From contig JACOXU010000003.1 in the NCBI GenBank assembly GCA_016182185.1, forward strand, positions 123,881 to 187,880: 64,000 nucleotides of DNA, read 5' to 3'. The position numbers and the translations under genes were made by a program. The notes beneath the pieces were generated by a model. The model made no database searches. It was given only the letters and a program-made list of their open reading frames with translations, and was not told the origin of the DNA. Below are positions 1-64,000 of this stretch, piece by piece. Each line of letters begins with the position of its first letter. Positions within the stretch are counted from its first letter, which is position 1. The stretch comes from Candidatus Levyibacteriota bacterium (GTDB lineage: Bacteria > Patescibacteriota > Microgenomatia > Levybacterales > UBA12049).

Positions 1-151
1 AATTACTCAGGAAATGAAAGACAAAGCATCAAATAAACTTGCCTCTCTGGTAAACAATTCATCACCGACAAATATTATTCCTGATATGTTTTATCCCCGT
101 CTTGCGGAACATATTGCCAATTCCATTCTTACGAACTAAAATTAACAAACC

Positions 152-1453
152 ATGGATAACTCAAATATTTATCAAAAAGCAAAACAGGACCTGCTCGAAG
201 TTGGGAAAAAATACAATATTTCCGAAGATAAGTTAGAGGAATTTTTGGTACCTGACAAGGTTCTTGAAGTTAAACTTCCTTTAAATCTAGGATCTGAAAT
301 TATCGTATTTAAAGGATACAGAATTCAGCACAACAACAAACTCGGACCATATAAGGGTGGACTAAGATTTCATCCTCAAGTAAGTCGTGATGAAACAATG
401 GCTCTATCTTTATGGATGAGCCTAAAGGCAGCGGTTGCGGGAATTCCTTTTGGCGGTGCAAAAGGAGGAGTAACTGTTGATCCAAAAGTCCTCACAGAAA
501 AACAACTTGAAGAACTCTCAAGAGAATATGTAAGAAAAGTTTTTGATATTTTAGGACCCGACAAAGATATTCCGGCTCCGGATATTAATACCAATCCTAA
601 GATAATCGACTGGATGGTTGATGAGTACGTTAAGCTAAGTCAAAAAGCAACCCATTCGGCAGGCTCAGGGCAAGATGTCAAAAGTCAAAAGTCACAACCC
701 TATGCTGCTTTTACGGGCAAGAAAGCTCATGGTTTATCAGCTCGTATCGAATCTACAGGGTTTGGCGGTGTAATTGTTCTTGAAAAGCTTATTGAAAAAT
801 TAAATTTAAACCCTAAAGAACTTCAAGTCGCAGTTATGGGTTTTGGGAATGTCGGGTATCATTTTGCCGATTTTGCGAGTAAAAAGGGGTATAAAATAGT
901 CGCAGTTTCAGATTCAAAAGGAGGAATTGTTAAGAAAAATAAAGATAAATTTATTCCGCTTGACATTCCCCTCGTCAATGAATGCAAGCAAGAAAAAGGA
1001 AGCTTGGCCGGATGCTACTGTGCAGGCGGAGTCTGCGATACAAGAGGCGGGCAAATGATAACAAATGAAGAACTTCTGGAACTTCCGGTTGATATTCTTG
1101 TTCCGGCGGCTCTTGAGAATGTCATAAATGAAAATAATATGCAAAATATAAAAGCCAAAATAATCATTGAAATGGCCAATGGTCCAGTATCGCCTAAGGC
1201 ATATCATTATCTGGTTAATAAAGGGGTAATTATAGTTTCTGATATTCTGGCAAATTCAGGCGGAATTGTCGGATCGTATCTTGAATGGGAACAGAATTTT
1301 AAAAATATGAAATTTTCCCAAAAAGAAGCGCTTGCCAAAATTCAATCTATTCTTGAAAAATCTTTCGACAATGTCTGGAATCTTGCCAAGAAAAACAAAA
1401 CAAATCTGGTCGAAGCCTCATACCTCCTCGCCCTCGAGAAACTAATTAAATAA
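152..1453 (+). CDS. gdhA: Glu/Leu/Phe/Val dehydrogenase family protein (likely glutamate dehydrogenase)
   Basis: 433 aa; GGAKGG glycine-rich motif and K-containing catalytic region (GPYKGGLRFHP), C-terminal NAD(P) Rossmann GFGNVG; full-length. Confidence 0.8.
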   Translation: MDNSNIYQKAKQDLLEVGKKYNISEDKLEEFLVPDKVLEVKLPLNLGSEIIVFKGYRIQHNNKLGPYKGGLRFHPQVSRDETMALSLWMSLKAAVAGIPFGGAKGGVTVDPKVLTEKQLEELSREYVRKVFDILGPDKDIPAPDINTNPKIIDWMVDEYVKLSQKATHSAGSGQDVKSQKSQPYAAFTGKKAHGLSARIESTGFGGVIVLEKLIEKLNLNPKELQVAVMGFGNVGYHFADFASKKGYKIVAVSDSKGGIVKKNKDKFIPLDIPLVNECKQEKGSLAGCYCAGGVCDTRGGQMITNEELLELPVDILVPAALENVINENNMQNIKAKIIIEMANGPVSPKAYHYLVNKGVIIVSDILANSGGIVGSYLEWEQNFKNMKFSQKEALAKIQSILEKSFDNVWNLAKKNKTNLVEASYLLALEKLIK

Positions 1454-1461
1454 TTTGCGAT

Positions 1462-2058
1462 TTATTTTATTTCTCTTAAGGATATCAACGGTCTAACGCT
1501 GGAGTAATTTCTTGAATAGCGATTTTTTACGAATTTAATTTCTTCGTCTCCACCCTTACCGTCTGTATAAACCAAAACTGCTGCAGTTTCTTTGTCAAGC
1601 GGAATTTCTACGACTAGCTTCTCTTCAAATTCTTGATCTACTTGATCTTTCACTTGTTGAAAAGACACCCTCTCTGCTCCTAATACATAAATTTTAAATT
1701 CCGGTAATCTAGGATTTTCAATTCCTTGATCACTAACAACCTCAACTGCCGCTGCTAAAGCTAAGCTATCAAGCTCAAACCCCTCTAGCCCAATAACCGC
1801 AATGTCGTATGCTTTAGTCCATGCCTGACTACGATTCATTTTAGTTGTTTGAGAAGCTGCAACATTCCAAGCTCTTCCAAACGCACCCCTCCAACTTCCT
1901 TTTTCTTTAAATGGTCTTGCCTTATCAAAAACTTCCTGCGCTAGTTCTGTGATTTGCGGAATTAATTTATTTACTTCTTCGGGGGTTTTTGTAATATCCC
2001 AACCAATTTTTCTTTTTTCCCTAAACAATGATAAAGCTTGGACAAGATTTTGTTGCAC
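1462..2058 (-). CDS. hypothetical protein (non-ATG start, preceded in-frame by a 26-codon ORF ending in TAA)
   Basis: 198 aa ORF; no recognisable motifs; short upstream in-frame ORF repeats the QAWTK motif. Confidence 0.35.
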   Translation of the reverse strand: MQQNLVQALSLFREKRKIGWDITKTPEEVNKLIPQITELAQEVFDKARPFKEKGSWRGAFGRAWNVAASQTTKMNRSQAWTKAYDIAVIGLEGFELDSLALAAAVEVVSDQGIENPRLPEFKIYVLGAERVSFQQVKDQVDQEFEEKLVVEIPLDKETAAVLVYTDGKGGDEEIKFVKNRYSRNYSSVRPLISLREIK

Positions 2059-2216
2059 TTAGTCAGGAAGCATACCAAACACCATCGGCAAGTCTTTTGT
2101 CCATGCTTGTTCTCGTCCCGTTTCTGCGCGTTTCGTCATATTGCTTTGGAATATAGCACCAAAGAAACATTGTGTCAATCATAGAAATTAGGAATTAGAA
2201 ATTAGAAATTCTCAGG

Positions 2217-3338
2217 TTAGGGTTTGGGGAGAATGGATTGGCCTGAGATAAGGCGAATAATATCAGAAAGAGTTATAAAAGCAATAAGTGCTAGAAGTAT
2301 TGCCATCCCTATTGCATGAGCATAGGCTTCATATTTCTGAGGAACTTTTCTGCCTGTTACTCCCTCTATAAGAATAAAAAACAGTCTTCCGCCGTCAAGT
2401 GCCGGAATAGGCAGAATATTTAAGATTGCAAGATTTAAAGAAAGAAGTGAAACCAAAGACAGAACTGCCAAGGGGCCGAATTGAATAAACTGCCCTGTAA
2501 GTTGCGCTATGCCTACAGGTCCTGCGACGCCTTTGGGAATTTGCGCATGAAACAAGAGCTGGGAGAATACCATACCAAGCCCTGCAATAATAGCCCATGA
2601 CTGCTTAAATGCTTCCATAAGCCCAATAAGCGGAGCCTGATAAAGAGGATATTTTTTCGTTACTATATTTGAGGATATAGAAATTCCCATGGGTCCTTCG
2701 TTGGTGGGATAATTTTTTCGGGGAACCAATGTTATATCTTTTTCTTCCCCTGATTCTTTTTGAACATGAAGTGCTATTTTTTCTCCCAAATGGCTTTTGG
2801 TAACTGAAACAAGTGTTTTGGGACTTGTGATTTGTATGCCATTAATTGTCTCAATAATATCTCCGCTTTTAAGCCCCGACTTATCAGCCGGAGAATTTTT
2901 GACAATTTGACTCACGATCACTTTGTCCCCCGGAGCTTGGACACCGGCAACTCCAAAAAAGTAGGTTATTATAACAACTGCCAGCAAAAAATTCATTACA
3001 ACCCCTGCAACGACCACCAATGCTCTTTGCCAGACTGGCCGGGCAAAAAAAGCCCGATCTTTATCTACAGCCTTTGATTCTTTTTCAGTGAAACCGCGTT
3101 TGACGCGGCCTGCTCCTGCCTCATCTTCTCCATAAAGCTTTACAAATCCACCTATGGGTAGTAAATTAATCGAATAAATTGTTTCTCCCCTTTTGATTCC
3201 AAAAATTCTTGGCGGAAGTCCAAATCCGAATTCTTCAACTTTAATCCCCAATTTTTTTGCCACAAAAAAATGCCCCGCCTCATGAACAAGAACCAAAACA
3301 CTAAGTATTAATAAAAAAACTAAAACTGTAATGATCAT
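2217..3338 (-). CDS. rseP: RIP site-2 zinc metalloprotease RseP (M50 family with PDZ domain)
   Basis: 373 aa; N-terminal HEAGH zinc motif (VHEAGHFFVAKKLG), central PDZ-like segment, C-terminal LDGG motif and multiple TM helices. Confidence 0.8.
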   Translation of the reverse strand: MIITVLVFLLILSVLVLVHEAGHFFVAKKLGIKVEEFGFGLPPRIFGIKRGETIYSINLLPIGGFVKLYGEDEAGAGRVKRGFTEKESKAVDKDRAFFARPVWQRALVVVAGVVMNFLLAVVIITYFFGVAGVQAPGDKVIVSQIVKNSPADKSGLKSGDIIETINGIQITSPKTLVSVTKSHLGEKIALHVQKESGEEKDITLVPRKNYPTNEGPMGISISSNIVTKKYPLYQAPLIGLMEAFKQSWAIIAGLGMVFSQLLFHAQIPKGVAGPVGIAQLTGQFIQFGPLAVLSLVSLLSLNLAILNILPIPALDGGRLFFILIEGVTGRKVPQKYEAYAHAIGMAILLALIAFITLSDIIRLISGQSILPKP

Positions 3339-3466
3339 AATGATAAATTTCTAATTATTCTAATTTCTAATTGATCTAAACAAATTCCAATTTCAAAATT
3401 TCCCAAATAAAACTTTATGCTTGTAATTTTTTAGAAATTAGGTTAATTAGATCAATTAGGTCAATT
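3339..3466. repeat. intergenic AT-rich degenerate tandem repeat array (AATTAGRAATT family)
   Basis: CTAATTTCTAATTGATCTAA ... TTAGAAATTAGGTTAATTAGATCAATTAGGTCAATT. Confidence 0.5.
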
Positions 3467-4021
3467 TTATATTTGCAGGAGCTCTTCTTCCTTCTTTTTT
3501 CCCAGTCCTTCAATATCCACCATCAACTCATCCGTAAGTTTTTGCACTTCTTTCTCATGCCTTGCCATCTCATCTTCTGAAATTTCTTTATCGGCATGTT
3601 GCTTCTTGACATGGACCATTGCCTCATGTCTTATTTGACGCACCATAATTCTGGCATTTTCAAGTTTTTGGTGCATAAGATGAATCAGCTCTTTTCTTCT
3701 CTCCTCGGAAAGCTGAGGAATTGTAATTCTTATAACTTGCCCATCGTTTGCAGGATTAAGGCCTAAATTTGCCTCAAGAATTCCTTTCTGAATCTCTCCA
3801 ATAATAGAAGCGTCAAACGGGGTAATCATCAAAGTTTGTGAATCAGATGTGGTGATTGTAGCAAGCTCCATGAGTTTAAGCTTTTGAGTTCCGCCATAAA
3901 CTGAAAGGACGATATTTTCTACGAGGGACGGGGCTGCGCGTCCAGTTCTGACTGTGGCAAGGTCAGACCTTAAAAGATCAAGAACTTTCTGCATTCTTAA
4001 TCTTACTTTTTCTAAATTCAT
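3467..4021 (-). CDS. frr: ribosome recycling factor
   Basis: 184 aa; typical RRF sequence (RTGRA..., VRQIRH...), conserved position downstream of tsf. Confidence 0.9.
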   Translation of the reverse strand: MNLEKVRLRMQKVLDLLRSDLATVRTGRAAPSLVENIVLSVYGGTQKLKLMELATITTSDSQTLMITPFDASIIGEIQKGILEANLGLNPANDGQVIRITIPQLSEERRKELIHLMHQKLENARIMVRQIRHEAMVHVKKQHADKEISEDEMARHEKEVQKLTDELMVDIEGLGKKKEEELLQI

Positions 4022-4033
4022 CTGTACTTTTTA

Positions 4034-4258
4034 TTATACACTATTATGATTTGTCGGAAACGAAGCGGCTACTTCTTCTAAAACCTCCATTTTCCTAGCA
4101 TAGAAGAGGTTTATTTCTTTTCTGTTATTCTGTCTCACTGCAGTCCGAATGCCAGCTTCGTAGTATCCTGCGTGAGCCAACAGGTCTATTCTCCTGGCTT
4201 CTTCTGGTGTTCGAGGGTCAGATGATATTATATTCCCTTCTGATTCAGATTTATTCAT
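4034..4258 (-). CDS. hypothetical small protein occupying the position where pyrH normally lies
   Basis: 74 aa ORF between tsf and frr; no similarity to UMP kinase; may be spurious. Confidence 0.2.
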   Translation of the reverse strand: MNKSESEGNIISSDPRTPEEARRIDLLAHAGYYEAGIRTAVRQNNRKEINLFYARKMEVLEEVAASFPTNHNSV

Positions 4259-4269
4259 ATTATTTAACT

Positions 4270-4725
4270 CTAAAGTGAGAATCTGGTAATTTTTTTAACT
4301 ACAATATTTTCTCCAAGTTTCCCGATTGCCTGCTTTATTAAATCTGAAATCGTAATTGAGGAATCTCGGATATACTCCTGCTTAAGAAGTGAGTTGACAT
4401 CCTTGGGATCCATAGCCGCAACCTGCATTGCAATCTCATGAGCGAGTTTTTTGAACTCATCCGTTCTTGCCACAAAATCTGTTTCGCAAAGAATCTCGAT
4501 GAGTGCTCCCACCTTTCCGTTTTGATGTATGTAAGCCTCGACTAGTCCTTGTGAAGTTTCACGATCTTTCTTTTTTTCTGCCTTCTCTTTACTTCTTTTT
4601 TGAATGAAGGCAAGTGCCTTTTTATAATCGTTATTTGACTCCTCAAGAGCAATCCTGCAATCAGAAATTGAAGCCGAAGTTTCATCACGAAGTTTTTTAA
4701 GAAGCTTTATGTCTGCTGATATCAT
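4270..4725 (-). CDS. tsf: elongation factor Ts (short form)
   Basis: 151 aa; N-terminal UBA-like ISADIKLLKKLRDETSASISDCRIALEE motif; adjacent to rpsB with start/stop overlap. Confidence 0.75.
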   Translation of the reverse strand: MISADIKLLKKLRDETSASISDCRIALEESNNDYKKALAFIQKRSKEKAEKKKDRETSQGLVEAYIHQNGKVGALIEILCETDFVARTDEFKKLAHEIAMQVAAMDPKDVNSLLKQEYIRDSSITISDLIKQAIGKLGENIVVKKITRFSL

Positions 4726-5585
4726 TATTTTTTCTCCTTATTTTTTGGAACCTTTTCTTTTTTGACTGTTATTTTTTTTGCGCCTTCTTTCTTCTTCTCT
4801 GATTTTTCAGAACCTTCTTCTTTGATCTGGGTTTTCTCTTTTTTTTCTGTTTCTTTTTTCTCTTCTTTCTTCGCCTTTTGCTTTCCCTCTATCCATGCAT
4901 CAATTATATAATGAGTGATCAATTTTATTGAACCGGTAGCATCATCATTGGCCGGAATTGGATAGTCGATAATTTCAGGATTCGCATTCGTATCTACGAT
5001 ACCGACTGTTTTCACATTTTCCTTAAGCGCCTCTCTAACTACCAAATCTTCAAGATGCGTATCGATAATAAAAAGTAGATCAGGCTTCTGTATCAAGTTA
5101 TAAATTCCTCCGTATAACGTTTCGAGTTTTTGCTTTTCTTTAAACCAGAGTCCTATTTCTTTTTTCGTGTATTTTGCTTTTTCCTCTTCGTCCCCAAGAC
5201 GTTTTGTTAAATCCTTAAGTTTTTCAAAGTTTTTAGAAACTTCGGAAAAATTTGTAAGAATTCCTCCTATCCATCGGTTGGTTACAGAAAAGATTCCAGA
5301 TGTCTCTCCCCCGATCTGCTGGACGGCTCTTTTTACTTCTTCATCAACAATCCCGCGGGCTTGTCTTTTGGTTCCTACAACTATCAAAACTTTGTTTTGA
5401 GAAGCTTGATCTCGGATAAATACTAAGGCGTTTTCTAATCCTTCCTTGGTTTTGGCCAGATCTATGATGTGGATATTATCGCGGGCTTCAAAAATGTAGT
5501 CTCGTGCTTTTGGATTTCCGCGCGTTACTTGGTGTCCAAAATGGCAACCGGCCTCAAGAAGCTCTTCAAGTGTAATCTCTTTCAT
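4725..5585 (-). CDS. rpsB: 30S ribosomal protein S2 with K/E-rich C-terminal extension
   Basis: 286 aa; canonical S2 N-terminus (LLEAGCHFGHQVTRGNPK), about 50 aa lysine/glutamate-rich tail; GGAGGA SD upstream. Confidence 0.9.
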   Translation of the reverse strand: MKEITLEELLEAGCHFGHQVTRGNPKARDYIFEARDNIHIIDLAKTKEGLENALVFIRDQASQNKVLIVVGTKRQARGIVDEEVKRAVQQIGGETSGIFSVTNRWIGGILTNFSEVSKNFEKLKDLTKRLGDEEEKAKYTKKEIGLWFKEKQKLETLYGGIYNLIQKPDLLFIIDTHLEDLVVREALKENVKTVGIVDTNANPEIIDYPIPANDDATGSIKLITHYIIDAWIEGKQKAKKEEKKETEKKEKTQIKEEGSEKSEKKKEGAKKITVKKEKVPKNKEKK

Positions 5586-5747
5586 ATGTCCTTATATCCT
5601 CCGCTTGGTTTGGTTTTGAAAACCAGAACATTTAATTCAAGCGTGTGTGATAGCAGTAAATATATCAAATTTCCTGCCAAAAAACAACACTCAAAATAGA
5701 ATTTCAATTGACAGTAAAGGTCATAAATAAGTATCATAAAATAATAG

Positions 5748-6671
5748 ATGAAGCCTTCGAAAAATCATTTTAGTTTTTATATATACATCATTTTTGGAAT
5801 GATGGTAATCGGTGCATCCACTTTGGTAGGCGGATTTTTCCCCGAGAAAAAAAGCACATCTTCGGACTTCTATCAAATAGATAATTCCAAACTTCCTCAA
5901 AATAGTTCAACAAATTCGGTAATTCAGCTCCATGCATTAAAATTTAAAAAAAATTTTGAAAGTATCACGCCTATTCTTTCTCCTTCATCCTCTCCAACAA
6001 ATCCCACAGTCATTCCTACTGCCATTCCAGTTTCTTGCACTGAAAGTCTCACACTGGATCTTTTACTTGATAAATCAGGTTCTATGGACAGTCTAACCCC
6101 AAGCGGGGTCTCAAAAATAAGAAGATTAAAAGAAGCAGTCCTGTTTCTCTCAAGCAAGCTTGGACCTAACACGATTATTGGAGTTCAATCTTTTAATAAA
6201 CGTGATTGTAATGTTTTCGAAAAATGTCCTTATGGAATAAAAGAAGATATACCTATTTCATATTATAAAGATGTCTCAAGTATTTTTTCTTCAAAAATAA
6301 ATGGTTTGGTAATTGGAGGTTCTACGCCTACTAACGACGGGCTGGTTTTTTCGCTGGGCAAACTAAGAGAAGCTCAAACAAAGTTTCCAGATAGAAAATT
6401 TAAATTTATTCTAATTTCAGATGGACAACCTGTTCCCTCTTCTCAGGATCCATATGTAAATAATCCAAATCCAGTTACTGAAATTAAGAATTTAGGGATT
6501 GAGATCTACACAATTGCTATTTATGATTCCACTCAAGCTAACACTCCTAATTCGCCTCTAAAAAGACTTATGCAGAAAATTGCCTCAAGTCCTGGAAATT
6601 TTTATGAAGCAGATACTGCAGATCAATTAAAAAATTTAATGGATGACATCTTTAAAAAAACTTGTACGTAG
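5748..6671 (+). CDS. membrane-anchored von Willebrand factor A (vWA) domain protein
   Basis: 307 aa; N-terminal TM helix ending in GGFFP, Ser/Pro linker, MIDAS motif DKSGSMD, conserved C-terminal SSPGNFYEA...C tail shared with 8101..9000. Confidence 0.65.
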   Translation: MKPSKNHFSFYIYIIFGMMVIGASTLVGGFFPEKKSTSSDFYQIDNSKLPQNSSTNSVIQLHALKFKKNFESITPILSPSSSPTNPTVIPTAIPVSCTESLTLDLLLDKSGSMDSLTPSGVSKIRRLKEAVLFLSSKLGPNTIIGVQSFNKRDCNVFEKCPYGIKEDIPISYYKDVSSIFSSKINGLVIGGSTPTNDGLVFSLGKLREAQTKFPDRKFKFILISDGQPVPSSQDPYVNNPNPVTEIKNLGIEIYTIAIYDSTQANTPNSPLKRLMQKIASSPGNFYEADTADQLKNLMDDIFKKTCT

Positions 6672-6711
6672 CTTGATTGACAAACCCAGAAAGCAACTGT
6701 AGGATTTAATT

Positions 6712-8085
6712 GTGGTTAAATTTAAAAAAAGCAAAGAGAAATTTTTATTTGGAAAAAGCTCAATTGGCATTTTACTTGTTCTTCTTATTGTTGCTTTCGG
6801 ACTTCTATTTTCAGGAATTTTATCTAAAAGAAAATTTCAGCAAAGCCCCATCACAGGAAACGTTTCAAGCTACTGCTGCGATACTGGAAGCGGTGACAAC
6901 TGCCAACCTCAAACAGGTCCGGGACAAAAACTTACTTTCCGAGGCGCTGAGTATGGACTGCTACGGACAAATACTATTCTTGCCGAGGGAAATGTTCATC
7001 TTAAAGATTCTGGTGAGAACCTCGATGGCAAACCTATCATATTAAACTCATCTGATACGCACATCATTCCGGATCAATTTGCCACTGCAGATTGCAGAAC
7101 CGAGCCTAAGGATAAATATTTAAAGGCTATTCCTCCGCCCCCAATTGTCGTCGGCACTCCGCAATCTGTACCTTATTGCACTTCAATTCCCAACGATGAA
7201 ATTATATTCGTCTGTAAGAAAAATTGCCATCCGGCAACATGTTCGCCGATTTGGGGTTCTGAGGTTACATGTTATGGGGATAAAGATTCTGAATATGACG
7301 CGTATTTCAGACTTTCGGATGTCTCTTCTCCCGGAATTCCTGATTTTATTAAAAATTGTGATGCATCAACCCTCCCAACCGGAACGTCCTCAACTGGTAA
7401 ACAAGTAATAGTAACTCCTACAGGACAAGATGCCAAAAAAAATCTACAGCTTGAAACCTTTAAAATAAAACTTGAGACTCCTCTTATTCCCTGGCTGTCT
7501 CCCTTTTGTAAACCTGCAATTTATTTGTACCCTGAAGAAGAAACAAACGTTCACGTGGGTATTGCACCAAAAGGAAAACTTTCCTACACGATTCCGCCTT
7601 ATCCCTTAAATGGCTGGAAGGTAACGGCAAGACCTGACGGAATGATTACCTATAATCAAGGACAATACGATTATCTTTATTACGAGGCGGAAATTCCAGA
7701 CTCTGAGATTAAAAAACCAACCGAAGGATTTATTGTAGGAATGAATAAAATTAAACCATTTCTCGAAAGCCTATTACCCAAATTGTCACTGAATGAAAAA
7801 GAATCCGAACAATTTGTAGATTACTGGGTTTCAGTACTGCCGGACTCCCCCTACTACTTCATCGGGGTTATCTCAAGAAAGACTTTGGATTCAATCGCTC
7901 CTCTTTCTTTTTCTCCAAAACCGGATACTATTATAAGAGTTACGCTCTACTTTGAGGCGCTTGGAAAAACAATAGACGTTAAAGAACCAATAATTAATCC
8001 CATCAAAAGGCAAGGGTTTACGGTTGTTGAATGGGGAGGAATTTTCAAGAAAGACATAAACCATAATTTTTCCTGTTTTGAGTAA
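6712..8085 (+). CDS. membrane-anchored Cys-rich extracellular protein with C-terminal LNEKES domain
   Basis: 457 aa; N-terminal TM, many Cys pairs, C-terminal about 250 aa homologous to C-terminus of 24403..26610 (YLY..E, LNEKES, RxGFTxVE motifs). Confidence 0.5.
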   Translation: MVKFKKSKEKFLFGKSSIGILLVLLIVAFGLLFSGILSKRKFQQSPITGNVSSYCCDTGSGDNCQPQTGPGQKLTFRGAEYGLLRTNTILAEGNVHLKDSGENLDGKPIILNSSDTHIIPDQFATADCRTEPKDKYLKAIPPPPIVVGTPQSVPYCTSIPNDEIIFVCKKNCHPATCSPIWGSEVTCYGDKDSEYDAYFRLSDVSSPGIPDFIKNCDASTLPTGTSSTGKQVIVTPTGQDAKKNLQLETFKIKLETPLIPWLSPFCKPAIYLYPEEETNVHVGIAPKGKLSYTIPPYPLNGWKVTARPDGMITYNQGQYDYLYYEAEIPDSEIKKPTEGFIVGMNKIKPFLESLLPKLSLNEKESEQFVDYWVSVLPDSPYYFIGVISRKTLDSIAPLSFSPKPDTIIRVTLYFEALGKTIDVKEPIINPIKRQGFTVVEWGGIFKKDINHNFSCFE

Positions 8086-8100
8086 AACATATTATAATAA

Positions 8101-9000
8101 ATGATTAAGAACCTGTCTAAAATTCTTAAAAATTCCCGCGGCGGCGCGGAGATTCTTATCCTGGTGATAATAATTCTCGGCAGTGTGCTTCTGACAGGAG
8201 GATTTTTCCCAAAAATTATTCCCCCTGATCCTAATGCTCCCAGATATACTGAAATTTCTGAAATTCAACCGGACAGTCAAAAAACGCTTCAGCTTAAAAC
8301 GATAAAATTTAAAGGTTGCACTTCAATTGTTGCGGTTGATTTCTTGGTAGACAGATCCGGTTCCATGAGATACGGCACGAAACTTGATAATTTGAAAAAT
8401 GCATTAAATGTTTTTGCCGGCAGTTTCCCTGAGGATGGAATAATTGGCATGCAGTCATATAGCGAGCCATCGTTTGGACCAACCGCTGATGTTCCGATTG
8501 ATTATTTTAAAAACGTAAAATCTCAATTTTTATCCGCTGTTTCCAGCTTATTTCCAAATGGCGGAACTTATTCAAAAGACGCATTTTCTTTTACAAAACC
8601 ATTACTTGATTCTGCCAGGGCCAAATTCCCCGATCATAAATTTTCCTTGATTTTTATATCAGATGGGGTGCCGGAGACATGGGAAGGAACGCGAAGATTG
8701 TGTCCCGACGGACCCGCAACTGCAGATCAAAGATATTGCGGACCAAAACCCGATAATCCAACTCAATGCAGATGTTTTGATACGAACCAGGATCCAACAT
8801 CAGTTGCCAATGAAATAAAACTCTCAGGTGTCAGAATTTTCACCATCGGTTATATCCATGACGAGGACCTTAAATTTCAAGATGATTTAAGAACGCTGAT
8901 GACCAACACTGCATCCTCTCCAACTGACTTCTATGAAGCGCCAATCGATAATCAGCTTACAGATATTCTCTCCCAAATCTCCCAAAAACTCTGTAATTAA
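8101..9000 (+). CDS. membrane-anchored vWA domain protein (paralog of 5748..6671)
   Basis: 299 aa; TM ending in GGFFP, MIDAS DRSGSM, Cys-rich insert, C-terminal SSPTDFYEA...C tail. Confidence 0.65.
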   Translation: MIKNLSKILKNSRGGAEILILVIIILGSVLLTGGFFPKIIPPDPNAPRYTEISEIQPDSQKTLQLKTIKFKGCTSIVAVDFLVDRSGSMRYGTKLDNLKNALNVFAGSFPEDGIIGMQSYSEPSFGPTADVPIDYFKNVKSQFLSAVSSLFPNGGTYSKDAFSFTKPLLDSARAKFPDHKFSLIFISDGVPETWEGTRRLCPDGPATADQRYCGPKPDNPTQCRCFDTNQDPTSVANEIKLSGVRIFTIGYIHDEDLKFQDDLRTLMTNTASSPTDFYEAPIDNQLTDILSQISQKLCN

Positions 9001-9006
9001 GTAGTT

Positions 9007-10065
9007 TTATTTCTTATTTGGCAACCCAATCATTGGCAGAATTCCAGCAGCAAAAGTTAATCCTGCCCCAAAGGTTGCAAATAGAAGAATATCATTTCTT
9101 TTTATTTTTCCTTTATCCCATGCCTCTCTTAGTGCTGTCGGAATAGTTGCAGTTGAAGTATTACCGTATCTATCGATGGTAATAATTACTTTACTTTCAG
9201 GAATATTTAAAACCCCTGCAGTCTCCTTCATGATCGACAAGTTTGCTTGGTGAGGTATGAAAAGAGTTACATTCTCAATAGATAGATTTGCTTCTTCAAG
9301 AACTCTCTTACTAACCTCAGCCATTCTGACTGGGGCTTGCTCTCCGATCTCTTTTCCGTCCATGTGAAGCGTGTGCCATCCCTTTGCCATGGTTTCTATC
9401 GTGCCTGGATTTTTGCTTCCTCCTGCTCGCATGCATAGGTTCTCAGCAAATTTTCCATCAACTCCACATCTTATTACAGGCTTTATATCCATTCCGTTAT
9501 CTGGCTCAACTAAATCCGCGATGGTTGCCCCTGCACCATCGCCAAATAGAGGAAACGAAAGTCTTTCTTCTCTATTAAGAGCAGGGCTTAAGATCTCAGA
9601 ACCGATTGCTACCTGAGGTCCTCCATCCCCATAGGGACTTGAAATGTCGGAAAAGATATTTTTCAAAGCCTGGGCCCAACCGGTGCATCCCGCACTTACG
9701 TCATATCCTCGAACACTGACGGGCAAACCCATACGATCCTGAATAATAGCCGCATCTGCAACTCCGTAGTAATCAGGAGAAGAGGTTCCTACGACAATTG
9801 ATTTTAATGCCTCTTTTTCAATCCCTGCCATATCCAATGCCTGATTTAAGGCTTCGACTGCCAAATCAGAGGTTGTTTGTTCTCCCGGAATCACCCACCG
9901 TCTTTCCTGTATTCCTACTATTCTTCTCATCAGTCTATCAGTAAGGCCAGGCTTTCCTCCGATCATTGGATCTACCATTTCATTAGTTACGACTCTTTGT
10001 GGAAAAGCTGACCCCACACCAATAATTGCCGGAATTTTTTCTTTCATATTTACGCATGCTAGCAA
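9007..10065 (-). CDS. 3-oxoacyl-ACP synthase III (FabH/KAS III)-like condensing enzyme
   Basis: 352 aa; Cys-His-Asn triad contexts SAGCTGW, IPHQAN, YGNTSTATIP typical of FabH/type III PKS fold. Confidence 0.7.
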   Translation of the reverse strand: MLACVNMKEKIPAIIGVGSAFPQRVVTNEMVDPMIGGKPGLTDRLMRRIVGIQERRWVIPGEQTTSDLAVEALNQALDMAGIEKEALKSIVVGTSSPDYYGVADAAIIQDRMGLPVSVRGYDVSAGCTGWAQALKNIFSDISSPYGDGGPQVAIGSEILSPALNREERLSFPLFGDGAGATIADLVEPDNGMDIKPVIRCGVDGKFAENLCMRAGGSKNPGTIETMAKGWHTLHMDGKEIGEQAPVRMAEVSKRVLEEANLSIENVTLFIPHQANLSIMKETAGVLNIPESKVIITIDRYGNTSTATIPTALREAWDKGKIKRNDILLFATFGAGLTFAAGILPMIGLPNKK

Positions 10066-10135
10066 AGAAGTTTTTTCTTGTCAATAAATATCCAATTGAC
10101 AAACAAAAATCCTCTGTTATACTAGCGACAACATC

Positions 10136-10969
10136 ATGACAACACAGGAAAAAGAACCACGAAGTCATCATTCTTACGAAGAATTCACCAATCGCCCCTT
10201 TTATATAGCGCTCAACAAAGAGACTATGAGACTTGCTCCAAGACCAGTAAGATATGCAGTTGATATTGGGACAGGAAAAACTGCGATGATTGATCAGATG
10301 TTTGATGAGAAAAAACTAACAATTGACTTCCAAATTAGAGGCTATGACCCTGATGAAGAAGCATTGGCCGGCGACCGAATCAAATATTACCATTATAGAG
10401 ATAAGATTCTTTTTATTGAAGCCTGGGCAGAAAACATTCCCTTACAAGATAGATGGTCTGAGCTGACAGTTTGCGCAAATGCTATTCATTTAACAGAGGT
10501 ACCAAAGACAATCAAGGAATTTGCAAGAATTACAGACGATGAAGGAACTCTTCTTATAAATACTGCGTACACACGCGACCATGCATATCCTGAAGCGTCA
10601 GAAGCCTCATGGGGAGCATTAGTTGTCAATGCAAGAATCGCCGCACGAAAGACTCACGGAATAACTGATATTCCCAAGCCTGTTCAGCTTCAAACTTATA
10701 AGCTTGAAGATTATGAAGCTATGCTAAAGGACGCTGGATTTGTTGTTGAAAAAGCCTATCCCAAGGTAGTACACATGAATCGGGAAGATCTGGAAGCAAT
10801 TTGCCATTATGATGAATTTGCCAAGGGCGCACTTCCTGGCGTAGAACTTGAGCTTGCCAAAGAATTACTTGTTGATGCAATTAAACCGACTCTGGAAAGA
10901 AGAGGTTCCGACAGTTTACCCCGAGGATGGGGTATCATAAAAGCTACAAGACTTCCTAGAGCTGCGTGA
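10136..10969 (+). CDS. putative class I SAM-dependent methyltransferase
   Basis: 277 aa; motif I-like AVDIGTGKTA, acidic post-I GYDPDEEAL, motif II-like ELTVCANAIHL; weak. Confidence 0.4.
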   Translation: MTTQEKEPRSHHSYEEFTNRPFYIALNKETMRLAPRPVRYAVDIGTGKTAMIDQMFDEKKLTIDFQIRGYDPDEEALAGDRIKYYHYRDKILFIEAWAENIPLQDRWSELTVCANAIHLTEVPKTIKEFARITDDEGTLLINTAYTRDHAYPEASEASWGALVVNARIAARKTHGITDIPKPVQLQTYKLEDYEAMLKDAGFVVEKAYPKVVHMNREDLEAICHYDEFAKGALPGVELELAKELLVDAIKPTLERRGSDSLPRGWGIIKATRLPRAA

Positions 10970-10971
10970 TT

Positions 10972-12294
10972 TTACGGTAGAGAAAATTTACTACAGAGTG
11001 TTTTTACCTCTTCTTTAATTTCCAATAATTTTTTATTCTTCTCAACCCTTTTTTTGAAATCTTTCCAGAATTCGCTTCTTTTGGCTTTATCCAAAGGTAA
11101 AACCTCACTGGAAATCTCATTTATTACATCATTTATCCATTTGGCAATTTGCACCATTTCTTTCTCTTTTATGCCCCGAGTCGTGATAGCAGGAGTTCCC
11201 AATCGAATTCCTGAAGGATAAAATGGAGGCATGGGATCGTTGGGAACTGCATTCTTATTCACTACGATTCCTGCTACTTCCAAGGCATAAGCCGCCAAAG
11301 CGCCATTAATTTTCTTATTAGCAAGATCAATCAAAAGTAAATGGTTGTCTGTCCCGCCGCTTACAAGGTTGAACCTCGATTTGGTCAATTCCTCAGCCAA
11401 AACTTTCGCATTTTTAACAACCTGCTCTGAGTATTTTTTAAATTCCAGCTTACTTGCCTCAAGTAAAGAAACTGCAATTGCGGCTGTTTGGTTATCATGC
11501 GGTCCTCCCTGCAAGCCCGGAAAAACTGCTTTATCAATTTTACCTGCTAGCTCCGGGTCTTTTTTTAGTCCTTTTTCTGTCACCATAATCATGGCACCTC
11601 TTGGCCCCCTTAATGTCTTATGGGTTGTTGTCATGACGATATGAACATAAGGAATTGGGCTTGGATGAGTCCCTCCAATAATCAATCCCGCTATATGAGA
11701 TACGTCAGCTAGTAGATACGCTTCGACTTTATCTGCAATTTCTCCAAATCTTTTGAAATCTATAATTCGGGGATATGCCGTGGCTCCGCATACTATTATA
11801 TTGGGTCTTTCCTTCAAAGCTAGTTTTTCTACTTCGTCGTAATTAATCAGGCCGTTCTTGTCAAGATTATAAGGGATAATTTTAAAGTACTTTCCGGAAA
11901 ATGAAACGGGAGATCCGTGCGTTAAATGCCCTCCGAATGCAAGAGATAATCCTAAAATTTTGCTTTTAAAAGGCTCCAAAAGAGCAAAATATACGGCTGT
12001 ATTTGCCGGAGATCCGGAATATGGCTGCACATTTACATGCGGAACACCGAATAATTTTTTTGCTCTTTCTTGCGCTAAAATCTCTATATCGTCGATCAAA
12101 GTGTTTCCCTGATAATATCTTTTCTTCGGATAACCCTCTGAATATTTATTATTAAGAACTGATCCAAGAACTTCAAGCACGGCTTTTGAAGCGTAGTTTT
12201 CCGATGGAATCATCTCCAAAACATCTTCCTGCCTTTTTTCCTCTTCTTTTACTAATTTGTAAATTTGCGGATCAACCGCTTTTAAATTCTTCAT
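10972..12294 (-). CDS. glyA: serine hydroxymethyltransferase
   Basis: 440 aa; PLP-lysine motif VMTTTHKTLRGPRG, full-length SHMT. Confidence 0.9.
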   Translation of the reverse strand: MKNLKAVDPQIYKLVKEEEKRQEDVLEMIPSENYASKAVLEVLGSVLNNKYSEGYPKKRYYQGNTLIDDIEILAQERAKKLFGVPHVNVQPYSGSPANTAVYFALLEPFKSKILGLSLAFGGHLTHGSPVSFSGKYFKIIPYNLDKNGLINYDEVEKLALKERPNIIVCGATAYPRIIDFKRFGEIADKVEAYLLADVSHIAGLIIGGTHPSPIPYVHIVMTTTHKTLRGPRGAMIMVTEKGLKKDPELAGKIDKAVFPGLQGGPHDNQTAAIAVSLLEASKLEFKKYSEQVVKNAKVLAEELTKSRFNLVSGGTDNHLLLIDLANKKINGALAAYALEVAGIVVNKNAVPNDPMPPFYPSGIRLGTPAITTRGIKEKEMVQIAKWINDVINEISSEVLPLDKAKRSEFWKDFKKRVEKNKKLLEIKEEVKTLCSKFSLP

Positions 12295-12320
12295 ACTATC
12301 TTTACTGTAATGCGGAGAGC

Positions 12321-12412
12321 TTACAAAATTTTCTCAGCGAGCTTTTGCGCCATCAGTCAGCTTGTCAGGTAATAACTTACTCGCACTGCGAACGAGAAAA
12401 TTTTCGTAAGCG
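12321..12412 (-). ncRNA. structured intercistronic element between folA and glyA (long-range 17-bp stem)
   Basis: GCTTACAAAATTTTCTC ... GAGAAAATTTTCGTAAGC arms enclosing about 55 nt with internal GCGAG/CTCGC pairing. Confidence 0.3.
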
Positions 12413-12422
12413 ACCTCAGCAT

Positions 12423-12935
12423 TTATTTTTCTAGGTCAATAAATCTGAATTTTATTCCCTCTGATTCTCCAAATTCTTCTTTCATCAACCTTTTAAATTC
12501 TGAATAATCCGGAAAAAATGTATCAGCCCCAAAATCCCCCTCTACTATTGTTAAGTATAGCTTATCTACAAGCCCCTTTTCTATGGCCTCTCTGAAAATT
12601 TCTCCTCCTCCGAATATAAAAATTTCTTCGGATCCCGGACTTTGCTTTGCTTTTTCAATGCCTGCAATAAGATCTCGAGCGATCGTAACTTCAGGGGAAT
12701 AAAAACTTACGCTTCTAACCCGTTCAGGATCTCTGGTAATCACGATACTCGTTCTTTCAGGCAATACTCTTCCGATAGATTCAAATGTTTTCCTGCCCAT
12801 TACAAGCGGGTGGCCGCGGGTGAGTCGCCTCATCCTTTCAAAGTCCTGGGGAATGCGAAAAAGAAGATCATTATTCTTCCCTATCCCTCTTTTTTCATCC
12901 ATCGCCGCAACAATACTAACTAAATTTTCTTTCAT
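12423..12935 (-). CDS. folA: dihydrofolate reductase
   Basis: 170 aa; N-terminal IVAAMDEKRGIGKNNDLLFRIPQDF and GRKTFESIG motifs of DHFR. Confidence 0.85.
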   Translation of the reverse strand: MKENLVSIVAAMDEKRGIGKNNDLLFRIPQDFERMRRLTRGHPLVMGRKTFESIGRVLPERTSIVITRDPERVRSVSFYSPEVTIARDLIAGIEKAKQSPGSEEIFIFGGGEIFREAIEKGLVDKLYLTIVEGDFGADTFFPDYSEFKRLMKEEFGESEGIKFRFIDLEK

Positions 12936-13348
12936 AACTTCAATCCTTTTTTTACCACATCTTCTGTATTCTTCAGGAGATTATAGTTCTTTAAGCTCCC
13001 TATCTCAACCCATTCCGGAATCGTCTCTTCTGCTTTCTTAATTTCGCCTTTGAATACCCGGCAGAAAAATACCCTCCAGGAATATGTTTTTATCCCATCT
13101 TTTCTTTCAAGATCTGTGATATATAGATTTCCGGGAAAATCCAAAAGATTATCAATTGTCGTTTGAAGCCCAGTCTCTTCTTCTAATTCTCTTTTGGCTG
13201 CCTCGATTTCGTCTTCCCCTAGATCTAATCTTCCACCCGGCAGGCCGTAAATCCCAGTCAGGTGCCCTGCTTTTTCAGTATGTTTTACAAGTAAAACTTT
13301 TCCGTTTTTAATGATCAAAACCGCAACACTTGGAATTATTTCTGTCAT
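12932..13348 (-). CDS. NUDIX hydrolase
   Basis: 138 aa; Nudix box GGRLDLGEDEIEAAKRELEEETGL; 4-nt overlap with folA. Confidence 0.75.
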   Translation of the reverse strand: MTEIIPSVAVLIIKNGKVLLVKHTEKAGHLTGIYGLPGGRLDLGEDEIEAAKRELEEETGLQTTIDNLLDFPGNLYITDLERKDGIKTYSWRVFFCRVFKGEIKKAEETIPEWVEIGSLKNYNLLKNTEDVVKKGLKL

Positions 13349-13372
13349 TTATTAAAATATTAATTGCTGGAT

Positions 13373-13400
13373 TATAGTGATGTATCAATACATCACTATA
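13373..13400. promoter_or_regulatory. 28-bp perfect inverted repeat TATAGTGATGTAT-CA-ATACATCACTATA (putative operator)
   Basis: 13-bp arms, 2-bp spacer between trpR-like gene end and NUDIX/folA start; related split copy at about 13801..13853 upstream of the trpR-like gene. Confidence 0.5.
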
Positions 13401-13402
13401 AA

Positions 13403-13837
13403 TTAACCAAACCATCTTTTTACAAATTTTGAACTGTGAAGATATCTATCTTTAAATACCTTTCTCTCCTTATTTATTTCCTTTTCTGTTCTCTTTAATG
13501 CTAAAACAATTCCTCCTTCGCCTTCTTCGATTATTTTTTTTATTTTCGAAACAGTTTGAGTGCTTGTTTTTGATTTGGATGCGACAGTTCTTAAATCTAA
13601 ACCTTTTACCAAAAGGCTTGCTATGTGCCATCTCCTTTTAAGCATCCTAAGCTCGGATTTTGTAAGAATATCTTTCAAAAACTTTTTGATCTCCTCTGTA
13701 TTTTTTAAAGAATTGACAATTTCGTAAAGAAAATGAATTTCTTTGAAATATTCTTTATTTTGAACTTCTTCTTTTGGTTTTGACATATTAATTAAGAATT
13801 GTAGTCCTAAATTATCAAATTTGTTTCCATGTATCAA
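13403..13837 (-). CDS. TrpR/YerC-YecD-like HTH DNA-binding protein
   Basis: 144 aa; SELRMLKRRWHIASLL...GLDLRTVASKSKTSTQTVSKI resembles Trp-repressor-like YerC family; flanked by 28-bp palindromes. Confidence 0.5.
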   Translation of the reverse strand: MIHGNKFDNLGLQFLINMSKPKEEVQNKEYFKEIHFLYEIVNSLKNTEEIKKFLKDILTKSELRMLKRRWHIASLLVKGLDLRTVASKSKTSTQTVSKIKKIIEEGEGGIVLALKRTEKEINKERKVFKDRYLHSSKFVKRWFG

Positions 13838-13941
13838 TACATCACTACAATATCAAAATAAAACAAAGTATGGTAATTTCCAATTTCAATATGTAGGAAA
13901 CATCAAAAATAATTCGTAAAGACTTTTAAAAAGAGGGGTCT

Positions 13942-14925
13942 TTAAAATCCTCCCACCACTGTGACTTCTCCTCTAATCGGTGGCCAGGGATTATAATTTT
14001 CCAGTGTAAAATCTTCGTATTTTATATCATCGATATCTTTGAGTTTGGGATTTATTTTCATCCTCGGGAAAGGACGCGGTTTTCTTTTGAGCTGCTCTTT
14101 TACCTGTTCAAAATGATTGCTATAAATATGCGCATCTCCAAAAGTGTGAACAAAATCCCCTGCTGGATAACCAGTCAGATGAGCAAAAATCATGGTGAAA
14201 AGCGCGTAGCTTGCGATGTTAAAGGGAACTCCCAGAAAAAGATCAGCGCTTCTTTGATAAAGCTGGCATGAGAGCTTTCCGTTTATGACATTGAATTGAA
14301 AGAGTGTATGACAAGGCGGAAGAGCAACCGACTTTCCCTTGCCTGCCATCTCGTAGACAAATTCAGGATTCCAGGCAGAAATAACAATATGTCTTCTTTC
14401 CGGTGTTTTTTTGATCTTTTCAATCGCCCATTTCACCTGGTCAATTTTCCGTCCGTCTGATGCCGGCCATCTTCTCCACTGAACCCCATAAACCGGCCCC
14501 AATTCTCCAAATTTTTCCGCAAACTTTTTGTCATTTTTAACTCTTTCTATGTACTCGTCCTGGCTTAGCATTTTTTTATTTTTAATATTTTTTTTGTGTT
14601 TTTTATTTTTTATATTTAATTTTTTATTTTCAAACGATTCTTTATATCGTTTGAAACCCCAATCATCCCAGATATGAACACCATTATCCACCAGATATTT
14701 AATATTTGAATCGCCCCTGAGAAACCAGATCAGCTCATGCAGAATTCCGCGCAAGAATACTTTTTTGGTTGTAAGAAGAGGAAGTCCTCGAGAAAGATCG
14801 AAGCGTATCTGCCGACCAAACACGCTTTTAAACATGATGCCCGAATTAAACTCGTGCTTCTCGAATCCATTCTCCATAACGTCTTTTAATAAATTCAAAT
14901 ACTGATATTCTTCACTTCGTTTCAT
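13942..14925 (-). CDS. thyA: thymidylate synthase ThyA with lysine-rich insertion
   Basis: 327 aa; catalytic [21 protein letters not shown] (Asn specificity residue kept), about 45 aa K-rich insert. Confidence 0.9.
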
Positions 14926-14982
14926 ATTAAAAATTAAATATTAAATAGTAAATATTTTATTTTTTATATTTAATATTCTATA

Positions 14983-15516
14983 TTACACTTGCCGTTCCTT
15001 GCGCCGAGTCGTGACTCTTCCTCCCTGCCATTGGCCGCGGTATTTGCTTCCTCCACCCCTTACTTCATGGAATATTACATGCACAAATCTTGCTCCCATT
15101 TCTATCTCAACACTCACCGGCCCTTCGTTCTTAAGACCAAATGTAAGTTCTCCTTGATATCCGGGTTGTATCGGTCCGGTTCTGATAAAAACTCCCGAGC
15201 GAAAAGTCGTAGTTCTGGGAATTATAACCGCAGATAAATTAATGGGAAGATTTATTTTCTCAATTGTCTTGACCAGATAAAAATCTCCGGGTTTTATTTT
15301 GATTTTTTTATCTTTTCCGATTTTTGCTACAGTTTTTACCTCGGGTGTTTTTCTGTGCGTTTCTCCGAGGAGCGCCTCGCCTGAGATTTTGTAAACCTCA
15401 CCCAATCTTAAATCAAATCCTGCTCCTTCAGGATTCTTTAATTCTCTTCCTGATAAACCTTCTACCAGTTTTTTTGTTTTTACTAATTCTAAAAGTTTCT
15501 TTGGTCCAAGAATCAT
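14983..15516 (-). CDS. dUTPase/dCTP deaminase family protein (likely dUTPase role)
   Basis: 177 aa; motif GPIQPGYQGELTFGLKN typical of Dut/Dcd beta-clip fold. Confidence 0.6.
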   Translation of the reverse strand: MILGPKKLLELVKTKKLVEGLSGRELKNPEGAGFDLRLGEVYKISGEALLGETHRKTPEVKTVAKIGKDKKIKIKPGDFYLVKTIEKINLPINLSAVIIPRTTTFRSGVFIRTGPIQPGYQGELTFGLKNEGPVSVEIEMGARFVHVIFHEVRGGGSKYRGQWQGGRVTTRRKERQV

Positions 15517-15523
15517 AATATTC

Positions 15524-16204
15524 TTAATTCTTAAATCTTAAATCGTAAATCTTGATTATATCGGCAGTCACTTTCTCGACTGATTGTTCTCCATTTATTG
15601 TAATAATTTCATTGCTAAACTTTTTTGCGAGCCAGTCATATCCTTCCTTTATTTTCTTAAGTTTTTCCAAAGTTTCATAATATTCCTGTTTCTTATCCAT
15701 CTTTGCCAGTCTTTTTACTGCCGCCTCTTCTGAGATTTTAATGTAAAAAGTAAAATCCGGAATTATAAACTGATGATACATTGACAAAATACTTTGAGCC
15801 ACAAGGAGTATCTCGCTACCATTTAATTTATCTGACTTATCCAAAATCCCATAGGCAACTGATGACCAGAAACATCTATCAGTAATAATTATTTTTCCTT
15901 GTTCCAAAAACGGTTCAATAGTTGTCTTTGAGTGTACTTCCCGATCCGCTGCAAACAAATACTGAAAAGAGGAAGCAGGAAGTTTTATATTGCCCTGAAT
16001 AACATTATGAATAAGATCGCCGATTGGAGGTTTTCTGGTGGGCTCATGTGTTAATAAAACTTTTTTCCTTTTTTCTTCAAAATACTCTTTTAATTTTTCT
16101 GCCTGGGTTGACTTGCCGCTTCCGTCAATTCCTTCAACTGCAATATATCTACCTTTATACGGATTTCTTCTAAAATCTATATCGAACGAAACATGGTACT
16201 TCAT
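15524..16204 (-). CDS. tmk: thymidylate kinase
   Basis: 226 aa; P-loop IAVEGIDGSGKSTQ. Confidence 0.85.
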   Translation of the reverse strand: MKYHVSFDIDFRRNPYKGRYIAVEGIDGSGKSTQAEKLKEYFEEKRKKVLLTHEPTRKPPIGDLIHNVIQGNIKLPASSFQYLFAADREVHSKTTIEPFLEQGKIIITDRCFWSSVAYGILDKSDKLNGSEILLVAQSILSMYHQFIIPDFTFYIKISEEAAVKRLAKMDKKQEYYETLEKLKKIKEGYDWLAKKFSNEIITINGEQSVEKVTADIIKIYDLRFKN

Positions 16205-16348
16205 AAATTAAATTCTAAACTCAAAGCATCAAATCACAAATAATATCCAATTTCCAATACTCAAAATTCAAAATTGTTTTGGATATTAGAATTTTATATT
16301 TGTAATTTATTTGAAATTTGTAATTCTGGATTTAGAATTTAAGCAAGA

Positions 16349-16918
16349 TTATCTTTCTTCGTGAATTTTGCTTTCATCCGGTCCTTTTTGACCAACATAC
16401 TTCGCACTTTTCTTTTTGTAATAAGGAATTTCAGCTGGGGTAGAAAGTTGTTCAAAAGAGACGCTACAGATTCTCATTCCGGGGTAAAGTGCAACGGGCA
16501 TTTTGCCCATATTAGCAAGCTCAAGCGTAATGTGCCCTCGAAAACCGCATTCGATATGGGCCGCAGTTGAATGCACAACAACACCGAGCCTTCCAATGCT
16601 TGATCGTCCTTCAAGCCTCCCGGTCAGATCGTCCGGCACTTCGACATATTCAACTGTTGCACCCAAAACAAAATCCCCGGGCTGAATTATAAACGGCTGT
16701 CCATCTTTAACGCGGAATTCCTTGGTGATTTCTTCTCTTACCTCTTTCTTGAACGGATCCACATATGCATGGCGAGAATGTTCAAATACTCGAAATGAAT
16801 ACCCTAAGCGAAAATCTATCGAACACGCGCCAAGCTGGGTTGAAAAATCAGGGACAGGTTTTATCACAATTTTTTTAGACTTAATCGCCTTTTTAAGATC
16901 TCTGTCCGATAGCACCAT
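16349..16918 (-). CDS. dcd: dCTP deaminase
   Basis: ORF track gives 16349..16987; homology to Dcd begins at internal Met (MVLSDRDLKKAI vs MRLCDRDIEAWL), so start placed at 16918; palindrome ATCGCGTCTGACGCGAT lies just upstream. Confidence 0.75.
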   Translation of the reverse strand: MVLSDRDLKKAIKSKKIVIKPVPDFSTQLGACSIDFRLGYSFRVFEHSRHAYVDPFKKEVREEITKEFRVKDGQPFIIQPGDFVLGATVEYVEVPDDLTGRLEGRSSIGRLGVVVHSTAAHIECGFRGHITLELANMGKMPVALYPGMRICSVSFEQLSTPAEIPYYKKKSAKYVGQKGPDESKIHEER

Positions 16919-17073
16919 ATTAAAATTTAATTTTAAAGATGGAATCGCGTCTGACGCGATAAAACCATAGCAAAAGTTTAACATCAAAAAAGGAAATTTA
17001 AAAGTAGTAAATTAACCATCTCTTGACAATTAATTAAATTTACTTTACTGTTTTTATAGAACTTATTTAAATA

Positions 17074-17610
17074 ATGGCAAAAGTAAAATCAGGTCATGGA
17101 AGATTAATTGCGCTTTTTGTTTTATTTGTGATACTTGCGGCAATTCCCCTGACTGTTAAGATATCTCAGGAACAACAGGAAATCCGCCAGCGTGCGGCAT
17201 ATGTTATTCCAACACCAGCTCCCAGATCATCTCCTCCCTGTTTTGTTCCCCAAGCAGTTCTTGACAAGCTGAAAAGATCGATGAATATAATTTCTCAAAA
17301 TTATGGCTATGGTGATGTAGACCAAGATGGAAGTATAACAACAAAGGATGCCCTACTGATTTTAAGATATGTAGCCAAGGCGACTACTCTTTCTCCTCTT
17401 CAGATAGAAGTAGCAGATGTGGATGGAGCACCGAATCTTTTATCATATGCCTCAAACGTTACCGCAGTTGATTCCCTTTTGATACAAAGATATATCGCTA
17501 GACTTCCTCTTCCTGACGGAAGATACAGTTTTCCGGTCTGTCCCAAACCGACGCCAACTCCTGCCCCTCTTATTTCTCCTTGGTCAGTTACTCCGATTCC
17601 TACTAATTAA
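17074..17610 (+). CDS. membrane-anchored dockerin-like repeat protein
   Basis: 178 aa; TM then SQEQQEIRQRAA motif shared with next gene; Ca-binding dockerin-like segment GDVDQDGSITTKDALLILRYV ... VDSLLIQRYI. Confidence 0.5.
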   Translation: MAKVKSGHGRLIALFVLFVILAAIPLTVKISQEQQEIRQRAAYVIPTPAPRSSPPCFVPQAVLDKLKRSMNIISQNYGYGDVDQDGSITTKDALLILRYVAKATTLSPLQIEVADVDGAPNLLSYASNVTAVDSLLIQRYIARLPLPDGRYSFPVCPKPTPTPAPLISPWSVTPIPTN

Positions 17611-17661
17611 TGTCTTTTTTACTATTGACAAAGCATCTTTAACTATTCTATTCTTGTATTA

Positions 17662-20253
17662 ATGGGAAATCCTTTGCAGAAGGTAGTTGAACTTATTAAA
17701 ACATCAAGCCCCAAAAGGACAATAAGCATAATTGTCATCCTTATCATCGCCGCCGCCGTACCTCTCACTGTCATTGTTTCCCAACAACAGCAGGAAATCC
17801 GTCAGCGTGCAGCAGACTGTACAAACGGAATAATATCTGGAAGAGTCTTTTATGATAACAATCCCGAAAATGGCGTTTTTGACCCTACAGAACAAGGTTT
17901 CGATTTAATCGGACAACCAAATGTTGCCCAGGTGAACATGTGGAATAACGACACTGGAATAGCACTCAACAAAGATATAAGCGCCGGAAATGGTGTCTAT
18001 CAATTTACAGCCTCTACCAATAGAGATGGTTACCGCCTAAGATTTACTGCTCCCACGGGGTACAGGATCACAACGCCCCAAAATATTTCTCCATGGCAAG
18101 TAAGTCCGAGATCTGACGGGCGCTGGCAGGCAGATTACCCTGCCTTAAGACTCCCTCCATGTGCGCAAATATACGATTTTGGAATTACCAACGGTCAACC
18201 TCCTACGCCAACTGCTACACCTCCTCCAATCTCAAGCTGTGGTACAAATGGAAATGTTGTTTTTGACAATAAATCTTCGAGTCTCACAACTACAGCGGGC
18301 GCACCCACGACTCTTACGTGGAACCATACTGTGGGCTCTGGAAATAGTCGGCTATTGATTGTCGGGGTTAATCTTCGCACGTCTTCGGGAGGAAATATCA
18401 CTTCTGTTAGAGCCAACAATCAAAACTTGACTCGAATAGGAAATGTAATAAGTGTAGGCGGAACCTCAAGTCCGACAAGTAACTCCATGTGGTACTTACT
18501 TAATCCTCCCAGCGGTTTAGTGTCAATTTCGGTCACGGCAGACAGAAGTCTGACTATCTCAGCCGGTGCTTCAAGCTGGTCCAATGTAGACCCGAATAAT
18601 CCTTTGGGCAACTCAGTCGCAAATACAGGCAACAACTCCAATCCCAATCTATCAATAGCAGGACCTGCTTGCGGTGTTGTAGTTGATAATCTTGCCACAC
18701 CTATCGGCGACTGTCCTCAAACTCCATCTCCTGATTCGCTTCAGACCCTGCTTTGGAGCGTGAATGTGCCTGGAGATAATCTCTCTGATCAGGGAGGAAA
18801 GGGTCAAAGCGCAGGCAGTTATAAACAATCAGCTACTCAGACAACTATGTGGTGGAATAATGCTTGCAGCGGAGCTTGGGCTTTAAAAGCCGTTCCGGTA
18901 GCGGCATTTGAACCCACTCCCACACCAACAAATATTCCGACACCGACACCTACTCTAGTTGCTGGTGCCAAACCTCCCCCTTGTTTTGTCCCTGCTTCGC
19001 TTCTAAGTCAACTCGGGCTCCCAACTACTGCTGTAAGAGGCTATGGAGATGTTGATTTGGATGGTGATGTTGACATGACTGATGCTACCAAAATATTAAA
19101 TTTTGTTGCTCTAATTCCACCGCTTCCTTCACCTCTTCAAATTGAAGTGGCTGATGTTGATTCAACTTGGGGTGTTCTTTCCAATGCGTCAAGCATAACC
19201 TCAGTTGATTCACTCATGGTTCAAAGATATTTACAAAACTTACCCATACCATCACAATATAATCCACCGAACTCAAATACAATAAGTCTGCCGGTTTGTT
19301 TAGGCCAGCCTACAATCACGCCAACCCAACCGCCAACCCCTATTCCAACTACTATCAGGACGCCAACTCCAACCACTACGCCTCAGTGTACATCCGGTCA
19401 AACATGCACTGCATGTACTGCACCTGCTAATACTTGTAATGGTTCAGGCACTCAAAGCTGTACTCTGACAACAACCTCTACTGGATCTACAAACTGCCAG
19501 CAAGTTACGACTCATAATATTTCCTGTACCGGCGCGCCGGCCAACTGCACAAATGGTAATGTTTGTGTAAGTAACGCCTGTGTTGCTCCAACCGGAGTGC
19601 CCACGGCAACTGTTGTACCCACCCTGACGAAGCCTCCAGGAGTTACTGTTACAGAAGCGCCAAGAATAAGCCCGACCGCTGTTCCGACTATTCCAACCGG
19701 TAATACAGTCTTTGCCCTAAACATTGGACTTGATGGAATTGGAACTGTCGGAGATAATGTCAATCCGAATAATTCGAGTGGCTCCAATAAAAATCCATTG
19801 AGAACATCAAGAAGCGTAACTATTCAGGTGTTTGATAACAACAACACCGAGGTAGCAAATAAGTCCGGCACGCTTACCTATCAAACAGGAAGCGGCAGAT
19901 TTACCGGAAATGTGGATATGGATAGGCTTGCAAGCGCAAATTACAATGTCAAAGTAAAATCTCCAGGCTATCTAAGACGTCTTATTCCTGGAATTCAAAA
20001 TGTGACTGCCGGTCAGGCGTTTAATCTCCCGAATGAAAACTTGGTTACGGGCGATATCAACGGGGACAATGCAATTAATATTCTGGACTACAATATATTT
20101 ATAAGCTGTTCTATCTTCAGTAAAGACGGACAAGCAGTCTGCAACCAGAACCCTGACTACAAAACGCTCTCTGACCTTGATGACAACGGGGCAACTGATC
20201 AGTTTGATTACAATCTGTTTGTCAGAGAACTTTCAGTCCAAAACGGAGATTGA
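17662..20253 (+). CDS. large cell-surface protein with SdrD-B-like domain, Cys-rich module and two dockerin-like modules
   Basis: 863 aa; N-terminal TM+SQQQQEIRQRAAD; GRVFYDNNPENGVFD (Cna/SdrD B-like); Thr/Pro linkers; dockerin-like GDVDLDGDVDMTDATKILNFV...VDSLMVQRYL and C-terminal GDINGDNAINILDYNIF...DLDDNGATDQFDYNLF; about 180-aa domain shared with the giant protein at 58607..64000. Confidence 0.55.
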   Translation: MGNPLQKVVELIKTSSPKRTISIIVILIIAAAVPLTVIVSQQQQEIRQRAADCTNGIISGRVFYDNNPENGVFDPTEQGFDLIGQPNVAQVNMWNNDTGIALNKDISAGNGVYQFTASTNRDGYRLRFTAPTGYRITTPQNISPWQVSPRSDGRWQADYPALRLPPCAQIYDFGITNGQPPTPTATPPPISSCGTNGNVVFDNKSSSLTTTAGAPTTLTWNHTVGSGNSRLLIVGVNLRTSSGGNITSVRANNQNLTRIGNVISVGGTSSPTSNSMWYLLNPPSGLVSISVTADRSLTISAGASSWSNVDPNNPLGNSVANTGNNSNPNLSIAGPACGVVVDNLATPIGDCPQTPSPDSLQTLLWSVNVPGDNLSDQGGKGQSAGSYKQSATQTTMWWNNACSGAWALKAVPVAAFEPTPTPTNIPTPTPTLVAGAKPPPCFVPASLLSQLGLPTTAVRGYGDVDLDGDVDMTDATKILNFVALIPPLPSPLQIEVADVDSTWGVLSNASSITSVDSLMVQRYLQNLPIPSQYNPPNSNTISLPVCLGQPTITPTQPPTPIPTTIRTPTPTTTPQCTSGQTCTACTAPANTCNGSGTQSCTLTTTSTGSTNCQQVTTHNISCTGAPANCTNGNVCVSNACVAPTGVPTATVVPTLTKPPGVTVTEAPRISPTAVPTIPTGNTVFALNIGLDGIGTVGDNVNPNNSSGSNKNPLRTSRSVTIQVFDNNNTEVANKSGTLTYQTGSGRFTGNVDMDRLASANYNVKVKSPGYLRRLIPGIQNVTAGQAFNLPNENLVTGDINGDNAINILDYNIFISCSIFSKDGQAVCNQNPDYKTLSDLDDNGATDQFDYNLFVRELSVQNGD

Positions 20254-20330
20254 CAAGAAAAACAAAATATTTAATACTAAATTAAGTGTAGGTTTTGATT
20301 TTTGCCTTTTGAATTTTAAATTTAATTAGT

Positions 20331-20981
20331 ATGTCCAGACGAACAATTATATTAATCATAGCACTTGTCGGTATAACAGGAATCTTACTTGCTATTGCCC
20401 TGACTCAAAAAAAGGGTCCGGGACCTTCTGTGACTAAACCTTCGCCTCAGGTTCAGGTGCCTTACGCTCATACGTCGCTTGAGATAAGCAGTAATCCCGT
20501 TTCCCAGGCAACTTCTTCGGGATCATCCACCTATTCCCTGGATGTGAATATTAACACGGAAACAGATAAGGTGACTGCAGTCCAGCTTGAATTATCTTTC
20601 GACCCCAAGGCAATCTCAAATGTAGATGTTAAACCAGGCACTTTCTTTAAAAATCCTGCCCAACTTATCAAAAGAGTAAATGCTAAGGACGGAACAATCT
20701 CATATGCGCTAGGAATAAATCCCGGAGAAAATGGAATACAAGGAAGTGGAGTCGTTGCCGAAATCTCATATCGGGAAATTGGCCAATCCGGAACTTACAC
20801 CCAGATTAATTTTCTACCCAAAACATTGGTAAGCGCTGAGGGAACGGATAAATCTGTTCTTAAAAAATCAATCGGATCACTAATTATGCTCGGGGGAGCA
20901 AGTCCTGCAAATTCGACTAAGCCCGCCACTTCAGGTGCTATTCCTCAAACGACAAGAACTCAGCCTAATCCTTTTCAATAA
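20331..20981 (+). CDS. membrane-anchored cohesin-like domain protein
   Basis: 216 aa; TM anchor; LELSFDPKAISNVDVKPGTFF...DGTISYAL...GSGVVAEISYREIG pattern resembles cohesin type-I beta-sandwich. Confidence 0.45.
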   Translation: MSRRTIILIIALVGITGILLAIALTQKKGPGPSVTKPSPQVQVPYAHTSLEISSNPVSQATSSGSSTYSLDVNINTETDKVTAVQLELSFDPKAISNVDVKPGTFFKNPAQLIKRVNAKDGTISYALGINPGENGIQGSGVVAEISYREIGQSGTYTQINFLPKTLVSAEGTDKSVLKKSIGSLIMLGGASPANSTKPATSGAIPQTTRTQPNPFQ

Positions 20982-21718
20982 TCACCCTTCTCCCAGGAAA
21001 CAGCTTTTATAAGAGGAGCGTAAAGATCATCTTCGATGCTTATTTTTAATTCTTCTAATTCTTTTTCTGTAGGATTTCGTGACTGAAAATTGACAAATGG
21101 GACATCTTCAATAATTGCAAGCGGGGTTTGTTCATCTCCCTCACCCATCACGCCAACAGCCGAGGAGGCTAAAGAATCTGCAACATTTAGCTTTTCTGCC
21201 TGAAGTTTTCTTCCGAAGATATCAGGTTTCCCAATATAGCTGTTAAGAGCCGAAAAACCGCTGTGGGCAATTGCTACACCGGTTACTCCCCAGCGAAGAG
21301 GAGTAGTTTTACTGTCAGTAACTATAACTCCCAAATTTTTAATTTTAAATTTTTTCAAAAAATATTCGCGGATTTTATTGGCTGATCTTTGCGGATCTTT
21401 GGGCCAAAGAATATAGTATCCATTTCCGTTTGACTCGTCAATTCCAGCTGAGGCGGTAAAAATACCGCGCTTAATGCTTATAGAAAAATCGTACTTGCTC
21501 ATGTGTCTTGGAAGATAAAACTCTGCCTCTTTTTTTACCAATTCATCTTTAGTTTTACTGCCGATTCTGACCATCCTTCCCTCGCAAATTGAAATTATTT
21601 TGGATGTTACGGCGATTATCGACCTTTCAGGAGTTTTTTTTATATAACGGTCCACAATTTTAAGAATATCCTTATCTTTTTGCGTAATTTTGTGGGTCTT
21701 AACCGAGGTAACTTTCAT
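20975..21718 (-). CDS. CofE-like (F420-0:gamma-glutamyl ligase family) protein
   Basis: 247 aa; AVTSKIISICEGR, GIDESN, VTDS segments typical of PF01996. Confidence 0.5.
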   Translation of the reverse strand: MKVTSVKTHKITQKDKDILKIVDRYIKKTPERSIIAVTSKIISICEGRMVRIGSKTKDELVKKEAEFYLPRHMSKYDFSISIKRGIFTASAGIDESNGNGYYILWPKDPQRSANKIREYFLKKFKIKNLGVIVTDSKTTPLRWGVTGVAIAHSGFSALNSYIGKPDIFGRKLQAEKLNVADSLASSAVGVMGEGDEQTPLAIIEDVPFVNFQSRNPTEKELEELKISIEDDLYAPLIKAVSWEKGDY

Positions 21719-22170
21719 TAAAGCTCTTCAACAATCCAATCGTCATTCTTTTTTTTTACAAAAACAGGAACAACAGATACTGCGGGGAACATCATTTTGA
21801 CAAGTTCCGCTGTCTTTATTACGTCTTTTTTATGCTTTTCCTCAGAAACCGGATTTCCTGCGCAATCTTCATGTCCCGAAACGACAATATTTTGAGAATG
21901 ATGCTTCTCAATCGATATCAAAATCTTTCCCTTAATAGACTCCATCAGTTCTGACGATCCCGTATCGTTAGCCTTGAAATGATCACCTGATAATAAACCT
22001 ACTAATCCTGCCTCGGTAATCGCATCTGCATATTTGACTCCGAATTTTTCTCTTCCCCACTTGGCAACCGTGCATTCTGATCTTCCATCCATACACCCAA
22101 CGCTTGTAAAAAATGTTTCACCAGCCTTTGACATAAAACTGATAGTACAACAGTTTTCAAAAAAATTCAA
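21718..22170 (-). CDS. beta-carbonic-anhydrase-like protein
   Basis: 150 aa; CMDGRS and IVVSGHEDCAGN match C-x-D-x-R ... H-x-x-C zinc-ligand spacing of beta-CA. Confidence 0.35.
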   Translation of the reverse strand: MNFFENCCTISFMSKAGETFFTSVGCMDGRSECTVAKWGREKFGVKYADAITEAGLVGLLSGDHFKANDTGSSELMESIKGKILISIEKHHSQNIVVSGHEDCAGNPVSEEKHKKDVIKTAELVKMMFPAVSVVPVFVKKKNDDWIVEEL

Positions 22171-22209
22171 TTATTGAAAAACGAATAAAATTTGTTATAA
22201 TGACACCTT

Positions 22210-23400
22210 ATGCCAAATCCAGCAGAGCTAGGTCCCAATGGAAAAGATCTTGAAATAAGCGAACTAAGAACTAATATTACTATCGAAGGTCTTCTTCAAG
22301 ACAATCACTCATCAGCTGCAAAAAAGAGAATAAGAACATGGTTTGAGACAAAAGATGCTGGAGAGCTAGACAAACTAAGAATATGCGGTGATTCTAGAGT
22401 AATTCCTCCAAATCCCGACAAAGAAATCATCGTAAATTATATCGCGGGAGGATCAACCCCTGAGCCCGCTTCAGGCATCGTCAATAATCCAGGTGTAAAA
22501 TCAGCTATTATCATGACTCATTTTGATGGTGAAACAGCCACCCTTAAAAAACCTCCTAAAGGCTGTGCGGGCTTAGCAGCAAAAGAAGTTCAGATTCAAA
22601 ATGGAAAAAGTAACCAAAAACTCGACAATTATGTCGAAAAACATATTTGGCATCCTGATCCTGTAGTCCAGGCTGTCATTTCGGCTGAAGAACTTGCCTG
22701 TGAAACAGAAAAACCGGTGCTTGCCGCGACTCAAGATCACAGAGATGGTTCAATCTTTCCCCTCGCTGTTATGTATCCATGGAATAAAAGCGTTATAACT
22801 GTAGCTCCTAGGAGAATAAAAAAGATGCTTCATGGCCGAAGATACATTCCAGAAGAACTTTATGAAGAAGGAATTCCTACGATAGATGTGGACGAAGGCT
22901 TCAAGTTCTATGATTTTTTGGAAGAAAGTAAACGGCGAGTTCTAGAGCTCAAAGATGCTTATCCTGATCTTTATGAAGGATCTAGGGTGCAAAACCCATC
23001 CTTAATTGCCTGGTCAACTTGTGTAGTATCATTTCAAACTCGTTTCCCCATCATTGGGGACAGACCCGGAACTGTGTTTCAGGTATTTGTTTCAAGAACC
23101 AAGGATGATTTAGATAATCTAAAGATTTCTCCAGAAGACCTTCAATCATCTCTTGAGCAAATGGAATTTCCTGTAAAAGCATCTCTTGAAAATCATGCGC
23201 AGAGTAGGAAGTCTTTCGCAAGCACAAATACAATTCTCATTGATACGGAACATTTTGCTCATTCAGTTGCTCTTGCTCTTAGGTTTGTAAGAAAAGAGAG
23301 ATCAATACCAAGATGGCTTGAGCTTCCAAATCACAAAATACTGGTTTCAGAAACCACTGAAGGGGTAATTACTCGAATTGAAGAATTTAAACCACGATAA
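22210..23400 (+). CDS. hypothetical protein with beta-CA-like CGDSRV motif
   Basis: 396 aa; RICGDSRVIP and THFDGE...KGCAGL; divergent from 21718..22170. Confidence 0.3.
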   Translation: MPNPAELGPNGKDLEISELRTNITIEGLLQDNHSSAAKKRIRTWFETKDAGELDKLRICGDSRVIPPNPDKEIIVNYIAGGSTPEPASGIVNNPGVKSAIIMTHFDGETATLKKPPKGCAGLAAKEVQIQNGKSNQKLDNYVEKHIWHPDPVVQAVISAEELACETEKPVLAATQDHRDGSIFPLAVMYPWNKSVITVAPRRIKKMLHGRRYIPEELYEEGIPTIDVDEGFKFYDFLEESKRRVLELKDAYPDLYEGSRVQNPSLIAWSTCVVSFQTRFPIIGDRPGTVFQVFVSRTKDDLDNLKISPEDLQSSLEQMEFPVKASLENHAQSRKSFASTNTILIDTEHFAHSVALALRFVRKERSIPRWLELPNHKILVSETTEGVITRIEEFKPR

Positions 23401-23404
23401 TTTG

Positions 23405-23477
23405 TGGGCAGCCGTGGAATCGAACCACGTACCTCTTCTTTATCAGAGAAGCGTTCTAACCGGTGAACTAGCTGCCC
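23405..23477 (-). tRNA. tRNA-Ile (anticodon GAT)
   Basis: cloverleaf on minus strand: acceptor GGGCAGC/GCTGCCC, anticodon stem CTTCT/AGAAG with loop CTGATAA, T-arm GGTTCGATTCC. Confidence 0.75.
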
Positions 23478-23484
23478 AACTTCC

Positions 23485-23859
23485 CTATTCTATCAAATTC
23501 CACACTTCTTTTGGAACCATGTCTTTTTTAAGCTGTCCCTGGGGCTCCCAAACTAGACAATTCATCAGAATTTCCTGAATAAGTCGCAGTTTTCTCAACT
23601 GATCAAGCATTTTCTTTGCCTGTTTGGGATTGGTACCTACAAATTTGTAATACATTCCCACTAATTGATTCAAACGGTTGGATACTGCTTGATAAGTGGC
23701 AATTATTTTACCTTGTCTTGAACGTTTTTGATAAGTCCTGAATTTCTTAAGATTCTGCCATTCTCCTGCCCGTACTTCGATATCAAGATCCAATTCTTTT
23801 TCAGAAAATCCCTGATCGCCTGTTTCGCCATGAAATTTGTCAGCTTCGGGGTTATTCAT
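23485..23859 (-). CDS. hypothetical protein
   Basis: 124 aa ORF, no recognisable motif. Confidence 0.3.
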   Translation of the reverse strand: MNNPEADKFHGETGDQGFSEKELDLDIEVRAGEWQNLKKFRTYQKRSRQGKIIATYQAVSNRLNQLVGMYYKFVGTNPKQAKKMLDQLRKLRLIQEILMNCLVWEPQGQLKKDMVPKEVWNLIE

Positions 23860-24028
23860 TTTTCTTTCTACCTACTCTTCTTAAAATTTCTCCTCCAACT
23901 GCAGTTCCGACCCCCGCCGCAAAAATTGCAGGATTTGTAACAATGCCGATTATACCAGCAATCACCCCTCCGGCTCTTATGGCACGGCCGGTGTTTTCAA
24001 GAAAAGTCTCCCTCCTGTCGTCTTTCCT

Positions 24029-24259
24029 TCATAGCTTATGATCGTCCATAAATTTCTTTTCCTCTTGCATTGTTTTCCATTCCATAAAAGTATTAACTAT
24101 AGCTGCAGAGCTTACAGCCCCGGCCGATGCTAACATACTTTGTTCAAAGAATGAAACGGACGCAACAACTATTATTCCTATAATTCCAAAGTAATCTTTG
24201 ACATCGCTCGCATTTAATTCAGGATAACCTTTAGGCTGATTTTCTTTATTTCTGCCCAT
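24029..24259 (-). CDS. small glycine-zipper membrane protein (start trimmed to avoid tRNA-Cys)
   Basis: track ORF 24029..24322 overlaps tRNA-Cys; internal Met gives about 76 aa with YFGIIGIIVVASVSF helix; a second Gly-zipper mini-ORF (VIAGIIGIVTNPAIFAAGVG) follows at about 23873..24000. Confidence 0.25.
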   Translation of the reverse strand: MGRNKENQPKGYPELNASDVKDYFGIIGIIVVASVSFFEQSMLASAGAVSSAAIVNTFMEWKTMQEEKKFMDDHKL

Positions 24260-24276
24260 AGAAATAATAATTTGGG

Positions 24277-24349
24277 AGGCGCAGGGGGGAGTTGCACCCC
24301 CGAATAGATGTTCTGCAGACACCCGTGTTAGCTACTTCACCACTGCGCC
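24277..24349 (-). tRNA. tRNA-Cys (anticodon GCA)
   Basis: acceptor GGCGCAG/CTGCGCC, anticodon stem GGTGT/ACATC loop CTGCAGA, T-arm GGGGG-TGCAACT-CCCCC (non-canonical T-loop). Confidence 0.6.
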
Positions 24350-24402
24350 ATTGTGGGATAATTTTATCAAAAAACAAGCTGAATTACTATGGAAAGAGGA
24401 TT

Positions 24403-26610
24403 TTATCTCACCATGAAGCTTATCTCAACTGCAGTGAATCCTTTTCGTTCAATTTTTTCTATAACAGGCGGTATGTAAGAATAACTGGGGCTATTATCGA
24501 GATTTTCTATATAAAAAACTATATTTCGATAGGTGTCAGGAGATGGAGCTATTACGAGCGGGAGGATTTTTTTAGATGTCGCATCATCAAACAAAGATAT
24601 AAAAATATAAGAAGAAACTGCTCTCGTTTTTACAAATTCCAGGGTATCGGCAGATTCTTTCTCGTTTAAGCCCAACCGGCTAGATATTTGCTCAATTAAA
24701 TCCTGGACTTTTTCTTTCCTGACTACATATCCCTTAACTGGTTTATCAACATTAATCGCAGGCTCATAATCGAATTTAAAAGAAGAAACTCTTTCATTTC
24801 CGCTTGTAAAAGTACCATCACCATTTAGAATAACATTTAATCCCAAAGCTGGACTATAATTAGTATTTAAAGGATAAATGGCCGTAGTAGAATAAACAGA
24901 AACGCTTTTCCCTTCCTGTCCATACAGATACAATGGGCTGTCAGAGCATGATCCTGCCAAGTCTATCCAGGCATCGTGAAAACACTGTTGAAATTCAGGA
25001 TCTTCGGGATAATCAGGATCCCACACGCGGTTTTTCATGATATCCAATGGGTAATCTTTTCCGAGAATTTCATTGCATTGCGCAGCAGCTCTCGCGTAGC
25101 AAGCATTGGGATTTATGACATGCTTAGGAGCTGAACTTGGTGCCGGCTGAGGAGGCACAGGATCAGATTGCTGAACCAGTCTCTTGGGAGCAAGGGATGG
25201 TTTAAGTTCAAATGTTTGTAGTTGGATTTGGTTTCTTAATTGATCTGTTCCTAGAGAAAGAAGCTTAGACGAAAAATAACCCTGCGGTTTCAGATCAATC
25301 ATTTGCACGAGGCCTTTATCAAGATTCACCGTTGTTCTACTTTGAGCTGGTATATCCAGTAAATACATTGAATTAATTAATTGACTGTACTTCCCGCCAA
25401 GATTTCCCAGTTCTGAATCAGAGGTTGTTTTATCTACAGCAAGATACTTATTTTCAGAAACTAATGTAAGTATGTCCGTCAATTTTGTCCCAGTCGCAAT
25501 GTTATCTAAATTAATTTTTTGAGAGTTATTTGTGCTGACATTATAGAAATACGTGCCAGACAAAGAATCGTTTTTTGAAATTAATCTATAAACAATATTT
25601 CCGGTGAGCCTATCCCAGTTGGGATCTGAAAATATATCGTCGTTACTAGTTGCAAGAAGAGTCTTTTTCTGCCTTGTGGCAAGATCGAAGATTTCAAGCG
25701 TGTTGGATGACAAAATCGCCCTTCTGAATCCGTCAGTCTCCGAAGTTCCAGAACCTTTACGTCCATCGTAGCCTGCAAAAAGCAGTTTCTTGCCGTCCGG
25801 CGATACTTCAGGCTGGGTACTTATCATCCCATTGGTAAGTGAGGGAATATCCTGTTTATTCGTGCCTGTAAAATTTGAAACCGAGACACCGTAACCCCAG
25901 CCAGCACCTGAATTTGGGAGAAATTTATCAGTAAATAAATCTCCGCTGTCAGTTATGGCAATCGGATACGCCAGAGTAACTCCAAGTCCTGAAGTTTCAT
26001 CGTAGATAAGATTTTTTTGTGCTGGATTTGATGTATCAAGTGTATATACCCTTGATTTCCCCCCAAAGAGTGCGCCTCCCTCAGATGGGCTTACTTCCCA
26101 AACTGCCAAATATTTGGAGTTTGGGGAAACGACATAATCATCAATCCCATACCCGCTATCTGCGGTTATAACAGTTGTTTCTGTCTTAGTATCAAATGCT
26201 CTAATTACGACTTGTTTCCCGTAGTCATTTGCATCGGTATCTTTAATATAGCTAATTCTTTTCGAATCTAAAATTTTGACATGTTTTACATTCGATGGAA
26301 GCTCAACAAGTATACCGCTTTGACTTGTTGATAGGTCCAAAACTGAAATTGTTGATTTGTCTTTACTCCAAGATCCATAGATAAATGAAACTGGAGCGAT
26401 GTATGCGGTTTGTGTTTTATTTTTGTCGTCTTGCTGCTGTGGAGGATTATTTGCCTTATCGTTTTGGCTTTTTATAAATATGCCTCCTGCCAAAGAAAAA
26501 ACAACCAGAAAAAAGATTAAAATCCATTTGGCGCTATCAGAACCCAGACCAAAAAACCTTTTGACTTGAGGTGCTTCAGAAGGTAAATTTTGGGCAGTAT
26601 TTTCTTCCAT
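24403..26610 (-). CDS. large membrane-anchored extracellular protein, beta-propeller-like repeats plus C-terminal LNEKES domain
   Basis: 735 aa; N-terminal TM; TolB/WD-like SPDGKKL, SPNSKYLAVW repeats; C-terminal 250 aa homologous to 6712..8085. Confidence 0.5.
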   Translation of the reverse strand: MEENTAQNLPSEAPQVKRFFGLGSDSAKWILIFFLVVFSLAGGIFIKSQNDKANNPPQQQDDKNKTQTAYIAPVSFIYGSWSKDKSTISVLDLSTSQSGILVELPSNVKHVKILDSKRISYIKDTDANDYGKQVVIRAFDTKTETTVITADSGYGIDDYVVSPNSKYLAVWEVSPSEGGALFGGKSRVYTLDTSNPAQKNLIYDETSGLGVTLAYPIAITDSGDLFTDKFLPNSGAGWGYGVSVSNFTGTNKQDIPSLTNGMISTQPEVSPDGKKLLFAGYDGRKGSGTSETDGFRRAILSSNTLEIFDLATRQKKTLLATSNDDIFSDPNWDRLTGNIVYRLISKNDSLSGTYFYNVSTNNSQKINLDNIATGTKLTDILTLVSENKYLAVDKTTSDSELGNLGGKYSQLINSMYLLDIPAQSRTTVNLDKGLVQMIDLKPQGYFSSKLLSLGTDQLRNQIQLQTFELKPSLAPKRLVQQSDPVPPQPAPSSAPKHVINPNACYARAAAQCNEILGKDYPLDIMKNRVWDPDYPEDPEFQQCFHDAWIDLAGSCSDSPLYLYGQEGKSVSVYSTTAIYPLNTNYSPALGLNVILNGDGTFTSGNERVSSFKFDYEPAINVDKPVKGYVVRKEKVQDLIEQISSRLGLNEKESADTLEFVKTRAVSSYIFISLFDDATSKKILPLVIAPSPDTYRNIVFYIENLDNSPSYSYIPPVIEKIERKGFTAVEISFMVR

Positions 26611-26887
26611 TACTTAAATAATAGTGGAAAAATATTCGTCGGTCAAGAGGTGGTAGGAAACTATTGAATAGAATTTATCTACCCTCAGTATAACGGATAG
26701 ATCAAGCGCTATTCATTCTCCCGCCAAAGGCGGGATTCGCTTGTGGCCAATACACTTTCTCGCAAAATTTCTACTCTTAACCTAATTAGAAATTAGAAAA
26801 TTAAAAATTAGAAATTCCACTCCGCGTCAGCGGAGGGGCTTAGGTGTCTTCTCTCAATCCAATACTGAGTAAAATCGAAGTATTAGA

Positions 26888-28340
<1,453 letters not shown>

Positions 28341-28678
28341 TTCCTACCACTTCCTGACCGAGAAACCCTGAGTTTATCGAAGGGTTTCATTTCAAGAAGT
28401 AAATCCAAAATGTGTGCTGATTCACTTTTTAAAGTGCAACTTTTATATAAGATCTTAAGACAATCCACCTTGCCTTACCACTCGGCTTTAGATTCCATTC
28501 GAATACGCCTCGTGGAGCAGCTTTTGGCGGATAATGAATTTTTAATTTTCAAATGAGCATTAAAAATCCCGCCAAAGGCGGGTTCTATATTCCTTTTTTA
28601 GGAACCAGACTTTCGGCGAAAGGTCTTACATATCTTCAAATTTGCTTACCCAGTTAAAGGTTTACAAACAGTAAATCT

Positions 28679-28706
28679 ATTATAGTTGAATATTAATCTT
28701 TGTCAA
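28679..28706 (-). promoter_or_regulatory. consensus sigma70-type promoter (TTGACA-16-TATAAT) reading into 16S leader
   Basis: minus strand -35 TTGACA at 28701..28706 and -10 TATAAT at 28679..28684, about 340 nt upstream of 16S 5-prime end. Confidence 0.5.
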
Positions 28707-29229
28707 GAATCAGTTTGTCTTTCATTGACTGTTAAATTCGATCTTGCCTTATTCAAAAATTCTCTGACTTGATCACTTGACCATCTTTCATATTTTAACC
28801 CTCTTGGTTTTCTCATGCTGTGGTTCGTCTTTCTGACGCTAAAATCCTTAAAAGCAGGCTGTTCTTCGCGCGACAATCTGTTCCAAACTTGCCTGAGAAA
28901 ACTTATATTATGTAAAGATGTGCTTGCCCGTGTTTCATTGTAGCTATCAGCGATTTCCCTTAGATTACTCGGTCCAAAAACCCAAGCAATTCCTATATTT
29001 AATGTTTTTTCAGATATGCCTTCGTACAAAATCCTTTTTCGATAAGTTTTTGAACCAAGTACTGTCTCTGTTGATGACGCTTGGCCGGACTCATCTCTTT
29101 TTCCACCATAGCGTGGATTATAACATAAACATCGACTAAATCAGCTTTCCAGCAGTAAAATGGTCCAGGGAAAAGGATGGCGAACCTTTTTAATTGTCGA
29201 TTGTGAATTGTTAGTTGTAAATTGTTCAA
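28703..29229 (-). pseudogene. truncated/frameshifted tyrosine recombinase (integrase) N-terminal fragment
   Basis: two overlapping ORFs (28999..29229, 28703..29029); core-binding-domain-like TRASTSLHNISFLRQVWNRL and linker RKPRGLKYERWSSDQVREFL; catalytic domain absent. Confidence 0.35.
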
Positions 29230-29734
29230 ACCTCTTTGCCGTCCAGTGGTGGATGTGTTCGATGTCGTTTCCTAAACGAGTAATGTTTTTGCCTCTTAAA
29301 AAATTTGCCCCCATAAAAAACGGCTCATTGGGAACCGAAAGCAGAATATATTTTTTTGAAACTCGAATTAGTTCTTTTAAACCCTTTCTGGGATCTTCCA
29401 AATGCTCTAAGACTTCTGTCGCCATAACTAAATCGAATGCGTTGTCTTGATATTTAAGTTTATAGATATCTCCCTGATTTAAAATAAGATGTGGATGGGT
29501 TTTTTTACCAAGCTCTATGGCTGTTTCCAAAAAATCTACTCCTTCAAGTTTTTTGCCAATCTTATTTTCGTAAAGCTTGTTAAGAGTAAATCCCTCACCG
29601 CATCCCACATCCAAGACAGAGTTAATTTTTAAATCTTTGATAACGCTGATCAGATTCTTATAAAAATTATCTATAAGAAACTTTTGAAGAGGATTTTGAC
29701 TTGTGTGTTTTCTGAAATTATCTGTTTTTTCCAT
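29141..29734 (-). CDS. class I SAM-dependent methyltransferase
   Basis: 197 aa; motif I VLDVGCGEGFTL, motif II DLVMATEVLEHL. Confidence 0.7.
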   Translation of the reverse strand: MEKTDNFRKHTSQNPLQKFLIDNFYKNLISVIKDLKINSVLDVGCGEGFTLNKLYENKIGKKLEGVDFLETAIELGKKTHPHLILNQGDIYKLKYQDNAFDLVMATEVLEHLEDPRKGLKELIRVSKKYILLSVPNEPFFMGANFLRGKNITRLGNDIEHIHHWTAKRFEQFTTNNSQSTIKKVRHPFPWTILLLES

Positions 29735-30257
29735 ATTTTATTGCTTCAAATAGAACAATTCCTAAGGAAACAATGACATTCAAACTTTTGTTGACTCCCC
29801 ACATTGGAATTTCTGCTATATGATCTGCTATATCTAAAACCTCCTTTGAAACGCCTATGGTTTCATGTCCTACAACAAATGCAACAGGAAATTTATAATC
29901 GACTTTATTGTATGGAATACTTTTGGAATTCTGCTCAATGGCAATAATTTTGACTTTTGAATTTTGACTTTTGAGTTCGCGGATTGCTTGAACCGCGGTT
30001 GAAGAATAACTCCACGCCACCCATTCCGTTGTATTGATTGAGGCCTTTTTGATGCGAGAATTTGGCGGAGTCTCGGTTTCCCCGCACAAAATGACTTTTT
30101 CCGCCGCTACGGCATCGGCAAGCCTGAATATCCCGCCCACATTATAACTATCAAGTACATTGTCTACTATTATATATATGGAATTTTTCTTAATCTTTTT
30201 AAGATCTTTTTGCAAAGGAGAACTTGATCTTAATTCTTTGGCTCCCAGCTTGATCAT
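29718..30257 (-). CDS. SpoU/TrmH-family RNA 2-prime-O-methyltransferase
   Basis: 179 aa; SPOUT motifs VVGHETIGVSKEVL and IPMWGVNKSLNVIVSLGIVLFE. Confidence 0.7.
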   Translation of the reverse strand: MIKLGAKELRSSSPLQKDLKKIKKNSIYIIVDNVLDSYNVGGIFRLADAVAAEKVILCGETETPPNSRIKKASINTTEWVAWSYSSTAVQAIRELKSQNSKVKIIAIEQNSKSIPYNKVDYKFPVAFVVGHETIGVSKEVLDIADHIAEIPMWGVNKSLNVIVSLGIVLFEAIKYGKNR

Positions 30258-30291
30258 GGAACTAATTATACACTAAGAAGGTTTATTGAGG

Positions 30292-31338
30292 CTAATCTTC
30301 TTCCTCCTGCTCTCCGGATGAACTATTTCCGCTTGAAGATGAACCGCTATTTGAAGAGGAGCTACCACTTGAAGCAGATGGTCCAGAACTGTCGCTTGAT
30401 TCTTCATGAATTTTATCAACTTCGTTTTGGGCTTCCTCAAACTTCTTTGCCGCCTCTTTTGCTTTTTCGATAGCCTCTTTTGCACGCTCTGCCGCTTTTT
30501 TTCGAGCCTCAAACAATTTCTCCTGTTTTTTCTTTTCTGCTTCTAACAATTTTTCCTGGGCCTTTTTTCGAGCCTCATTTTTCTCCTCAATTGCTTTTCC
30601 TAGAGCCTCTTCTCTTCTTTTAAGAGCCCTTTGTGCGGCTTCTGTTGCTTCATGCTCGAGCTCATCCAATTCATCTTCAAGTTCCAGGGCCGATTCTGTC
30701 GCAGCTTCAATTCTTCTTTCAATTTCTCTATTTAGGTCATCACGAACTTCTATTTCGAATTCATCATCAGGTAAGCCATCCTCCACTTTTATCTTTGAAT
30801 TAAGAATTGATGCCTGAACGACTGAAACCATTAGTTCAAGTTGTCCGTCGGCTTGACTCTCTAAAACATCTAATAATTCCTGTCTTCTTTCGATATCAAC
30901 ATTGATTGTTCTTGCAGTCTCTGAAACATCTTCACCTTTAAGCTGTGCATTATTTAAATTATCTGCAGCCTGTTCCAGATTTTTGGAGACCCCTTCAAGA
31001 GCCGTTTCTATACCGCTTGGATTTTGGCGGGCAAGCATAAGACGAAGTTCTGCCAATCTCTCACCCGCAACTGCATTATGGATTTTTGCTTTGTCTTGAG
31101 GACTAAAGGTGAAGAACAAACGTGTTGCCTGCTTAATTTGATCTAAGAAAAAGAACGGGCTGTCAGGCAAGATCAATCCCGGTCCTTCAATAGTTGGCGG
31201 AAGTTGAGGAGTAGCAGATTGAGTTGAGACTCCCAACACTCTTCTGTGACGAGCATATACGGGTTCTGAGGTCACCAGAATTAAGATTAATATAGCGAAA
31301 GAGATTAAACCTATATAAACTGATGTTTTCCTGATCAC
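30292..31338 (-). CDS. membrane-anchored coiled-coil protein with acidic/Ser-rich C-terminus
   Basis: 348 aa; N-terminal TM, long E/K/A coiled-coil, C-terminal SSGSSSSNSGSSSSGNSSSGEQEEED. Confidence 0.4.
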   Translation of the reverse strand: MIRKTSVYIGLISFAILILILVTSEPVYARHRRVLGVSTQSATPQLPPTIEGPGLILPDSPFFFLDQIKQATRLFFTFSPQDKAKIHNAVAGERLAELRLMLARQNPSGIETALEGVSKNLEQAADNLNNAQLKGEDVSETARTINVDIERRQELLDVLESQADGQLELMVSVVQASILNSKIKVEDGLPDDEFEIEVRDDLNREIERRIEAATESALELEDELDELEHEATEAAQRALKRREEALGKAIEEKNEARKKAQEKLLEAEKKKQEKLFEARKKAAERAKEAIEKAKEAAKKFEEAQNEVDKIHEESSDSSGPSASSGSSSSNSGSSSSGNSSSGEQEEED

Positions 31339-31424
31339 ATTTTATTATGATCATATCTTTTAAATCTTGTCAAGTGTTGCCACTTAATACTTAATACTCT
31401 ATACTGAATACTAACTACAGTATT

Positions 31425-31865
31425 ATGACTGCAACCGGACACGCGATAATTGGAACTTTAATCGCTGCGAAATTTGGCGACCCTACTCTTGCCGTCCCCC
31501 TTGCTTTTGGCTCTCATATAGTAGCCGATGCACTACCCCATTGGGATGAAGGTGTTAACCCCAAAAAGAGTAAGCAAAAAATCGCATTTGATGCGGTAAT
31601 CGACGTAATCGCAGGTTTTATAATCTCCTATCTTATCGTTTTTATGCTCTTTCCGGGAACAAACCTTTTCTATGTTTTTATTTTGATTCTTGTTTCCCAA
31701 TCTCTTGACTGGATTACAGCACCTTATTATTTATTTGGAGTAAAACCGTTTAAGATTTTTTATAAATTTCAGAAGTTATTTGATAATCCGCAGGATAAAC
31801 CTTGGGGAATCATCAACCAGGTAGTAATTTTGGTTATATTGATTGCTCTTGCGAAGCTTTTTTGA
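31425..31865 (+). CDS. YdjM/DUF457-like membrane-bound metal-dependent hydrolase (putative)
   Basis: 146 aa; GSHIVADALPHWD motif and 3-4 TM helices. Confidence 0.35.
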   Translation: MTATGHAIIGTLIAAKFGDPTLAVPLAFGSHIVADALPHWDEGVNPKKSKQKIAFDAVIDVIAGFIISYLIVFMLFPGTNLFYVFILILVSQSLDWITAPYYLFGVKPFKIFYKFQKLFDNPQDKPWGIINQVVILVILIALAKLF

Positions 31866-33849
31866 TGTCTTGTAATTTCCAGGCGGCAAAAGTGCATTTG
31901 GGGTAATTTGAGCAACCATAAAAATATCGGCCTTTTTTTGACTTTTTGAGTATAATTTTCCCTCCATCATTTGGACAAATTTGGCCAGTCTCTTCTGCAT
32001 ATGGCTTGGTAAAATTACATTTAGGAAAAGCGCTGCATGCCAAAAACTTTCCAAATTTACCGATTCGAATTACGAGATCTGATCCGCATTTTGGACATTT
32101 TTCATCTGTTTTTTCAACTTCAATTTTGACTCTTTCGGCGTCTTTAACATCATTTAATGTTTTCTCAAAATCTTTATAAAAACTTCCTATCACAGGGATC
32201 CACTCTTTCTTGTCATTTGCAACAGCATCCAGCTCATCCTCCATTTCGGCCGTAAACGGTATGTCATCAACTGTTGAGAAATTTTTGACCAGAAAATCAT
32301 TTACTGCTACACCTACCGGTGTCGGGACAAATCTTCCTTCCATTCTCTCGATGTATTGCCTTGACTCAATTGTCGAAACGATAGTTGCATAAGTCGAAGG
32401 ACGCCCTATTCCCTTTTCCTCAAGAGTTGCTACCAAAGATGCATCATTGTAACGAGGTGGGGGTAATGTTTCATGTTCTTCTTCTTGAATTTTATCAGCC
32501 CTTAACTCTTCACCAGTCTTAAACTCAGGTAAAATTTTATCATTAATCGCCTGAGGCGTAAGCTTTAAGAATCCATCGAATATCAAAACCGACCCAGTCG
32601 TCTTCAACCGATATTTTTTGTCGTTTGAGTCTGTCAATACCGTAGTTGACTCAATGATTGCATCAGCCATCTGCGACGCTACTGCCCTATTCCAGATGAG
32701 TTCATAAAGTCTTCCATGATCTTGCTGCAGATCCTTCGCAACTTCTTCTTTTGAAACACTTATTGCAGTGGGTCGAATAGCTTCATGCGCTTCCTGAGCC
32801 AGCTTTTGCTTTGTTCTGTATACTCTTGGTACATCAGGCGTATATTTTTTTCCGAACTTCTTTTCTATATAATTTCTGATGGATGTTACTGCCGAGCTTG
32901 CTATGATTACCGAATCGGTTCGATGATAAGTAATATAACCTTCTTCATATAGCTTTTGAGCAAGTGCCATAGTTCTTTTTCCAGACATTCCGAGGCGTCT
33001 TGACGCATCTTGTTGAAGAGTTGAGGTGGTAAACGGAGCATAAGGGCTTCTTTTTGCTTCTTTCTGCAAAATATCAGCTACGACAAACTGCTTTGCCCTA
33101 AGATCTTCGACAATTTTCTTAGCTTGTTCCAACAATCCGATGGATGTTTTGCTGACTCTGTACTGCCCGTCATACAGCTCATGAATTTTTTGGATTTCTA
33201 ACTTTTCACCATTTATTTCTATTAGTTCAAATTCCGTAGTTTTATTCTCTTTTTCAAAAAAAACCGAAATAGTCCAATACTTTTCCTTTTTGAACTTTTC
33301 AATTTCTCTTTCTCTCTCAACAATAAGTCTTAAAGCAACTGATTGTACACGGCCGGCTGACAAGCCACGTCTAATCTTCTGCCACAAGATCGGTGAAAGT
33401 TTATAACCGACCAGCCTGTCCAACACCCTTCTTGCAGTTTGAGCATCGACCAAATTATCATCAACTTCCCGCGGATGATTCAAGGCTTCATCTATGGCTT
33501 CTTTGGTTATTTCATGAAAAACAATGCGGTTGAATTTTTTTGCCTTATCTTCCTCAAGTAAAATATCTCTTACATGGGCTGCTATGGCCTCTCCTTCACG
33601 GTCCGGATCTGTCGCCAGAATTACAGTTTCAGCAGTTTTACTGGCTGACTTAAGATCTGAGATGACCTTTTTTTTGGCCTCAACCAACTGAAAATCAGGC
33701 TTGAAGTTTTTTTCTGTATCGACTCCAAGTTTACTCTTGGGCAAATCCATAACATGCCCCATTGAGGCTTTTATTTCATAATCGCTGCCCAGGAATCTTC
33801 GCAGTGTTCTTGCCTTTGTCGGTGATTCAACAACTACCAAATGCTTCAT
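31834..33849 (-). CDS. topA: DNA topoisomerase I with C-terminal zinc ribbons
   Basis: 671 aa; Toprim N-terminus MKHLVVVESPTKARTL, catalytic Tyr region, three C4 zinc-ribbon repeats (CPKCGSDL..., CPNDGGKI...). Confidence 0.9.
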   Translation of the reverse strand: MKHLVVVESPTKARTLRRFLGSDYEIKASMGHVMDLPKSKLGVDTEKNFKPDFQLVEAKKKVISDLKSASKTAETVILATDPDREGEAIAAHVRDILLEEDKAKKFNRIVFHEITKEAIDEALNHPREVDDNLVDAQTARRVLDRLVGYKLSPILWQKIRRGLSAGRVQSVALRLIVEREREIEKFKKEKYWTISVFFEKENKTTEFELIEINGEKLEIQKIHELYDGQYRVSKTSIGLLEQAKKIVEDLRAKQFVVADILQKEAKRSPYAPFTTSTLQQDASRRLGMSGKRTMALAQKLYEEGYITYHRTDSVIIASSAVTSIRNYIEKKFGKKYTPDVPRVYRTKQKLAQEAHEAIRPTAISVSKEEVAKDLQQDHGRLYELIWNRAVASQMADAIIESTTVLTDSNDKKYRLKTTGSVLIFDGFLKLTPQAINDKILPEFKTGEELRADKIQEEEHETLPPPRYNDASLVATLEEKGIGRPSTYATIVSTIESRQYIERMEGRFVPTPVGVAVNDFLVKNFSTVDDIPFTAEMEDELDAVANDKKEWIPVIGSFYKDFEKTLNDVKDAERVKIEVEKTDEKCPKCGSDLVIRIGKFGKFLACSAFPKCNFTKPYAEETGQICPNDGGKIILKKSKKGRYFYGCSNYPKCTFAAWKLQDIKKASQEQSI

Positions 33850-33919
33850 AACTTATACAGTTTATTTTAAACTATACCATACTTGTCAAGAACGAATTAT
33901 TAACTCTTGACTCTTGCTG

Positions 33920-33947
33920 TTATAATGTGTTATAACAAATTATAACG
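33920..33947 (+). promoter_or_regulatory. three direct TTATAAY repeats at 10-nt spacing upstream of AbrB-like gene
   Basis: TTATAATgtgTTATAACaaaTTATAAC. Confidence 0.4.
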
Positions 33948-33961
33948 ATACAAACCTAACA

Positions 33962-34123
33962 ATGGTAAGAAAATTATTAAGAATTGGAAATTCAGTTGGA
34001 GTAACGCTTGACAAAAAGATGTTAAGAAGTCTTGGGATGGATGGCGTGACCTGGGTCTGGATTGAACCGGATAAAAAGCACAACACAATTCTAATCCGCA
34101 AACGCGAAGAAACCGACTGGTAA
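33962..34123 (+). CDS. AbrB/MazE (SpoVT-AbrB)-like small DNA-binding protein (not in ORF track, 53 aa)
   Basis: MVRKLLRIGNSVGVTLDKKMLRSLGMDG...WIEPDKKHNTILIRKRE matches swapped-hairpin antitoxin fold; three TTATAAY direct repeats upstream. Confidence 0.5.
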   Translation: MVRKLLRIGNSVGVTLDKKMLRSLGMDGVTWVWIEPDKKHNTILIRKREETDW

Positions 34124-34171
34124 TCTTTAGCAAAGTTTGATTTTACGGTCCACAGTGATATAATTTCCCCT

Positions 34172-34555
34172 ATGCAGTCGCATGAGAGAGAAAAAAGGCT
34201 ACCTGTTGGATTCGATATTGAAAAAATAGCTGAGAATTTAAGAGGATGGGAGTTAAGACAATTTTCTTTCATGAGAGAAGAAGGTGAATGGCAGCTTTAT
34301 AGAGTAGTCTCTGACGATAATGTAAGTCTAGAAATGAAACCGGCTAAGAGGTACGTTTGTTTAAGAGCAGCTACAGGAAGGCATTTTTCGACCAATGCTA
34401 ATATCTTTTGTAGAAATATAGAATCTGTTAATATTTCTAAAGGTGAGGTGGAATTTAAAGGAGATGTAAATTTAATTGTCCGAACATACAGCTTTGAAGT
34501 AAGACTCCCGGATGCTCCTCGAGAAGATGCTATTATTGTACATTTTACTCCTTAA
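34172..34555 (+). CDS. hypothetical protein, probably leaderless transcript
   Basis: 127 aa; own TTGATT-16-TGATATAAT promoter ending 7 nt before ATG. Confidence 0.35.
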   Translation: MQSHEREKRLPVGFDIEKIAENLRGWELRQFSFMREEGEWQLYRVVSDDNVSLEMKPAKRYVCLRAATGRHFSTNANIFCRNIESVNISKGEVEFKGDVNLIVRTYSFEVRLPDAPREDAIIVHFTP

Positions 34556-35657
34556 CTGAATAGGTACTATTACCCACATTTTTAACTATCCCCTTAATCT
34601 CCATCATTGATAAAATACTCCCGAGTTTTGAGGAATCAATCCTTGTCTTTCGGGCAATTTCATCAAAATACAATTCCTCATTCCTCAAAGCTTGTAAAAT
34701 CAATCTCTCTTCTTTACTCTCTGTTTTATATTTTGTAGTTTGGGTTTTTGGATTTATTTGAGATTTGTAATTTGGAATTTGTAATTTTAATTCATTTAGT
34801 ATATCTTCAGTAGACGTTACCAACTTCGCTCCCTTATTTATCAGCTTATAAGGTCCTTTCGACAAGACAGAATTAATCGGACCCGGCACTGCGAAAACCT
34901 TGCGATTAAATTTGAAGGCAAAATCAGCTGTAATAAGAGAGCCCGAATCCTCTGCTCCTTCTGTGACTAAAACTGCCTTGGATAATCCTGCTATAATTCT
35001 ATTTCGTGAAGGGAAAAGACCCTTGCCTGGTAAGTAACTTAGGGGAACCTCGGAAATTACGCAGCCTCTGCCATTAATAATTTTGTCATAAATATTTTTA
35101 TTATGTATCGGCGTGCAGCAATCCACTCCACATCCCAAAACTGCGATAGTCTTCCCGCCATTTTCAAGAGTAGATAAATGCGAAATCCCGTCAATGCCTA
35201 ACGCCAGACCAGATACTATTGTAAAACCTGATAAGCTTAAATCTTCAGCAAACTTCTGGGTGACTTCCTTTCCATAATTTGTTGGCTTTCTTGATCCGAC
35301 AATTCCAATTGTCTGTTTCAATTCATCTTTAAACTTCTCAAATCTTAATCCTCTGCCAAAAAGGACAAATGGCGGATTGGGAATCTCAAGAAGAAGTTCG
35401 GGATAACTTGTGTCATTACTTGTGATGAACCAGGCATTCTTCTTTTTTAATTTTTCCAAGTAATCTTTTATAGAAAATTCATTCCTGAATTTATCAAACT
35501 TAATTGTCAGCTTGTCCCCCAAAACTTTTTTTAAATCTGTTATTTCGGCTTTCCATGCTTTTTCTGCTGTTCCAAACTCGGCAAGCAGTTTTTTAAATTT
35601 CAAAGGTCCTACTCCAGAAAACACCGAAAACCCCAACCAATAATTTCTTTCCTCCAT
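34545..35657 (-). CDS. dprA: DNA processing protein DprA (Smf) with C-terminal winged helix
   Basis: 370 aa; Rossmann core GIVGSRKPTNYG...GLALGIDGISH; linker codes an intergenic-type repeat word. Confidence 0.8.
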   Translation of the reverse strand: MEERNYWLGFSVFSGVGPLKFKKLLAEFGTAEKAWKAEITDLKKVLGDKLTIKFDKFRNEFSIKDYLEKLKKKNAWFITSNDTSYPELLLEIPNPPFVLFGRGLRFEKFKDELKQTIGIVGSRKPTNYGKEVTQKFAEDLSLSGFTIVSGLALGIDGISHLSTLENGGKTIAVLGCGVDCCTPIHNKNIYDKIINGRGCVISEVPLSYLPGKGLFPSRNRIIAGLSKAVLVTEGAEDSGSLITADFAFKFNRKVFAVPGPINSVLSKGPYKLINKGAKLVTSTEDILNELKLQIPNYKSQINPKTQTTKYKTESKEERLILQALRNEELYFDEIARKTRIDSSKLGSILSMMEIKGIVKNVGNSTYSVKE

Positions 35658-35705
35658 TATCTAATAATATTTTCAAATTCTGGCAAAATAAGCAATATTG
35701 ACGGC

Positions 35706-36188
35706 GTGAAAACACTTTGGTATGATTTTCAAATGGAGTTAGGAGATATTCCAAAACAGCTTAAAAAGGCTCTAGGAAGGCCGCAACCTGCTCTACCAAA
35801 GCAATCTGGATTAGATATTCCTTTCCCCAGATCTCCTGTTGAACATTTAAGACCAGATCTTAAAAACGGTCCTTTAAAAGATTCTATTGCGGGAAACGGA
35901 ACTAAATCTTTGTCAAATGCGGTCGCACAAGGATTGATCAAACAAGGAGATAAAATACATGTAATATCAAAACCAGATTCTGGTGATGATCTTGTTTATT
36001 TAGGACCCAGTCAAAACAATAACCCAAACAATCCTCCTTCTCACAGCTTCTACTGGTTAAAAGAAAGACAACCTGTCGCAGTTAATAATATTACAAGATG
36101 GATGAGGCTTGGACAAGAATCAGAATTACCAGATCATGCTAAGCAGGCAATAGAAAAGTTTCAAACAAAAAAATCAGGTCAAAAATAA
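35706..36188 (+). CDS. hypothetical protein
   Basis: 160 aa ORF, Pro/Asn-rich, no motif recognised. Confidence 0.3.
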   Translation: MKTLWYDFQMELGDIPKQLKKALGRPQPALPKQSGLDIPFPRSPVEHLRPDLKNGPLKDSIAGNGTKSLSNAVAQGLIKQGDKIHVISKPDSGDDLVYLGPSQNNNPNNPPSHSFYWLKERQPVAVNNITRWMRLGQESELPDHAKQAIEKFQTKKSGQK

Positions 36189-36194
36189 TTATTT

Positions 36195-37985
36195 CTATTC
36201 TCTACTAAACCATTCCTCCAGCACCTTTTTTGCAATCGGTGTAGCAATATTTGATCCCTCACCGCTCTCCTCAGCCAAAACAGTAACAATTATTTGAGGA
36301 TCATATGCCGGTGCAAAAAGCGTTATCCAGGCGTGAGGAAGGGTCTTTTCTGTCCCGTGTTGTGCTGTTCCGGTTTTGCAGGCTATTGATATCTTTCTAT
36401 AATCTTTAAAGCTTCCCGAAGTAGTAGACTGCGGTGCCTCCAAAAAATTTTTTCCATCAACTTTTAACTTTTCATTTTTAACTGTAAAGTTAAAAAGCGG
36501 CCAGGCAACCCCGCCCGGACTGCAGGATTCAACCATGCCCTGGCGAATAAGATCTGCCGAATCAGGAGACAATAAATCTTTTTTAAAAACCATTGGCTTT
36601 GTATTCATTAGTAAATGTGGCTTATAAATGATTCCCTCATTGGAAATTGCCTGGGTCCAAATATTGACCTGAAGCGGAGTAGTCAAAACGTACCCCTGTC
36701 CAATTCCATAATGATAGGTATCACCCAAATACCATTGTTCCCCGATCTCCTTTTCTTTCCATAGCGGAGTTGGCACATTCCCAGCTGCTTCCCCGGCCAA
36801 GTCAATTCCGAGCCTTTCTCCAAGACCAAACTTTTCAGCAGTCTTTGAAATTTTTTCAACGCCGATTTTTTCGCCAAGTTTATAAAAAAATATGTCATTT
36901 GAGCGCTTGATTCCTTTGATAACGTCAACTGCCCCATCTTTTCTACCATACTGGCTGTAGTACCAATTTGAAAAGGAGAAAGAACCCACATTTATGATTC
37001 CTGTATCTTCGACTTCGTAGCTTCTGTCAATAATTTTATTTTCAAGGCCTGAGGCTGCAACTATCAATTTAAAGGTCGATCCGGGAGGATAAACACCTGA
37101 GATAGAACGATTTAATAACGGTTGGTTGTTGTTATCGGTAAGAGCTTGCTCTATTGTTTGATAGTTATTATCAGGATCTGTTCTATAATCTTGTCCCATT
37201 GTAAAGAGGTTGGGATCAAATGAAGGTTTTGAGACCATAGAAAGAACTTCCCCATTTGGTGTCGATACTATAACAGTTCCTTTTTTTACATTTTTTAATG
37301 CTTCAAAAGCTGTTTTCTGAAGCTTTGCATCAAGAGTAAATGTAAGATCTTTTCCAGGAATTGGATCTGTCTGACCGAGTTTTCTCACAGATTTTCCCAG
37401 ACTGTCTGTTTCGAGCAATTGTTTACCGTCTATTCCTTTAAGAAAGGTTTCGTATTCCTGCTCAACGCCCATCTTGCCAATTAAATCCCCTCCTTTATAG
37501 GCTGAAAATTTCGATTCTTTAAGCTCTTCTTTGTCAATTTGGCCAATGTATCCAACTACATGGGCAAAAATATCTTTATAGGGGTATGAACGGAGCGCAT
37601 CAACCTCAAGATCTTTCTTTCCCTGAGCAATCAATGTTATAGCTTTTTCATTATCAATTACTCTTGTCTTGCCGTTTATCGTTTCACGGAAACCCGGAAC
37701 ATTAAAAACCAATGGATCTTTATTTCGATCAAAGATTATACCGCGGGGAGCATGAATTACGACTGTTCTTATTCTGTTATTGTCAGACAAATCCCTATAA
37801 TATGATCCCTGAATAATCTGAAGATCAAATAGCCGAAAAAAGATAACCACTGCTGCTAGAACAAGCAAAAGCGGCATAAAGAAAACCCGCATATTACTGG
37901 GCTTGTCAAAATGTCTCGATGCACTGCTCCTTGGTTTTTCAGAGGTTATATAGTCAGGAAATGCAATTCCAGTCTTGAGCATCAT
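36195..37985 (-). CDS. mrdA: penicillin-binding protein 2 (transpeptidase)
   Basis: 596 aa; STFK (PPGSTFKL), SxN and KTGTA motifs; follows mreCD. Confidence 0.8.
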   Translation of the reverse strand: MMLKTGIAFPDYITSEKPRSSASRHFDKPSNMRVFFMPLLLVLAAVVIFFRLFDLQIIQGSYYRDLSDNNRIRTVVIHAPRGIIFDRNKDPLVFNVPGFRETINGKTRVIDNEKAITLIAQGKKDLEVDALRSYPYKDIFAHVVGYIGQIDKEELKESKFSAYKGGDLIGKMGVEQEYETFLKGIDGKQLLETDSLGKSVRKLGQTDPIPGKDLTFTLDAKLQKTAFEALKNVKKGTVIVSTPNGEVLSMVSKPSFDPNLFTMGQDYRTDPDNNYQTIEQALTDNNNQPLLNRSISGVYPPGSTFKLIVAASGLENKIIDRSYEVEDTGIINVGSFSFSNWYYSQYGRKDGAVDVIKGIKRSNDIFFYKLGEKIGVEKISKTAEKFGLGERLGIDLAGEAAGNVPTPLWKEKEIGEQWYLGDTYHYGIGQGYVLTTPLQVNIWTQAISNEGIIYKPHLLMNTKPMVFKKDLLSPDSADLIRQGMVESCSPGGVAWPLFNFTVKNEKLKVDGKNFLEAPQSTTSGSFKDYRKISIACKTGTAQHGTEKTLPHAWITLFAPAYDPQIIVTVLAEESGEGSNIATPIAKKVLEEWFSRE

Positions 37986-38404
37986 AAGGTTACTTTAGAA
38001 CTATCTGATTTCATTATTTTTTTAACTGCTATAAAAGAAAGAATCCCTATGATCGAACTCGTAATTGCCTGAAACAAAATATCGCGATAGCCGAAAAAAA
38101 TAAGATATGCGATGCTTCCCAAAAATGATGCCATAAATACAAAAGGAACTGTTCTTATTTCAAATTTTTTGTCGTAGAGAAGAACTATGAATAAAAAAAT
38201 TGTCAGAAAAAGACTTGTTTTTCCTATTGGGTTTAGTTTTATTAGATCGATCATTAATCCTGCCGAAAAAGCCAAAAGGAAAATCCAAGATTTCTTGCTT
38301 ATTACTGATATTAGCAAAATGGCCAGCAGAACTAAAGGAATCGTAGTGATACTTGCTTCAAGAAGTATAAGAAATATGATAAAGATTATCAAGAAGATAT
38401 ACAT
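37982..38404 (-). CDS. mreD: rod shape-determining protein MreD (putative)
   Basis: 140 aa polytopic membrane protein between mreC and pbp2. Confidence 0.5.
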   Translation of the reverse strand: MYIFLIIFIIFLILLEASITTIPLVLLAILLISVISKKSWIFLLAFSAGLMIDLIKLNPIGKTSLFLTIFLFIVLLYDKKFEIRTVPFVFMASFLGSIAYLIFFGYRDILFQAITSSIIGILSFIAVKKIMKSDSSKVTL

Positions 38405-38406
38405 GA

Positions 38407-39291
38407 TTATTGGCTCTTGATTACAAATACTGTAGAAAGGCTAGAAAAATTCAAATCACTCACTATATTAGCGTTTTGAAAAAGAGCGCTTGGTTTTTTT
38501 TCAACCGAAATAATTGTTCCTACAGTCAAATCTGGTGGATATCCGCTTCCCCCCAACTCCTGGCCTCCCTTTGTGACAATTATGTCCTTTTCCTTGATAT
38601 CTGCTTCCTGCATTATATTTTGAAGACTCATTTCCCTTCCTGCCTCTCCTCTCACAACGCCGATCGCACCAGTTCTTAAGGTTTTGGCCGTAAATGAAGA
38701 TGTTGCATTTGTAATCAAATTTACCTTGGATCGAAATTCAGTAACTTCTGTTATACTTCCTACTAAATTATCTTTCAAAATCACAGCATCGTGAATTCTT
38801 ATTCCGCTTGATTTTCCAACATCAAGGATAAATATTGAAGGCTCTGTCACTCCCGGGACGAAATTAGGAGCGCCAATAATCTTAGCCGCAATTAAAGTAG
38901 TGCTTTTAATAGTTGCGGTTTGAAACTGATCCCGAAGAGCTGAATTTTCTTTCTCAAGCTTCTCTTGATTCACCAATTGGCGGGCAAGATTAATATTTTC
39001 TTCTTTTAGATTCTTGAGATTCTCTTCTTCATTTAAATTTAAAATTGACTGAAATGTTTGAAATGTAACTTCTTGCACAGGAGAAAAAATATTTCCAATT
39101 GCTCCAAAGAGATTGTTGAAAAAATTAAATCTTATTAGTCCAAGAATTATGAGCGAGAAAGCTAAAAAGAAGATAAAAATAGGAGCAAAATTTTCCTTTT
39201 TTTTCATAGGTCCATTGTAGACTTTTTGAGAAAATCTTACAAGCTGCAATGAATCTGGTATAATTATGGCCACAAATGAAGAGATTGGCAA
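38407..39291 (-). CDS. mreC: rod shape-determining protein MreC
   Basis: 294 aa; N-terminal TM, coiled coil, C-terminal beta-barrel region (VGTIISVEK); position between mreB and mreD. Confidence 0.7.
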   Translation of the reverse strand: MPISSFVAIIIPDSLQLVRFSQKVYNGPMKKKENFAPIFIFFLAFSLIILGLIRFNFFNNLFGAIGNIFSPVQEVTFQTFQSILNLNEEENLKNLKEENINLARQLVNQEKLEKENSALRDQFQTATIKSTTLIAAKIIGAPNFVPGVTEPSIFILDVGKSSGIRIHDAVILKDNLVGSITEVTEFRSKVNLITNATSSFTAKTLRTGAIGVVRGEAGREMSLQNIMQEADIKEKDIIVTKGGQELGGSGYPPDLTVGTIISVEKKPSALFQNANIVSDLNFSSLSTVFVIKSQ

Positions 39292-40430
39292 AAAAAAATT
39301 TGACTAAAGTCATCTTTGCTCTTATTCTAATATTTATTCTCTCTACTCAAATTCAACCAACCAGAGCATTTTATCAAGCGGTTCTTACAGCGCCTGAGTT
39401 AATTCAAAATTTTCCCTTAAAACCGCTGATCTATCTGACTAATAAACCAAAAGTAAAAGAAGTGGTAATCAAATCGTCAAATCGAGAGATTTATGCAGAT
39501 CTCTATATTCCAAATGATAGGGAAAAACACCCAGCTGCGGTATTGGACCTTGGTCTTGATATTGATCGGAAAGACCCAAGAGTTGTCAAAGTCGCTGAAA
39601 CATTTGCCAGAAATGAATATATTATACTTGCTCCTAATATTCCTTATCTTTCATCAAGAAGATTAACAACAACCGCAGTTGAAGATTTCATAGCCTCCTA
39701 TAAATTTCTTGAAAACCAACCAAACGTCAAAAAAAATAAAATCGGATTCATTGGTTTCTGTACCTCGGGAGGATTAACATTAATAGCAGCCGAAAACGAA
39801 AAAATCTCCCAAAAAGTCTCCTTCGTTGTCGCCATTAATCCTTATTTCGATCTTAAAAGCCTCTATATTGCCTTAACTATAAGAGAGGTTGAAGGTCAAA
39901 AATGGACCCCTCACTTCAAGAGCGTTGAAGTATTCAACCGGGAAGCCATCGCCCTACTGGACAAAACTGCTGATCAGACAATTCTGTTTAATAATCTTGT
40001 AAATATCAGCGAGGAGGATCTAGCAAAAGGAAATTTCCCCAAACTTTTAAAAGAGGACGAACTTAGACTTTCAAAAGCAGCAATATTTACTTACCACACT
40101 CTGACCAATAAAGACTCCGATAAATCCACATTCTACTTGGAAAATGCTCAGGATTCGCAAAAAGAATTTTTAATCTCAATGTCACCTTCTACAAACATTC
40201 AGAAATTAAACGCCAAAACGTATATTTTTGCTGAAAAAGGTTTTAATTACATTCCCTATACCGAAGCAAGAAGACTTTCCCGGAAACTTGAAAAAGAAGG
40301 TAAATATCTCACTTACCAAGAAATATCAGTCCTACCGCAATCGATTCAAGAACAAACATTTAAAGAACAATTGGTTGGAATAATTAAACTTACACAGTTC
40401 ATTTTCGGTTTTTTTAAAGAGACTAACTAA
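39276..40430 (+). CDS. secreted alpha/beta-hydrolase (dienelactone-hydrolase-like, Cys nucleophile?)
   Basis: 384 aa; signal/TM; GFIGFCTSGG nucleophile-elbow-like motif. Confidence 0.35.
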   Translation: MKRLAKKNLTKVIFALILIFILSTQIQPTRAFYQAVLTAPELIQNFPLKPLIYLTNKPKVKEVVIKSSNREIYADLYIPNDREKHPAAVLDLGLDIDRKDPRVVKVAETFARNEYIILAPNIPYLSSRRLTTTAVEDFIASYKFLENQPNVKKNKIGFIGFCTSGGLTLIAAENEKISQKVSFVVAINPYFDLKSLYIALTIREVEGQKWTPHFKSVEVFNREAIALLDKTADQTILFNNLVNISEEDLAKGNFPKLLKEDELRLSKAAIFTYHTLTNKDSDKSTFYLENAQDSQKEFLISMSPSTNIQKLNAKTYIFAEKGFNYIPYTEARRLSRKLEKEGKYLTYQEISVLPQSIQEQTFKEQLVGIIKLTQFIFGFFKETN

Positions 40431-41392
40431 TTTGAGGGACAATTCTGATAATAACTATTATAAATAACGGTGCCGCCGTAAAATAAAAGCCCGTGTCCAA
40501 AAGTGCTGTCAATGCCCGTGGTTCCAATATCCTGAGCGGGATTTAAAACTGCATCTTTAAGCTTACCCACTGTAAAATTTGGAATACACGCAGCAACAGC
40601 TGCCGCAGTCCCCGAAACAAATGGTGCCGCAATCGATGTCGCTTGAGCATTTACAACCGTATTTGAGCCATCATTTAACACCATTAGTGTTTTAATGTCA
40701 TGACCCGGTGCCGAGATATCGACTCCCGAATATGTATTTCCGTCCAGTGTAGTCCGGTTGCAACCGTAACTATGATGATAGACAGAATTGGCATCACGCC
40801 AAACGGCGACCACAGATACTACTTGCCAATAAGCAGCCGGAAAGCCGATGAAGCAATTTTCAGGAGCAGTAAAATCATCCTCATTCTTCGCCCCAGCGAC
40901 CACTAGAACATTGCGATTATAGGCATTACCGATTGCATCTCGAAGCTCCAGATGATCGATATCATTCGTTGAAGCTAAACTTATATTAATCACCCTGATG
41001 TTTAAGTTTGAATATATTGGATTTGTAATAACATCGTTAATAGCAGCAGCCAAGTCTTGAACAGTCCCTTCGTTGGCTCCATTTTGAACCCTGGAAATTA
41101 ATACTTTTGTTTTCCAGTTAACCGCCGCGATATCCTGTCCGTTATTCGTTTTTGCCAGAATGATAGAAGCCACCTTAGTCCCGTGACCGTCATCGTCAGT
41201 CACATCGCTTGAACCATCGATATAATTTTTTCCCAGCACTGTCCTCGCAACATCCGTATCCCTGTGAATGTCGTAGCCGGTATCCAAAACGGCAACAGTT
41301 GATGCCCCGGCAACAATCCCGGGCTTCTTTTCGGGCTGATTATTTCTAAAATAACCGTTGGCAGGCTGCGGGCTAAATTCAACTCTGCTCAT
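40427..41392 (-). CDS. subtilisin-like serine protease (S8)
   Basis: 321 aa; Asp AVLDTGYD, His DDGHGTKVAS, Ser ATSIAAPFVSG. Confidence 0.7.
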   Translation of the reverse strand: MSRVEFSPQPANGYFRNNQPEKKPGIVAGASTVAVLDTGYDIHRDTDVARTVLGKNYIDGSSDVTDDDGHGTKVASIILAKTNNGQDIAAVNWKTKVLISRVQNGANEGTVQDLAAAINDVITNPIYSNLNIRVINISLASTNDIDHLELRDAIGNAYNRNVLVVAGAKNEDDFTAPENCFIGFPAAYWQVVSVVAVWRDANSVYHHSYGCNRTTLDGNTYSGVDISAPGHDIKTLMVLNDGSNTVVNAQATSIAAPFVSGTAAAVAACIPNFTVGKLKDAVLNPAQDIGTTGIDSTFGHGLLFYGGTVIYNSYYQNCPSN

Positions 41393-41435
41393 GTTTGTGA
41401 CGCGAACATACTCCTTTTGACCCTTTTTGTCAAAC

Positions 41436-42584
41436 TTATCTTAGCCCGCCTATGACCTTTACTCTATGAAGAAGTGTGTCGTCCTCAAGAACTTTCCCAG
41501 CTCCTCTTACAACGGTCGTAAGGGGATCATCGGATCTTATCACCGGAAGATGAGTTCTCTCAACTATCATATGTTCAAGACCCGGCAGAAGAGATCCTCC
41601 GCCTGTTAAAACAATACCATGTTCCAAAATATCAGAAGTAAGCTCTGGCGGCGCATCTTCTAAGACATCTGAAATTCCTTCGATTATTTCGGATAACACC
41701 GGAGCAAGTGCCTCTCTTACCTCAGTTTCACTAATTCGAAGACTTTTAGGAAGTCCTGTTTCTATATCTCTTCCTCTTACCACAGCAAATTTTTCTCTAG
41801 GCGTCACATTTATCGTTTCTGATTTACCTTCTTCGCTTTTGAGCCTTGAGCTTTGCCGTGCGTCGCCAGAGGCTATGCCGGCGGCGCGAGGTTTGACTTT
41901 TTCTTCATATGCGCTGCCAATTTTTATTTTTAAATCTTCAATTGTTTTTTCACCCAAAAGTAGTCCGTGACGTAGTCTAATATAATGAGCAATTGCTTTA
42001 TCCATCTCATCGCCTGCAGAAAGCAATGACTTGCTAATCACAATTCCACCTAATGAGATAACAGCTATCTCGGTGGTCCCTCCTCCGATATCAACAACCA
42101 TTGCTCCTGTTGGAGAAAATACAGATATACCTTCTCCAATTGCTGCTGCCATTGGCTCCTCGATGAGAAATGCTTCTCTTGCCCCGCTTGCCAAAGCTGC
42201 CTCCCAAACAGCTCTTCTTTGCACCTCGGTGACTGCCGAAGGAATTCCGATCACAACTCTTGGCTTTGACAAAGCAGTTGGTAAATAACTTCCGACCTCA
42301 TGAACTGCCTGGATGTAGTGAGAAATCATGCTTGCTGTTGCATCAAAATCAGCTATCACTCCGCCTCTTATTGGCCGCACAGTTATAATAGATGCCGGAG
42401 TTTTACCTAACATTCTTTTGGCCTCGCTCCCTATTGCAATAACTTTTTTGCTTCTCTTGTGCATTGCCACAACCGAAGGCTCTCTTATTACGATCCCCTT
42501 CCCTTTCACCCACACAAGCGTATTGGCAGTTCCTAGATCAATGCCGATATCATGAGAAAAGAAACCAAAAAGTTTATTTAACAT
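41436..42584 (-). CDS. mreB: rod shape-determining protein MreB (with about 35 aa insertion)
   Basis: 382 aa; actin-fold motifs DLGTANT, VVDIGGGTTE, GGGSLLPGL. Confidence 0.9.
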   Translation of the reverse strand: MLNKLFGFFSHDIGIDLGTANTLVWVKGKGIVIREPSVVAMHKRSKKVIAIGSEAKRMLGKTPASIITVRPIRGGVIADFDATASMISHYIQAVHEVGSYLPTALSKPRVVIGIPSAVTEVQRRAVWEAALASGAREAFLIEEPMAAAIGEGISVFSPTGAMVVDIGGGTTEIAVISLGGIVISKSLLSAGDEMDKAIAHYIRLRHGLLLGEKTIEDLKIKIGSAYEEKVKPRAAGIASGDARQSSRLKSEEGKSETINVTPREKFAVVRGRDIETGLPKSLRISETEVREALAPVLSEIIEGISDVLEDAPPELTSDILEHGIVLTGGGSLLPGLEHMIVERTHLPVIRSDDPLTTVVRGAGKVLEDDTLLHRVKVIGGLR

Positions 42585-42713
42585 CTGGATAGGTCAATTT
42601 GTAATTCCCATCATACCATCTTGCCCAAAGATTTCCAATATGATAATCTTAAATAAATTTTTAATTTCTAATTTAGGTGAATTAGGTTAATTAGAACAAT
42701 TAGGTCAATTTAG

Positions 42714-45008
42714 ATGAAGATCATTAATATTTGTAACCGTGTTATCGAGTTTTCCTTCTATTTTCTTTTCTTCTTTATCCCTCTTATTCTTTTCGGAACT
42801 ACATCAGAACTTTTTGAATTCAATAAAATGTGGTTCACTTTTGGAATCACGATTTTAATTTCGGTAAGCTGGATAATTAAATCAATCATTAAAAAACAGT
42901 TTCAAATCCAGAAAACTCCTCTTGATATTCCAATTCTTCTTTTTCTACTTTCTCAAATAATCTCTACCCTTTTCTCATGGGATTTTCATGTTTCATTTTG
43001 GGGTTACTATTCGAGGTTCAACGGAGGGCTCCTCTCTACAATTTCTTACATTGCCCTTTATTATGCTTTTGTCAGCAACTTCACTGCAAAAAATGAAAAC
43101 AATAAAATTGAAACTCTCGAAGGCACAAAAATGGTAAAAAACGTTCTCTTGGTCAGTCTCATGTCAGGAGTTGTTGTTGCCCTATGGGGAATTCCCTCTC
43201 ATTTTGGCTATGACCCGACTTGTCTTGTTTTCAGGGGAACGTTTGATGTATCGTGTTGGACTTTTGACTTTCAACCAAAAGTGAGAATTTTTTCAACGCT
43301 TGGTCAACCGGGATGGCTTGCAGCCTATCTTGCAATTCTTCTGCCTATATCTATTTATTTTTTTATTAAAAATTTTAAGCACAAAGATAATGAAGAAAAA
43401 TCTTCATTTTTTGATTTAAAGTTTCCAGACAAACCTAAGCCTATACTGCTCTCTCTATTTTATCTTTCATCAATTATTTTGTTTTCCATATCTCTTATTT
43501 ATTCTGTCTCTCGTTCTGGTGTCCTGGGCGTTTTAATCTCCTTAGGTTTTTTTGTCGCCGTCTATATATGGCATCGATACAAGAAAAGCTCAATTAATTT
43601 ACCAATCCTTATTATCCTCGCAGGATTAATCGTTCTTATTCTTTCAAATCAGACGCTGATAAATCTAAAATTCGATATCGGTTCTGAGCCTACCAATATT
43701 GCGAAGGAGTCCTCAGAACAAATTCAAGAGGTAAAACCTCATGTTGAAGCACTCGGTGGAACCGATTCAGGAAGGATCAGAGAGTATGTTTGGAGCGGTG
43801 CAATTGAGGCCTGGAAAAATTACCCGCTCTTTGGCACAGGAGTTGAGACATTTGCATTTGCCTATTATAAATACAAACCCGTCGGTCAAAACTTAACAAG
43901 TGAATGGAATTTCCTGTACAATAAAGCCCATAACGAATTTCTTAATTACCTCGCAACGACAGGAATTTTTGGTCTCGGGAGTTATCTCTTGTTAATCGGT
44001 TACTTTTTTTATCTTCTTTTCAAAAGACTTAAATATGCCGTTTTAAAACCCCAGGAAAACCGCCTGCCTCTTCTTACTCTTGCTCTTCTTTCTTCCTATA
44101 TATCGATTCTTATAACTAATTTTTTTGGCTTCTCCGTTGTAATAGTAAATATTTATTTTTTCCTTATACCTGCCTTCGTTTTGCTTCAGGAAAAACTTAT
44201 AGATCCTGAAAGAAAAATAATGATCCCAAAAACAGTTTCTGAGAATAGCGATTCTTCAAAGTTTTCACCATTTCAATGGAGTAGCATAACCATAACTGCC
44301 CTTATAGCTCTATATTTTCTTTATACTCTTTATGTCTATTGGGATTCAGACAAGCTATACGCTTACGGCTCGAATCTTGATAAAGCCGGATACCCGCAAG
44401 AAGCATATAAATATCTTCATAAAGCGGTTGCGCGCAGAAGCTCTGAACCGGTTTTCAAGGACGCCTTGATTGTTAACAATGCAAATGTTGCTGCACAAAT
44501 GCTTCTTGAATCTGATAAAGTAACGAGCGAGTCCGCCCAGCAAGCATCGGCGATTGCCCAAGAGGCAATAAATATAAGTAATGAATTGACTCTCAATTAT
44601 TCAAATAACATTGTTTTTTGGAAATCTCGGGTGCGCATGTTTTACACCTTATCGCAAGTTGATGCAAGATTCTTGCCGCAAGCCCTTGAGGCAATAAGAC
44701 GTGCAAGTGAACTTGCTCCGAATGATACAAGCATTCTTTACAACCATGGCGTACTTGAGGGACAAAATGGGAATATCAACGAAGCAATAAGGGTTCTTGA
44801 AAAGACAGTTACGCTTAAGCCGGATTATAGAGATCCTCATTTTGCTTTGGGACTTTTCTATCATCAGGCCGCGGTTGACAAAAACGGTAAGGTTATAAAT
44901 CAGGAATTTTTTCAAAAAGGGGTCGATCAAATGCAGTTTATCCTGAATCGCCTAAGCCCCACTGATGATGGTGCCAAAGAAGCACTCAAATCCTGGGGAA
45001 AACTATAA
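42714..45008 (+). CDS. O-antigen ligase (Wzy_C)-like polytopic membrane protein with C-terminal TPR repeats
   Basis: 764 aa; about 12 TM helices, SRSG loop region, C-terminal TPR-like repeats. Confidence 0.6.
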   Translation: MKIINICNRVIEFSFYFLFFFIPLILFGTTSELFEFNKMWFTFGITILISVSWIIKSIIKKQFQIQKTPLDIPILLFLLSQIISTLFSWDFHVSFWGYYSRFNGGLLSTISYIALYYAFVSNFTAKNENNKIETLEGTKMVKNVLLVSLMSGVVVALWGIPSHFGYDPTCLVFRGTFDVSCWTFDFQPKVRIFSTLGQPGWLAAYLAILLPISIYFFIKNFKHKDNEEKSSFFDLKFPDKPKPILLSLFYLSSIILFSISLIYSVSRSGVLGVLISLGFFVAVYIWHRYKKSSINLPILIILAGLIVLILSNQTLINLKFDIGSEPTNIAKESSEQIQEVKPHVEALGGTDSGRIREYVWSGAIEAWKNYPLFGTGVETFAFAYYKYKPVGQNLTSEWNFLYNKAHNEFLNYLATTGIFGLGSYLLLIGYFFYLLFKRLKYAVLKPQENRLPLLTLALLSSYISILITNFFGFSVVIVNIYFFLIPAFVLLQEKLIDPERKIMIPKTVSENSDSSKFSPFQWSSITITALIALYFLYTLYVYWDSDKLYAYGSNLDKAGYPQEAYKYLHKAVARRSSEPVFKDALIVNNANVAAQMLLESDKVTSESAQQASAIAQEAINISNELTLNYSNNIVFWKSRVRMFYTLSQVDARFLPQALEAIRRASELAPNDTSILYNHGVLEGQNGNINEAIRVLEKTVTLKPDYRDPHFALGLFYHQAAVDKNGKVINQEFFQKGVDQMQFILNRLSPTDDGAKEALKSWGKL

Positions 45009-45044
45009 ATTCCAAATTCCGCTTATATTTGCTATAATTTCAAG

Positions 45045-45611
45045 ATGCTCAAAATTATTACTGCTCCTGATCGAGTTCTCTCTCAAAGAGCAAAAAGAGT
45101 TAAAAAGATAGATAAATCCATCTTGGAATTTGTTGAAGAGATGAAAATGGCGCTTCTTGCGGCCAAAGATCCCGAAGGCGTGGGTCTTGCCGCACCTCAG
45201 GTTGGCAAATCTCTTTCAGTTTTTATCACAAAGCAAAACGCTAAGTCACCCATCAAAGTCTTTATAAATCCCCACCTTAAACTTGATCAAATAAATTTTA
45301 ATCCTGAAAATAAAAATCAAAAAAGAGGAGCAAAAAAATCAATTTCAAAAAGACTAGAAGGATGTCTTTCTCTTCCGAACATTTGGGGACACGTAAAACG
45401 TGGCTCCAATTTATCGATTTCGTATCAGGATGAAAATGGCAAAAATCATTCGAAAAAATTTACTGGGTTTATGGCCACAATAATTCAACACGAAATGGAT
45501 CATTTAAACGGCGCTCTTTTTACCAAAAGAGTTCTTCAACAGAATGGAATTCTCTATAAATCACATAAAAATGAACAAGGCGAAGATATTTTTGAAGAAA
45601 TAGAAGTGTAA
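45045..45611 (+). CDS. def: peptide deformylase
   Basis: 188 aa; GVGLAAPQVG, EGCLS, QHEMDHLNG motifs. Confidence 0.85.
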   Translation: MLKIITAPDRVLSQRAKRVKKIDKSILEFVEEMKMALLAAKDPEGVGLAAPQVGKSLSVFITKQNAKSPIKVFINPHLKLDQINFNPENKNQKRGAKKSISKRLEGCLSLPNIWGHVKRGSNLSISYQDENGKNHSKKFTGFMATIIQHEMDHLNGALFTKRVLQQNGILYKSHKNEQGEDIFEEIEV

Positions 45612-45694
45612 ATTAACCTAATTAATCTAATTGACCTAATTTCTAAATTGGGATTCTGTTTAGGTTAACTAGAAATTAGAGTGATTAGAAATTT

Positions 45695-46519
45695 ATGAAG
45701 ATCATCTTCTTTGGAAGCTCAAAATATTCGGTCATTGTTGCTAAAAAACTCCATCAGGAATTCAATTTAAAACTTGTTGTTACTACTCAAGCCGATTCCT
45801 TTCCTGTTAAATTTGCAGCAGAAAATAATATCGACCATAAGGTTGTCTCGAAGTTTGATAGAGAAACTATCGAACAGATAGAAAAATACAAACCCGATTT
45901 TAATGTTGTGGCTGATTTTGGCAAAATTCTTCCCGAAGAATTGCTCAAACTACCTAAATTTGATTCTTTAAATGTCCATCACTCACTTCTTCCCAAATAT
46001 CGAGGGCCATCCCCTGCTCCCACTGCGATTTTAAATGGAGAGAAAGTAACCGGCGTGTCAATTATTTCTATGCAAAGGGGCGTGGATCAAGGACCAGTCT
46101 TTCTCCAAAATGAATATGAAATAAAAGATATCGATACAACTGATTCGCTTCTTACCAAATTGAATGTTTTGGGCGCTGATTTAGTATCTAAAGTCATTAA
46201 AAATTTTGAGAATGAAAAGCCTATTCCGCAAGATGAATCCGAAGTGACGATTACATATCTTTTAAAAAGAGCTGATGGTTTTATTGATATAGATAATCCT
46301 CCACCGCCTGATAAATTAAATCGAATGATCAGAGCTTATTTTCCTTGGCCCAATGTTTTCTTTGAGGCTAAATTAAATGGAAAGGGGAAAATTATTAAGC
46401 TCTTGCCGGATAAACAAATTCAAGCCGAGGGAAAAAAGCCAATGAGCTATAAAGACTTTATCAATGGCTATAAAGAGGGAAAATATTTACTCCGCAAAAT
46501 TAACCTAATTTCTAATTGA
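45695..46519 (+). CDS. fmt: methionyl-tRNA formyltransferase (short C-terminus)
   Basis: 274 aa; SLLPKYRGPSP motif, follows def. Confidence 0.8.
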   Translation: MKIIFFGSSKYSVIVAKKLHQEFNLKLVVTTQADSFPVKFAAENNIDHKVVSKFDRETIEQIEKYKPDFNVVADFGKILPEELLKLPKFDSLNVHHSLLPKYRGPSPAPTAILNGEKVTGVSIISMQRGVDQGPVFLQNEYEIKDIDTTDSLLTKLNVLGADLVSKVIKNFENEKPIPQDESEVTITYLLKRADGFIDIDNPPPPDKLNRMIRAYFPWPNVFFEAKLNGKGKIIKLLPDKQIQAEGKKPMSYKDFINGYKEGKYLLRKINLISN

Positions 46520-46610
46520 TCTAATGTCTAAAACTTTGTTTTGAATTTAAGATTTTGAATTTGGAATTTGTTTAGAAATTGGAAATTAGGATTTAGAAAT
46601 TTGGTGCTAT
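46500..46610. repeat. intergenic degenerate tandem repeat array (GGAATTTGG / AGAAATT units, about 11-bp period)
   Basis: TTGAATTTAAGATTTTGAATTTGGAATTTGTTTAGAAATTGGAAATTAGGATTTAGAAATTTGG. Confidence 0.5.
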
Positions 46611-46831
46611 ACAGTTATGCTAATCGTAGCTTCAGGGGACTTAACAGATTCTTTTGTTTTACTTTTAAACATCCTCAGGCATTTTGTACAAAGCTTCATT
46701 CTCCTTGAAATACCATTTACCATTACCCTTGCCATATGAAGATTTGGCTTGAAAATCCTTCTGGTTCTCCTTTTGGAATGAGAAACATTATGGCCGTACA
46801 TTATGCCTTTTCCGCAATTTTCACATTTCAT
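46607..46831 (-). CDS. rpmB: 50S ribosomal protein L28
   Basis: track ORF 46607..46855; conserved start MKCENCGKG...NVSHSKRRTRRIFKPNLH chosen. Confidence 0.7.
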   Translation of the reverse strand: MKCENCGKGIMYGHNVSHSKRRTRRIFKPNLHMARVMVNGISRRMKLCTKCLRMFKSKTKESVKSPEATISITV

Positions 46832-46875
46832 ACCCATAGGCAAATATGATATCATATTAAATGTTTTAAGACAAC

Positions 46876-47523
46876 ATGAACCTTCTTGCCGGACTAATCT
46901 CTCTTATCATACTTTTATTTTCAGCCATACTTCACGAGGTAGCACACGGTTTTGTGGCAGAACGTCTGGGAGACCCGACTGCAAGGCTTGCCGGAAGACT
47001 AACTCTGAACCCAAGAAAACATATAGATCTTTATATGAGCATTCTTCTTCCGCTCTTACTGATCATTTCAGGTTCTCCTGTTATCTTCGGCGCGGCTAAG
47101 CCCGTTCCGGTTGATCCTTTTAATCTCAAAGACGGAAGAAAGGATATGGCCCTCGTTTCTCTAGCCGGGCCTCTGACCAATATTATAATTGCAATAATTT
47201 CTGTAACGCTTATTAAAATCATTAATTTGACTGCCGGACCGTTTTTCCCTCCTTTTTTATCTTTAATTTATTTTTTGCTTCTTCAGATTACGCACCTTAA
47301 CCTTCTTCTGGCAATCTTTAATCTTATTCCAATTCCGCCTCTTGACGGATCGAAGATATTTGCGCTAATCCTCCCTGATAAAGAAGCGGCAATTTATCTT
47401 TCTCTTTCGTCAATCGGATTTTTCATCATTTTTTTTCTTCTTCTTTTTCCAATTGGCGGATTTTCGCTGGGAAGCATGGTCTACAACATTCTAATCTTTG
47501 CCGAAAAGCTTTTGGGAATTTGA
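46876..47523 (+). CDS. M50-family (SpoIVFB-type) membrane zinc metalloprotease
   Basis: 215 aa; HEVAHGF zinc motif in TM, second motif region LIPIPPLDGSKI. Confidence 0.6.
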   Translation: MNLLAGLISLIILLFSAILHEVAHGFVAERLGDPTARLAGRLTLNPRKHIDLYMSILLPLLLIISGSPVIFGAAKPVPVDPFNLKDGRKDMALVSLAGPLTNIIIAIISVTLIKIINLTAGPFFPPFLSLIYFLLLQITHLNLLLAIFNLIPIPPLDGSKIFALILPDKEAAIYLSLSSIGFFIIFFLLLFPIGGFSLGSMVYNILIFAEKLLGI

Positions 47524-47535
47524 TATACTGAGTCT

Positions 47536-48141
47536 ATGGCAATACTTGCCCTAGTCAGACACGGCGAATCAGAATGGAACGCAAAGGGTCTTTGGACTGG
47601 CTGGACAGATATTTCGCTCTCCAAAATTGGAAGAGATGAGGCCAAACAGGCCGCAGAAACACTTCGAAATGTTCAGTTTGACGTATCATATACCTCTATA
47701 CTCTCAAGAGCCAAAGAAACACTTGAAATAATAAAGCAAACTATTGGAAGTACTGGTTTAAAAACCATTGAATCTCCAGCCTTAAACGAAAGAGATTATG
47801 GAGAATTTACCGGCAAAAATAAATGGGAAATAGAAAAAGAAGTAGGCCGAGAAAATTTTCAAAAACTACGACGTGGCTGGTATTATCCGATTGAAAATGG
47901 AGAGACGCTTAAAGATGTTTATGAAAGAGTAGTCCCGTATTACAGACAGGAGATTTTGCCGAACCTAGAACAAGGTAAAAATGTACTAATTTCTGCCCAC
48001 GGCAACAGTCTCAGGGCGCTTGTAAAATACCTGGATAATATTTCAGATGTTGATATCTCAAATCTTGAAATCGCCACAGGTGAGGCAGTAATCTACGAGG
48101 TAAATTCAGAAGGGAAAGCAATCCGCAAAAAAGTTAGCTAA
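47536..48141 (+). CDS. gpmA: histidine phosphatase family protein, phosphoglycerate mutase-like
   Basis: 201 aa; LVRHGESEWN catalytic His motif, SAHGNSLRAL. Confidence 0.75.
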   Translation: MAILALVRHGESEWNAKGLWTGWTDISLSKIGRDEAKQAAETLRNVQFDVSYTSILSRAKETLEIIKQTIGSTGLKTIESPALNERDYGEFTGKNKWEIEKEVGRENFQKLRRGWYYPIENGETLKDVYERVVPYYRQEILPNLEQGKNVLISAHGNSLRALVKYLDNISDVDISNLEIATGEAVIYEVNSEGKAIRKKVS

Positions 48142-48146
48142 ACCTT

Positions 48147-48218
48147 GCAGGGACGCTCGGACTCGAACCGAGAAAAGCAGTTTTGGAGACTGCTGTGATA
48201 ACCATTTCACCACGTCCC
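48147..48218 (-). tRNA. tRNA-Trp (anticodon CCA)
   Basis: acceptor GGGACGT.., anticodon stem GCAGT/ACTGC loop CTCCAAA, T-arm GGTTCGAGTCC. Confidence 0.75.
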
Positions 48219-48304
48219 TAATTTAAAGTTAAAATTCAAAAGACAAAAGTCAAAATTGCCTTTTTAATATACAGTTTTCGTAACAAACTTGCAATTTTGG
48301 TTTC

Positions 48305-48481
48305 TTACTTTAATTTTTCTGTTTCCTTGTGATCGGTTTTCTTTCGACAATGTCTGCAATATTTTTTAAGCAATAATTTCTCGGTCGTATTTAACTTATT
48401 TCTAGTTGTTACATAATTTCTGTTTTTGCAGACCGTACAGACAAGTCCGACTTTTACCCTGTGTTCACCTTTTTTCGCCAT
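48305..48481 (-). CDS. rpmG: 50S ribosomal protein L33 (not in ORF track, 58 aa)
   Basis: translation MAKKGEHRVKVGLVCTVCKNRNYVTTRNKLNTTEKLLLKKYCRHCRKKTDHKETEKLK; AGGAGG SD upstream. Confidence 0.75.
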   Translation of the reverse strand: MAKKGEHRVKVGLVCTVCKNRNYVTTRNKLNTTEKLLLKKYCRHCRKKTDHKETEKLK

Positions 48482-48508
48482 AAATTCCTCCTTTCATGTT
48501 AATTTGAG

Positions 48509-48578
48509 CCGACGATGGGAATCGAACCCATGACCTAGTCATTACCAATGACTTGCTCTGCCACTGAGCCACGTCGGC
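48509..48578 (-). tRNA. tRNA-Thr (anticodon GGT)
   Basis: acceptor GCCGACG/CGTCGGC, anticodon stem AGTCA/TGACT loop TTGGTAA, T-arm GGGTTCGATTCCC. Confidence 0.7.
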
Positions 48579-48600
48579 CTACAAAGCCCGTTTGACGCAG

Positions 48601-48684
48601 TGCTAGGTGAGGGACTCGAACCCCCGTAGCCCTTCCGGGCGCCTCGTCTACAGCGAGGAGCAATTGCCGCTATGCGAACCTAGC
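48601..48684 (-). tRNA. tRNA-Tyr (anticodon GTA, long variable arm)
   Basis: acceptor GCTAGGT/ACCTAGC, anticodon stem CCTCG/CGAGG loop CTGTAGA, variable arm CGCCCGGAAGGGCTAC. Confidence 0.7.
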
Positions 48685-49041
48685 ATTTAAATTCATTCCA
48701 ACTTTTAGAACCAACAACTATATGAGCTTTTGTGATTACTTTTTCTGCAGGAATCAAATATTTTTCTCCATTACTGCAATAAATAAATAAGAAATCGAAA
48801 TCCTCGCTTTTATATCTATTATGATATGTCTTTTTTCTATATCCACCAAATGTTCTTAAATCAATATTGTAACCACCGCTTGATTCCTTGTCATCTGTAT
48901 ATTTACATTGAATCTTCTTAAAATTACCATCGTCTATCACCAAATCATACAAATCGCAATCCGCTATTGGAAGAAGAACAGTATTCCCTTTGGCTATAAA
49001 ATGATCGATGGCTACTCCCAATGCCAAACTTCCTTTTCGTT
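48680..49041 (-). CDS. hypothetical small protein with possible PD-(D/E)xK / Hjc-like nuclease core (start trimmed; track ORF reads through tRNA-Thr)
   Basis: about 120 aa; LLPIADCDLYDLVIDDGNFKKIQCK resembles restriction-endonuclease-like core; inserted between tRNA-Thr(TGT) and tRNA-Tyr. Confidence 0.3.
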
Positions 49042-49093
49042 TAGTATTCACGTATTTATTATACGTGGTTACTATACACGTGTCAATGTGCTG

Positions 49094-49165
49094 AGCCGAA
49101 GGTGGGATTCGAACCCACGACTTGCTGTTTACAAAACAGCTACTCTGCCACTGAGTTACTTCGGC
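49094..49165 (-). tRNA. tRNA-Thr (anticodon TGT)
   Basis: acceptor GCCGAAG/CTTCGGC, D-arm ACTCAGTGGCAGAGT, anticodon stem GCTGT/ACAGC loop TTTGTAA, T-arm GGGTTCGAATCCC. Confidence 0.7.
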
Positions 49166-49470
49166 CAATCCAACCTATTTTACCAAAAAGAAAATGAAAT
49201 TAATATCCCCTTTGGGGCCTGAACCAGAAGATTGTAGGAGAGATAAATTCGTCCTTGATACCGAGAACAGCTGGTGTCTCCCCATATATGTAATTTAGGA
49301 AGGCTATTAAATTTGGCGCACCAAACCTAAACTTGCCTCGTCCCCCCCCTTTTTTAAAAAAGAGGGGGTACCTCATATGTGGTGAATTTGTAGAGGAAAA
49401 ATATCCAACTTTCTCTAGTATCAAAGAACAAGAATAGTATAAATCTATTTACTGAAAAAAGTCAATCCCA

Positions 49471-49860
49471 TTATTCTCTTGTTTTAACCAGCTGAAAGTA
49501 ATTTCCATCAGGATCCGCGAGGGTTGCTATCAAACCGTAATTTTCAACGTGATAGATGTCTGCAACAATTTTTACTTTTTCCTTTTTAAGTCTCTTTAAC
49601 TCTTTTTCTATATCATCTACTTCAAGATTAAACATTACTCTATCAGGTGAAACGCTCTTCCCTTTCACTTTGGAATGATCAATTATATAAAGACTGACAT
49701 TATTTTTGAGATCAAATCCAATTCCGTATTCATTATTTTCGCCAAATTCCATCTCTTCAATGACTTTAAGTTTCAAGGTATCTTTGTAAAATTTACCCAG
49801 TTTTTTTGCATCTGGTGATCCTATCAGGATTGTTTCAAGTCCTAGTATCATTTTTTCCAC
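49471..49860 (-). CDS. VOC/glyoxalase-family protein
   Basis: 129 aa; paired beta-alpha-beta-beta-beta modules typical of glyoxalase I fold. Confidence 0.45.
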   Translation of the reverse strand: MEKMILGLETILIGSPDAKKLGKFYKDTLKLKVIEEMEFGENNEYGIGFDLKNNVSLYIIDHSKVKGKSVSPDRVMFNLEVDDIEKELKRLKKEKVKIVADIYHVENYGLIATLADPDGNYFQLVKTRE

Positions 49861-49983
49861 CTCCTTTGCCCGCCGAAGCCTTGTGCGAAGGCGGGTTCGC
49901 GCTTTACCAAGCTATAAAATCCCACTCAAAAAGTCAACCCCTTTCTTGCAAATAAATTGCTAATTGGTATAATTATCAACCGT

Positions 49984-50619
49984 ATGTCAGTCGAATCCTT
50001 AATCGGAAGAAAATATAGCCAAATTCTAGAAGCTCAATCCTATGTGAATGAAAAAGTTAGAAGAGAAAAGGAATTGGGCCATACAAGATCTCATATTTAT
50101 ATCGTTTCGAGTGTTTTTATAGATAAAGGACGAAAAGAACTTAAGGAAATTTCTGAAAAATTGAATAAATCAGGTATCAGGATTAATCCAATCTCCCACA
50201 TTCCTCTTTTCCGTCAAGTTCCCAAAACAGAGCGGAAAAAGGCAGGTTTGGCCTATGCAGCGCTTACTTTTGGAGTGGTAATGATTTCTGCTAAGCAACT
50301 CGTCGATGATAAGATATTCAGACCTTCGGAAATGGTTGGGCTGTTTAATTATTCTGTAGATGGAACTTTTATTCCTAAATGGAACTCGAATGGATTGGGA
50401 GATATCGCTATACCGAAACCCCAACAGCTACTTCTAAATAATTTTGCCCATGATGATCCTTCTCTTTCGTTCATATTCACAAAAGGATGGGAACAACTTC
50501 CCGAGCAATTAAGAAGAGTTATCGAGAACGTCGGTCTTGTTCCTCTGGCGACTACTGTACTTATCCCTCCCTATTCACGCCTTGTAAGAAAACAGATTAG
50601 AGAAACTAGAGGGCGATGA
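49984..50619 (+). CDS. hypothetical protein (start moved to ATG downstream of TTGCAA-17-TATAAT promoter)
   Basis: track ORF 49957..50619 begins with TTG inside promoter -10; ATG at 49984 preferred. Confidence 0.35.
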   Translation: MSVESLIGRKYSQILEAQSYVNEKVRREKELGHTRSHIYIVSSVFIDKGRKELKEISEKLNKSGIRINPISHIPLFRQVPKTERKKAGLAYAALTFGVVMISAKQLVDDKIFRPSEMVGLFNYSVDGTFIPKWNSNGLGDIAIPKPQQLLLNNFAHDDPSLSFIFTKGWEQLPEQLRRVIENVGLVPLATTVLIPPYSRLVRKQIRETRGR

Positions 50620-51229
50620 GTGATATTAAGCCTAGGCTTGTCCCAAGGAGTGCACCGCCTATCACATCGGAGGTCCAGTGTTCCCCCAGATAGACTCTGC
50701 TGACAAGCATAGCAATATCAAAGAGCAAAACTAGAGAGAAAAGTATGGTTTTCTGAAAGGGTGTTAGTTTTTTAGAACTTCCAATCATAAACATTAAAAC
50801 CATAGAAATAAATAGTGTCCGCGTGCTATGGCCGGACGGATAAGATGATCCCGGTTGAACATAAGAACTGGGAAAATTAAACGGAATATCGTTTCGAAAA
50901 AAAAGATAAGGAGGACCGGGATGAATAACAAAAATCTTTCCGTAAAGCTCAAGGAAAATCGCCGAAAAATATAAAATAAAAACCAATACAGCCTTAATTT
51001 TCCGCCTTATAATAACCAGAAATAACAAAAAAAGAGTTGATATTTCAAAACTACCTATAAGACTTAAAACTGAAAAAGGGGTGTCAAATCTTCTGCTTAT
51101 TCGGTCCTGAAGTTTAACCGTATTATCAAAATCTAATTGCGTAAATAAATCCTTGTGAACTAAATAAGAGAAGAGTATGAAAACCAAAAACAACAAAATA
51201 CCCAACAGAAAAAGATTTTTTTTATTCAT
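50606..51229 (-). CDS. PAP2-family membrane phosphatase
   Basis: 207 aa; PSGHS and SRVYLGEHWTSDV phosphatase motifs. Confidence 0.7.
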   Translation of the reverse strand: MNKKNLFLLGILLFLVFILFSYLVHKDLFTQLDFDNTVKLQDRISRRFDTPFSVLSLIGSFEISTLFLLFLVIIRRKIKAVLVFILYFSAIFLELYGKIFVIHPGPPYLFFRNDIPFNFPSSYVQPGSSYPSGHSTRTLFISMVLMFMIGSSKKLTPFQKTILFSLVLLFDIAMLVSRVYLGEHWTSDVIGGALLGTSLGLISLIAL

Positions 51230-51235
51230 GAAGAT

Positions 51236-52126
51236 CTAGAACTTTAACCCTTCGAGAAACTTGCGGAAATCTCCATTTATATCTTCGTGTTCAAGCCCAA
51301 ATTCAACCACAGTCTTCATGTATTCGAGCTTGTTTCCTGTATCATAGTACTTTCCGCCTCTAATTTCTGAGGCAATCATTCTTTTTTCATCCGAAAGCAT
51401 GAGTTTAAGCGCATCGTTATAATATAGCTCCTCCCCTTCGTTTAAATTAGCCATTGCTTTATGAATATATTCAAAAATATCCGGAGTAAATATAAATCCT
51501 GAGACAGTAGCAAGATCAGACGGTGCATTTTTTTTGCCGGGTTTTTCTATGATCTTATCTACATCAATTAAACCCTCCTTTAATTTTTTTCCTCCTGCAA
51601 ATCCATATTTTTCATAATCCCCTTCGCTTCTTGCCTTGACAGCGCTTAAAACAGAACATCCATACTCCTCGTACACATTAATTAACTGTTTAAAACGCGA
51701 AGGATCAGCCTTGATAAAATCATCGCTCCAGGTATAAATAAATGGCTCATCGCCAATGATTGCCTCAACATTAAGAAGCGGGGTTCCATTCCCGTATGGC
51801 CCTTTTTGCCTTATGTATACAAAATTTGCCAGAGTTGAAATATTCTCAACATCTTCAATCAGTTTAAGTTTTGTTTCCCCGCCGTTACGGAGATTTTCAA
51901 TAAGCTCAAGACTGGGTCTATCGAAATGATCTTCGATTGTTCTTTTGTGATATCCTGTAACAATAATTATGTCTTCTATTCCAACTCCGACAAGTTCTTC
52001 CACAATATATTGAATTATCGGCTTGTCAACAATTGGCAGCATTTCCTTAGGCATCGCCTTTGTTTGAGGCAAAAATCTGGTGCCAAAACCTGCCGCGGGA
52101 ATTACAGCCTTGCGTATTTTCTTCAT
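51236..52126 (-). CDS. galU: UTP-glucose-1-phosphate uridylyltransferase
   Basis: 296 aa; AVIPAAGFGTRFLPQTKAMPKEMLPIVDKP signature. Confidence 0.85.
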   Translation of the reverse strand: MKKIRKAVIPAAGFGTRFLPQTKAMPKEMLPIVDKPIIQYIVEELVGVGIEDIIIVTGYHKRTIEDHFDRPSLELIENLRNGGETKLKLIEDVENISTLANFVYIRQKGPYGNGTPLLNVEAIIGDEPFIYTWSDDFIKADPSRFKQLINVYEEYGCSVLSAVKARSEGDYEKYGFAGGKKLKEGLIDVDKIIEKPGKKNAPSDLATVSGFIFTPDIFEYIHKAMANLNEGEELYYNDALKLMLSDEKRMIASEIRGGKYYDTGNKLEYMKTVVEFGLEHEDINGDFRKFLEGLKF

Positions 52127-52310
52127 AACAAACTAGTCTATCGTCATATGGTAAATGGTAAATTGTAAATTGTCAATCCCGCCAAGAGGCGGGACTCTTT
52201 ACATGTCAGTTAACTTTTGTTAAAATAACAAAAGCAAATTCTAAATTCAAAATCCTAAATTCTAAATAAACTCAATATCAGAATTTTGAAAATTAAAAAT
52301 TATTTGGGAT

Positions 52311-52529
52311 TTGGTGCTTGAAATTTGGGATTTATTTTTTGTTATGGCAACCACACCAACGGTTTTCTTAAAGGAAGTTCAGGATGAGCTTAAGAAGGTT
52401 ACCTGGCCCACCAGAAGTGAGGTTATAAGACTCACCGCTGTAGTAATCATTGTAAGTCTTATCGTCGGGGTTTTTTTAGGCGGATTGGATTTTGTTTTTG
52501 TCAACGTTACAAAACTATTACTAAAATAG
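52311..52529 (+). CDS. secE: preprotein translocase subunit SecE
   Basis: 72 aa; KVTWPTRSEV + single TM; precedes nusG. Confidence 0.8.
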   Translation: MVLEIWDLFFVMATTPTVFLKEVQDELKKVTWPTRSEVIRLTAVVIIVSLIVGVFLGGLDFVFVNVTKLLLK

Positions 52530-52568
52530 TTTAGAAATTAGAAATTAAGATTTAGAAATTTTAAGGAT

Positions 52569-53159
52569 ATGGATACTCAAAAAACAGAACAGTCAAAGGA
52601 AAATATACCGTCCAAATCGGACAAAAAAGTTTCAGGACAAGATAAGTGGTACATAGTTCATACCTACTCGGGCCATGAAGACAGAGTTACCAAGTCTCTC
52701 AAACAAAGAGTTCAAAGTTTGGGTTTTGAGGACAGAATTTTTGATATTATCGTTCCTAAACGAAATACAATCAAGGTGTCAGGAGGCAAAAAGGAATCCG
52801 TCAAGGAAAAGATTTTCCCCGGATATATTATAGTCAGAATGATCTTAGATGATGAGAGCTGGCTTTTGGTTCGAACCACACAAGGCGTTACCTCTTTCAT
52901 TGGTGCCGGAAATAAACCGACTCCGATTTCCGAAAAGGAAGTAGAAGCTATTCAGAAATTTATGACCATGGAGGAACCCCTTTACAAAGCTGCTTTTACC
53001 AAGGGTGAAGCTGTAAAAATTATTGACGGGCCCTTCGCAGACTTCTTAGGAACCATCGACGAGATTGATGAAGCCAAAGGGAGGCTTAAGGTTTTGGTTT
53101 CAATCTTCGGGCGCGAAACACCCGTGGAATTGGACTTTCTGCAGGTGACGAAGCTTTAA
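52569..53159 (+). CDS. nusG: transcription antiterminator NusG
   Basis: 196 aa; NGN domain [16 protein letters not shown]-terminal KOW. Confidence 0.9.
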
Positions 53160-53261
53160 TTCTAAAATAGAAAATCAAAAATAAAAGATAAAAAATACAT
53201 ATGAAAAATAAAATAGAAAGAAATATTTTATATTTAATTTTTAATATTTAATATTCCAACC

Positions 53262-53684
53262 ATGGCAAAAAAGATTAAAACTATTATTAAATTAAATATC
53301 TCAGGCGGAGAAGCAACTCCTGCTCCGCCCGTGGGTCCGGCATTGGGGCAGCACGGACTCCCTATCATGGAGTTTGTCAAAGCCTTCAACGATAAAACTG
53401 CCGATCAAAAAGGAACTATAATTCCTGCGGTTATTACTGTTTACGAAGACCGCACCTTTTCTTTTATCACCAAGAAACCGCCAGTGGCTGAAATGATCAA
53501 AAAAGCAGCAGGTCTTGAAAAAGGTTCCCAAAAACCGGGACGAGAATCAGGCGGAACACTGTCCAAAGCCCAGGTTGAAGAAATTGCCAAAGCCAAGATG
53601 GAAGATCTCAACGCAAATGATCTTGAGGCAGCAGCGAAAATTGTTGAAGGTGCAGCAAGATCAATGGGAATACAAGTAAAGTAG
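53262..53684 (+). CDS. rplK: 50S ribosomal protein L11
   Basis: 140 aa; [11 protein letters not shown] motif. Confidence 0.9.
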
Positions 53685-53773
53685 CTCAGAGTTAAAAACT
53701 AAGAGTTAAAAGTTAAAAAAGTTTTTAGTTATTCGTTTTTAGTTCTTAGCTTGACTGACTGAAAGGAAAAAAC

Positions 53774-54601
53774 ATGGGAAAAGTAAGAGTAAAAACTTTC
53801 GGGTTACCCGAAGAAGAACAAGAAAAGAAAAAGTTAAAGCAAAAAAAAGAAGCCAAAAAGATGGCCAAAGCTCCCGGTCTTAAGGGCGGAGAGCGCGTAG
53901 TTTCTGTGGGCCCAAGCGAGGAAGAAATTTTGGAATCTGCAGAAAATGTTCAAGAAGTCTCTGAGGAAACTCAGGAAAAAAAGACAAAATCGAAAAAAGA
54001 AAAATTCATTAAAAAAAGGACGAGATCCCAAAGATACCAGCAAAGCGCACAGGTTTTGGACAAAACAAAAACATATTCGTTAAATCAAGCGTTGGAGCTT
54101 CTTTCCAAATTCCAGAAAACAAAATTCGATGAAACAGTCGAGCTTCACGTCAATACAACTCAAGGCGGTGTTTCCGCAACTATTGCCCTTCCCCATGGAA
54201 CAGGCAAGAAAGTGCGGGTTGCTGTTGCGGATGAGAAATTAATTACAGAAATAGAAACAGGGAAGATTAATTTTGACATACTTGTCTCAACTCCTGCGAT
54301 GATGCCCAAGCTTGCCAAAGTTGCCAAAATTTTAGGCCCGCGTGGACTTATGCCCAATCCCAAAAATGGTACGATAACCGACAAACCCCAGGATCTTATC
54401 AAAAAGTATGAAGACGGACAGATTAATATCCGAACAGAAGCCAAAGCTCCATTAATTCACCTCACAGTGGGTAAAGTTTCTTTTGGAGAAAAAAAACTGG
54501 CGGACAATATAGAAAGCATAATCAGTGCAATCAAGAAGGAAAATATCACAAAAGTCATCCTTAAATCCACCATGTCCCCCGGAATAAAAATTAAGGTATA
54601 A
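53774..54601 (+). CDS. rplA: 50S ribosomal protein L1 with about 75-aa K/E-rich N-terminal extension
   Basis: 275 aa; L1 core from YSLNQALELL onward. Confidence 0.85.
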   Translation: MGKVRVKTFGLPEEEQEKKKLKQKKEAKKMAKAPGLKGGERVVSVGPSEEEILESAENVQEVSEETQEKKTKSKKEKFIKKRTRSQRYQQSAQVLDKTKTYSLNQALELLSKFQKTKFDETVELHVNTTQGGVSATIALPHGTGKKVRVAVADEKLITEIETGKINFDILVSTPAMMPKLAKVAKILGPRGLMPNPKNGTITDKPQDLIKKYEDGQINIRTEAKAPLIHLTVGKVSFGEKKLADNIESIISAIKKENITKVILKSTMSPGIKIKV

Positions 54602-54617
54602 ATTAATTTTCTGCTCT

Positions 54618-55940
54618 TTATTTCAATTTGTCACTAACAAAGACGTCTCCTGCAAGCGGAATTCTTGGACCTCTTCTTATCTTCCACTTGGGTAATTCCC
54701 CGTGTTTTGAAAGCACTTCGTCATAATATGCGACATGTTGTCCAGCGATTATTTTCCAGGCAAATCTTTCCCGAACATCCTGTCCTGATTTCACTCTTAT
54801 TTCTCTGGCGGCCTCCTCCGGAAGACTTAAAACCCTATTTATCTGAGTTGCAAGACTATCGGAATCAAAAGGCCTTGCCATAAATCCATATAAATCATCA
54901 CCTATTGCCTCATTCTGTCCTCTAATGTCAGTACAAACCACCAATGTTCCACAGCTTCTGGCCTCAGCTATCGTTCTGTTGAATCCCTCTCCTCCAATTG
55001 ATGGAGCAACTACAACATCCGCACTTCTGTAAGCCCGCGCAAGATCTTCTTTGGATAAGACTCCAAGAAATTCTACGTCAGGAATGTCCTCTTTTTTAAC
55101 TATTTCTTTTAACCTTTCCGTCATGTCCCCTTTCCCGGCTAGTTTTAATTTAAGAGCATCAAATCCTACCCGTCTCAAAGAGGCATAAGCCTGCAAGAGA
55201 TATTCAAGTCCTTTCCGCCCGTCATGTCTTCCGGCAAAAAAGATCGTTTTCTTTCCATCTTCCCATTTTTCAAGTTTTGGGCCATCCGGATTAAAAAATC
55301 CTACATTAATTCCGTTATAAATCACTCTGTACTCTCCCGGAAACATTTCATTCCAAAACTGCGCAGTCCCATTTGAGACTGCAATTCTTCCGCTCAAAGT
55401 CTTTTCTATTGTATTTACATATCCCATAGTCAATCCTGTAGGAATACCATAACTAAACTTTGGCCTGCGAAGTATCTTTGCTGCAATTGTATATGCCCTG
55501 GCCAGCGCATCGATTCCATGCGGAGGATAACCGGCATGAAATTGTCCGACAACAGGAACTATCCTTTTTTCATTTTCATCTTTGGGAATAGCAGAAAATA
55601 GTGTGTGCGAAGAATTGGGAACACCCGGCTCATGGGAAATAATAATATGAGGCTTTACAGCCTCAAGAATCTGCCTTGCTCTTCCTTTATTAAATGTCAC
55701 AGCGGCATCAATTTTGGTTTCGATGACAGGAATACTTACGGGATTGCCTAAATGATAATCCGCCCTGTCACTTTGTCTATTTTTATTGGTAGGACCAAGT
55801 GTCCTCACATCACAGCCCTGTGCCTCAAGAAACGGGATTATTTCCTGTATAAAACTACTAACCCCGCTGGGATAATCAGTTCTGATCGGATATGGTGAAT
55901 GAATTAAGACTTTAAGACTTGATCGTCTTTCCTGATTCAT
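54618..55940 (-). CDS. GT4-family glycosyltransferase
   Basis: 440 aa; C-terminal EGFNRTIAEARSCGTLVV (E-x7-E region). Confidence 0.7.
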   Translation of the reverse strand: MNQERRSSLKVLIHSPYPIRTDYPSGVSSFIQEIIPFLEAQGCDVRTLGPTNKNRQSDRADYHLGNPVSIPVIETKIDAAVTFNKGRARQILEAVKPHIIISHEPGVPNSSHTLFSAIPKDENEKRIVPVVGQFHAGYPPHGIDALARAYTIAAKILRRPKFSYGIPTGLTMGYVNTIEKTLSGRIAVSNGTAQFWNEMFPGEYRVIYNGINVGFFNPDGPKLEKWEDGKKTIFFAGRHDGRKGLEYLLQAYASLRRVGFDALKLKLAGKGDMTERLKEIVKKEDIPDVEFLGVLSKEDLARAYRSADVVVAPSIGGEGFNRTIAEARSCGTLVVCTDIRGQNEAIGDDLYGFMARPFDSDSLATQINRVLSLPEEAAREIRVKSGQDVRERFAWKIIAGQHVAYYDEVLSKHGELPKWKIRRGPRIPLAGDVFVSDKLK

Positions 55941-55959
55941 AGGGTGGATTCTAGCATTT

Positions 55960-56170
55960 CCCTAGTTAGGTTTCAATAAACTTCTTGACTATTCCAAAAT
56001 GTTTTGCTAAACTTACAAAACCTAAGACAGCAAGAGTTCAGCGGCTAGCAATTAGTAATTAGCCACTAGAACATAAACACTTGCCGAGGATATTAGCAAC
56101 TAGCCACTAGTAGCTGGATACTAGTTGCTTCGCTACTCGCTTAGGCGAGTTTTTTTATGAGCAAATAACT
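55960..56170 (+). promoter_or_regulatory. rplJ (L10) leader: promoter TTGACT-17-TAAACT, stem-loops and intrinsic-terminator-like attenuator (CTCGC-TTAG-GCGAG-T7)
   Basis: about 190-nt leader with alternative stems (GGCTA...TAGCC; GCAACTAG...CTAGTTGC) ending in hairpin+T-run 56136..56157 just before rplJ ATG. Confidence 0.45.
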
Positions 56171-56174
56171 ACAT

Positions 56175-56714
56175 ATGAGTAATAAAATAAGTACCAACAG
56201 ACAGAAAAAAGAACAGATAATTGCCGGCCTTAGCGAGAAGATCGAAAAGGCTCAAAGCATAGTCTTTACCAACTATCAGGGGCTTACTCACAAACAGCTT
56301 GAAGATCTTAAAAAAGCTTTAAGGGCTTTGAATGCAGAAATCATCGTAGTGAAAAATACCCTACTTGCCCGCGCGCTTCAAATTTCATCCGCCAATTCGG
56401 CGGATCAAATTTCAAATTTTGAGGGCCCTACCGGTGCCCTCTTTATCTATGAAGATATCATTCTTCCTCTAAAACAGCTAGCCAAAAGTATCAAATTATT
56501 AGGTTTGCCCACGATAAAATTTGGCATATTGGATAATCAAGCGCTAACCGGCGAACAGGTGCTAAAATTAGCCTCACTTCCCTCCCGTGAAGTCCTCCTA
56601 GCGCAAGTGGTCGGCGGACTCAAGTCGCCTATTTATGGACTACATCGCGCACTTAATTGGAACCTTAATAAACTTGCATTAACAATCTCTGCTATAAGGC
56701 AGAACAAATCCTAA
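56175..56714 (+). CDS. rplJ: 50S ribosomal protein L10
   Basis: 179 aa; typical L10 N-terminus. Confidence 0.85.
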   Translation: MSNKISTNRQKKEQIIAGLSEKIEKAQSIVFTNYQGLTHKQLEDLKKALRALNAEIIVVKNTLLARALQISSANSADQISNFEGPTGALFIYEDIILPLKQLAKSIKLLGLPTIKFGILDNQALTGEQVLKLASLPSREVLLAQVVGGLKSPIYGLHRALNWNLNKLALTISAIRQNKS

Positions 56715-56719
56715 GCACA

Positions 56720-56805
56720 AAATTCAAAACAGTTTGGAATTTGGGATTTTGAGAATTGGAATTTGTTTAGAATTTAGATATTTGGATTTAGAAATTACCG
56801 ACCGA
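56720..56805. repeat. intergenic degenerate tandem repeat array between rplJ and rplL
   Basis: GTTTGGAATTTGGGATTTTGAGAATTGGAATTTGTTTAGAATTTAGATATTTGGATTTAGAAATT. Confidence 0.5.
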
Positions 56806-56819
56806 AGGGAGGTGTACAT

Positions 56820-57221
56820 ATGGCAGAAAAGAAATCGAAAATTGATGAATTAATGAAGACAGTCGAGGAAATGTCTGTTCTTGAACTTTCAGAGTTTGTG
56901 AAAGCACTGGAAGAAAAATTTGGTGTAACTGCACAAGCTATGGCCACGTCAAACGTGGTTACAGGAGGAAGCGAAGCCGCGTCTGACGCGGAGCCGAAAG
57001 AGGAACAAACAGTCTTTAACGTAGTAGTCGCAAGTTCCGGCGCCAACAAAATCTCTGTTATCAAAGCCTTAAGAGAACTCGTTCCCACATTGGGACTTAA
57101 AGAAGCCAAAGATTTGGTCGATGCAGCTCCAAAAGAAGTAATGACCCAAGTCAACAAAAAAACAGCAGACGAAGCCAAGGAAAAACTCACGGCAGCCGGC
57201 GCAACAATAGAGCTAAAGTAA
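56820..57221 (+). CDS. rplL: 50S ribosomal protein L7/L12
   Basis: 133 aa; NTD MAEKKSKIDELMKTVEEMSVLELSEFVKALEEKFGV, Ala/Glu hinge, CTD; carries 26-nt GC element in hinge. Confidence 0.9.
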   Translation: MAEKKSKIDELMKTVEEMSVLELSEFVKALEEKFGVTAQAMATSNVVTGGSEAASDAEPKEEQTVFNVVVASSGANKISVIKALRELVPTLGLKEAKDLVDAAPKEVMTQVNKKTADEAKEKLTAAGATIELK

Positions 57222-57239
57222 GAATCGCTAAAAAGTCTT

Positions 57240-57350
57240 AACGAGTCTTAATGAGATTTCTTAACGATCTTAACGATACGGGATCGTCAAATGTCATCAA
57301 ATGTCATCAAAGAAATGCGTTGTTCTTACGTAATTATCTGCGTAATTCTG
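57240..57350. repeat. cluster of short direct-repeat iterons downstream of rplL
   Basis: 4x CTTAAYGA(G/T), 2.5x GTCATCAAAT, 2x GCGTAATTnTCTGCG, followed by palindrome GGGCAACAAGTTGCCC and TTGACA. Confidence 0.5.
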
Positions 57351-57471
57351 CGGAGGGCAACAAGTTGCCCCTTGACAAGAAGTGTTATGGTTTGTTATTT
57401 TGTAGATAGTTAACTTATATATTGATCCTAATTAAATATGGATTGATTAGAATAAATATAGTCTTGAGCCT

Positions 57472-57687
57472 ATGAGTAATCAAACTCTATCAATCAATAA
57501 TCTTCCTGATCTTCTTACTGTTCGTGAAGTTGCTCAAATTCTCCGTGTTTCTCCGCTTACTATAAAACGCTGGGGCAAAAGAGGTAAGCTTCCTGCCATC
57601 CGTATAAATTCCCGTGGCGACCGAAGATATAAAAAAGAAGCAGTAATGTGGCTACTTGGCATACAGGAAAAAAGAGAAATCCTCTAG
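57472..57687 (+). CDS. excisionase-family (MerR-like) HTH DNA-binding protein
   Basis: 71 aa; LLTVREVAQILRVSPLTIKRWGKRGKLPAIRINSRGDRRYKKE matches helix_turn_helix excisionase-family pattern. Confidence 0.55.
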   Translation: MSNQTLSINNLPDLLTVREVAQILRVSPLTIKRWGKRGKLPAIRINSRGDRRYKKEAVMWLLGIQEKREIL

Positions 57688-57781
57688 AAAATTCCTAAAT
57701 CCTAATTACCCTAATTACTCTAAATAAATCCCAAGTCCCAATTTTAAATTTTTAGATCAATTAGGTCAATTAGAAATTAGG
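57688..57781. repeat. intergenic degenerate tandem repeat array (AATTAGGTCAATTAGAAATTAGG family)
   Basis: CCTAAATCCTAATTACCCTAATTACTCTAAAT...TTAGATCAATTAGGTCAATTAGAAATTAGGTTAATTA. Confidence 0.5.
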
Positions 57782-58135
57782 TTAATTATTAATACTTAAT
57801 ATCCTTCCAAATATTCTGATTAGAGCTTCGCTTTCATCCTCAATAAACCCGATTGTCTGATGAGGCTTTCTACCCTCTGAGCTCTTCAGGATTTTTACCC
57901 AGTATTTAGTTTCTCTCATTTCTCTTTTGGCCTGTGTCATTTTAAACACGAAGTCTTTCCCTTCTGCAACTTTGGCTTTTTCATAAACCTCCTCTGCCAT
58001 TTTGATCTTGCGCGTAATCTGATTGGAAAGTACAAAATTCACACTGCTGTAAGGAAGTTTCTCCCTAAGCTCCATTGCGAAAGACAGGAGGTTCAATATC
58101 CTTCTCTCTATATAATGCGTTAGTTCAATACTCAT
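57782..58135 (-). CDS. four-helix-bundle protein (PF05635 / bAvd-like)
   Basis: 117 aa; RETKYWVKILKSS ... EALIRIFGRIL matches conserved ETxYWL core of family. Confidence 0.5.
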   Translation of the reverse strand: MSIELTHYIERRILNLLSFAMELREKLPYSSVNFVLSNQITRKIKMAEEVYEKAKVAEGKDFVFKMTQAKREMRETKYWVKILKSSEGRKPHQTIGFIEDESEALIRIFGRILSINN

Positions 58136-58197
58136 ATTATAAAATTTCTAAATCCTAATTATTCTAATTACTAATCAAATCCCAATTCTCCAATTTA

Positions 58198-58557
58198 TTA
58201 TTTAACTTTTTTATATATTGAATTGAAAATTAAGTTTAGTTCTTTTGCTTCCTGCCATAATATTCTTGCTTCTTCTTTTAACTGTGGGGCAGCAACTACA
58301 ATCATTCGCAGAAAATGTTTTACTTCTCTTGCTTCTTTTTTGCAGATTCCTATTTTATGCTTAAAATCTTGTTTACTTTCTGCATCATCCGCTTCTGAGT
58401 AATTTGCGCCAATACTTGTCTCTGCTTTAACAAGCTGACTAATCAAAGGGTTGGTTATTGGGTTTTTAGAAATTGACTTACAAAAGATAATGACATTCTT
58501 TCCAAACTTTGCCGTCCTCTCTTCCAGATCGTACTTGTTATTTATTTTTTTATTCAT
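58198..58557 (-). CDS. four-helix-bundle protein (PF05635 / bAvd-like)
   Basis: 119 aa; QLVKAETSIGANYSEADDAESKQDFKHKIGICKKEAREVKHFLRMI matches 23S-rRNA-IVS/Avd family core. Confidence 0.6.
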   Translation of the reverse strand: MNKKINNKYDLEERTAKFGKNVIIFCKSISKNPITNPLISQLVKAETSIGANYSEADDAESKQDFKHKIGICKKEAREVKHFLRMIVVAAPQLKEEARILWQEAKELNLIFNSIYKKVK

Positions 58558-58606
58558 TTATTAGGTTAATTAGGTCAATTAGAAATTAGTTCAATTTGCT
58601 GGTGAG
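58558..58606. repeat. intergenic repeat array between giant gene and 4HB gene
   Basis: TTAGGTTAATTAGGTCAATTAGAAATTAGTTCAATTT. Confidence 0.5.
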
Positions 58607-61600
58607 CTACCGTTCGTCGACTATCCACCAATCAAACTTGATATCTCGACTGTAGCGTCTTTCAATCTCAACTGTGAAGCCTGAGCCGGCTGCTTTATTC
58701 GTAACCACGAGCGGCTGGCCTCCGGTAAGGCTTGTGGCAGTCACAAATATTCTGGATTTATTGGTCACGGCAGCCGTATCAACTACCACACTCGTATCTC
58801 CTGCGAGCAGGGTCCCCGAACCCAGCGAAGCCGCGTTTGACGCGGTGGTATCGATATTGACTTTCTTGGCTGTGATTTCACCTTCTGTTTTTATATTTCC
58901 ATTGGTATCAATCGTGACTTTGCCTGAGAGTATATTTATCCCACCCAAGCCATTGCTCTGAAGGTTCAAATCTCCAATACTATTTATAGATGCTCCCCCA
59001 TCTCCATTGTTAAGCGATGAGTCAAGTCCGTGAATTGACAAGAGCCCTGCTGCGATGTTACCGGTCACTCCCAGATCTGCAGTCGTCGTTCTGCCCAGCA
59101 CCATCAAGTTGCCTGATATTGTCGCGCTCTCTGCGTTGATATTGGTCAGATCAGGTAGAAGCGAAGCCGCGTTTGACGCGGTTGAGACACCCAATACTGC
59201 TCCATTCAGCATGCTCTGCAGGAAGGCAGATTCTGATGCCAGCTGATCCACTCTTTGTGAGAGACTATTGGTATTAAGCTCTAAGCCGGTTACTCTATTT
59301 TGCATATCCGCGAACAACGGATCACTACTCAAATCAAATGTCCCCGAAGATGAAGCTGACGATACGGGATCGTTACTTGGGTTGATCAGTCCCAGCAACT
59401 GGCTCGCCTCCTCCGCACTAAACTGCGCATATGGATTAGTCACGCTCCCATCTGCTGCAATTTGAATCCTCGGATCTCTCCAGGAAAGGTTTATAAATAC
59501 TGAAATTTTACCAATAATATCCGGATCTGAGTTGCTGTAGCCTTCAATAGCAATCCCTATAACCATTCCCGGCTTTGTTGCCTTCATGGCTACACCGGGC
59601 TTACTTGATGCAGTAAGAGAATCACCCGGCATTATTTCTCCATTTTCCGCAGATACTTTTACAGGAACACGACCAGAAAGAGCAACAGCGACTTCTTTTA
59701 CTGATCGGGGGTCTGTTTTCTGACCATGCCCACCAAGCAACACACCTGGTTTTTCTGAGATGACACCAAGCATTGCAGAATTTGTGGATGACTTTTGAAC
59801 AAATTCTGTTTCGTAGTCATGTTCAAAAGGATTATCAGGTGGGGTATCAGGTTTGGGCTGATAATTTAAACTTACAACGTCCCCAGCTTCTATTGAATCA
59901 TCAAGCGTCGGGAAATTTTCAGCTATATCATCAATCGTAAAGCTTGAACTAATACCATATACAGTACCTGCAGTTCTTGAAGCATCAATACAGTCGTCTG
60001 CAGTATCTAGAGAATCATCTGCGCAGATAGCTCCATAGGCTAGTATACCATTGCCGCCTATATTAGTAGTCACATTAGCTCCGGCTGCTCCGACAAGCAA
60101 ATCCCCCCCGCTTCCTCCTGTGACAGTAAATATAGTAGCCCCCGAGGCTGAGGCGGTAAAAATATCTAGACCAGATGTTTGGTTTATAACTGCTGCTGCC
60201 TTACCGCCTGATGCTCCGGAAAGATTAAGCATCGAACCAAGACCCGAGCTTGTGACGTTAAGTACGGCCCCTGTTGAAAGCCCATTACTCTGGGTAAGAG
60301 AAAGAACATTTGCAGTATCGGTACAGCCGCCAGTGGTAATACTGCAATTGGATGTCAGATTTGCCAATGAGCCAGATAGACTAACAGATCCAACTGGTAT
60401 CATAGAGACTCCATTGTCTACCCAATTGCCTGACCCCGTATTAGACCACGAATGAGTTGGATTCTCTTGCGTGCTGTCTGAATAAGCTACGGATGGATTA
60501 AGAAATCCGCCCTGTCTTTTTGTATTAACCCCCGTAGTCGTGAGTGTTCCGCTAACCGCTGAGGCTACTATATCTATTGCCGTTCTGCCCAAAGAGTTTG
60601 TGATGGCATTATTAGGCGTAGTACTAGAACCAGTTGAAGAGGTACAACCTGCAAAAGCGCTTCCTACAGTTTGATTAATGTTAAAGTAGCTGGCAGTAAT
60701 AACATAACCACGATCACTTCCACTTCCATTGGTGAAGTTTACACTTGTTGTATTAGCGCCTGAAGATGAAGAATCCCCCATTGCTATAGCAAAAATATCC
60801 GTAGCTACACTAGTGCCATTTGTAGCCTGACTACAGACTCTCGTAGCGGAACTTCCGCCGTACGTTACAGTATTAATTGTTTCAGAATTTGCATTCTGAT
60901 ATGCAATGGCTATTACCACCATACGGTTGCTTCCTGCTCCCAAAGTATGGCTGTTAGTTATTGTAGTATTAGTAAGAGTCCAACTACTTATAACAGAGGA
61001 GTCATAAACACTTGTATTTATGCTTAAATTTCGATTTAGATTTAGCAAATTACCGGAGTCAGTATTGATAGCTGTATATGTAGCGGTATGATCTCCATTG
61101 ATAAGATTGGCAGAAGTCAAATTGGCAGAAGTGGAAAGGACATTTAGGCCCTTACCCGTAGTTAGGGAATTTGCGGCGATTGAGAACGCGTCTCCTGTAG
61201 TTGCAGAAGAGGTTGCAAAGACAGACCCCCAATTATTTATAGTAAAGACTGTGCTTCCCGATTTTGATGCTGTGAAAATATCTGCATTTGGTGAAAGGTC
61301 TGTTTGATTTACTCTAAGAGCTGCGTTATTCCCGCTGATGCCGGATATGTCTAATAATCCTATTGGACTTGTATTTCCGATACCTACTCTGCCAATATTA
61401 TTTATAACAAATTTTGTAGAGCCTGAAGAAGAGGCGGATAGAATATAATCATTTGTATTAGTTCCAGTTTGGTTGAGAATCATCAAAGCGTTGTGTCCGT
61501 TGTTGCCTGATAGATCAAGGAGTCCAAGTGGGCTTGTGTTGCCGACCCCGACCCTACCAAGATTGTTGATGACAAATTTGGTAACACCAGAGGATGAGGC

Positions 61601-64000
61601 AGCCAAAACATAATCGTTGGCATTGGTACCAGTCTGGTTAAGGATCATTAAGGCGTTTTGTCCGTTATTACCAGATAGATCAAAAAGACCTAAGGGAGTC
61701 GAATTCCCAATCCCAACTTTACCGAGTTTATTTATAACGAACTTAGTTGTCCCGCTCTTTGAAGCTGTAAAGATGTCATTATTCCCTGTCTGATTGATAA
61801 TTGCAGCTGCCTTACCACCGGAGGCTCCTGAAATATTTAGCATTGGCCCAAGACCTGAGGTGGCGATGTTGAGTACCGCACCTGTCGAAAGACCATAACT
61901 CTGGTTAAGAGAAAGAAGATTTGAACTATCATTGCAAATTCCAGCTGTTACAGTACAATTAGAGGTTATTGACGCAAGGCTTCCCGTAAGATCTGCTGTG
62001 CCTACTCCGGGAACGAGTGCCACTCCTAGATGATACCAAGATAAATCAGTACCACCGGCAGTCCAGGCCATGTTGGTGCTTGCACCTGTAGCTGATTCTT
62101 CCGAATAAGCGGCTACATAGACTGTCGAGCCGTATGTTTGGTTCCATCTCTGCGTTTGATTACTTCCTCCAGGAAGTGAGAGTGTCGGGTTTATGCCTGC
62201 ATTCAGCATAGAATCTATTACAACATCCCCGCTCTGGCTTGTAACATTTAAGCTTGGGCTGGTACCCGAACCTGTTTCGGTCTGACAAGTAGCACGAAAT
62301 GGGCTTGTTTGAGAGACTCCGCTATAAGTTGTTGCTAAAGCGACCCAGGTCTCACTATTACCTAATGTTATTGATACAGTATTTGAACCCGAACTTGGAT
62401 TAAGCAAATAATACATATCTATGGCTTCTGTTCCTGGTGAAAAAGTACAGCCTGGAATCAAAGTGAGCGCTGAACCGTTATAAGTAATAGATGATATTCC
62501 AGCATTTCCTGCTCTTGATACGGTAACTATTAATATACGGTTGTCACCCGTTCCGGTAGTGTGTGAAAAATTAGCTGAACTACCTGTTTGCTCAGCCAGA
62601 GTGGTACTATTATCATAAGCAATAGTTTGAGTTGAGGTATTCAGAGTATAATTTCTACTAAGGCTTGCTAAATTTCCAGAAATATTAGCATTACTCGTAC
62701 CGGTATACGTATTGGTCTGGTTTACATTTAATCCTTTACCACTCGTCAGCGAATTTGCTACGATTGAGAAGGCGTCTGTCGAAACTGCAGAAGAAGTGGC
62801 ATAGATACCTCTATTTATAGTATCAAAATTGAGCATCGAACTTCCGGCAGCATCTGCAATCTGAAGAGCTGTTGATGAATTGGTCAAAGGCAGCCATTGC
62901 GCACCTGCGACGGAGACCAGATTTCCTCCGTTTGTAATTCTGAACTTGGTCGTTCCGCTTGTTGAGGCGGCTAGAATGTCATTCGTGCTTGCGCCGGTTT
63001 GGTTGATGATAAGAGCGGCGTTTCCTCCCTGATTTCCTCCTTGCAAATCCAGAAGCGCAGTTGGGGTGGTTGTGCCGATGCCCGCCCAGACATAATTCGC
63101 TCCAGTCCCTCCAAGAACCAGCCTATTGCTTGCTCCCACAATCGCGTTGTATCCAAGGGCTGTAGAACCGTTGATGCTGTTTGATGATGTTTGAGATAGA
63201 TATCCTATGAATGTGTTGTTGCTTCCCGAGGTGAGTGGAACACCTTGAGTGCCTGCTGAAACTCCGATGGCTGTATTGCCCGAGCCTGTAACATTTTGAA
63301 GAGCAGCGTTTCCCAACGCAGTGTTATTGGTTCCTGTATTTCCAGAGCTAAGACCTACGAAGGTGTTCGTTCCTCCGGGTGCTCTGAATAGATTATTATT
63401 GGATTGTTTTATGATAATCTCTCCGGTCGTATCTCCTCCGATAGTCAAAGTCCTTTGGGCGGTTGACTGTATACTTCCGCCTGCTCCGAGCGAGAAATTA
63501 CCGGCGATAGAAGCAGTAGGAGTACCCGAATTGATATTCAAGACTGCGAACTTTGCAGATTGGGTCGTGGTTCCACCCAGAAGAAGATCAACTGTATTGG
63601 CAAAGGCAGGAGTATAAGCTCCACTCACCAGATCCCATCTTGCGCCTGCACAGTCACTTGAAGCAGTAACTATACCATTTGAGGTAGTTACACAGGAGCC
63701 TGATACATCTGCTCCGGCTGTGCCATTGATCCTGAGCTTACTTGATCCAGCCAAGCTGATATTTATATCTCCTGTGTCTCCTCCGCCCAAGGTCAGAGTT
63801 TGTCTATTCGTAGACGTAAGACTTCCTGCTGTATCTATAGTAAATCCTGCAGCAGATGAAGCATTACCGCTGTTGGTGACTCTGAATTTAGTTGCACCGG
63901 ATGAAGAGGCGGCAAGAATATCACCGTTTGAAGTAGAATTATTGACTATAAGAGTCGCGTTGTTGCCTGCGTCTCCGGTTATTTCAAGAAATGCTTTAGG
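58607..64000 (-). CDS. giant Gly/Ser/Thr/Asn-rich repetitive surface protein (partial; N-terminus beyond window)
   Basis: ORF track 58607..63790 (1727 aa) starts at an in-frame TTG; reading frame stays open to position 64000; tandem about 57-aa repeats (NQTGTN..DY.L.ASSSG.TKFVINN.GRVG.GNTSP.GLLD), two copies of about 180-aa domain shared with 17662..20253. Confidence 0.6.
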   Translation of the reverse strand, partial: PKAFLEITGDAGNNATLIVNNSTSNGDILAASSSGATKFRVTNSGNASSAAGFTIDTAGSLTSTNRQTLTLGGGDTGDINISLAGSSKLRINGTAGADVSGSCVTTSNGIVTASSDCAGARWDLVSGAYTPAFANTVDLLLGGTTTQSAKFAVLNINSGTPTASIAGNFSLGAGGSIQSTAQRTLTIGGDTTGEIIIKQSNNNLFRAPGGTNTFVGLSSGNTGTNNTALGNAALQNVTGSGNTAIGVSAGTQGVPLTSGSNNTFIGYLSQTSSNSINGSTALGYNAIVGASNRLVLGGTGANYVWAGIGTTTPTALLDLQGGNQGGNAALIINQTGASTNDILAASTSGTTKFRITNGGNLVSVAGAQWLPLTNSSTALQIADAAGSSMLNFDTINRGIYATSSAVSTDAFSIVANSLTSGKGLNVNQTNTYTGTSNANISGNLASLSRNYTLNTSTQTIAYDNSTTLAEQTGSSANFSHTTGTGDNRILIVTVSRAGNAGISSITYNGSALTLIPGCTFSPGTEAIDMYYLLNPSSGSNTVSITLGNSETWVALATTYSGVSQTSPFRATCQTETGSGTSPSLNVTSQSGDVVIDSMLNAGINPTLSLPGGSNQTQRWNQTYGSTVYVAAYSEESATGASTNMAWTAGGTDLSWYHLGVALVPGVGTADLTGSLASITSNCTVTAGICNDSSNLLSLNQSYGLSTGAVLNIATSGLGPMLNISGASGGKAAAIINQTGNNDIFTASKSGTTKFVINKLGKVGIGNSTPLGLFDLSGNNGQNALMILNQTGTNANDYVLAASSSGVTKFVINNLGRVGVGNTSPLGLLDLSGNNGHNALMILNQTGTNTNDYILSASSSGSTKFVINNIGRVGIGNTSPIGLLDISGISGNNAALRVNQTDLSPNADIFTASKSGSTVFTINNWGSVFATSSATTGDAFSIAANSLTTGKGLNVLSTSANLTSANLINGDHTATYTAINTDSGNLLNLNRNLSINTSVYDSSVISSWTLTNTTITNSHTLGAGSNRMVVIAIAYQNANSETINTVTYGGSSATRVCSQATNGTSVATDIFAIAMGDSSSSGANTTSVNFTNGSGSDRGYVITASYFNINQTVGSAFAGCTSSTGSSTTPNNAITNSLGRTAIDIVASAVSGTLTTTGVNTKRQGGFLNPSVAYSDSTQENPTHSWSNTGSGNWVDNGVSMIPVGSVSLSGSLANLTSNCSITTGGCTDTANVLSLTQSNGLSTGAVLNVTSSGLGSMLNLSGASGGKAAAVINQTSGLDIFTASASGATIFTVTGGSGGDLLVGAAGANVTTNIGGNGILAYGAICADDSLDTADDCIDASRTAGTVYGISSSFTIDDIAENFPTLDDSIEAGDVVSLNYQPKPDTPPDNPFEHDYETEFVQKSSTNSAMLGVISEKPGVLLGGHGQKTDPRSVKEVAVALSGRVPVKVSAENGEIMPGDSLTASSKPGVAMKATKPGMVIGIAIEGYSNSDPDIIGKISVFINLSWRDPRIQIAADGSVTNPYAQFSAEEASQLLGLINPSNDPVSSASSSGTFDLSSDPLFADMQNRVTGLELNTNSLSQRVDQLASESAFLQSMLNGAVLGVSTASNAASLLPDLTNINAESATISGNLMVLGRTTTADLGVTGNIAAGLLSIHGLDSSLNNGDGGASINSIGDLNLQSNGLGGINILSGKVTIDTNGNIKTEGEITAKKVNIDTTASNAASLGSGTLLAGDTSVVVDTAAVTNKSRIFVTATSLTGGQPLVVTNKAAGSGFTVEIERRYSRDIKFDWWIVDER
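61390..61900 (-). repeat. intragenic tandem repeats, about 171-nt unit x3, inside giant gene
   Basis: units share about 80 percent identity (…CAAATTTGGTAACACCAGAGGATGAGGCAGCCAAAACATAATC… vs …CAAATTTTGTAGAGCCTGAAGAAGAGGCGGATAGAATATAATC…). Confidence 0.6.

Follow-up and report, generated by a model that had tools for sequence, protein, structure and literature searches.

The window analysed here (the whole stretch of 64,000 nucleotides), from a Candidatus Levybacteria (CPR) genome, carries arrays of AATTAG and CTAATT words between genes such as frr and rseP, def and fmt, and fmt and rpmB (L28), and beside two genes related to the '23S rRNA intervening sequence protein' family (PF05635). These arrays are the two arms of a dispersed imperfect palindrome of 85-130 nt, of which at least six full or split copies, besides half copies, occur within the 64 kb. 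The following four are full copies without an ORF, and all are included in an alignment (A2) that covers 6 loci, the window among them, with 10 full copies:

46496..46606, plus strand: full ORF-less element between the convergent genes fmt and rpmB (both identified by Pfam); its C-arm overlaps the fmt stop codon and is followed by a TTTGG-type core and the G-arm; RNA fold -26.1 kcal/mol, z -4.45; nhmmer E 8.8e-17
45612..45694, plus strand: full ORF-less element whose ends coincide with those of the def-fmt spacer (TAA stop codon to ATG start codon); fold z -2.07; nhmmer E 8.6e-19
3339..3466, minus strand: full ORF-less element in the frr-rseP spacer (Pfam RRF and Peptidase_M50), sense on the minus strand and including module A (38 nt, 3430-3467); fold -26.7 in sense (z -3.62) and -20.5 in antisense; nhmmer E 3.1e-21
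57688..57781, minus strand: full ORF-less element directly 3' of the stop codon of the first IVP-like gene in the coordinates, convergent with a gene for an HTH_17 protein; fold z -4.83; nhmmer E 1.8e-16

When read in the orientation of the flanking genes, the element shows the order stop codon, C-arm, core, G-arm and start codon. The C-arm comprises three to four CTAATT cores at a spacing of 7 or 9 nt, the G-arm has three to four AATTAG cores, and the core between them, TTGGGAnTTGGGATTT, is asymmetric. In both alignment A2 and nhmmer searches with the element profile, which recovered 23 hits (10 with E < 1e-15), a consensus is recognizable over the whole element, as in a multi-copy family. 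The copies recovered by nhmmer are separated from both flanking genes by gaps of -5 to +15 nt, and in co-directional spacers 10 of them are in the sense orientation versus 1 in antisense. No transposase was found next to any copy, the PF05635 gene being the only linked gene, and no RAYT partner or other mobility mechanism was identified, nor, in a non-systematic inspection, a target-site duplication. No Rfam family matched the elements, the only Rfam matches being 16S rRNA, tRNAs and the L10 leader.

The initial annotation had described these sequences as tandem repeats with a period of about 10-11 bp found in most intergenic spacers. The words it named are present in all 14 of the stretches it listed, and their density in the intergenic DNA of the window exceeds that in coding DNA 30- to 60-fold. 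Base composition alone does not account for them: against dinucleotide-preserving shuffles of the same spacers AATTAG is observed 38 times versus 8.1 expected, TTAGAAAT 19 versus 1.2 and TTAGGTCAA 5 versus 0.03; TTAGAAATT, with one mismatch allowed, has 98 matches window-wide versus 62.9 +/- 7.0 in shuffled sequence, a count reached in 0 of 100 shuffles. The period, on the other hand, proved to be a different one. Spacer autocorrelation is flat at lags 10 (z 0.1) and 11 (z -0.8), and peaks at lags 7 (z 7.6), 14 (z 3.7) and 21 (z 2.5). TRF reports units of 7 nt (TAGAAAT) and 9 nt (AATTAGGTC) in the window, its rows including arrays of at least three head-to-tail 7-nt copies, and the 11-mers of the earlier description each consist of one unit (7 or 9 nt) and AATT from the following one. 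The claimed extent has likewise to be narrowed, as arrays occupy about 20 of the 43 spacers of at least 30 nt (a computed count plus two added by eye) rather than most of them, and the listed site at 15517-15550 does contain the words but is largely the 3' end of tmk and not a spacer. In 1.05 Mb of related DNA, whose genes were delimited by crude ORF calls, 7 is the commonest TRF period (387 period-7 rows), period-7/14 arrays number 12.9 per 10 kb in intergenic versus 1.34 in coding sequence, and 135 distinct heptamer units occur at the same kinds of site.

The imperfect palindrome is also recovered as predicted RNA structure, the four full window copies giving fold z-scores of -2.07 to -4.83 and the window dyads in general -2 to -4.8. 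Spacers with heptamer arrays fold better than array-less ones (mean z -2.2 versus -1.1). These z-scores replaced a 6-mer reverse-complement partner test, which was noisy because of the low complexity of the sequence. Of 9 window cases compared, 8 give the better fold on the sense strand; over the array spacers of all loci the counts are 64 for sense versus 52 for antisense, a non-significant difference and hence no clade-wide G-U signature of RNA-level selection. Compensatory changes affect 2 of 23 pairs in the element alignment, whose copies are too conserved to offer much variation. Arrays are further associated with other structured transcripts, the following one lying beside the 16S rRNA gene:

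26770..26816, minus strand: array just 3' of the 16S rRNA, complementary to the 16S 5' side

The stretch 26796-26809 of this array matches the complement of 28537-28550, 5' of the 16S rRNA, without a mismatch (a 14-nt perfect complement arose in 1 of 300 shuffles), and this predicted pairing is likely to constitute a pre-16S processing stem. The hairpin of the L10 leader carries a 30-nt extension made of heptamers, and in two related loci (L033 and L038) arms bracket nusG and rplK. The elements themselves show no complementarity to 16S rRNA (z +0.6 and +1.0). Rho-independent termination was considered and rejected: no terminator-like site coincides with an array, and the stems are AU-rich and devoid of T runs. 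A 27-nt palindrome is also found inside the 16S rRNA.

The element additionally occurs in a split form, with a PF05635 gene placed between its arms:

58558..58606, minus strand: C-arm of the split ORF-bearing cassette, after the stop codon of a 1727-aa ORF and before the IVP start
58198..58557, minus strand: gene for a '23S rRNA intervening sequence protein' (PF05635), with the C-arm on one side and the core plus G-arm on the other
58136..58197, minus strand: core (TTGGAGAATTGGGATTTG) plus G-arm of the split cassette, ending at the start codon of the next gene
57782..58135, minus strand: second IVP-like gene, more divergent in sequence; a G-arm precedes it and a full element follows

The gene at 58198..58557 encodes a four-helix-bundle protein (Pfam E 3.1e-11; PDB 2rld E 4.3e-10), whose homologs form more than 120 clusters at 75-85% identity across CPR lineages; for the product of the 1727-aa ORF upstream of the cassette no record was found. 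The product of the more divergent gene matches PF05635 with E 3.5e-4, below the curated cutoff, and groups with the IVP homologs of L001, L004, L002 and L022. The 5' and 3' flanks of the window cassette form a predicted duplex of -22.8 kcal/mol (z -2.08), and those of the second gene one with z -2.62. The order C-arm, PF05635 ORF, core and G-arm is shared by the window with L047, L222 (labelled Daviesbacteria), L223 (labelled Curtissbacteria), L224 (labelled Taylorbacteria) and L225, and each of these six cassettes lies between different host genes. In 6 of 6 the PF05635 ORF is co-oriented with the upstream host gene, and the flank duplex z-scores run from that of the window through -2.84 (L047) down to -8.9, with L225 (+0.67) as the exception. 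Flank complementarity is greater for PF05635 genes than for other genes (mean z -1.40 versus -0.16, p = 5e-4), and there is a one-to-one match between PF05635 subfamilies and arm unit types, each subfamily being flanked by its own pair of complementary arms, and other genomes have equivalent families made of different 7-9 nt units. Short copies consist of the same arms and core as the cassette but lack the gene. A scan of the window ORFs other than a few known or very large ones revealed no RNase III gene.

Besides the full and split copies, the window contains partial and degenerate ones as well as dyads of other unit types, and recognizable promoters outside the arrays:

2180..2215, minus strand: solitary C-type arm in sense, directly 3' of the rseP stop
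16205..16348, minus strand: CAAAT/TTTGG-type dyad between dcd and tmk; fold z -4.03
42593..42713, minus strand: degenerate copy in the divergent mreB/wzy spacer; nhmmer E 2.5e-7
52227..52335, plus strand: CAAAT/TTTGG-type dyad in the secE 5' UTR, downstream of a conserved promoter at 52198-52226; fold z -3.97
52530..52568, plus strand: G-arm-only copy that fills the secE-nusG spacer, 89% identical to 46565-46602
53160..53261, plus strand: AAAATAA/AATATTT heptamer dyad in the nusG-rplK spacer
53685..53773, plus strand: AGTTAAA/AGTTTTT heptamer dyad in the rplK-rplA spacer
56733..56797, plus strand: TTTGGAA/TTTAGAA heptamer arrays between rplJ and rplL, with the Shine-Dalgarno sequence GGGAGGTG after them; folds poorly, z -1.30
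52198-52226, 55985-56013 and 57372-57401: canonical sigma-70-type promoters, outside arrays

In the degenerate copy a module-A-like array (42671-42711) abuts the wzy start codon and is 97% identical to 3436-3467 over 32 nt, and the solitary arm at 2180..2215 has its complement in the G-arm that precedes rseP (z -4.53 for the duplex of the rseP 5' and 3' flanks). The secE-nusG spacer holds a full element in L029, the secE 5' UTR of L019 shows the same arrangement of promoter followed by dyad, and the rplJ-rplL spacers of relatives contain arrays of other unit types. The existence of half-elements and single arms (2180, 52530, 56733) is an observation that counts against the explanation proposed below, as does the presence of arrays in divergent spacers.

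Heptamer arrays are also found within coding sequence:

34730..34814, minus strand: in-frame heptamer array in the dprA inter-domain linker (TTAAAAT TACAAAT TCCAAAT TACAAAT CTCAAAT)
29946..29974, minus strand: in-frame heptamer array inside the SpoU methylase gene, encoding the peptide LKSQNSKVKI
15522..15553, minus strand: TCTTAAA heptamer array encoding the C-terminal residues of tmk and its stop codon

The dprA stretch has a period of 7, with NCAAATT occurring five times, and is read in frame. It had previously been taken to suggest that the element can insert or expand in tolerant coding regions; the in-frame, translated repeat is real, but the linker is equally long in 20 dprA orthologs and is therefore not an insertion of the element. 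At the corresponding position the orthologs have heptamer arrays too, made of other unit types, and the unit that would introduce an in-frame stop is altered in them.

Across genomes the element lies at non-orthologous spacers, and it can be present or absent at orthologous ones; in L098, for example, def and fmt overlap with no element between them. Some copies are more conserved than the neighboring genes, the def-fmt element being 83% identical to the orthologous spacer of L054, with 62% DNA identity in the flanking def and 58% in fmt. Furthermore, the 38-nt module recurs with 1-5 mismatches at non-orthologous sites of genomes whose NusG proteins are only 77-81% identical. The lengths of orthologous nusG-rplK and rplK-rplA spacers are bimodal, at most 20 nt or about 60-140 nt (medians with versus without arrays 78 versus 16 nt and 115 versus 4 nt, respectively), which points to discrete insertions. 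Arrays mostly fill co-directional spacers from stop to start codon; they start at a median of 12 nt after the stop codon (51% within 12 nt) and end at a median of 22 nt before the start codon, and in all loci their density is 2.63 per kb in co-directional versus 1.72 per kb in divergent spacers. There is no clade-wide preference in arm order (C-arm first 89, G-arm first 88), and the uniform order in the window thus reflects one element family and not a rule. The close relatives L016 and L018, with NusG 89-91% identical, lack the AATTAG unit type. The other contigs of the same genome (L099 and L100 only) are 100% identical and reveal no strain variation. A scan of viral contigs for the pattern CTAATTN3CTAATTN3CTAATT, which is too generic, gave unrelated tandem repeats of giant viruses and phages.

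Based on these observations we propose, with a probability of roughly 0.6, that these are dispersed hairpin elements, either ORF-less or carrying a PF05635 gene, which act as 'intervening sequences' of mRNA spacers. By analogy with known intervening sequences, their likely role would be that of co-transcribed hairpins processed in the mRNA. Under this proposal the element would be transcribed within the host operon and its arms would fold into a long AU-rich stem, bringing together the upstream stop and the downstream start codon. RNase III may then cut the stem, as it does in rRNA intervening sequences and pre-rRNA processing stems, and cleavage would separate and/or stabilize the flanking cistrons and release the PF05635 message. 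RNase III alone would not need such high conservation of the arms.

Several features of the known rRNA intervening sequences (IVSs) lend themselves to this comparison. In the 23S IVS of Coxiella an inverted-repeat stem, which RNase III cuts, bears an S23p ORF in its loop, and upstream of the ORF are tandem heptamers whose number varies between strains (PMC4990558). Like the IVSs of Coxiella burnetii and Leptospira (PMC4990558), the elements described here have inverted-repeat arms with a predicted long stem, a PF05635 ORF that occupies the loop and is sense with respect to host transcription (all six cassettes), variable-number tandem heptamers adjoining the ORF, and a patchy distribution with a selfish look. 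Unlike them, they lie in mRNA intercistronic spacers, UTRs and rRNA flanks and not inside a 23S helix, they are pervasive, and their arms consist wholly of 7/9-nt subrepeats; excision by RNase III, known from rRNA IVSs, would hold here by analogy. No copies were seen inside a 16S or 23S helix: the Rfam SSU match in the window spans the whole model (1-1533), and neither the window nor the related loci contain a 23S rRNA gene. Salmonella-type IVSs include ORF-less short hairpin versions, and such versions are accordingly common to both groups. Pre-rRNA RNase III stems offer a further parallel in that complementary sequences flank a long transcript segment, as do the 16S array and the nusG/rplK arms of L033 and L038; here, however, the brackets also enclose protein genes and PF05635 ORFs, and cleavage would again be by analogy.

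The elements are also reminiscent of REP/BIME, ERIC/IRU, Correia/NEMIS and MITE-like repeats, which are likewise multi-copy imperfect palindromes of about 40-150 nt in transcribed intergenic regions, conserved between species although not at the same sites, and found in some orthologous spacers but not in others. Correia and ERIC hairpins in mRNA can be cut by RNases. In contrast to these repeats, no transposase or RAYT partner was found here and the four-helix-bundle protein is the only associated gene; the arms consist of short units in tandem, target-site duplications were not seen, and the host is a member of the CPR. A third likeness is to the heptanucleotide repeats (STRR/LSSR) of cyanobacteria, Beggiatoaceae and Bacteroidetes, which share the 7-nt unit, the intergenic location often abutting start codons, and the diversity of unit types. 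The TAACTGA (PMC4679880) and Nostoc TTTTGAA units are themselves present in the window or in relatives, TTTTGAA being one of the Nostoc heptanucleotides along with GACCAAT (bioRxiv 10.1101/2022.06.06.494920). Those repeats are mainly single direct arrays, with a single inverted set in the Beggiatoa genome, unlike the complementary arm pairs of a defined element tied to PF05635 genes seen here.

We tentatively extend the proposal, with the odds well against this wider form, to a distinct class of selfish elements made up of PF05635 proteins and their cognate heptamer-built inverted arms. Such elements would insert between cistrons (elsewhere into rRNA helices), ride on host transcription and be removed by RNase III at the RNA level, and hence do little harm; each subfamily might recognize its own arm type and promote the spread or upkeep of ORF-less copies, and the heptanucleotide repeats of cyanobacteria, Beggiatoaceae and Bacteroidetes might share this origin. 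To our knowledge the PF05635 four-helix-bundle proteins have been without an assigned function since the 1990s.

An alternative that we consider unlikely is that the arrays are functionless by-products of replication slippage, with an intrinsic 7-nt preference, in unconstrained sequence. Within our own proposal slippage would be the best explanation for the 7-nt substructure and the variable unit number, and would also yield heptamer arrays in unconstrained coding linkers such as that of dprA. As a sole cause it is favored by the 135 distinct units, the occupation of orthologous spacers by different units, the in-frame arrays in the dprA linker and its orthologs, SpoU and tmk, the prevalence of period 7 regardless of unit sequence, and folding without a clade-wide strand bias. 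Heptamers are the commonest long simple repeats in prokaryotes, and polymerase slippage was proposed for them by Mrazek et al. 2007, according to the summary given in PMC4679880. Slippage alone, however, explains neither the complementary arm pairs nor the fixed order of unit variants over 38-90 nt at non-orthologous sites between genomes. Nor does it account for an 83% identical spacer beside genes of about 60% identity, the constant cassette order in six genomes, or the 10:1 sense orientation. Furthermore, streamlined genomes of about 1 Mb with about 9% non-coding sequence are expected to shed junk.

A post-transcriptional control of translation in place of RNase III processing appears distinctly unlikely. 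In this alternative the stem would clamp stop to start codon and hide the ribosome-binding region, giving rise to coupling, or the arrays would bind an RNA-binding protein (S1, Csp or CsrA). The positions of array starts and ends relative to the two codons and the abutment of element ends on both are in line with it, and many downstream genes lack an obvious Shine-Dalgarno sequence despite the CCUCC tail of the 16S rRNA. TAACTGA heptamers likewise immediately precede start codons, and the spacers concerned have few ribosome-binding sites (MacGregor 2015); binding by an RNA-binding protein has been proposed for these repeats, and the unit is itself present in the relatives L003 and L023. Yet the start-adjacent arm is G-type or C-type depending on the genome (89 versus 88), elements are likewise present where genes converge, in a 5' UTR and beside 16S rRNA, and an ORF-bearing loop fits simple coupling badly.

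The initial annotation had suggested action on the DNA itself, through helically phased A/T tracts that bend it, UP-element-like promoter architecture, or binding arrays for a nucleoid protein or global regulator, which we now regard as very improbable. In its favor, the arrays are repetitive and rich in A and T, the extent to which the 38-nt module is conserved would suit a sequence-specific binder, and an HTH_17 gene adjoins the window element cluster, small genes being likewise placed in L054 and L007. However, in place of a 10-11 nt periodicity there is one of 7/9 nt, which sets A/T tracts out of phase with the helical repeat of about 10.5 bp, the 7-nt spacing cancelling planar bending. 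The sigma-70-type promoters lie outside the arrays, and promoter and terminator consensus scans gave no excess and no coincidence with them. In the window 8 of 11 divergent spacers are array-free, array density is highest in co-directional spacers and element orientation follows the direction of transcription. The many unrelated unit types at the same positions in relatives argue against a single regulator or nucleoid protein. Finally, a DNA uptake sequence kept by biased uptake and recombination in competent CPR cells is scarcely credible. The model would be the Neisseria DUS, whose pairs often make up inverted repeats resembling terminators. In its favor, genomes share the conserved motif at non-orthologous sites, it forms inverted pairs at gene ends, and DprA is encoded in the genome, but close relatives (L016 and L018) lack the unit type, the motif is almost confined to spacers unlike DUS/USS, and neither the 85-130 nt architecture nor the ORF-bearing form is explained.

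The mRNA-spacer intervening sequences proposed here are, as far as the searchable literature shows, an undescribed and major feature of CPR genome architecture. CPR genomes are tiny and tightly packed, yet about half of the window spacers are occupied by elements, and some copies are better conserved than the adjoining essential genes. The link to PF05635 joins three old puzzles, namely the nature of rRNA intervening sequences, the role of S23p/PF05635 and the lineage-specific build-up of heptanucleotide repeats. In practical terms the elements are a source of error for gene callers and assemblers dealing with CPR metagenome-assembled genomes, and they may mark operon-internal processing sites. 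With respect to the units themselves, the idea that they supply stops in all frames was discarded, as the 9-nt units do not fit it; stop triplets are enriched in the heptamer units on both strands (sense 72 versus 60.9, antisense 81 versus 60.4).

The array-bearing spacers of the window contain a dispersed, oriented palindromic element, which occurs both with and without an ORF of the PF05635 family (S23p, the "23S rRNA intervening sequence protein"), is inserted between cistrons and is strongly conserved in sequence. The AT-rich words that the initial annotation described at 46500-46610 and in 13 other stretches are present in all of them. On a crude ORF map 9.3% of the window is intergenic, with a G+C content of 31% as against 40% in coding DNA, and the commonest intergenic 8-mers (TAGAAATT, TTAGAAAT, AATTAGAA and AATTAGGT) are 30-60 times as dense there as in coding DNA. 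Base composition alone does not account for this excess, which persists against dinucleotide-preserving shuffles made spacer by spacer (observed versus shuffled: AATTAG, 38 and 8.1; TTAGAAAT, 19 and 1.2; TTAGGTCAA, 5 and 0.03); over the whole window TTAGAAATT has 98 matches with one mismatch allowed, versus 62.9 +/- 7.0. The arrays are indeed abundant, but rather than most spacers they occupy about 20 of the 43 that are at least 30 nt long, roughly half. The period had been misjudged as 10-11 bp: pooled spacer autocorrelation is flat at lags 10 and 11 and has its maxima at lags 7, 14 and 21 (z 7.6, 3.7 and 2.5), and the TRF units are of 7 nt (TAGAAAT) and 9 nt (AATTAGGTC). With lags 10 and 11 flat, the suggested DNA bending by helical phasing finds no support, and neither do the proposed roles as UP elements or as a global-regulator array.

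The window's arrays show strand asymmetry and form complementary pairs, one arm being G-poor (CTAATT, CAAAT, CCCAA) and the other C-poor (AATTAG, TTTGG, TTGGGA), and as single strands these pairs form long imperfect hairpins (fold z -2 to -4.8). The complete element extends across the spacer, from the stop codon of one gene to the start codon of the next, in the order C-arm (AAATTGACCTAATTGATCTAATTAACCTAATTTCTAA), core (TTGGRAnTTGGGATTT) and G-arm (TTTAGGTCAATTAGAAATTAGAGTAATTAGAAATTT). Segments 3436-3467 and 42680-42711 share 97% identity over 32 nt, and 3430-3467 is 92% complementary to 45610-45647 over 38 nt; this 38-nt module recurs with 1-5 mismatches at non-orthologous places in related loci of other genomes (L029, L039, L077, L054 and L007). 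The order of unit variants is kept among the dispersed window copies, which rules out an independent slippage origin of each array. A ten-copy profile gave 23 matches, and the full copies it found lie -5 to +15 nt from the flanking genes. Core asymmetry gives the element an orientation, and in co-directional spacers 10 copies are sense and 1 is antisense.

Between the window and L054, identity is 83% for the element of the def-fmt spacer, 62% and 58% for the flanking def and fmt DNA, and 55% and 43% for the two proteins. Spacer length at the orthologous nusG-rplK and rplK-rplA sites is bimodal, either <=20 nt or about 60-140 nt, the long class being the array-bearing one, and in L098 def overlaps fmt; the elements are therefore discrete insertions.

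Two small genes downstream of rplL represent the gene-bearing form:

57782-58135, small gene, PF05635 match (Pfam, below the curated cutoff)
58198-58557, small gene, PF05635 match (Pfam and PDB 2rld)

The second is exactly bracketed by a C-arm (58558-58606) and by core plus G-arm (58136-58197). Over all loci, complementarity between 5' and 3' flanks is far more frequent for PF05635 genes (n = 23) than for other genes (mean flank duplex z -1.40 versus -0.16; Mann-Whitney p = 5e-4). The arms of the PF05635 genes are built from many unit types, and in five subfamilies protein subfamily and unit type match one-to-one. The window protein has very many homologs at 75-85% identity, labeled as Levybacteria, Daviesbacteria, Curtissbacteria and Taylorbacteria. 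In all four homolog loci retrieved the split element is sense with the upstream gene and the host genes differ each time (pheT/PBP gene, within an rfb operon, prgI/traC and zwf/gnd); in three of the four the flank duplex z is -4.4 to -8.9, and L224 has a further ORF-less copy in an adjacent spacer. Different genomes carry PF05635 genes of different subfamilies downstream of rplL, a site which may be an insertion hotspot. There the window also has a small HTH_17/MerR-like (excisionase-type) gene (57472-57687) adjoining the cluster. A small gene beside an ORF-less element in L054 (16664-16870) resembles it in its C-terminal residues, as read by eye from the DNA, and in L007 a small unannotated ORF (about 13536-13745) occupies the corresponding place, next to a PF05635 gene.

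This architecture is that of the rRNA intervening sequences (IVSs). The Coxiella 23S IVS is an inverted-repeat stem, cut by RNase III, with an S23p ORF in its loop, and tandem GACAGAT heptamers of strain-variable number immediately precede this ORF (PMC4990558). In Beggiatoaceae, cyanobacteria and Bacteroidetes, too, heptanucleotide repeats are known to occur near start codons (PMC4679880; bioRxiv 10.1101/2022.06.06.494920), with slippage as the proposed origin. Those were described mainly as single direct arrays, whereas the window's are complementary pairs. Our literature search turned up no description of such repeats in CPR bacteria and, apart from the Coxiella note (PMC4990558), nothing that connects PF05635 with heptamers. 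The element is a real and abundant feature, an IVS-like, REP/ERIC-like palindrome with arms of heptamer-type repeats, and it is widespread in CPR bacteria.

Relatives of the L10, NusG and DprA proteins belong to Candidatus Levybacteria and other Patescibacteria; in one NCBI Levybacteria metagenome-assembled genome the encoded DprA is identical to that of the window. Over 1.05 Mb (the window and 97 related loci) tandem repeats most often have a period of 7 (387 rows; period 9 has 216 rows and period 8 has 148). Intergenic DNA exceeds coding DNA tenfold in the density of period-7/14 arrays, and the heptamer units are of 135 distinct kinds, with AAATTAG the most frequent. Orthologous spacers of different genomes use different units (CTAGTTG, TCTTAAA, GTCTACN, AGCAATT, CAGTTAT), and two arrays share a unit five times as often in the same locus as in different loci (5.7% versus 1.1%). 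Spacers with heptamer arrays fold with a mean z of -2.2 (51% below -2), versus -1.1 (25%) for those without. The CAGTTAT unit, which is the TAACTGA unit reported in Beggiatoaceae, cyanobacteria and Bacteroidetes (PMC4679880), also forms long CAGTTAT/GATAACT dyads in Levybacteria relatives (L003 7054-7185; L023 16291-17050). In L045 a pair of 77-nt palindromes, almost identical to each other, lies on either side of nusG (9921-10000 and 10589-10665), and in L033 and L038 nusG and rplK each lie between complementary 8-nt AACCCAAT/ATTGGGTA arms (flank duplex z down to -10.7); these families behave in the same way as the window's element.

The element would be co-transcribed with its host operon, and its arms would fold into a stem that brings the stop codon of the preceding gene to the start codon of the next; by analogy with IVSs and pre-rRNA, RNase III would cut this stem. 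The 7-nt substructure probably derives from slippage. Several points count against this mechanism: across the clade the sense strand does not fold better than the antisense, the element alignment shows almost no covariation, single arms and poorly folding copies occur, and arrays are found in divergent spacers too. No mobility enzyme was found with the element. The observed conservation exceeds what RNase III requires and so leaves room for a sequence-specific partner, for which the PF05635 protein is the obvious candidate.

In two further cases the arrays are connected with bona fide RNA stems. On the 5' side of the 16S rRNA lies a perfect 14-nt complement to the array found 3' of this gene, a match that 1 of 300 shuffles reached, and in the L10 leader the first hairpin (loop) is longer by 30 nt and the linker by 10 nt, with CTAGCAA/ATTAGTA-type heptamers. 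This leader (Rfam RF00557, 56003-56164) scores just over threshold. The 16S gene (26887-28338, minus strand) is solitary, with no adjoining 23S gene, an unlinked rRNA arrangement; downstream follow a 735-aa ORF with no Pfam match (24403-26610), tRNA-Cys (24275-24349) and tRNA-Ile (23404-23477). A second repeat family consists of G+C-rich CCCGCC-AAAG-GCGGG hairpins (26720-26734, 28568-28582, 52178-52193 and 49869-49895), with one copy on either side of the 16S gene and another immediately preceding the secE promoter; in L019 (9837-10000) a similar hairpin is nested within an AATTAG element. A 27-nt palindrome, CCCCTCTTTTTTAAAAAAGAGGGG, in the 5' part of the 16S gene (28144-28170) recurs, 96% complementary, at 49344-49370 in an unannotated 74-aa ORF.

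The initial annotation also placed an in-frame copy within dprA. The in-frame occurrence is borne out, five NCAAATT units coding for the linker between the DprA and winged-helix domains (residues ~288-310), but the inferred insertion is not: in 20 orthologs the linker is constant in length and variable in sequence, so nothing was inserted. Heptamer arrays code for this linker in three orthologs, L097 sharing the window's NCAAATT type; L096 and L098 have GAATTAN units, the third changed to TAC or CAT exactly at the would-be in-frame TAA. A SpoU methylase gene (peptide LKSQNSKVKI) and the tmk C-terminus have comparable in-frame arrays. All this is consistent with arrays forming and turning over wherever the sequence is tolerant, a phenomenon related to, yet separate from, the palindromic element. 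Compared with E. coli ThyA, the window's ThyA (thyA 13942-14925, minus strand) contains an insert of 46 residues, which includes a Lys/Asn-rich stretch coded by an A-rich array of period 7/9/27 (14570-14630).

Among the other genes, a 1727-aa ORF (58607-63790, minus strand) has no Pfam match, and its product as called has no record in the contig index; it contains an internal 180-nt repeat, 76% identical (60176-60355 and 61787-61966). A cluster of dockerin- and cohesin-domain proteins (17074-20981; 178, 863 and 216 aa) represents surface-assembly machinery unusual for a CPR genome.

Follow-up and report, generated by a model that had tools for sequence, protein, structure and literature searches.

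A hairpin-forming DNA repeat of Patescibacteria found at tRNA and tmRNA 3' ends, beside a small GIY-YIG gene and inside protein-coding genes

Analysis of a 64 kb stretch of DNA (the window, by which we mean the whole of the stretch), together with metagenome contigs and related loci, identified a genuine and widespread family of hairpin-forming DNA repeats in Microgenomates/Patescibacteria. Repeats of this family occur in one register at the 3' ends of tRNA and tmRNA genes, where many adjoin a small gene for a protein with a GIY-YIG catalytic domain, and as dispersed copies, four of which, in the window, lie inside protein-coding genes whose length they leave unchanged. Our tentative preference, held with a little less than even confidence, is that gene and repeat form a CPR counterpart of the Ssn/NTS system, i.e. 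a site-specific single-stranded DNA (ssDNA) nuclease with cognate hairpin repeats.

A metagenome scan with AGYGAARCCGCGTYTGACGCGG recovered the exact 22-mer form of the element in 63 contigs, mostly from groundwater and sediment and with GC contents of 33-62%. These correspond to approximately 50 distinct contexts once near-duplicates are removed, and the strand split over the 63 loci is 36:28. Viral contigs gave no matches to the 22-mer. Three contexts recur: the hinge of other, diverged rplL genes (L130, L150 and L175), positions flush against the 3' ends of tRNA or tmRNA genes, and the arrangement AGCGAAGC-hairpin-GCGAAGYGA, often within the loop of longer GTCAT-stem...stem-ATCYC hairpins. 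The rplL copy is reproduced in independent assemblies. The window belongs to a Candidatus Levybacteria genome (Microgenomates/CPR), the group whose name the identical RplL protein bears at NCBI. One locus (L149) carries a tandem array of the element; a CRISPR-like or TIGR-like array was considered for it and rejected, as its units have identical “spacers”. Scanning the genome collection with the 15-mer CCGCGTYTGACGCGG was unspecific and returned single chance matches in unrelated, mostly GC-rich genomes, together with two loci (L056 and L101) that are genuine tmRNA-hairpin-GIY-YIG modules. An exact-string search of the literature for the element gave nothing. An earlier note on this DNA had held that the repeat would probably be coincidental, or due to local gene conversion, if the genome had only four copies and related genomes had none; it is present in many related genomes.

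The position at which the element is most regularly found, which we call its home position, is a module of up to three hairpins. On the home strand the first hairpin, H1, reads CC(G/A)CGTCAAACG(C/T)GG-CTTCGCT, the common form being CCGCGTCAAACGCGG-CTTCGCT, and begins at the CC after the discriminator base of tRNA-Ala, tRNA-Ser, tRNA-Glu, tRNA-Leu and tmRNA, in one register. The second, H2 (xTCGCGTNNNACGCGAx), follows 15-35 nt past H1 in most such loci, and is separated by about 25 AT-rich bases from the start of an open reading frame (ORF). The third, H3 (GAAACGTCWGACGTTTC), overlaps the start of this ORF and codes the peptide ETSDVS in its first codons. H1, H2 and H3 share the core xCGT-NNN-ACGx. 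The ORF lies approximately 60-140 nt past H1 in the 8 loci that were found motif-first, and its product of 93-113 aa (around 95) contains the GIY-YIG catalytic domain only (Pfam PF01541, E 8.7e-15). The nearest solved structures to this protein are those of UPF0213 proteins (E 1e-7), the sources of its homologues are named Patescibacteria, Microgenomates, Gottesmanbacteria and Daviesbacteria, and a tblastn search of plasmids gave just two weak matches, the best 37-39% identical. The module has smpB as a neighbour, as well as a ComFC-like gene at several of the loci.

As a safeguard against circularity, the loci of six homologues were picked by the protein alone (P0306, P0372, P0308, P0387, P0404 and P0369). 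H1 stands exactly at the end of tmRNA (Rfam RF00023) in four of the six and at the end of tRNA-Arg in one; at the tRNA-Arg locus H1 is a CCACG variant and the full CCA is encoded (in L190 the hairpin begins with the full CCA). H2-type and H3 hairpins are present in all six loci, and the peptide coded by H3 is seen as an M-x-ETSDVS start in 107 of 120 GIY-YIG homologues. H1 also follows tRNA genes that have no nuclease gene nearby (L132/L138, L186 and the tRNA-Tyr gene of the window), and the link between H1 and the nuclease could partly reflect a common preference for tRNA/tmRNA 3' ends. No GIY-YIG gene was found in the 64 kb window by a motif scan and by Pfam searches of most ORFs of at least 100 aa.

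The strings that the earlier note had described in the window, one in rplL, two in a giant gene and one upstream of dcd, were all found in place, and AGCGAAGCCGCGTYTGACGCGG occurs exactly at 56970, 58824 and 59160. In rplL (56820-57221, plus strand; TIGR00855) the string is GAAGCGAAGCCGCGTCTGACGCGG (56968-56991, plus strand), which codes GSEAASDAEP; the intact H1-type 22-mer, AGCGAAGCCGCGTCTGACGCGG (56970..56991, plus strand; nhmmer E 2.5e-7), lies in the hinge and codes SEAASDA. The home orientation of this copy, CCGCGTCAGACGCGG-CTTCGCT, is on the minus strand. A partner hairpin within the same gene, CCACGTCAAACGTGG (56944-56958, plus strand), stands 11 nt from the 22-mer and forms with it an inverted doublet that resembles the H1-H2 pair beside tRNA/tmRNA genes; it carries a compensatory A:T variant at the third stem pair, the same variant that serves as H1 in L190. 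The giant ORF (58607-63790, minus strand, 1727 aa) holds GAAGCGAAGCCGCGTTTGACGCGGT (59158-59182) and AGCGAAGCCGCGTTTGACGCGGT (58824-58846), both of which read TASNAASL on the minus strand. The corresponding intact H1-type 22-mers, both of the T-loop form and both matching on the plus strand, are site 1 (59160..59181) and, in the 3' part of the ORF, site 2 (58824..58845), each coding TASNAASL. The likeness between the 59160 copy and the rplL copy, 2.2 kb apart, extends 8 nt leftward (27 of 30 bases), which hints at direct copying between neighbours.

One further genic copy had been missed by the earlier note: an H1-type variant with two transitions, AGTGAAACCGCGTTTGACGCGG (3087-3108, plus strand; nhmmer E 1.9e-6), lies inside rseP (2217-3338, minus strand), where it is read in a third frame, as AGRVKRGFT. 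The copy upstream of dcd is a perfect palindrome of H2 type, ATCGCGTCTGACGCGAT (16944-16960, no strand assigned), at the position first given for it; its distance to the ATG (16918-16916) is 25 nt and not the 26 nt then claimed, and both its sequence and its spacing from the start codon fit the H2 hairpin ahead of GIY-YIG genes. Weaker relatives were obtained from nhmmer and pattern searches of the window, which also yielded the rplL partner hairpin. Among the others is a decayed H1 copy, CTGCGTCAAACGGGCTTTGTAG (48579-48600, minus strand; 17/22 with one gap), which begins one base past the discriminator of tRNA-Tyr, i.e. in the home register, and occupies the entire 22-nt spacer between tRNA-Tyr and tRNA-Thr. 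A degenerate relative inside frr, GCGTCAAACGGGG (3810-3822, plus strand; E 1.5), is weak, as is a possible relative inside def (peptide deformylase), CACGTAAAACGTG (45390-45402, no strand assigned), which could be due to chance.

The frequency of these strings is well beyond what the composition of the window predicts. With up to three mismatches allowed, the 22-mer has 4 matches against 0.00 expected from 100 dinucleotide shuffles of the window; the 13-nt core has 5 sites against 0.03 expected from dinucleotide shuffles; and CGTYWRACG has 8 matches against 0.62 expected. The core is the most over-represented 9-mer and 10-mer of the window. All four intact copies are on one strand, and the GC skew of the window is uniformly negative; given the 36:28 split over the metagenome loci, we claim no orientation with respect to replication. 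Four of the five clear copies are within genes. The element is open in five of its six reading frames and is borne by long ORFs in both orientations. In three genes of the window the same DNA is translated in three frames, which marks it as a nucleic acid signal and not a peptide motif. The shuffles and the metagenome matches bear out the view of the earlier note that the repeat is real at the level of DNA and is tolerated where that DNA is coding, and that it is not coincidence.

Beside the giant surface-protein gene is a small island, made up of an HTH gene and two four-helix-bundle genes, which the three copies at 56970, 58824 and 59160 bracket. This arrangement recalls, by analogy only, the NTS-gene-NTS order around surface genes of Neisseria. 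Avd-like four-helix-bundle genes adjoin the giant gene; a search for a DGR target revealed neither a template/variable repeat pair nor, in those ORFs of the window that were scanned, a reverse transcriptase.

Stem sequences across the family show that the hairpin itself is under selection. In the core, CCGCGT-YTG-ACGCGG, a stem of 6 bp encloses a loop of 3 nt; its DNA folding energy is about -7.5 kcal/mol (z about -3.4), and the module of three hairpins has a DNA fold z of -6.2. Family-wide, the central CGT-NNN-ACG is constant, and the three outer pairs vary yet stay complementary (variants CCG/CGG, CCA/TGG, TCG/CGA, AAA/TTT, GCG/CGC and CGAG/CTCG). In a sample of 67 sites that do not match the pattern by which the loci were found, Watson-Crick pairing at the three stem positions beyond the CGT/ACG core is seen in 40, 51 and 45 sites respectively (shuffle maxima 35, 34 and 29), with 3-4 pair types at each outer pair. 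Single loci hold hairpins with different stems side by side, which favours recognition of a folded single strand over that of a fixed double-stranded half-site. The flank AGCGAAGC, 8 nt long, asymmetric and non-palindromic, is kept in all ascertained copies.

All four coding sites of the window have the same length as their orthologues, and comparison of these sequences shows that the genic copies are not insertions and overprint permissive protein segments, namely the L7/L12 hinge, a loop of RseP and Ser/Ala-rich stretches of the surface protein. At site 1 of the giant gene, orthologues without the element have a peptide of equal length, IASDSAEF or similar. At site 2 one orthologue (P0121) reads KDQDARSL, again of equal length and without the element, and another (P0122) has CCGCGTCAGACGCGGCTTCGCT at the same codons, with none at site 1. 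The rseP copy lies in a variable loop, where the nearest homologues have AGRITLSSK or GGKVTLK, so that no residues are added. The RplL hinge is at most 1-2 residues longer than those of 120 homologues.

The rplL genes of the window, L130, L150 and L175 have 21 of 21 bases of the element in common. Outside it their nucleotide identity is 55-71%, and identical residues use the same codon in a proportion of just 0.30-0.54. The closest relative of the window gene (L194, 83% nucleotide identity) is without the element and encodes SQAASDA as TCA CAA GCT GCA TCC GAC GCG, matching at 14 of 21 bases. The element DNA is therefore either under a constraint of its own or repeatedly rewritten, and its presence does not track the gene tree.

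Under the preferred reading, that of a counterpart to the Ssn/NTS system, the repeat would be an ssDNA hairpin site read by the adjoining GIY-YIG nuclease, and the pair would modulate the recombination of incoming ssDNA, as NTS/SRM and Ssn do. We infer that the nuclease reads the hairpin and that it acts on ssDNA, and likewise the way in which copies arise. The dispersed copies of the window are solitary sites of the hairpin family, and the DNA of genic copies is kept or renewed whatever the divergence of the host gene. New copies may arise, as a guess, by short templated patches, i.e. gene conversion, from existing ones. A weakness of this reading is that it offers no mechanism by which 22 nt would enter a gene at constant length. 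A bolder proposal, which we consider unlikely, is that of a nuclease-linked overprinting repeat with a master copy after tmRNA/tRNA genes. The small GIY-YIG ssDNA nuclease would set off short templated repair or conversion events, and these would repeatedly write the repeat length-neutrally into coding DNA, including, in several lineages, that of the essential L7/L12 hinge. If true, this would be a new selfish drive, or a means by which genomes of bacteria reliant on the uptake of DNA mark themselves with respect to restriction of ssDNA.

Several explanations that do not involve an ssDNA site have to be weighed. An unlikely one is an RNA-level element: H1 would be a 3'-trailer hairpin for termination, 3' processing or protection of tRNA/tmRNA precursors, H2 and H3 would be leader hairpins, and copies in mRNAs would be by-products or processing sites. 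The exact register, with the hairpin beginning at the CC of CCA, fits this idea, as does the covariation of the stems. Folded as RNA, the H1-H2 doublet forms a long stem (-38 kcal/mol, z = -6), and the rseP, tRNA-Tyr and both giant-gene copies are in trailer orientation relative to transcription. However, the rplL copy is antisense to that orientation and long ORFs bear the element both ways round, and RNA structure by itself would not demand that 22 bases be identical in genomes that range from 33 to 62% GC. No Rfam family matches the element. There is also no T-run after the hairpins on either strand, which speaks against an intrinsic terminator.

A palindrome bound as double-stranded DNA by a dimeric protein, for instance an operator or the target of a nucleoid or segregation factor, is slightly less likely than the RNA element. 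Its best case is the dcd copy, a perfect 8+1+8 palindrome placed 25 nt before a gene string for dTTP synthesis that includes a TrpR-like regulator (dcd-tmk-dut/dcd-like-thyA-TrpR-like-NUDIX-folA-glyA), and H2 has the equivalent place ahead of GIY-YIG genes; for the dcd copy itself a double-stranded operator is plausible. As a general explanation it is weakened by stems that are complementary but differ within one locus (CCGCG/CGCGG, TCGCG/CGCGA, AAACG/CGTTT and CCGAG/CTCGG), by the asymmetry of the 8-nt flank, and by the genic sites, which a regulatory role leaves unexplained. The LexA motif of Patescibacteria has been reported as a direct repeat and not a palindrome (PMC7739468), and a LexA/SOS box was therefore rejected as a candidate. 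The earlier proposal that a protein binds the palindrome is retained as the leading idea, with a single-stranded hairpin tied to a GIY-YIG nuclease in place of a double-stranded site.

A sequence like DUS or USS, amassed via biased uptake followed by recombination, is less probable again. It would account for coding copies that are length-neutral, lie in permissive segments and several frames, keep their DNA sequence better than the host gene does, and occur in some close orthologues and not in others; inverted doublets downstream of genes are also in keeping with it. DprA is encoded in the window (34545-35657), as the earlier note had said, and ComFC-like genes stand beside several modules; the presence of DprA is uninformative on an uptake signal. 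Known uptake sequences occur roughly once per kb. The density of the element is 10-50 times below this, at about 1 per 13 kb in the window (4-5 in 64 kb) and about 1 per 50 kb in related loci (around 2 in 110 kb outside the modules), and no sub-word of the element is frequent by itself. The resemblance to the Neisseria DUS to which the earlier note had drawn attention amounts to the 7-mer CGTCTGA and applies to C-loop variants only, three of five copies having TTTGA. An uptake signal would not be expected to keep such close company with a nuclease gene and with the 3' ends of tRNA/tmRNA. A literature search found nothing on uptake sequences in Patescibacteria.

Insertion in frame of a miniature mobile palindromic element (of the MITE, REP/REPIN or Rickettsia-palindromic type), which the earlier note had also suggested, is very improbable. 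The open frames, the inverted doublets and the L149 array would suit such an element, and in the intergenic GTCAT hairpins the repeat looks inserted, flanked by duplicated GCGAAG. For the coding copies, insertion is largely refuted by the equal length of element-free orthologues at all four sites; these copies are without terminal inverted repeats or target duplications, and no transposase was seen among the annotated window ORFs that were scanned. Coincidence, or gene conversion confined to a handful of sites within the one genome, has a negligible probability and is refuted as a sufficient explanation, since the close match of the rplL and 59160 copies leaves 63 metagenome contigs with recurrent contexts, a shuffle expectation of zero and the rplL copy of independent assemblies to be explained.

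It was not until 2025 that ssDNA nucleases specific for a site, with hairpin repeats as their cognates, were described, and a CPR version, which we regard as a good possibility, short of probable, would be a new variant. The genomes of candidate-phyla bacteria are tiny, and these organisms are believed to subsist on DNA that they import. If the Ssn-like reading is true, they have their own dialect of the Ssn system, anchored at tmRNA/tRNA genes and with sites kept at the DNA level inside essential genes, and a ribosomal protein gene would be a clear example of synonymous sites constrained by a signal in the DNA. Such a system would also provide a testable enzyme-site pair, consisting of a 95-aa protein and a 22-nt oligonucleotide, and a handle on the control of incoming-DNA recombination in uncultured lineages.

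The family can be compared with four known systems. Like the DUS/USS of Neisseria and Pasteurellaceae, it has length-neutral genic copies at tolerated peptides, inverted pairs downstream of genes and a motif common to related lineages; unlike them, the CPR motif is 22 nt long, is itself a hairpin, is 10-50 times rarer and goes together with a nuclease gene and with the 3' ends of stable RNAs. With REP/REPIN-RAYT it shares short GC-rich palindromes, sometimes in inverted doublets, and a nuclease-type gene flanked by repeats, but here the partner is GIY-YIG and not HUH/Y1, and whereas REPs are extragenic the CPR copies also overprint genes. Rickettsia palindromic elements are likewise found inside protein genes, essential ones included. 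They add 100-150 nt to the host gene, whereas the CPR copies add nothing to gene length.

The closest comparison is with Ssn/NTS. In Neisseria meningitidis, SsnA, a GIY-YIG enzyme of 94 aa with a single domain, binds the oriented hairpin repeat NTS (CGTCATTCCCGCGMAVGCGGGAATCYRG) as ssDNA only, cuts a few bases upstream of it, and lowers the recombination of incoming DNA that bears NTS (PMC11893778). NTS hairpin repeats flank the ssnA gene and have an oriented, non-palindromic flank, with both sequence and structure being recognised; 2% of NTS repeats are in genes (PMC11893778). SsnA homologues are found in many phyla, where hairpin repeats (SRM) adjoin the genes; the taxa treated are mainly Proteobacteria, with no mention of Patescibacteria (Chenal et al. 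2025, PMC11893778). The CPR system differs in the sequence of its hairpin, in having hairpins that stand solely on the 5' side of the gene and go with the 3' ends of tRNA/tmRNA, in that most window copies are genic as against 2% for NTS, and in that there is no nuclease gene within the 64 kb window; the ssDNA cleavage of the CPR nuclease is putative. The SRM consensus, HGTCWYN(0-2)YYVSBRHN(0-5)WNVSBRGN(0-2)RNCYNB, has 0 sites in the window (0-1 in simulated sequence) and 5 in 304 kb of element-bearing loci. Membership of the CPR module in Ssn (nuclease clade cd10448) is not established, given this mismatch to the consensus, nearest solved structures that are those of UPF0213 proteins, the window without a nuclease gene and the genic copies, and we do not call the repeat an SRM. 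The likenesses to Ssn/NTS are a single-domain GIY-YIG gene of approximately 95 aa with adjoining hairpin repeats (at the related loci, 8 found motif-first and six of six protein-first, and not in the window), a conserved non-palindromic flank that orients the hairpin, sequence and pairing both being kept, dispersed copies that cluster near surface-protein genes, and CPR 22-mers often inside GTCAT...ATC hairpins that resemble NTS. The repeat may well work like an Ssn site.

Two of the intact copies of the element, the GC-rich hairpin repeat of 22 nt, are alike beyond the element itself. The rplL copy (56962-56991, CAGGAGGA) and the second copy in the giant ORF (59152-59181, CAGGTAGA; 1727 aa, 58607-63790, minus strand) are identical at 27 of 30 positions, and the likeness extends 8 nt past the 22-mer that begins at 59160. 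On the opposite side of the 59160 copy, the minus strand reads GTCTCAA ahead of the element, similar to the GTCTCCA that forms the tmRNA 3' end ahead of the H1 hairpin in the related locus L155. The extended likeness and the resemblance to a tmRNA end hint at templated copying. All four intact 22-mers of the window lie on one strand, and GC skew is negative throughout (1-64000); among the 63 metagenome loci carrying the exact 22-mer, orientation relative to skew is split only 36:28.

The hairpins found between a tRNA or tmRNA 3' end and a small GIY-YIG gene share the core CGT-NNN-ACG, and one of their types, H2, is represented in the window by a palindrome heading a complete dTTP/folate block on the minus strand (10972-16918: dcd, tmk, dut/dcd-like, thyA, TrpR-like protein, NUDIX, folA and glyA). 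In the related loci L198 and L199 the smpB-tmRNA-hairpins-GIY-YIG block is identical, whereas the genes beyond it (downstream of 10327) differ. In L199 they encode an S24 peptidase and a fusion of ParB with a methylase, among further island-like genes, and the site therefore looks like an integration hotspot. Further small GIY-YIG paralogues, belonging to other subfamilies, directly adjoin tRNA genes in the genomes of L187 (8288-8602) and L192 (16172-16417 and from about 16650 onward).

Within the window, rplL is not followed by rpoB (57222-63790). Its 3' neighbours are a small gene of the HTH_17/MerR type, a pair of four-helix-bundle genes (TIGR02436, Avd/23S-IVS-protein-like) and then, convergently, the giant ORF, whose C-terminus matches the tail-spike-type domain K1-lyase_C. 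The window also carries another repeat family, rich in AT (TTAGGTCAATTAGAAATTAG and TAAATCCTAATTAYYCTAATTACT; 5 copies observed against 0 expected). It lies at 57685-57787 and 58138-58596, where it borders both four-helix-bundle genes, and is also present in other intergenic gaps (3360-3379, 45660-45679 and 46505-46524), several copies being less than 1 kb from a hairpin copy. The 16S rRNA gene (26887-28338, minus strand) is bracketed by two identical, directly oriented CCCGCCAAAGGCGGG hairpins (26720-26734 and 28568-28582), which may be processing-stem or terminator elements. Dockerin domains occur in two proteins (17074-17610 and 17662-20253, of which the second also has an SdrD_B domain), and a cohesin-domain protein (20331-20981) is encoded beside them, giving this CPR genome a cohesin-dockerin pair.

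In the related CPR contig L149, five tandem 42-nt units (9050-9290), each comprising the element and an identical 20-nt spacer, lie between two genes of the same strand, with the loop being CAG in three units and TTG in two. Hairpins resembling NTS, the oriented repeat of the Neisseria meningitidis 94-aa GIY-YIG ssDNA nuclease SsnA (PMC11893778), have the form GTCAT-stem-insert-stem-ATCYC, where the insert is GCGAAGC or another sequence. They are common in the CPR contigs, numbering 45 in 368 kb (L124-L186; for example L128 8400, L136 1993, L141 4358 and L172 2901), whereas unrelated control loci totalling 902 kb have 8. In some of them the loop contains a CGT-NNN-ACG family hairpin, or two.

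Follow-up and report, generated by a model that had tools for sequence, protein, structure and literature searches.

Proteins of the PF05635 family (S23p and Avd-like proteins) are very widespread, and to our knowledge a role is known only for the Avd proteins of diversity-generating retroelements (DGRs), which are common in CPR bacteria; the family has been a puzzle since the 1990s. Avd and PF05635 proteins such as 2GSC have been regarded as homologous (PMC10053308). In Coxiella, the intervening sequence (IVS) of the 23S rRNA has a 28-bp terminal stem that is cut by RNase III and whose loop holds an S23p ORF, and tandem GACAGAT heptamers lie just before the ATG, where the Shine-Dalgarno sequence is poor (PMC4990558).

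We analyzed a 64,000-nt stretch of DNA (the window) from a Levybacteria-like CPR bacterium, in which an earlier sequence-only reading had proposed that an island follows rplL. Every feature named in that reading was recovered at the position given for it. Our analyses instead point to a composite, and probably correct, reading in which the rplKAJL cluster ends with rpoBC unlinked and is followed by spacer repeats, a BldC-type gene, a convergent unit formed by a giant gene and the four-helix-bundle gene 4HB-A, and a cassette that carries a second such gene, 4HB-B (Table 1). These four components 3′ of rplL (spacer repeats, regulator gene, convergent unit, and 471-bp cassette) would be mutually unrelated.

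Table 1. Features of the window discussed in the text (coordinates counted from its first nucleotide)
Feature	Position	Strand	Basis or remark
rplL (L7/L12), final gene in the rplKAJL cluster	56820..57221	+	ORF
Short tandem repeats, the "iterons" of the sequence-only reading (AGTCTTAACG-type x4, TCAAATGTCA x2.5)	57234..57311	+	TRF and repeat families
Palindrome GGGCAAC-AA-GTTGCCC, lying 1 base 5′ to the -35 box of the HTH-gene promoter	57355..57370	+	Read from sequence
HTH-gene promoter: TTGACA, 18 nt, TG-extended TATTTT	57372..57401	+	Promoter scan; core conserved in 44 species
Direct repeat TGTTAT-N4-TGTTAT in the spacer and -10 region of the HTH promoter	57383-57398	+	
BldC-family small winged-HTH protein, 71 aa ("excisionase-like HTH" of the sequence-only reading)	57472..57687	+	PDB, NCBIfam, synteny
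Solo hairpin: CTAATT array, ..TTGGGATTT.., AATTAG array; fills the spacer that separates the convergent genes for the HTH and 4HB-A	57688..57781	-	Inverted repeat I2
4HB-A, resident four-helix-bundle gene that follows the giant gene	57782..58135	-	TIGR02436, PF05635, PDB, synteny
IVS-like cassette, 471 bp, carrying 4HB-B	58136..58606	-	Insertion relative to L008; same module elsewhere
Cassette 3′ part: ..TTGGGATTT.. plus AATTAG arrays	58138-58196	-	
Cassette 4HB-B ORF	58198-58557	-	
Cassette 5′ CTAATT arrays	58558-58600	-	
Giant repeat-protein gene, 3′ part	58607..64000	-	No stop up to base 64000 (1797-1798 codons); runs off the window
Second solo hairpin, fills the spacer of two co-oriented genes	3339..3466	-	Sequence and arrays
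Third solo hairpin, fills the spacer of two co-oriented genes	45612..45694	+	Sequence and arrays

The two tandem opposite-strand four-helix-bundle genes of the sequence-only reading are present, and both products are members of the Avd/IVS four-helix-bundle family. For 4HB-B, the scores are 43.9 bits on PF05635 (E 3e-11; cut-off 33.8) and, on TIGR02436 (cut-off 24), 63.9 bits. 4HB-A likewise passes the TIGR02436 cut-off, with 31.3 bits, lies below the Pfam cut-off of 33.8 on PF05635 (21.2 bits, E 3.5e-4), and matches PDB 2RLD with an E of 3e-4. The AlphaFold model of 4HB-B has four helices (pLDDT 92) and aligns with 2RLD and 2GSC at TM ~0.8 and with bAvd (4DWL, 8UB7) at TM 0.69-0.78 and ~12% identity. 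The comparison of 4HB-B with bAvd bears out a shared fold, but bAvd is less close in structure than the stand-alone S23p proteins 2RLD and 2GSC, which match best.

As judged by comparison with related contigs, the segment that holds 4HB-B is a small inserted cassette, and cassettes of this type have until now been described solely inside rRNA genes. In the closest relative (L008), only 13 nt lie between the stop codon of the giant gene and the ATG of 4HB-A, compared with a 471-nt insertion here; the empty site of L008 could also be a deletion. The earlier view of the region as an inserted element holds for this discrete 471-nt segment and not for the rest of the region. The cassette also occurs at another site in L019, where homology ends at the arrays, and in seven further CPR contigs; it fills operon spacers in at least four other CPR lineages. 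All nine copies have the same ends and lie between protein-coding genes (def|fmt, zwf|gnd, rmlB|rmlC, PrgI|TraC, within an atp operon, after pheT, beside a sortase gene, at an unannotated site in L019, and in the window), with none (0/9) in helix 25 or 45 of a 23S rRNA gene. In 9/9 copies the cassette is co-oriented with the upstream gene. It starts directly at the stop codon in seven of the eight other copies and 12 nt past the giant stop codon here, and it ends a few bases ahead of the next start codon. Each copy holds two to four CTAATT(N3) units, which end 0-19 nt before the 4HB ATG, and neither a GGAGG or Shine-Dalgarno sequence of its own nor a recurring promoter-like site was found across the cassette copies. 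The arrays cluster at 4HB genes, with 17 in ~4.5 kb compared with 3 in 38.7 kb, and they are retained although synonymous sites between the copies are saturated (dN/dS <0.1).

In 9/9 cassettes, the 5′ and 3′ flanks pair with each other in the predicted minimum-energy fold (14-39 pairs), and flank duplex energies range from -8 to -43 kcal/mol, compared with shuffled means of -5 to -14. The predicted stem is AU-rich and imperfect, with most of its stability coming from the repeated CTAATT/AATTAG cores. We propose that the cassette would be transcribed by read-through within its host operon, and that the 5′ CTAATT arrays would then pair with the 3′ AATTAG arrays to form a long imperfect stem enclosing the ORF. 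Cleavage of this stem by RNase III or another double-strand RNase would then release the 4HB message from that of the host, as for the S23p-encoding IVS of 23S rRNA.

The resemblance to the S23p-encoding 23S rRNA IVSs of Coxiella, Leptospira, and others is close. Both are short selfish inserts of ~430-470 nt, with a PF05635 ORF in the loop of a terminal-inverted-repeat stem (predicted in the cassette), short tandem direct repeats right before the ATG, and a Shine-Dalgarno sequence that is weak or lacking. The IVS is transcribed solely within its host transcript (PMC4990558), as the cassette would be. The differences are that the cassette occupies operon spacers of protein-coding genes rather than 23S helix 25/45, that its stem consists of CTAATT/AATTAG unit arrays whereas that of Coxiella is one 28-bp inverted repeat, and that its ORF is strongly constrained by purifying selection, in contrast to the decaying ORF of Coxiella. 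Cutting by RNase III is known for Coxiella and is proposed here for the cassette.

The same element would also occur without an ORF. Without its ORF, the cassette aligns over its whole length with the solo hairpin at 57686-57785 (nhmmer E 4e-8), whose inverted repeat has 31-nt arms that are 81% complementary; no Rfam family matches this hairpin (57688..57781). The second solo hairpin, read on the strand of its neighboring genes, begins AATTGACCTAATT and ends AATTAGAAATTT. Because solo elements are oriented with transcription in 5/5 co-directional spacers, an RNA role is favored for them. Correia elements of Neisseria, which are cut by RNase III, and the ERIC/REP elements of enterobacteria are comparable, in that the solo elements (~85-130 bp) are likewise imperfect palindromes in transcribed spacers. 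They differ in that the arms here are arrays of 7-9-nt units, that the elements here run from stop codon to start codon, and that a subset of them carries a protein gene in the loop. Taken together, we tentatively suggest that the cassette and the solo hairpins may constitute a CPR-wide family that lives in transcripts, fills operon spacers exactly between stop and start codons, rides on host transcription, and is excised from RNA at the CTAATT/AATTAG stem.

The alternative that fares best is that 4HB-B and its arrays are an ordinary vertically inherited gene, with the arrays as its own regulatory region and terminator and the differing positions produced by rearrangement and loss. Consistent with this, the ORF is under strong purifying selection between copies (dN/dS <0.1) with dS saturated, and the apparent copy number is low (about one per genome segment examined). 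Because the cassette showed no transposase, no target-site duplication, and no near-identical copies, the case for its mobility rests on its patchy distribution and the single empty site. We nevertheless consider vertical descent unlikely. The cassette sits in operons that are contiguous across bacteria (def-fmt, zwf-gnd, atp), a different one in each lineage, where it fits from stop codon to start codon (with the 12-nt offset here); L008, the closest relative, has just 13 nt in place of the 471; copies that lack the ORF share the cassette ends; and cassette identity is ~75-80% whatever the relatedness of the hosts.

A further alternative involves the regulator gene that follows rplL. Its 71-aa product had been read as an excisionase-family HTH protein. 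The family assignment stands in that the protein matches HTH_17 (E 7e-11; the HTH_17/MerR match spans residues 14-66), passes the NCBI cut-off for the excisionase-family domain TIGR01764 (35.1 versus 28.8 bits), and matches PHROG excisionase families. Its best PDB matches, however, are the BldC structures 6AMK/6AMA (E 2e-9, over residues 9-68), and its best NCBIfam model is HTH_BldC (NF033787; 46.4 bits, below the NCBI cut-off of 77). Orthologues adjoin rplL in 48/80 related loci with 78-94% identity, and in these loci the HTH protein is more conserved than RplL. A role as the excisionase of an element was rejected on the grounds of this fixed chromosomal position across species and the BldC matches. 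Xis proteins of phages and ICEs share the HTH_17 fold family and, like BldC, bind direct repeats head to tail; the HTH gene here differs from them as a conserved chromosomal neighbor of rplL, with no att sites or element seen here and no integrase among the nearby ORFs inspected. From its similarity and synteny, we reassign the protein from "excisionase" to the BldC family, as a conserved core regulator.

Like BldC of Streptomyces, the protein is ~70 aa long and consists of a winged HTH alone, without a coiled-coil or effector domain. In the alignment it keeps the BldC residues R30, W31, K36, and R47-R48-Y49, whereas it has Leu in place of K26 and Asp in place of H46 (residues named in PMC5859096). 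It also differs from Streptomyces BldC in its score relative to the family cut-off and in being fixed beside rplL in a CPR lineage without a known developmental cycle. A conserved direct repeat in a target-like promoter is a shared trait, although the candidate site here is TGTTAY at 10-bp spacing and not AATTxxxxC. This promoter and its TGTTAY-N4-TGTTAY repeat are conserved in 44 species, and the repeat pattern is rare within the window. The HTH gene would be transcribed from its own conserved promoter, which its product would repress through the repeat overlapping the spacer and -10 region; the second TGTTAY may be just the TG-extended -10 element. A stem ending at the -35 box, as the palindrome does here, is found in 27/44 relatives with differing sequences (shuffled mean 16, maximum 24), which is modest support.

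Head-to-tail multimers of BldC occupy 9-bp direct repeats of the form AATTXXXX(C) (PMC5859096), and the 9-bp units AATTAGGTC of the arrays match the site AATTxxxxC. The arrays could then act on DNA, with the BldC-like protein coating them head to tail and controlling the cassette and the solo hairpins. AATT recurs at an exact 9-bp period in the arrays at 3436, 42680, and 45611, and the arginine that reads a C-G pair is kept in the HTH. We regard this as quite improbable, given that 7- and 9-bp units are mixed within arrays, that AATTAG arrays occur in only 4/48 HTH-bearing loci, that the HTH's own conserved promoter has TGTTAY rather than AATTAG, and that the minor-groove histidine of BldC (H46) is an aspartate here. 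The orientation of the solo elements with transcription argues for RNA as well.

The giant gene is longer than the >1790 aa first estimated: it has no stop codon up to base 64000, and a public contig with an identical 4HB-B gene (L001) extends the ORF to >2484 aa with the 5′ end still open. The protein matches a PHROG minor tail protein (E 2e-15), and its homologues are tail-fibre-domain proteins and "MerR family" giants. As the window's ORF is open at its 5′ end, the architecture was read from complete relatives (L012, L032, P0002, P0019, P0082), which have one or more N-terminal MerR/HTH_17 domains, one membrane helix, and a tail-fibre-like repeat region. The giant protein would be a tail-fibre-like envelope protein; in the complete relatives the MerR-type HTH would lie in the cytoplasm, followed by a single membrane helix and a very large outer region. 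The giant gene adjoins rplL/HTH in about ten relatives and is therefore not a recent arrival. Followed by 4HB-A, it would form one transcription unit convergent to the HTH gene.

The pairing of Avd-like proteins with a giant surface protein had suggested a cassette that diversifies surface proteins, that is, an active or decayed DGR in which the Avd-like proteins serve a reverse transcriptase mutating the C-terminal part of the giant protein. The superposition of the 4HB-B model on bAvd fits this idea, as does the fact that in four species a 4HB-A orthologue is the next gene downstream of the giant gene (54-58% identity for the syntenic orthologues in L002, L004, and L008). However, a motif search for the reverse-transcriptase signature G..x[ST]SQ...YxDD found none in the window or the related loci. 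The sole long repeats are in-frame protein repeats of the giant gene (69-76% identity, with mismatches at all four bases), and no template/variable repeat pair with an adenine bias was found. Because the reverse-transcriptase motif is lacking and these repeats differ at all four bases, a diversification cassette is unsupported; with S23p proteins as the nearest structures, we consider a DGR very improbable.

We assessed the layout after rplL using rplL ±10 kb from 80 related species (~1.16 Mb in total). The RplL of the window is 66-83% identical to that of these 80 Levybacteria-type MAGs, and the identical rplL gene in L188 matches Pfam Ribosomal_L12. A search for the RpoB/RpoC signature motifs RHGNKG, NMQRQ, GEMEVW, and NADFDGD found none in the window, which ends inside the giant gene, and none within 10 kb of rplL in the 80 loci. 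The related loci contain 24 ORFs of at least 850 aa, 11 of them giant-protein homologues and 13 others; none of the five scanned with Pfam (two giant homologues and three others) belongs to an RNA-polymerase family. As no RpoB/RpoC motif occurs in the window or the 80 loci, the break in rplL-rpoB synteny is lineage-wide and not a local insertion. The HTH gene follows rplL in 48/80 loci and rpmB does so in a second subclade, so the proposed synteny comparison showed a lineage-typical arrangement rather than an island that replaces the expected layout. On comparative gene order, the stretch 3′ of rplL is the normal Levybacteria arrangement, not an integrated island, and the general bacterial expectation that rpoB follows rplL is to be corrected, as it fails in Levybacteria.

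The short direct repeats and palindrome noted after rplL are indeed present, with a TCTTAACGA-type direct repeat x4 at 57234-57277, TCAAATGTCA x2.5 at 57287-57311, and CTGCGTAATT twice. Taken as iterons, they had been read as the mark of an integrated element or att site, which our data contradict. Short-period tandem arrays make up 16.7% of intergenic bases versus 1.65% of genic bases and occur in 17/31 spacers that measure 60 nt or more; over the window as a whole, the 9-mer TCTTAACGA by itself shows no enrichment; and the repeat-unit sequence after rplL differs among relatives. The "iterons" are the ordinary spacer style of this genome and not peculiar to the site. That the region is an integrated mobile element or att remnant, with the iterons as recombinase/Xis sites, the HTH as excisionase, and the 4HB and giant genes as cargo displacing rpoBC, is close to refuted: the direct repeats upstream of the HTH gene and the TIGR01764 and PHROG matches of its product are outweighed by its conserved place beside rplL, the absence of rpoBC near rplL in 80/80 species, the varying repeat units that resemble those of other spacers, and the lack of an integrase or recombinase among the ORFs and Pfam-annotated genes that were inspected around the HTH, 4HB, and giant genes, both in the window and in related loci.

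In its original form the finding is largely ordinary. The combination of a giant protein with a cytoplasmic MerR-type HTH is an unstudied architecture, and such proteins are at present annotated just as "MerR family transcriptional regulator." The cassette shows one PF05635 subfamily with a fixed non-coding architecture, kept while synonymous sites became saturated, and inserted in differing housekeeping operons of several CPR lineages in a manner that resembles rRNA intervening sequences. It provides a testable model (co-transcription, then stem cleavage), together with filled and empty sites for studying its spread. If this model is true, the S23p IVS of 23S rRNA would be a special case of a general life-style of Avd/S23p four-helix-bundle proteins, and the function of the family could be studied in ordinary operons.

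The features on which the sequence-only reading had built a mobile island after rplL were found where it had placed them, and are collected here with other features of the window.

Features of the window, with strand where known and remarks
Feature	Position	Strand	Remarks
Solo hairpin elements	3339-3466; 45612-45694		ORF-less; each fills an entire spacer
CTAATT/AATTAG-type array	26781-26816		∼70 nt past 16S 3′ end
16S rRNA gene	26887-28338	-	complete
AbrB/MazE-like ORF	33962-34123	+	53 aa; TTGACT-N17-TATAAT promoter with repeats TGTTATAATGTGTTATAACAAATTATAACGA (region 33900-34123)
GT4-family glycosyltransferase gene	54618-55940	-	between rplA and rplJ, opposite strand
L10 leader	56003-56164		Rfam RF00557, 44.6 bits; just 5′ of rplJ
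rplL	56820-57221		3′ spacer of 250 nt with short direct repeats
TCTTAACGA-type units	57234-57277		four units, rplL 3′ spacer
TCAAATGTCA	57287-57311		2.5 units, rplL 3′ spacer
CTGCGTAATT			two units, rplL 3′ spacer
Palindrome GGGCAAC-AA-GTTGCCC	57355-57370		one base 5′ of HTH −35 box
HTH gene	57472-57687		71 aa; HTH_17 match, E 7e-11
Hairpin	57686-57785		
4HB-A	57782-58135	-	four-helix bundle; PF05635 + TIGR02436
Cassette	58136-58606		471 nt; holds 4HB-B and arrays
4HB-B	58198-58557	-	four-helix bundle; PF05635 + TIGR02436
Giant ORF	from 58607	-	no stop through base 64000

The RplL relatives (66 to 83% identity) came from 80 species-level MAGs, whose informative titles are mostly Candidatus Levybacteria/Levyibacteriota or Patescibacteria. 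The synteny set comprised rplL ± 10 kb from these MAGs (∼1.16 Mb in total), with at least 5 kb after rplL present in ∼50 of the loci. RHGNKG, NMQRQ, GEMEVW, and NADFDGD are universal RpoB/RpoC motifs, and all four were absent from the window and the 80 loci in a motif search run without a positive control. The related loci contain 24 ORFs of ≥850 aa, 11 of them homologs of the giant protein. Two of these giants (L012 and L032) and, from the remaining 13 large ORFs, three (L018, L035, and L043) were scanned against Pfam, and an RNA-polymerase family was found in none of the five. What follows rplL instead is the same small HTH gene, in 48/80 related loci, or, in a second Levybacteria subclade (a subset of L023 to L078, e.g., L049, L056, and L069), rpmB (L28). 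Because the relatives likewise show no RpoB/RpoC motifs near rplL and carry the HTH gene or rpmB there, these sequence comparisons indicate that rplL and rpoB are separated throughout the lineage. The proposed break of rplKAJL-rpoBC synteny by a local insertion was thus not borne out, and neither the island nor the att/Xis reading is supported.

The GT4 gene forms a second break of the classical rplKAJL order, next to which the L10 leader is intact; an ortholog with 73% identity occupies the same place in L008, the closest relative, and more distant ones are found in several other relatives. Elsewhere in the window, a protein-coding ORF of 735 aa, not 23S rRNA, comes after the 16S rRNA gene, and thus the rRNA genes appear unlinked.

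The short repeats after rplL had been taken as iterons marking an element or att site. Throughout the window, short-period tandem arrays cover 16.7% of intergenic vs. 1.65% of genic bases (odds ratio 12) and are present in 17 of 31 spacers ≥60 nt long. The arrays consist of tandem 7- to 10-mers whose sequence varies by spacer (for example, 31382-31412, 52148-52267, 53164-53255, and 53690-53749). The rplL-HTH spacer of the relatives also contains tandem repeats, with unrelated units. Since most spacers carry such arrays and the unit sequence is not kept in relatives, the repeats are this genome's general spacer style rather than conserved binding sites.

The HTH protein had been regarded as excisionase-like. 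Its top matches among solved structures are both BldC entries, 6AMK and 6AMA (E 2e-9), and its best NCBIfam model is HTH_BldC (46 bits, under the curated cut-off of 77); it nonetheless passes the excisionase-domain model TIGR01764 (35 bits). Its orthologs are 78 to 94% identical, above the conservation of RplL. The BldC match and the conserved position beside rplL argue against an Xis, and the gene is, as judged from sequence, a BldC-type core regulator. BldC is a 68-residue MerR-like protein that forms head-to-tail multimers on 9-bp direct repeats, AATTXXXX(C) (PMC5859096); the alignment shows that the HTH protein conserves two of the residues with which BldC contacts DNA, R30 and K36, and not two others, K26 and H46. 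Binding of the BldC-like protein to the AATTAG arrays ranks low among the explanations for those arrays.

The HTH promoter consensus in orthologs is TTGACA-N17/18-TG-T-TAYTTT, and in 44 species a direct repeat, TGTTAY-N4-TGTTAY, lies in the promoter spacer and −10 region. We infer from this pattern that the HTH protein may autoregulate its own promoter; the second TGTTAY could also be merely an extended −10 element. A further TGTTAY-N4-TGTTAY, at 33918, was rejected as evidence for a regulon: it lies in the promoter of the AbrB-like putative antitoxin and resembles a TG-extended −10 box. The 53-aa ORF behind that promoter, which falls under the size limit of the 90-aa ORF list and which, from its sequence pattern, we take to be AbrB/MazE-like, probably encodes an antitoxin that has an operator of its own. 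At the HTH −35 box, a stem is present in 27/44 relatives with differing sequences (shuffled mean 16, maximum 24). With an enrichment this modest, the hairpin was not accepted as a conserved element; for a stem of fixed position, possibly the rplL terminator, the support is modest. In most aligned relatives the ATG lies at a constant distance from the −10 element, ∼57 nt, and the leader has a conserved ATTGAT motif; RNAalifold gave no consensus structure for the leader among the aligned relatives. The leader in the window (57402-57471) has a 21-nt insertion relative to 25 aligned relatives that duplicates the conserved ATTGAT. In five relatives (L008, L004, L035, L040, and L063) the HTH gene and its promoter are inverted relative to rplL or lie 5′ of rplJ, suggesting that the gene moves locally by inversion and stays in the neighborhood.

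A homologous giant gene converges on rplL/HTH in ∼10 relatives. The public contig L001, which has an identical 4HB-B gene, lengthens the giant ORF to >2484 aa with its 5′ end still open; when metagenomes were scanned with the protein's N-terminal part, the only hits were distant tail-fiber repeats (33 to 51% identity), and none extended the ORF. The giant protein had no sequence match in Pfam, NCBIfam, or the PDB and a single PHROG match (minor-tail), and its repeats resemble widespread "tail fiber domain-containing" proteins. Complete giants of 1809 aa (L012:6507-11936) and 2166 aa (L032:12416-18916) begin with one to two N-terminal MerR/HTH_17 domains, a basic linker, and then a single hydrophobic helix, and the window's protein probably has a similar N terminus. 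In giants of Microgenomates, ∼1700 to 2000 aa of tail-fiber-like repeats extend beyond the HTH and one membrane helix. This organization points to envelope proteins with cytoplasmic MerR/HTH_17 domains, which NCBI labels "MerR family transcriptional regulator" (P0002, P0019, and P0082). Our literature search found no study of Microgenomates giant envelope proteins with a MerR HTH.

The two four-helix-bundle genes had been called Avd-like and, together with the giant gene, likened to cassettes that diversify surface proteins. The fold stands: the AlphaFold model of 4HB-B (pLDDT 92) superposes on bAvd (4DWL and 8UB7) with TM 0.69 to 0.78 at 12% identity, and its closest structures are the stand-alone S23p proteins 2RLD and 2GSC (TM ∼0.8). 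The diversification reading is not supported. A motif search of the window and related loci revealed no reverse-transcriptase motif, and the giant gene contains long repeats, which are in-frame protein repeats of 69 to 76% identity with mismatches at all four bases and no adenine bias; a diversity-generating retroelement was rejected on these grounds. In L004, three consecutive PF05635 genes (197, 114, and 123 aa; L004:13003-14377) lie directly 3′ of the giant gene. The arrangement hints at a recurrent link between resident four-helix-bundle genes and giant-gene 3′ ends.

Our evidence on the 4HB-B cassette concerns its architecture, its distribution, filled and empty sites, selection, and predicted pairing. 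The gene is flanked 5′ by tandem CTAATT(N1-3) units (58558-58600) and 3′ (58138-58196) by a motif containing TTGGGATTT, then tandem AATTAG(N1-3) units ending AGAAATTT. Such arrays are concentrated at four-helix-bundle genes, with 17 in ∼4.5 kb vs. 3 in 38.7 kb. In L008, the giant-gene stop and the 4HB-A ATG are separated by 13 nt, vs. 471 nt in the window, and L019 contains an ∼80% DNA-identical module at an unrelated position, where homology ends at the arrays. Homologs of 4HB-B number in the thousands (75 to 86% identity), from sources including Levy-, Davies-, Curtiss-, Gottesman-, and Taylorbacteria.

We compared nine copies: the window, L019, and seven more. These lie between the giant gene and 4HB-A (window), def and fmt, zwf and gnd, rmlB-like and rmlC, PrgI and TraC-like, a 125-aa gene and a sortase, and unannotated ORFs of 218 and 431 aa (L019), as well as within an ATP synthase operon and between pheT and an oppositely oriented penicillin-binding protein gene. 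All nine are oriented as the upstream gene, and none has a Shine-Dalgarno sequence. In 7/8 other copies the cassette starts at the upstream gene's stop codon, usually as (A)AATTGACCTAATT; the start is offset from the stop by 12 nt in the window and ∼50 nt in L019. In all copies with an annotated co-oriented downstream gene, the cassette ends 3 to 13 nt before the next start codon. In 9/9 copies, the predicted minimum-energy fold of the entire element pairs the 5′ and 3′ arrays around the ORF (14 to 39 pairs), with flank duplex energies of −8 to −43 kcal/mol vs. shuffled means of −5 to −14. Between copies, dN/dS is <0.1 and the arrays are retained despite saturated synonymous sites, indicating that protein and arrays are both under selection.

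The hairpin that follows the HTH gene and the cassette junction without its ORF align from end to end (E 4e-8). Similar ORF-less elements fill entire spacers in L004, L055, and L162 as well as in the window, and in 5/5 co-directional cases they run in the direction of the genes on either side. Exact look-ups of 4HB-B and the HTH gene yielded only short Logan contigs that stop at hairpin elements. These short-read assemblies of the organism (L001, L188, and L189) break exactly at CTAATT/AATTAG elements, one break point following the HTH gene and another separating 4HB-B from 4HB-A, which would fit elements repeated in the genome. Neither hairpin nor cassette matched Rfam at either threshold, and our literature search found nothing on this cassette family in Patescibacteria.

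The cassette shares its plan with the 23S rRNA intervening sequence (IVS) of Coxiella, a "selfish" insert of 428 to 444 nt in which a 28-bp terminal stem, cut by RNase III, carries the S23p ORF in its loop, with tandem heptamers just 5′ of the ATG and a poor Shine-Dalgarno sequence (PMC4990558). Unlike the IVS, the cassette resides in mRNA spacers. Based on the shared plan, we propose that the cassette would be co-transcribed with its host operon by read-through, that its transcript would fold into the predicted stem, and that a double-strand RNase would cut this stem; mobility of the cassette, in any form, is likewise something we infer. The region is a lineage-typical layout with a BldC-type core regulator and an IVS-like four-helix-bundle cassette, and such a cassette outside rRNA genes appears to be previously undescribed.

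Follow-up and report, generated by a model that had tools for sequence, protein, structure and literature searches.

A four-helix-bundle gene between inverted repeat arms behind a giant gene: probably an IVS-like hairpin cassette at a recurrent insertion site

Two small genes for four-helix-bundle (4HB) proteins stand in tandem behind a giant gene in the 64-kb stretch of DNA analysed here, which we call the window. An earlier note compared this order with the layout of a diversity-generating retroelement (DGR), in which a target gene is followed by avd, and left a choice between a degenerate DGR remnant and a distinct use of 4HB proteins. Which of these is it? The two ORFs that the note reported are present on the minus strand at 57782-58135 and 58198-58557, and its intergenic gaps of 49, 62 and 94 nt are correct: the minus-strand order is giant gene, 49 nt, 4HB-2, 62 nt, 4HB-1, 94 nt and a convergent HTH_17/MerR-like gene, after which come rplL, rplJ and the L10 leader. 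NCBI gives both proteins the name 'four helix bundle protein'. A Logan contig (SRR12113430) is 100% identical to window positions 58159-64000, and from it the giant protein has a length of at least 2484 aa. The giant gene carries internal repeats at 71-76% identity, and searches of Pfam and of PDB sequences returned no match for its product. The 16S rRNA gene of the window is at 26887-28338; the element around 4HB-2, described below as a cassette with an upstream (UP) and a downstream (DOWN) arm, lies instead between protein-coding genes. The features are as follows.

58607..64000, minus strand: 3' part of the giant gene, which runs past the window edge; proposed host gene, from which the cassette would be transcribed by read-through
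58558..58597, minus strand: UP arm of the 4HB-2 cassette, AAATTGAACTAATTTCTAATTGACCTAATTAACCTAATAA; abuts the ATG, without a Shine-Dalgarno (SD) sequence
58198..58557, minus strand: 4HB-2, 119 aa; TIGR02436/PF05635; NCBI MBI2032007.1; member of the CTAATT-armed subfamily
58141..58185, minus strand: DOWN arm of the 4HB-2 cassette, TTGGGATTTGATTAG followed by (N)AATTAG units and AAATTTT; reverse complement of the UP arm
57782..58135, minus strand: 4HB-1, 117 aa; divergent four-helix-bundle protein, arm-less, lineage-specific at this site; NCBI MBI2032006.1
57688..57790, minus strand: ORF-less hairpin of the same element (UP' ~57752-57785, DOWN' 57688-57741); dG -26.8, z -4.5
57472..57687, plus strand: HTH_17/MerR-like gene, convergent; boundary of the insertion site; 88-94% identical in related loci
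3339..3466, minus strand: ORF-less CTAATT/AATTAG hairpin; both flanking genes co-oriented; dG -26.7, z -3.6
45612..45694, plus strand: ORF-less CTAATT/AATTAG hairpin, occupying the entire intergenic gap; dG -17.4, z -2.1
46498..46609, plus strand: ORF-less CTAATT/AATTAG hairpin; dG -26.1, z -4.6

Our first question was to which family the two proteins belong. 4HB-2 matches TIGR02436 at 63.9 bits (cutoff 24) and PF05635 at 43.9 bits (cutoff 33.8), while 4HB-1 matches TIGR02436 at 31.3 bits and reaches 21.2 bits against PF05635, under the cutoff. Structure prediction, which the earlier note had proposed, gave confident four-helix bundles for both (AlphaFold2 monomer models, pLDDT 92 and 95). When these models were searched with Foldseek, both aligned with 2RLD and 2GSC at TM 0.75-0.88, and the best matches were 2RLD (TM 0.8-0.88) and 2GSC. 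The closest structures to 4HB-2 are the S23p proteins 2RLD and 2GSC, with bAvd (4DWL, 8UB7) ranked lower at TM 0.64-0.76; 4HB-1 matches 2RLD best, and bAvd (TM up to 0.8) is about level with 2GSC. The 2RLD structure has five chains, and 2GSC is described as a homopentamer (PMC4990558). Neither protein matches the NCBIfam Avd equivalog NF033474 (cutoff 80 bits) at E ≤ 0.1. Both ORFs are ordinary members of the S23p, or '23S rRNA intervening-sequence protein', four-helix-bundle family and not DGR Avd genes, and the proteins themselves are already annotated and unremarkable. The two resemble each other only remotely, with 38% identity over 34 aa (E 1e-4), so they are not the product of a recent tandem duplication. 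The 4HB-2 protein is basic (pI 9.5). Its subfamily has saturated synonymous sites (pS 0.80) and a pN of 0.18, and the resulting dN/dS of ~0.1 indicates strong purifying selection on the protein. For 4HB-1 the dN/dS is ~0.08-0.10; an exact-sequence look-up of 4HB-1 in assemblies returned no record.

The two genes differ in how widely they are distributed. 4HB-2 has more than 6500 relatives, with identities of 75-85% for the best 120. When one genome per species was scanned, 315 relatives were returned; the best 80 of these (66-81% identical) represent nearly all CPR classes as well as Ignavibacterium, Melioribacteraceae, Caldithrix, Bacteroidota and Eisenbacteria. Their neighbours are unrelated housekeeping genes, such as G6PD/6PGD or pheT/PBP. 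Among the things that the earlier note had named as speaking against a DGR are 4HB genes at unrelated loci without a large target, and the close relatives of 4HB-2 do lie at such loci. 4HB-1 has a handful of relatives, all at one syntenic site (giant gene, 4HB-1, HTH gene, rplL).

Is there any trace of a DGR? The earlier note saw no reverse transcriptase (RT) in the window, and a six-frame scan for Y-x-DD agrees: the 64 kb contain no RT-like ORF, and the sole match in a long ORF is a PDDEXK_5 endonuclease gene. Neither the 86 loci (1.1 Mb) surrounding relatives of 4HB-2 nor the 74 loci (0.4 Mb) surrounding those of the giant gene yielded a DGR-type RT motif; the looser RT candidates in these loci proved to be RecF, DnaB, MraY and an AMP-binding enzyme. 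A template repeat (TR) resembling the 3' end of the giant gene, which the note had suggested looking for, is absent from the window, where no part of the giant gene, its 3' end included, is repeated elsewhere, and no pair of TR and variable repeat (VR) was found. Mismatches between the internal repeats of the giant gene are not adenine-specific (12/44, 13/44, 20/48, 6/48 and 5/20). The giant protein, which the earlier note described as variable-looking, has no hypervariable C-terminus: its last 170 aa are strongly conserved among the orthologues in the window and in three related loci (L087, L088 and L090).

DGRs are common in CPR, and a degenerate or split DGR would make the giant gene a former or current target and the 4HB genes avd, with RT and TR lost or located elsewhere. 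The fold common to 4HB proteins and bAvd (TM 0.65-0.8), the basic character of the 4HB proteins and the order of a large gene followed by a 4HB gene all fit that layout, and the search of this genome for RT and TR covered 64 kb. Against it stand the absence of an RT from the window and from ~1.5 Mb of related loci, the absence of both TR/VR and adenine bias, the conserved C-terminus of the giant protein, the lack of a match to the Avd equivalog, the greater structural similarity of 4HB-2 to S23p proteins (for 4HB-1, bAvd and 2GSC score about level), the housekeeping contexts of the 4HB-2 subfamily and the eight non-orthologous subfamilies that occupy this site (see below). We consider a DGR origin very improbable, and the remnant proposed by the earlier note is not borne out. 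Its other option, a distinct use of 4HB proteins, was right in spirit and needs two additions, a hairpin-bounded cassette and a recurrent insertion site. As a practical caution, a 4HB gene after a large gene is by itself no evidence for a DGR.

The cassette became apparent from 77 non-redundant loci that encode a 66-81% identical 4HB-2-type protein. In nearly all of them, CTAATT units are arrayed upstream of the ORF and AATTAG units downstream of it, the second array being the reverse complement of the first. The upstream units consist of CTAATT plus 1-3 nt (9 or 7 nt in all) and the array reaches the ATG; exactly three CTAATT units are present in 59 of the 77 loci. The downstream arm starts with TTGGGATTTGATTAG, followed by the AATTAG units. 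In the window, 4HB-2 is flanked by arms of the identical type, which delimit a cassette of ~460 bp at 58141-58597. The ORF therein lies inside terminal inverted repeats able to form a long stem, with short tandem repeats directly before its ATG. An SD-like motif upstream of the 4HB-2-type ORF was found in none of the 77 loci, the median distance from the upstream stop codon to the 4HB ATG is 42 nt, and in 72 of 77 the upstream gene has the same orientation. By this sequence layout the cassette is shown to have neither room for a promoter nor a recognisable Shine-Dalgarno sequence, and given the co-oriented upstream gene and the 42-nt gap, expression would come from read-through. No terminator-like sites were found in 57000-59000. 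A sigma-70-like TTGACC occurs inside the unit.

How might the arms act? Their duplex energy is ~-30 kcal/mol, compared with -16 for shuffled sequence, and in the MFE fold as in the centroid fold the two ends of the 471-nt element are joined by the terminal stem; the fold of the whole element is no more stable than that of shuffles (z = -0.68). The two arms do not covary by locus within the CTAATT family, as the same-locus energy of -30.1 compares with -31.7 across loci and mirrored spacers give p = 0.55. Nor is there an RNA-specific (G-U) asymmetry of pairing (sense -30.07 vs. antisense -30.15). With sense and antisense pairing equal, pairing in RNA, a DNA palindrome and inverted protein-binding sites all fit alike. 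The arms are conserved across loci, because the same arms persist while synonymous sites are saturated (pS 0.80), and on this comparison both the protein and the arm motif are evidently under purifying selection. No target-site duplication was seen at the arm ends. The cassette encodes no mobility enzyme, there is no transposase near 76 of the 77 elements, and scans of IMG/VR for viral copies found nothing. In three of four genomes with several copies, the copies within one genome are mutual nearest relatives.

Arms of the same kind also occur without an ORF. The four ORF-less hairpins of the window are all co-oriented with neighbouring genes and fold with z-scores of -2.1 to -4.6. In the one adjoining 4HB-1 (57688-57790), the UP' array provides the stop codon of 4HB-1, and the 4HB-1 reading frame likewise enters the UP' array in L090. 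In that same locus the 4HB-2 cassette is internally deleted and its arms are intact, and thus ORF-less forms can arise in place by deletion. The window contains ~4 ORF-less hairpins per 64 kb; a census with a strict regular expression returned ~11 in 1.1 Mb, and at that number we claim no high-copy MITE-like family.

The site behind the giant gene is itself variable. The 4HB-2 cassette is intact at the orthologous site in the window and in L095, degenerate in L087, and replaced in L088 and L089 by another subfamily with other arms. In L111 and L112 the site is cleanly empty and the convergent genes are 6 nt apart, L142 retains a deletion remnant, and L092 and L093 have up to three 4HB ORFs in tandem. 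The HTH gene is absent from the syntenic site in L090, and a Y1 transposase (Y1_Tnp) gene adjoins the 4HB-1 orthologue in L087. The element is thus polymorphic for presence at orthologous sites as well as being found at multiple genomic locations, and 4HB-1 is an arm-less, vertically inherited, older resident of the site.

A metagenome scan with the C-terminal 200 aa of the giant protein returned 74 loci, 63 of them informative. In at least 22 of the 63, a 4HB ORF follows downstream at no more than 700 nt and in every case on the same strand; this count is a lower bound, as three more 4HB loci fell outside the filter. The occupants belong to at least eight 4HB subfamilies, with 0-3 such ORFs per locus, and two loci have GxxExxY genes at the site instead. 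ORFs of a long 'suffix' type start 7-11 nt past the giant-gene stop codon. Behind the giant gene, 30 4HB ORFs were counted in 144 kb, vs. 7 in 265 kb elsewhere; they occur there about once per 5 kb, vs. once per 40-60 kb elsewhere. Because the occupants are non-orthologous, some sites are empty and remnants are present, we favour an insertion hot spot at the 3' end of this giant-gene family rather than a functional link.

Are the arms peculiar to the CTAATT family? A profile search of the fetched loci returned further 4HB paralogues from many subfamilies, and nearly all have arms of their own, each built from another short unit together with its complement, e.g. TTATCAA, GCGTATA, CAAGATAC, CGATTTA or TTAACG. 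Over 12 subfamilies, complementarity between arms of the same locus was -28.9 kcal/mol vs. -12.5 kcal/mol across subfamilies (permutation p < 5e-5). The flanks of 4HB genes are also more complementary than those of control small ORFs (p = 1.6e-5 and 4e-18), although in genomes as AT-rich as these the control flanks, too, show a fair degree of complementarity (median -20.8). In L073, a paralogue is located within a 16S rRNA gene and is flanked by GACAGA/GACGGA-type units and their complement. The 23S rRNA intervening sequence (IVS) of Coxiella has tandem GACAGAT heptamers before the ATG of its S23p gene, a 28-bp terminal stem, a poor SD and excision by RNase III (PMC4990558), and the expression of ORF-bearing rRNA IVSs depends on the host transcript (PMC4990558; PMC11270868). 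The layouts of the 16S IVS in L073 and of the Coxiella IVS show that the intergenic cassette and the classical rRNA IVS share one design; taken with the subfamily-specific, self-complementary arms, this design is that of an IVS-like hairpin cassette residing in mRNA operons.

We therefore conclude that 4HB-2 and its arms are probably a selfish, IVS-like hairpin cassette inserted in a protein-coding unit, with 4HB-1 as an older, arm-less copy and the giant-gene 3' end as a hot spot. Such a cassette would be transcribed by read-through from the host gene. Its arms may pair in the RNA, by analogy with rRNA IVSs that are cut by RNase III; alternatively they may pair in single-stranded DNA, or be inverted arrays to which the 4HB protein of the cassette binds. 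The basic 4HB protein might recognise its own repeat arms and so help the cassette to persist or spread, and in this connection we note that the solved homologues are pentameric and that the relative bAvd binds nucleic acid. A broader reading, which we put forward as speculative, is that 4HB 'IVS proteins' are the trans-acting factors of a widespread, hitherto unrecognised class of hairpin-bounded elements. The arms, as RNA or DNA, would be recognised by the protein of the matching subfamily, which would then favour excision, stabilisation or copying of the cassette. A cellular RT or nuclease might be recruited for this, in the way that bAvd recruits bRT, and rRNA IVSs would be the special case of an element that landed in rRNA.

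Could these genes instead work together with their neighbours? In a functional partnership, a 4HB protein, especially 4HB-1 or one of the long 'suffix' types, would act with the giant protein or the HTH protein, for example as a regulator, a chaperone or an RNA-binding factor. The same-strand 4HB ORF within 700 nt at no fewer than 22 of the 63 loci with the giant C-terminal domain would suit this, as would the density of 30 ORFs per 144 kb against 7 per 265 kb, and the roughly 25-35-fold enrichment behind the giant gene may reflect a functional link; 4HB-1 orthologues occur at this site only, with dN/dS ~0.1, and the long type begins 7-11 nt after the giant-gene stop. A partnership is harder to reconcile with occupants that are not orthologous, of which many have their own arms and some are GxxExxY nuclease-like genes, with the empty site in L111 and the decayed remnants in L090 and L142, or with 4HB-2-type genes in wholly unrelated contexts elsewhere, and we regard it as doubtful.

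Another alternative is a mobile element acting at the DNA level. Here the arms would be terminal inverted repeats or hairpins for a transposase supplied in trans (REP/RAYT- or IS200/IS605-like), the 4HB gene cargo or an accessory, and the ORF-less copies non-autonomous derivatives. The strand symmetry of arm complementarity, the ORF-less copies themselves, the close relationship of copies within a genome and the Y1 transposase gene in L087 point in this direction, and a RAYT gene flanked by REP sequences has a layout resembling the 4HB cassette. DNA transposition alone does not, however, require the strong co-orientation with host genes, the arms show no target-site duplication, 76 of 77 elements have no transposase nearby, the ORF-less form in L090 was made in place by deletion, and no viral copies that could serve as vectors were seen in IMG/VR. 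We judge this explanation unlikely. Least probable, to the point of being negligible, is that the arms belong to the host's ordinary regulatory DNA (terminators, promoters or AT-rich intergenic repeats) beside plain stand-alone 4HB genes. CTAATT/AATTAG-like motifs do occur in several intergenic regions of the window that have no 4HB gene, and the TTGACC in the unit resembles a sigma-70 element, but the gene keeps the same arms in distant phyla and in different neighbourhoods while its synonymous sites are saturated, the arms vary with the protein subfamily, and 57000-59000 has no terminator-like sites.

The reading as a selfish, IVS-like cassette bears on questions about the function of the S23p/IVS four-helix bundle and the origin of ORF-bearing rRNA IVSs that have stood since the 1990s. 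Members of this family, which is also parental to DGR Avd, are very numerous in the genomes of CPR and Bacteroidota. That 4HB genes generally travel with subfamily-specific, self-complementary arms, in and outside rRNA, decay to ORF-less hairpins and accumulate at particular sites leads to a concrete hypothesis, namely that the 4HB protein recognises its own arms, and this is open to simple binding and RNase III assays. In the literature that we searched there was no description of intergenic, arm-flanked 4HB cassettes in operons, of subfamily-specific arms or of the giant-gene hot spot, a result that is weak evidence given the incomplete coverage of that literature; neither the design of the cassette nor the hot spot appears to be on record.

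We compared the cassette with known systems. With the ORF-bearing 23S and 16S rRNA IVSs of Coxiella burnetii, Leptospira and the CPR rRNA insertions it shares the S23p (PF05635) family and fold, an ORF forming the loop between the arms of a long terminal inverted repeat, short tandem units before the ATG, the lack of a good SD and, as would follow from its position, expression dependent on the host transcript. It differs from them in lying between protein-coding genes, in having arms built as arrays of 7-9-nt units conserved across phyla, and in its ORF-less derivatives scattered between genes; RNase III processing, established for the IVSs, would apply to the cassette by analogy. Like bAvd (4DWL, 8UB7; NF033474), the 4HB proteins are small and basic with a four-helix-bundle fold, and the gene comes directly after a large gene; unlike a DGR, the 4HB locus has no RT, TR, VR or Avd-model match, and the giant C-terminus is conserved.

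In REP/REPIN-RAYT systems, a low-copy protein gene stands between inverted copies of its cognate short palindromic repeat, and repeats without an ORF are found in intergenic regions. The 4HB cassette is similar in being a gene bracketed by inverted repeats with ORF-less intergenic copies. In contrast to RAYT, its protein is a 4HB and not an HUH/Y1 transposase, the ORF-less copies are modest in number (~4 per 64 kb), and nothing observed in the cassette points to DNA cleavage. Correia/NEMIS and ERIC sequences are imperfect palindromes of ~80-130 nt in the intergenic regions of operons, where they are co-transcribed and processed as RNA. The ORF-less hairpins resemble them as intergenic imperfect palindromes of ~80-130 nt, whereas the full-length 4HB cassette, unlike these ORF-free elements, encodes a conserved protein. 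Finally, four-helix-bundle suffix proteins (TIGR04258) and GxxExxY proteins (TIGR04256) occupy the same giant-gene site in related genomes. The long suffix type, as with 4HB-1, is without recognisable arms, and the GxxExxY fold is PD-(D/E)XK-like rather than 4HB.

Five copies of the cassette, a 4HB-2-type four-helix-bundle (4HB) ORF between an UP arm of CTAATT units and a DOWN arm of their reverse complement, AATTAG, group together at 84-86% nucleotide identity, against a family median of 72%, which suggests that they form a clade of their own, structured to some extent by host group. The five loci (L016, L020, L022, L038 and L042) are annotated as non-CPR (Bacteroidales, Ignavibacterium and BMS3Abin03), except L042, an unclassified 'bacterium' MAG.

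At many loci (e.g. L021, L024, L036, L045, L052 and L083), the downstream gene often starts 5-15 nt past the last AATTAG...AAATTT unit and has no visible Shine-Dalgarno sequence; the end of the cassette may thus supply the translation-initiation region of that gene or stand in for it.

Two loci from other genomes carry the following genes next to 4HB ORFs:

L078 2-7974, giant ORF of 2522 aa in a Paceibacterota genome
L087 3352-4026 (-), IS200-like Y1 transposase gene (PF01797)

The L078 giant ORF has no detectable similarity to the giant protein of the window, and 39 nt past it lies a 4HB-2-type cassette whose ORF is broken by an in-frame stop. The L087 transposase gene stands immediately behind the orthologue of 4HB-1; the 4HB-2 cassette of this genome is either missing or degenerate. 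Immediately past the giant-gene stop codon in L104 and L121 are GxxExxY proteins (TIGR04256, 121 bits), in the slot filled by 4HB genes in other genomes. The convergent neighbor bounding this site, a 71-aa HTH_17/MerR/BldC-like protein (57472-57687 (+) in the window), keeps 88-94% identity across loci L091-L155, whereas the C-terminus of the giant protein in the same loci retains just 40-76%. Such conservation is unusually strong for a small DNA-binding protein adjoining rplL.

The 16S rRNA gene of a Berkelbacteria locus (L073 17897-18700 (+)) has an intervening sequence of ~450 nt near its 5' end, in which a 4HB ORF lies between repeats of the GACAGA/GACGGA type and the complement of these repeats. 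A CTAATT-type cassette is also present in L073, at 8347-8703. Within the window, stable-RNA genes and their neighbors include:

26887-28338 (-), 16S rRNA gene, part of region 24403-28338
24403-26610 (-), 735-aa ORF following the 16S rRNA gene, no Pfam match
48680-49168 (-), PD-(D/E)XK endonuclease ORF (PF11645, 84 bits)

No 23S gene accompanies the 16S rRNA gene within the 64-kb window; on the minus strand the order is 16S rRNA gene, 735-aa ORF, then tRNA-Cys and tRNA-Ile, and a weak DOWN-arm-like match (26780-26821) lies immediately past the 16S 3' end. The PD-(D/E)XK ORF, flanked by tRNA-Tyr (48600-48684) and tRNA-Thr (49093-49165), is a further small nuclease-like ORF within a stable-RNA gene cluster.

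A family of intergenic direct repeats, TTTGGAATTTG...GGATTTAGAAATT (62-72% identity), occurs at four positions in the window:

16253-16341, direct repeat
34700-34788, direct repeat
46514-46602, direct repeat
56709-56797, direct repeat

One location is the rplJ-rplL gap. These repeats look like degenerate DOWN arms and may be the remains of old cassettes.
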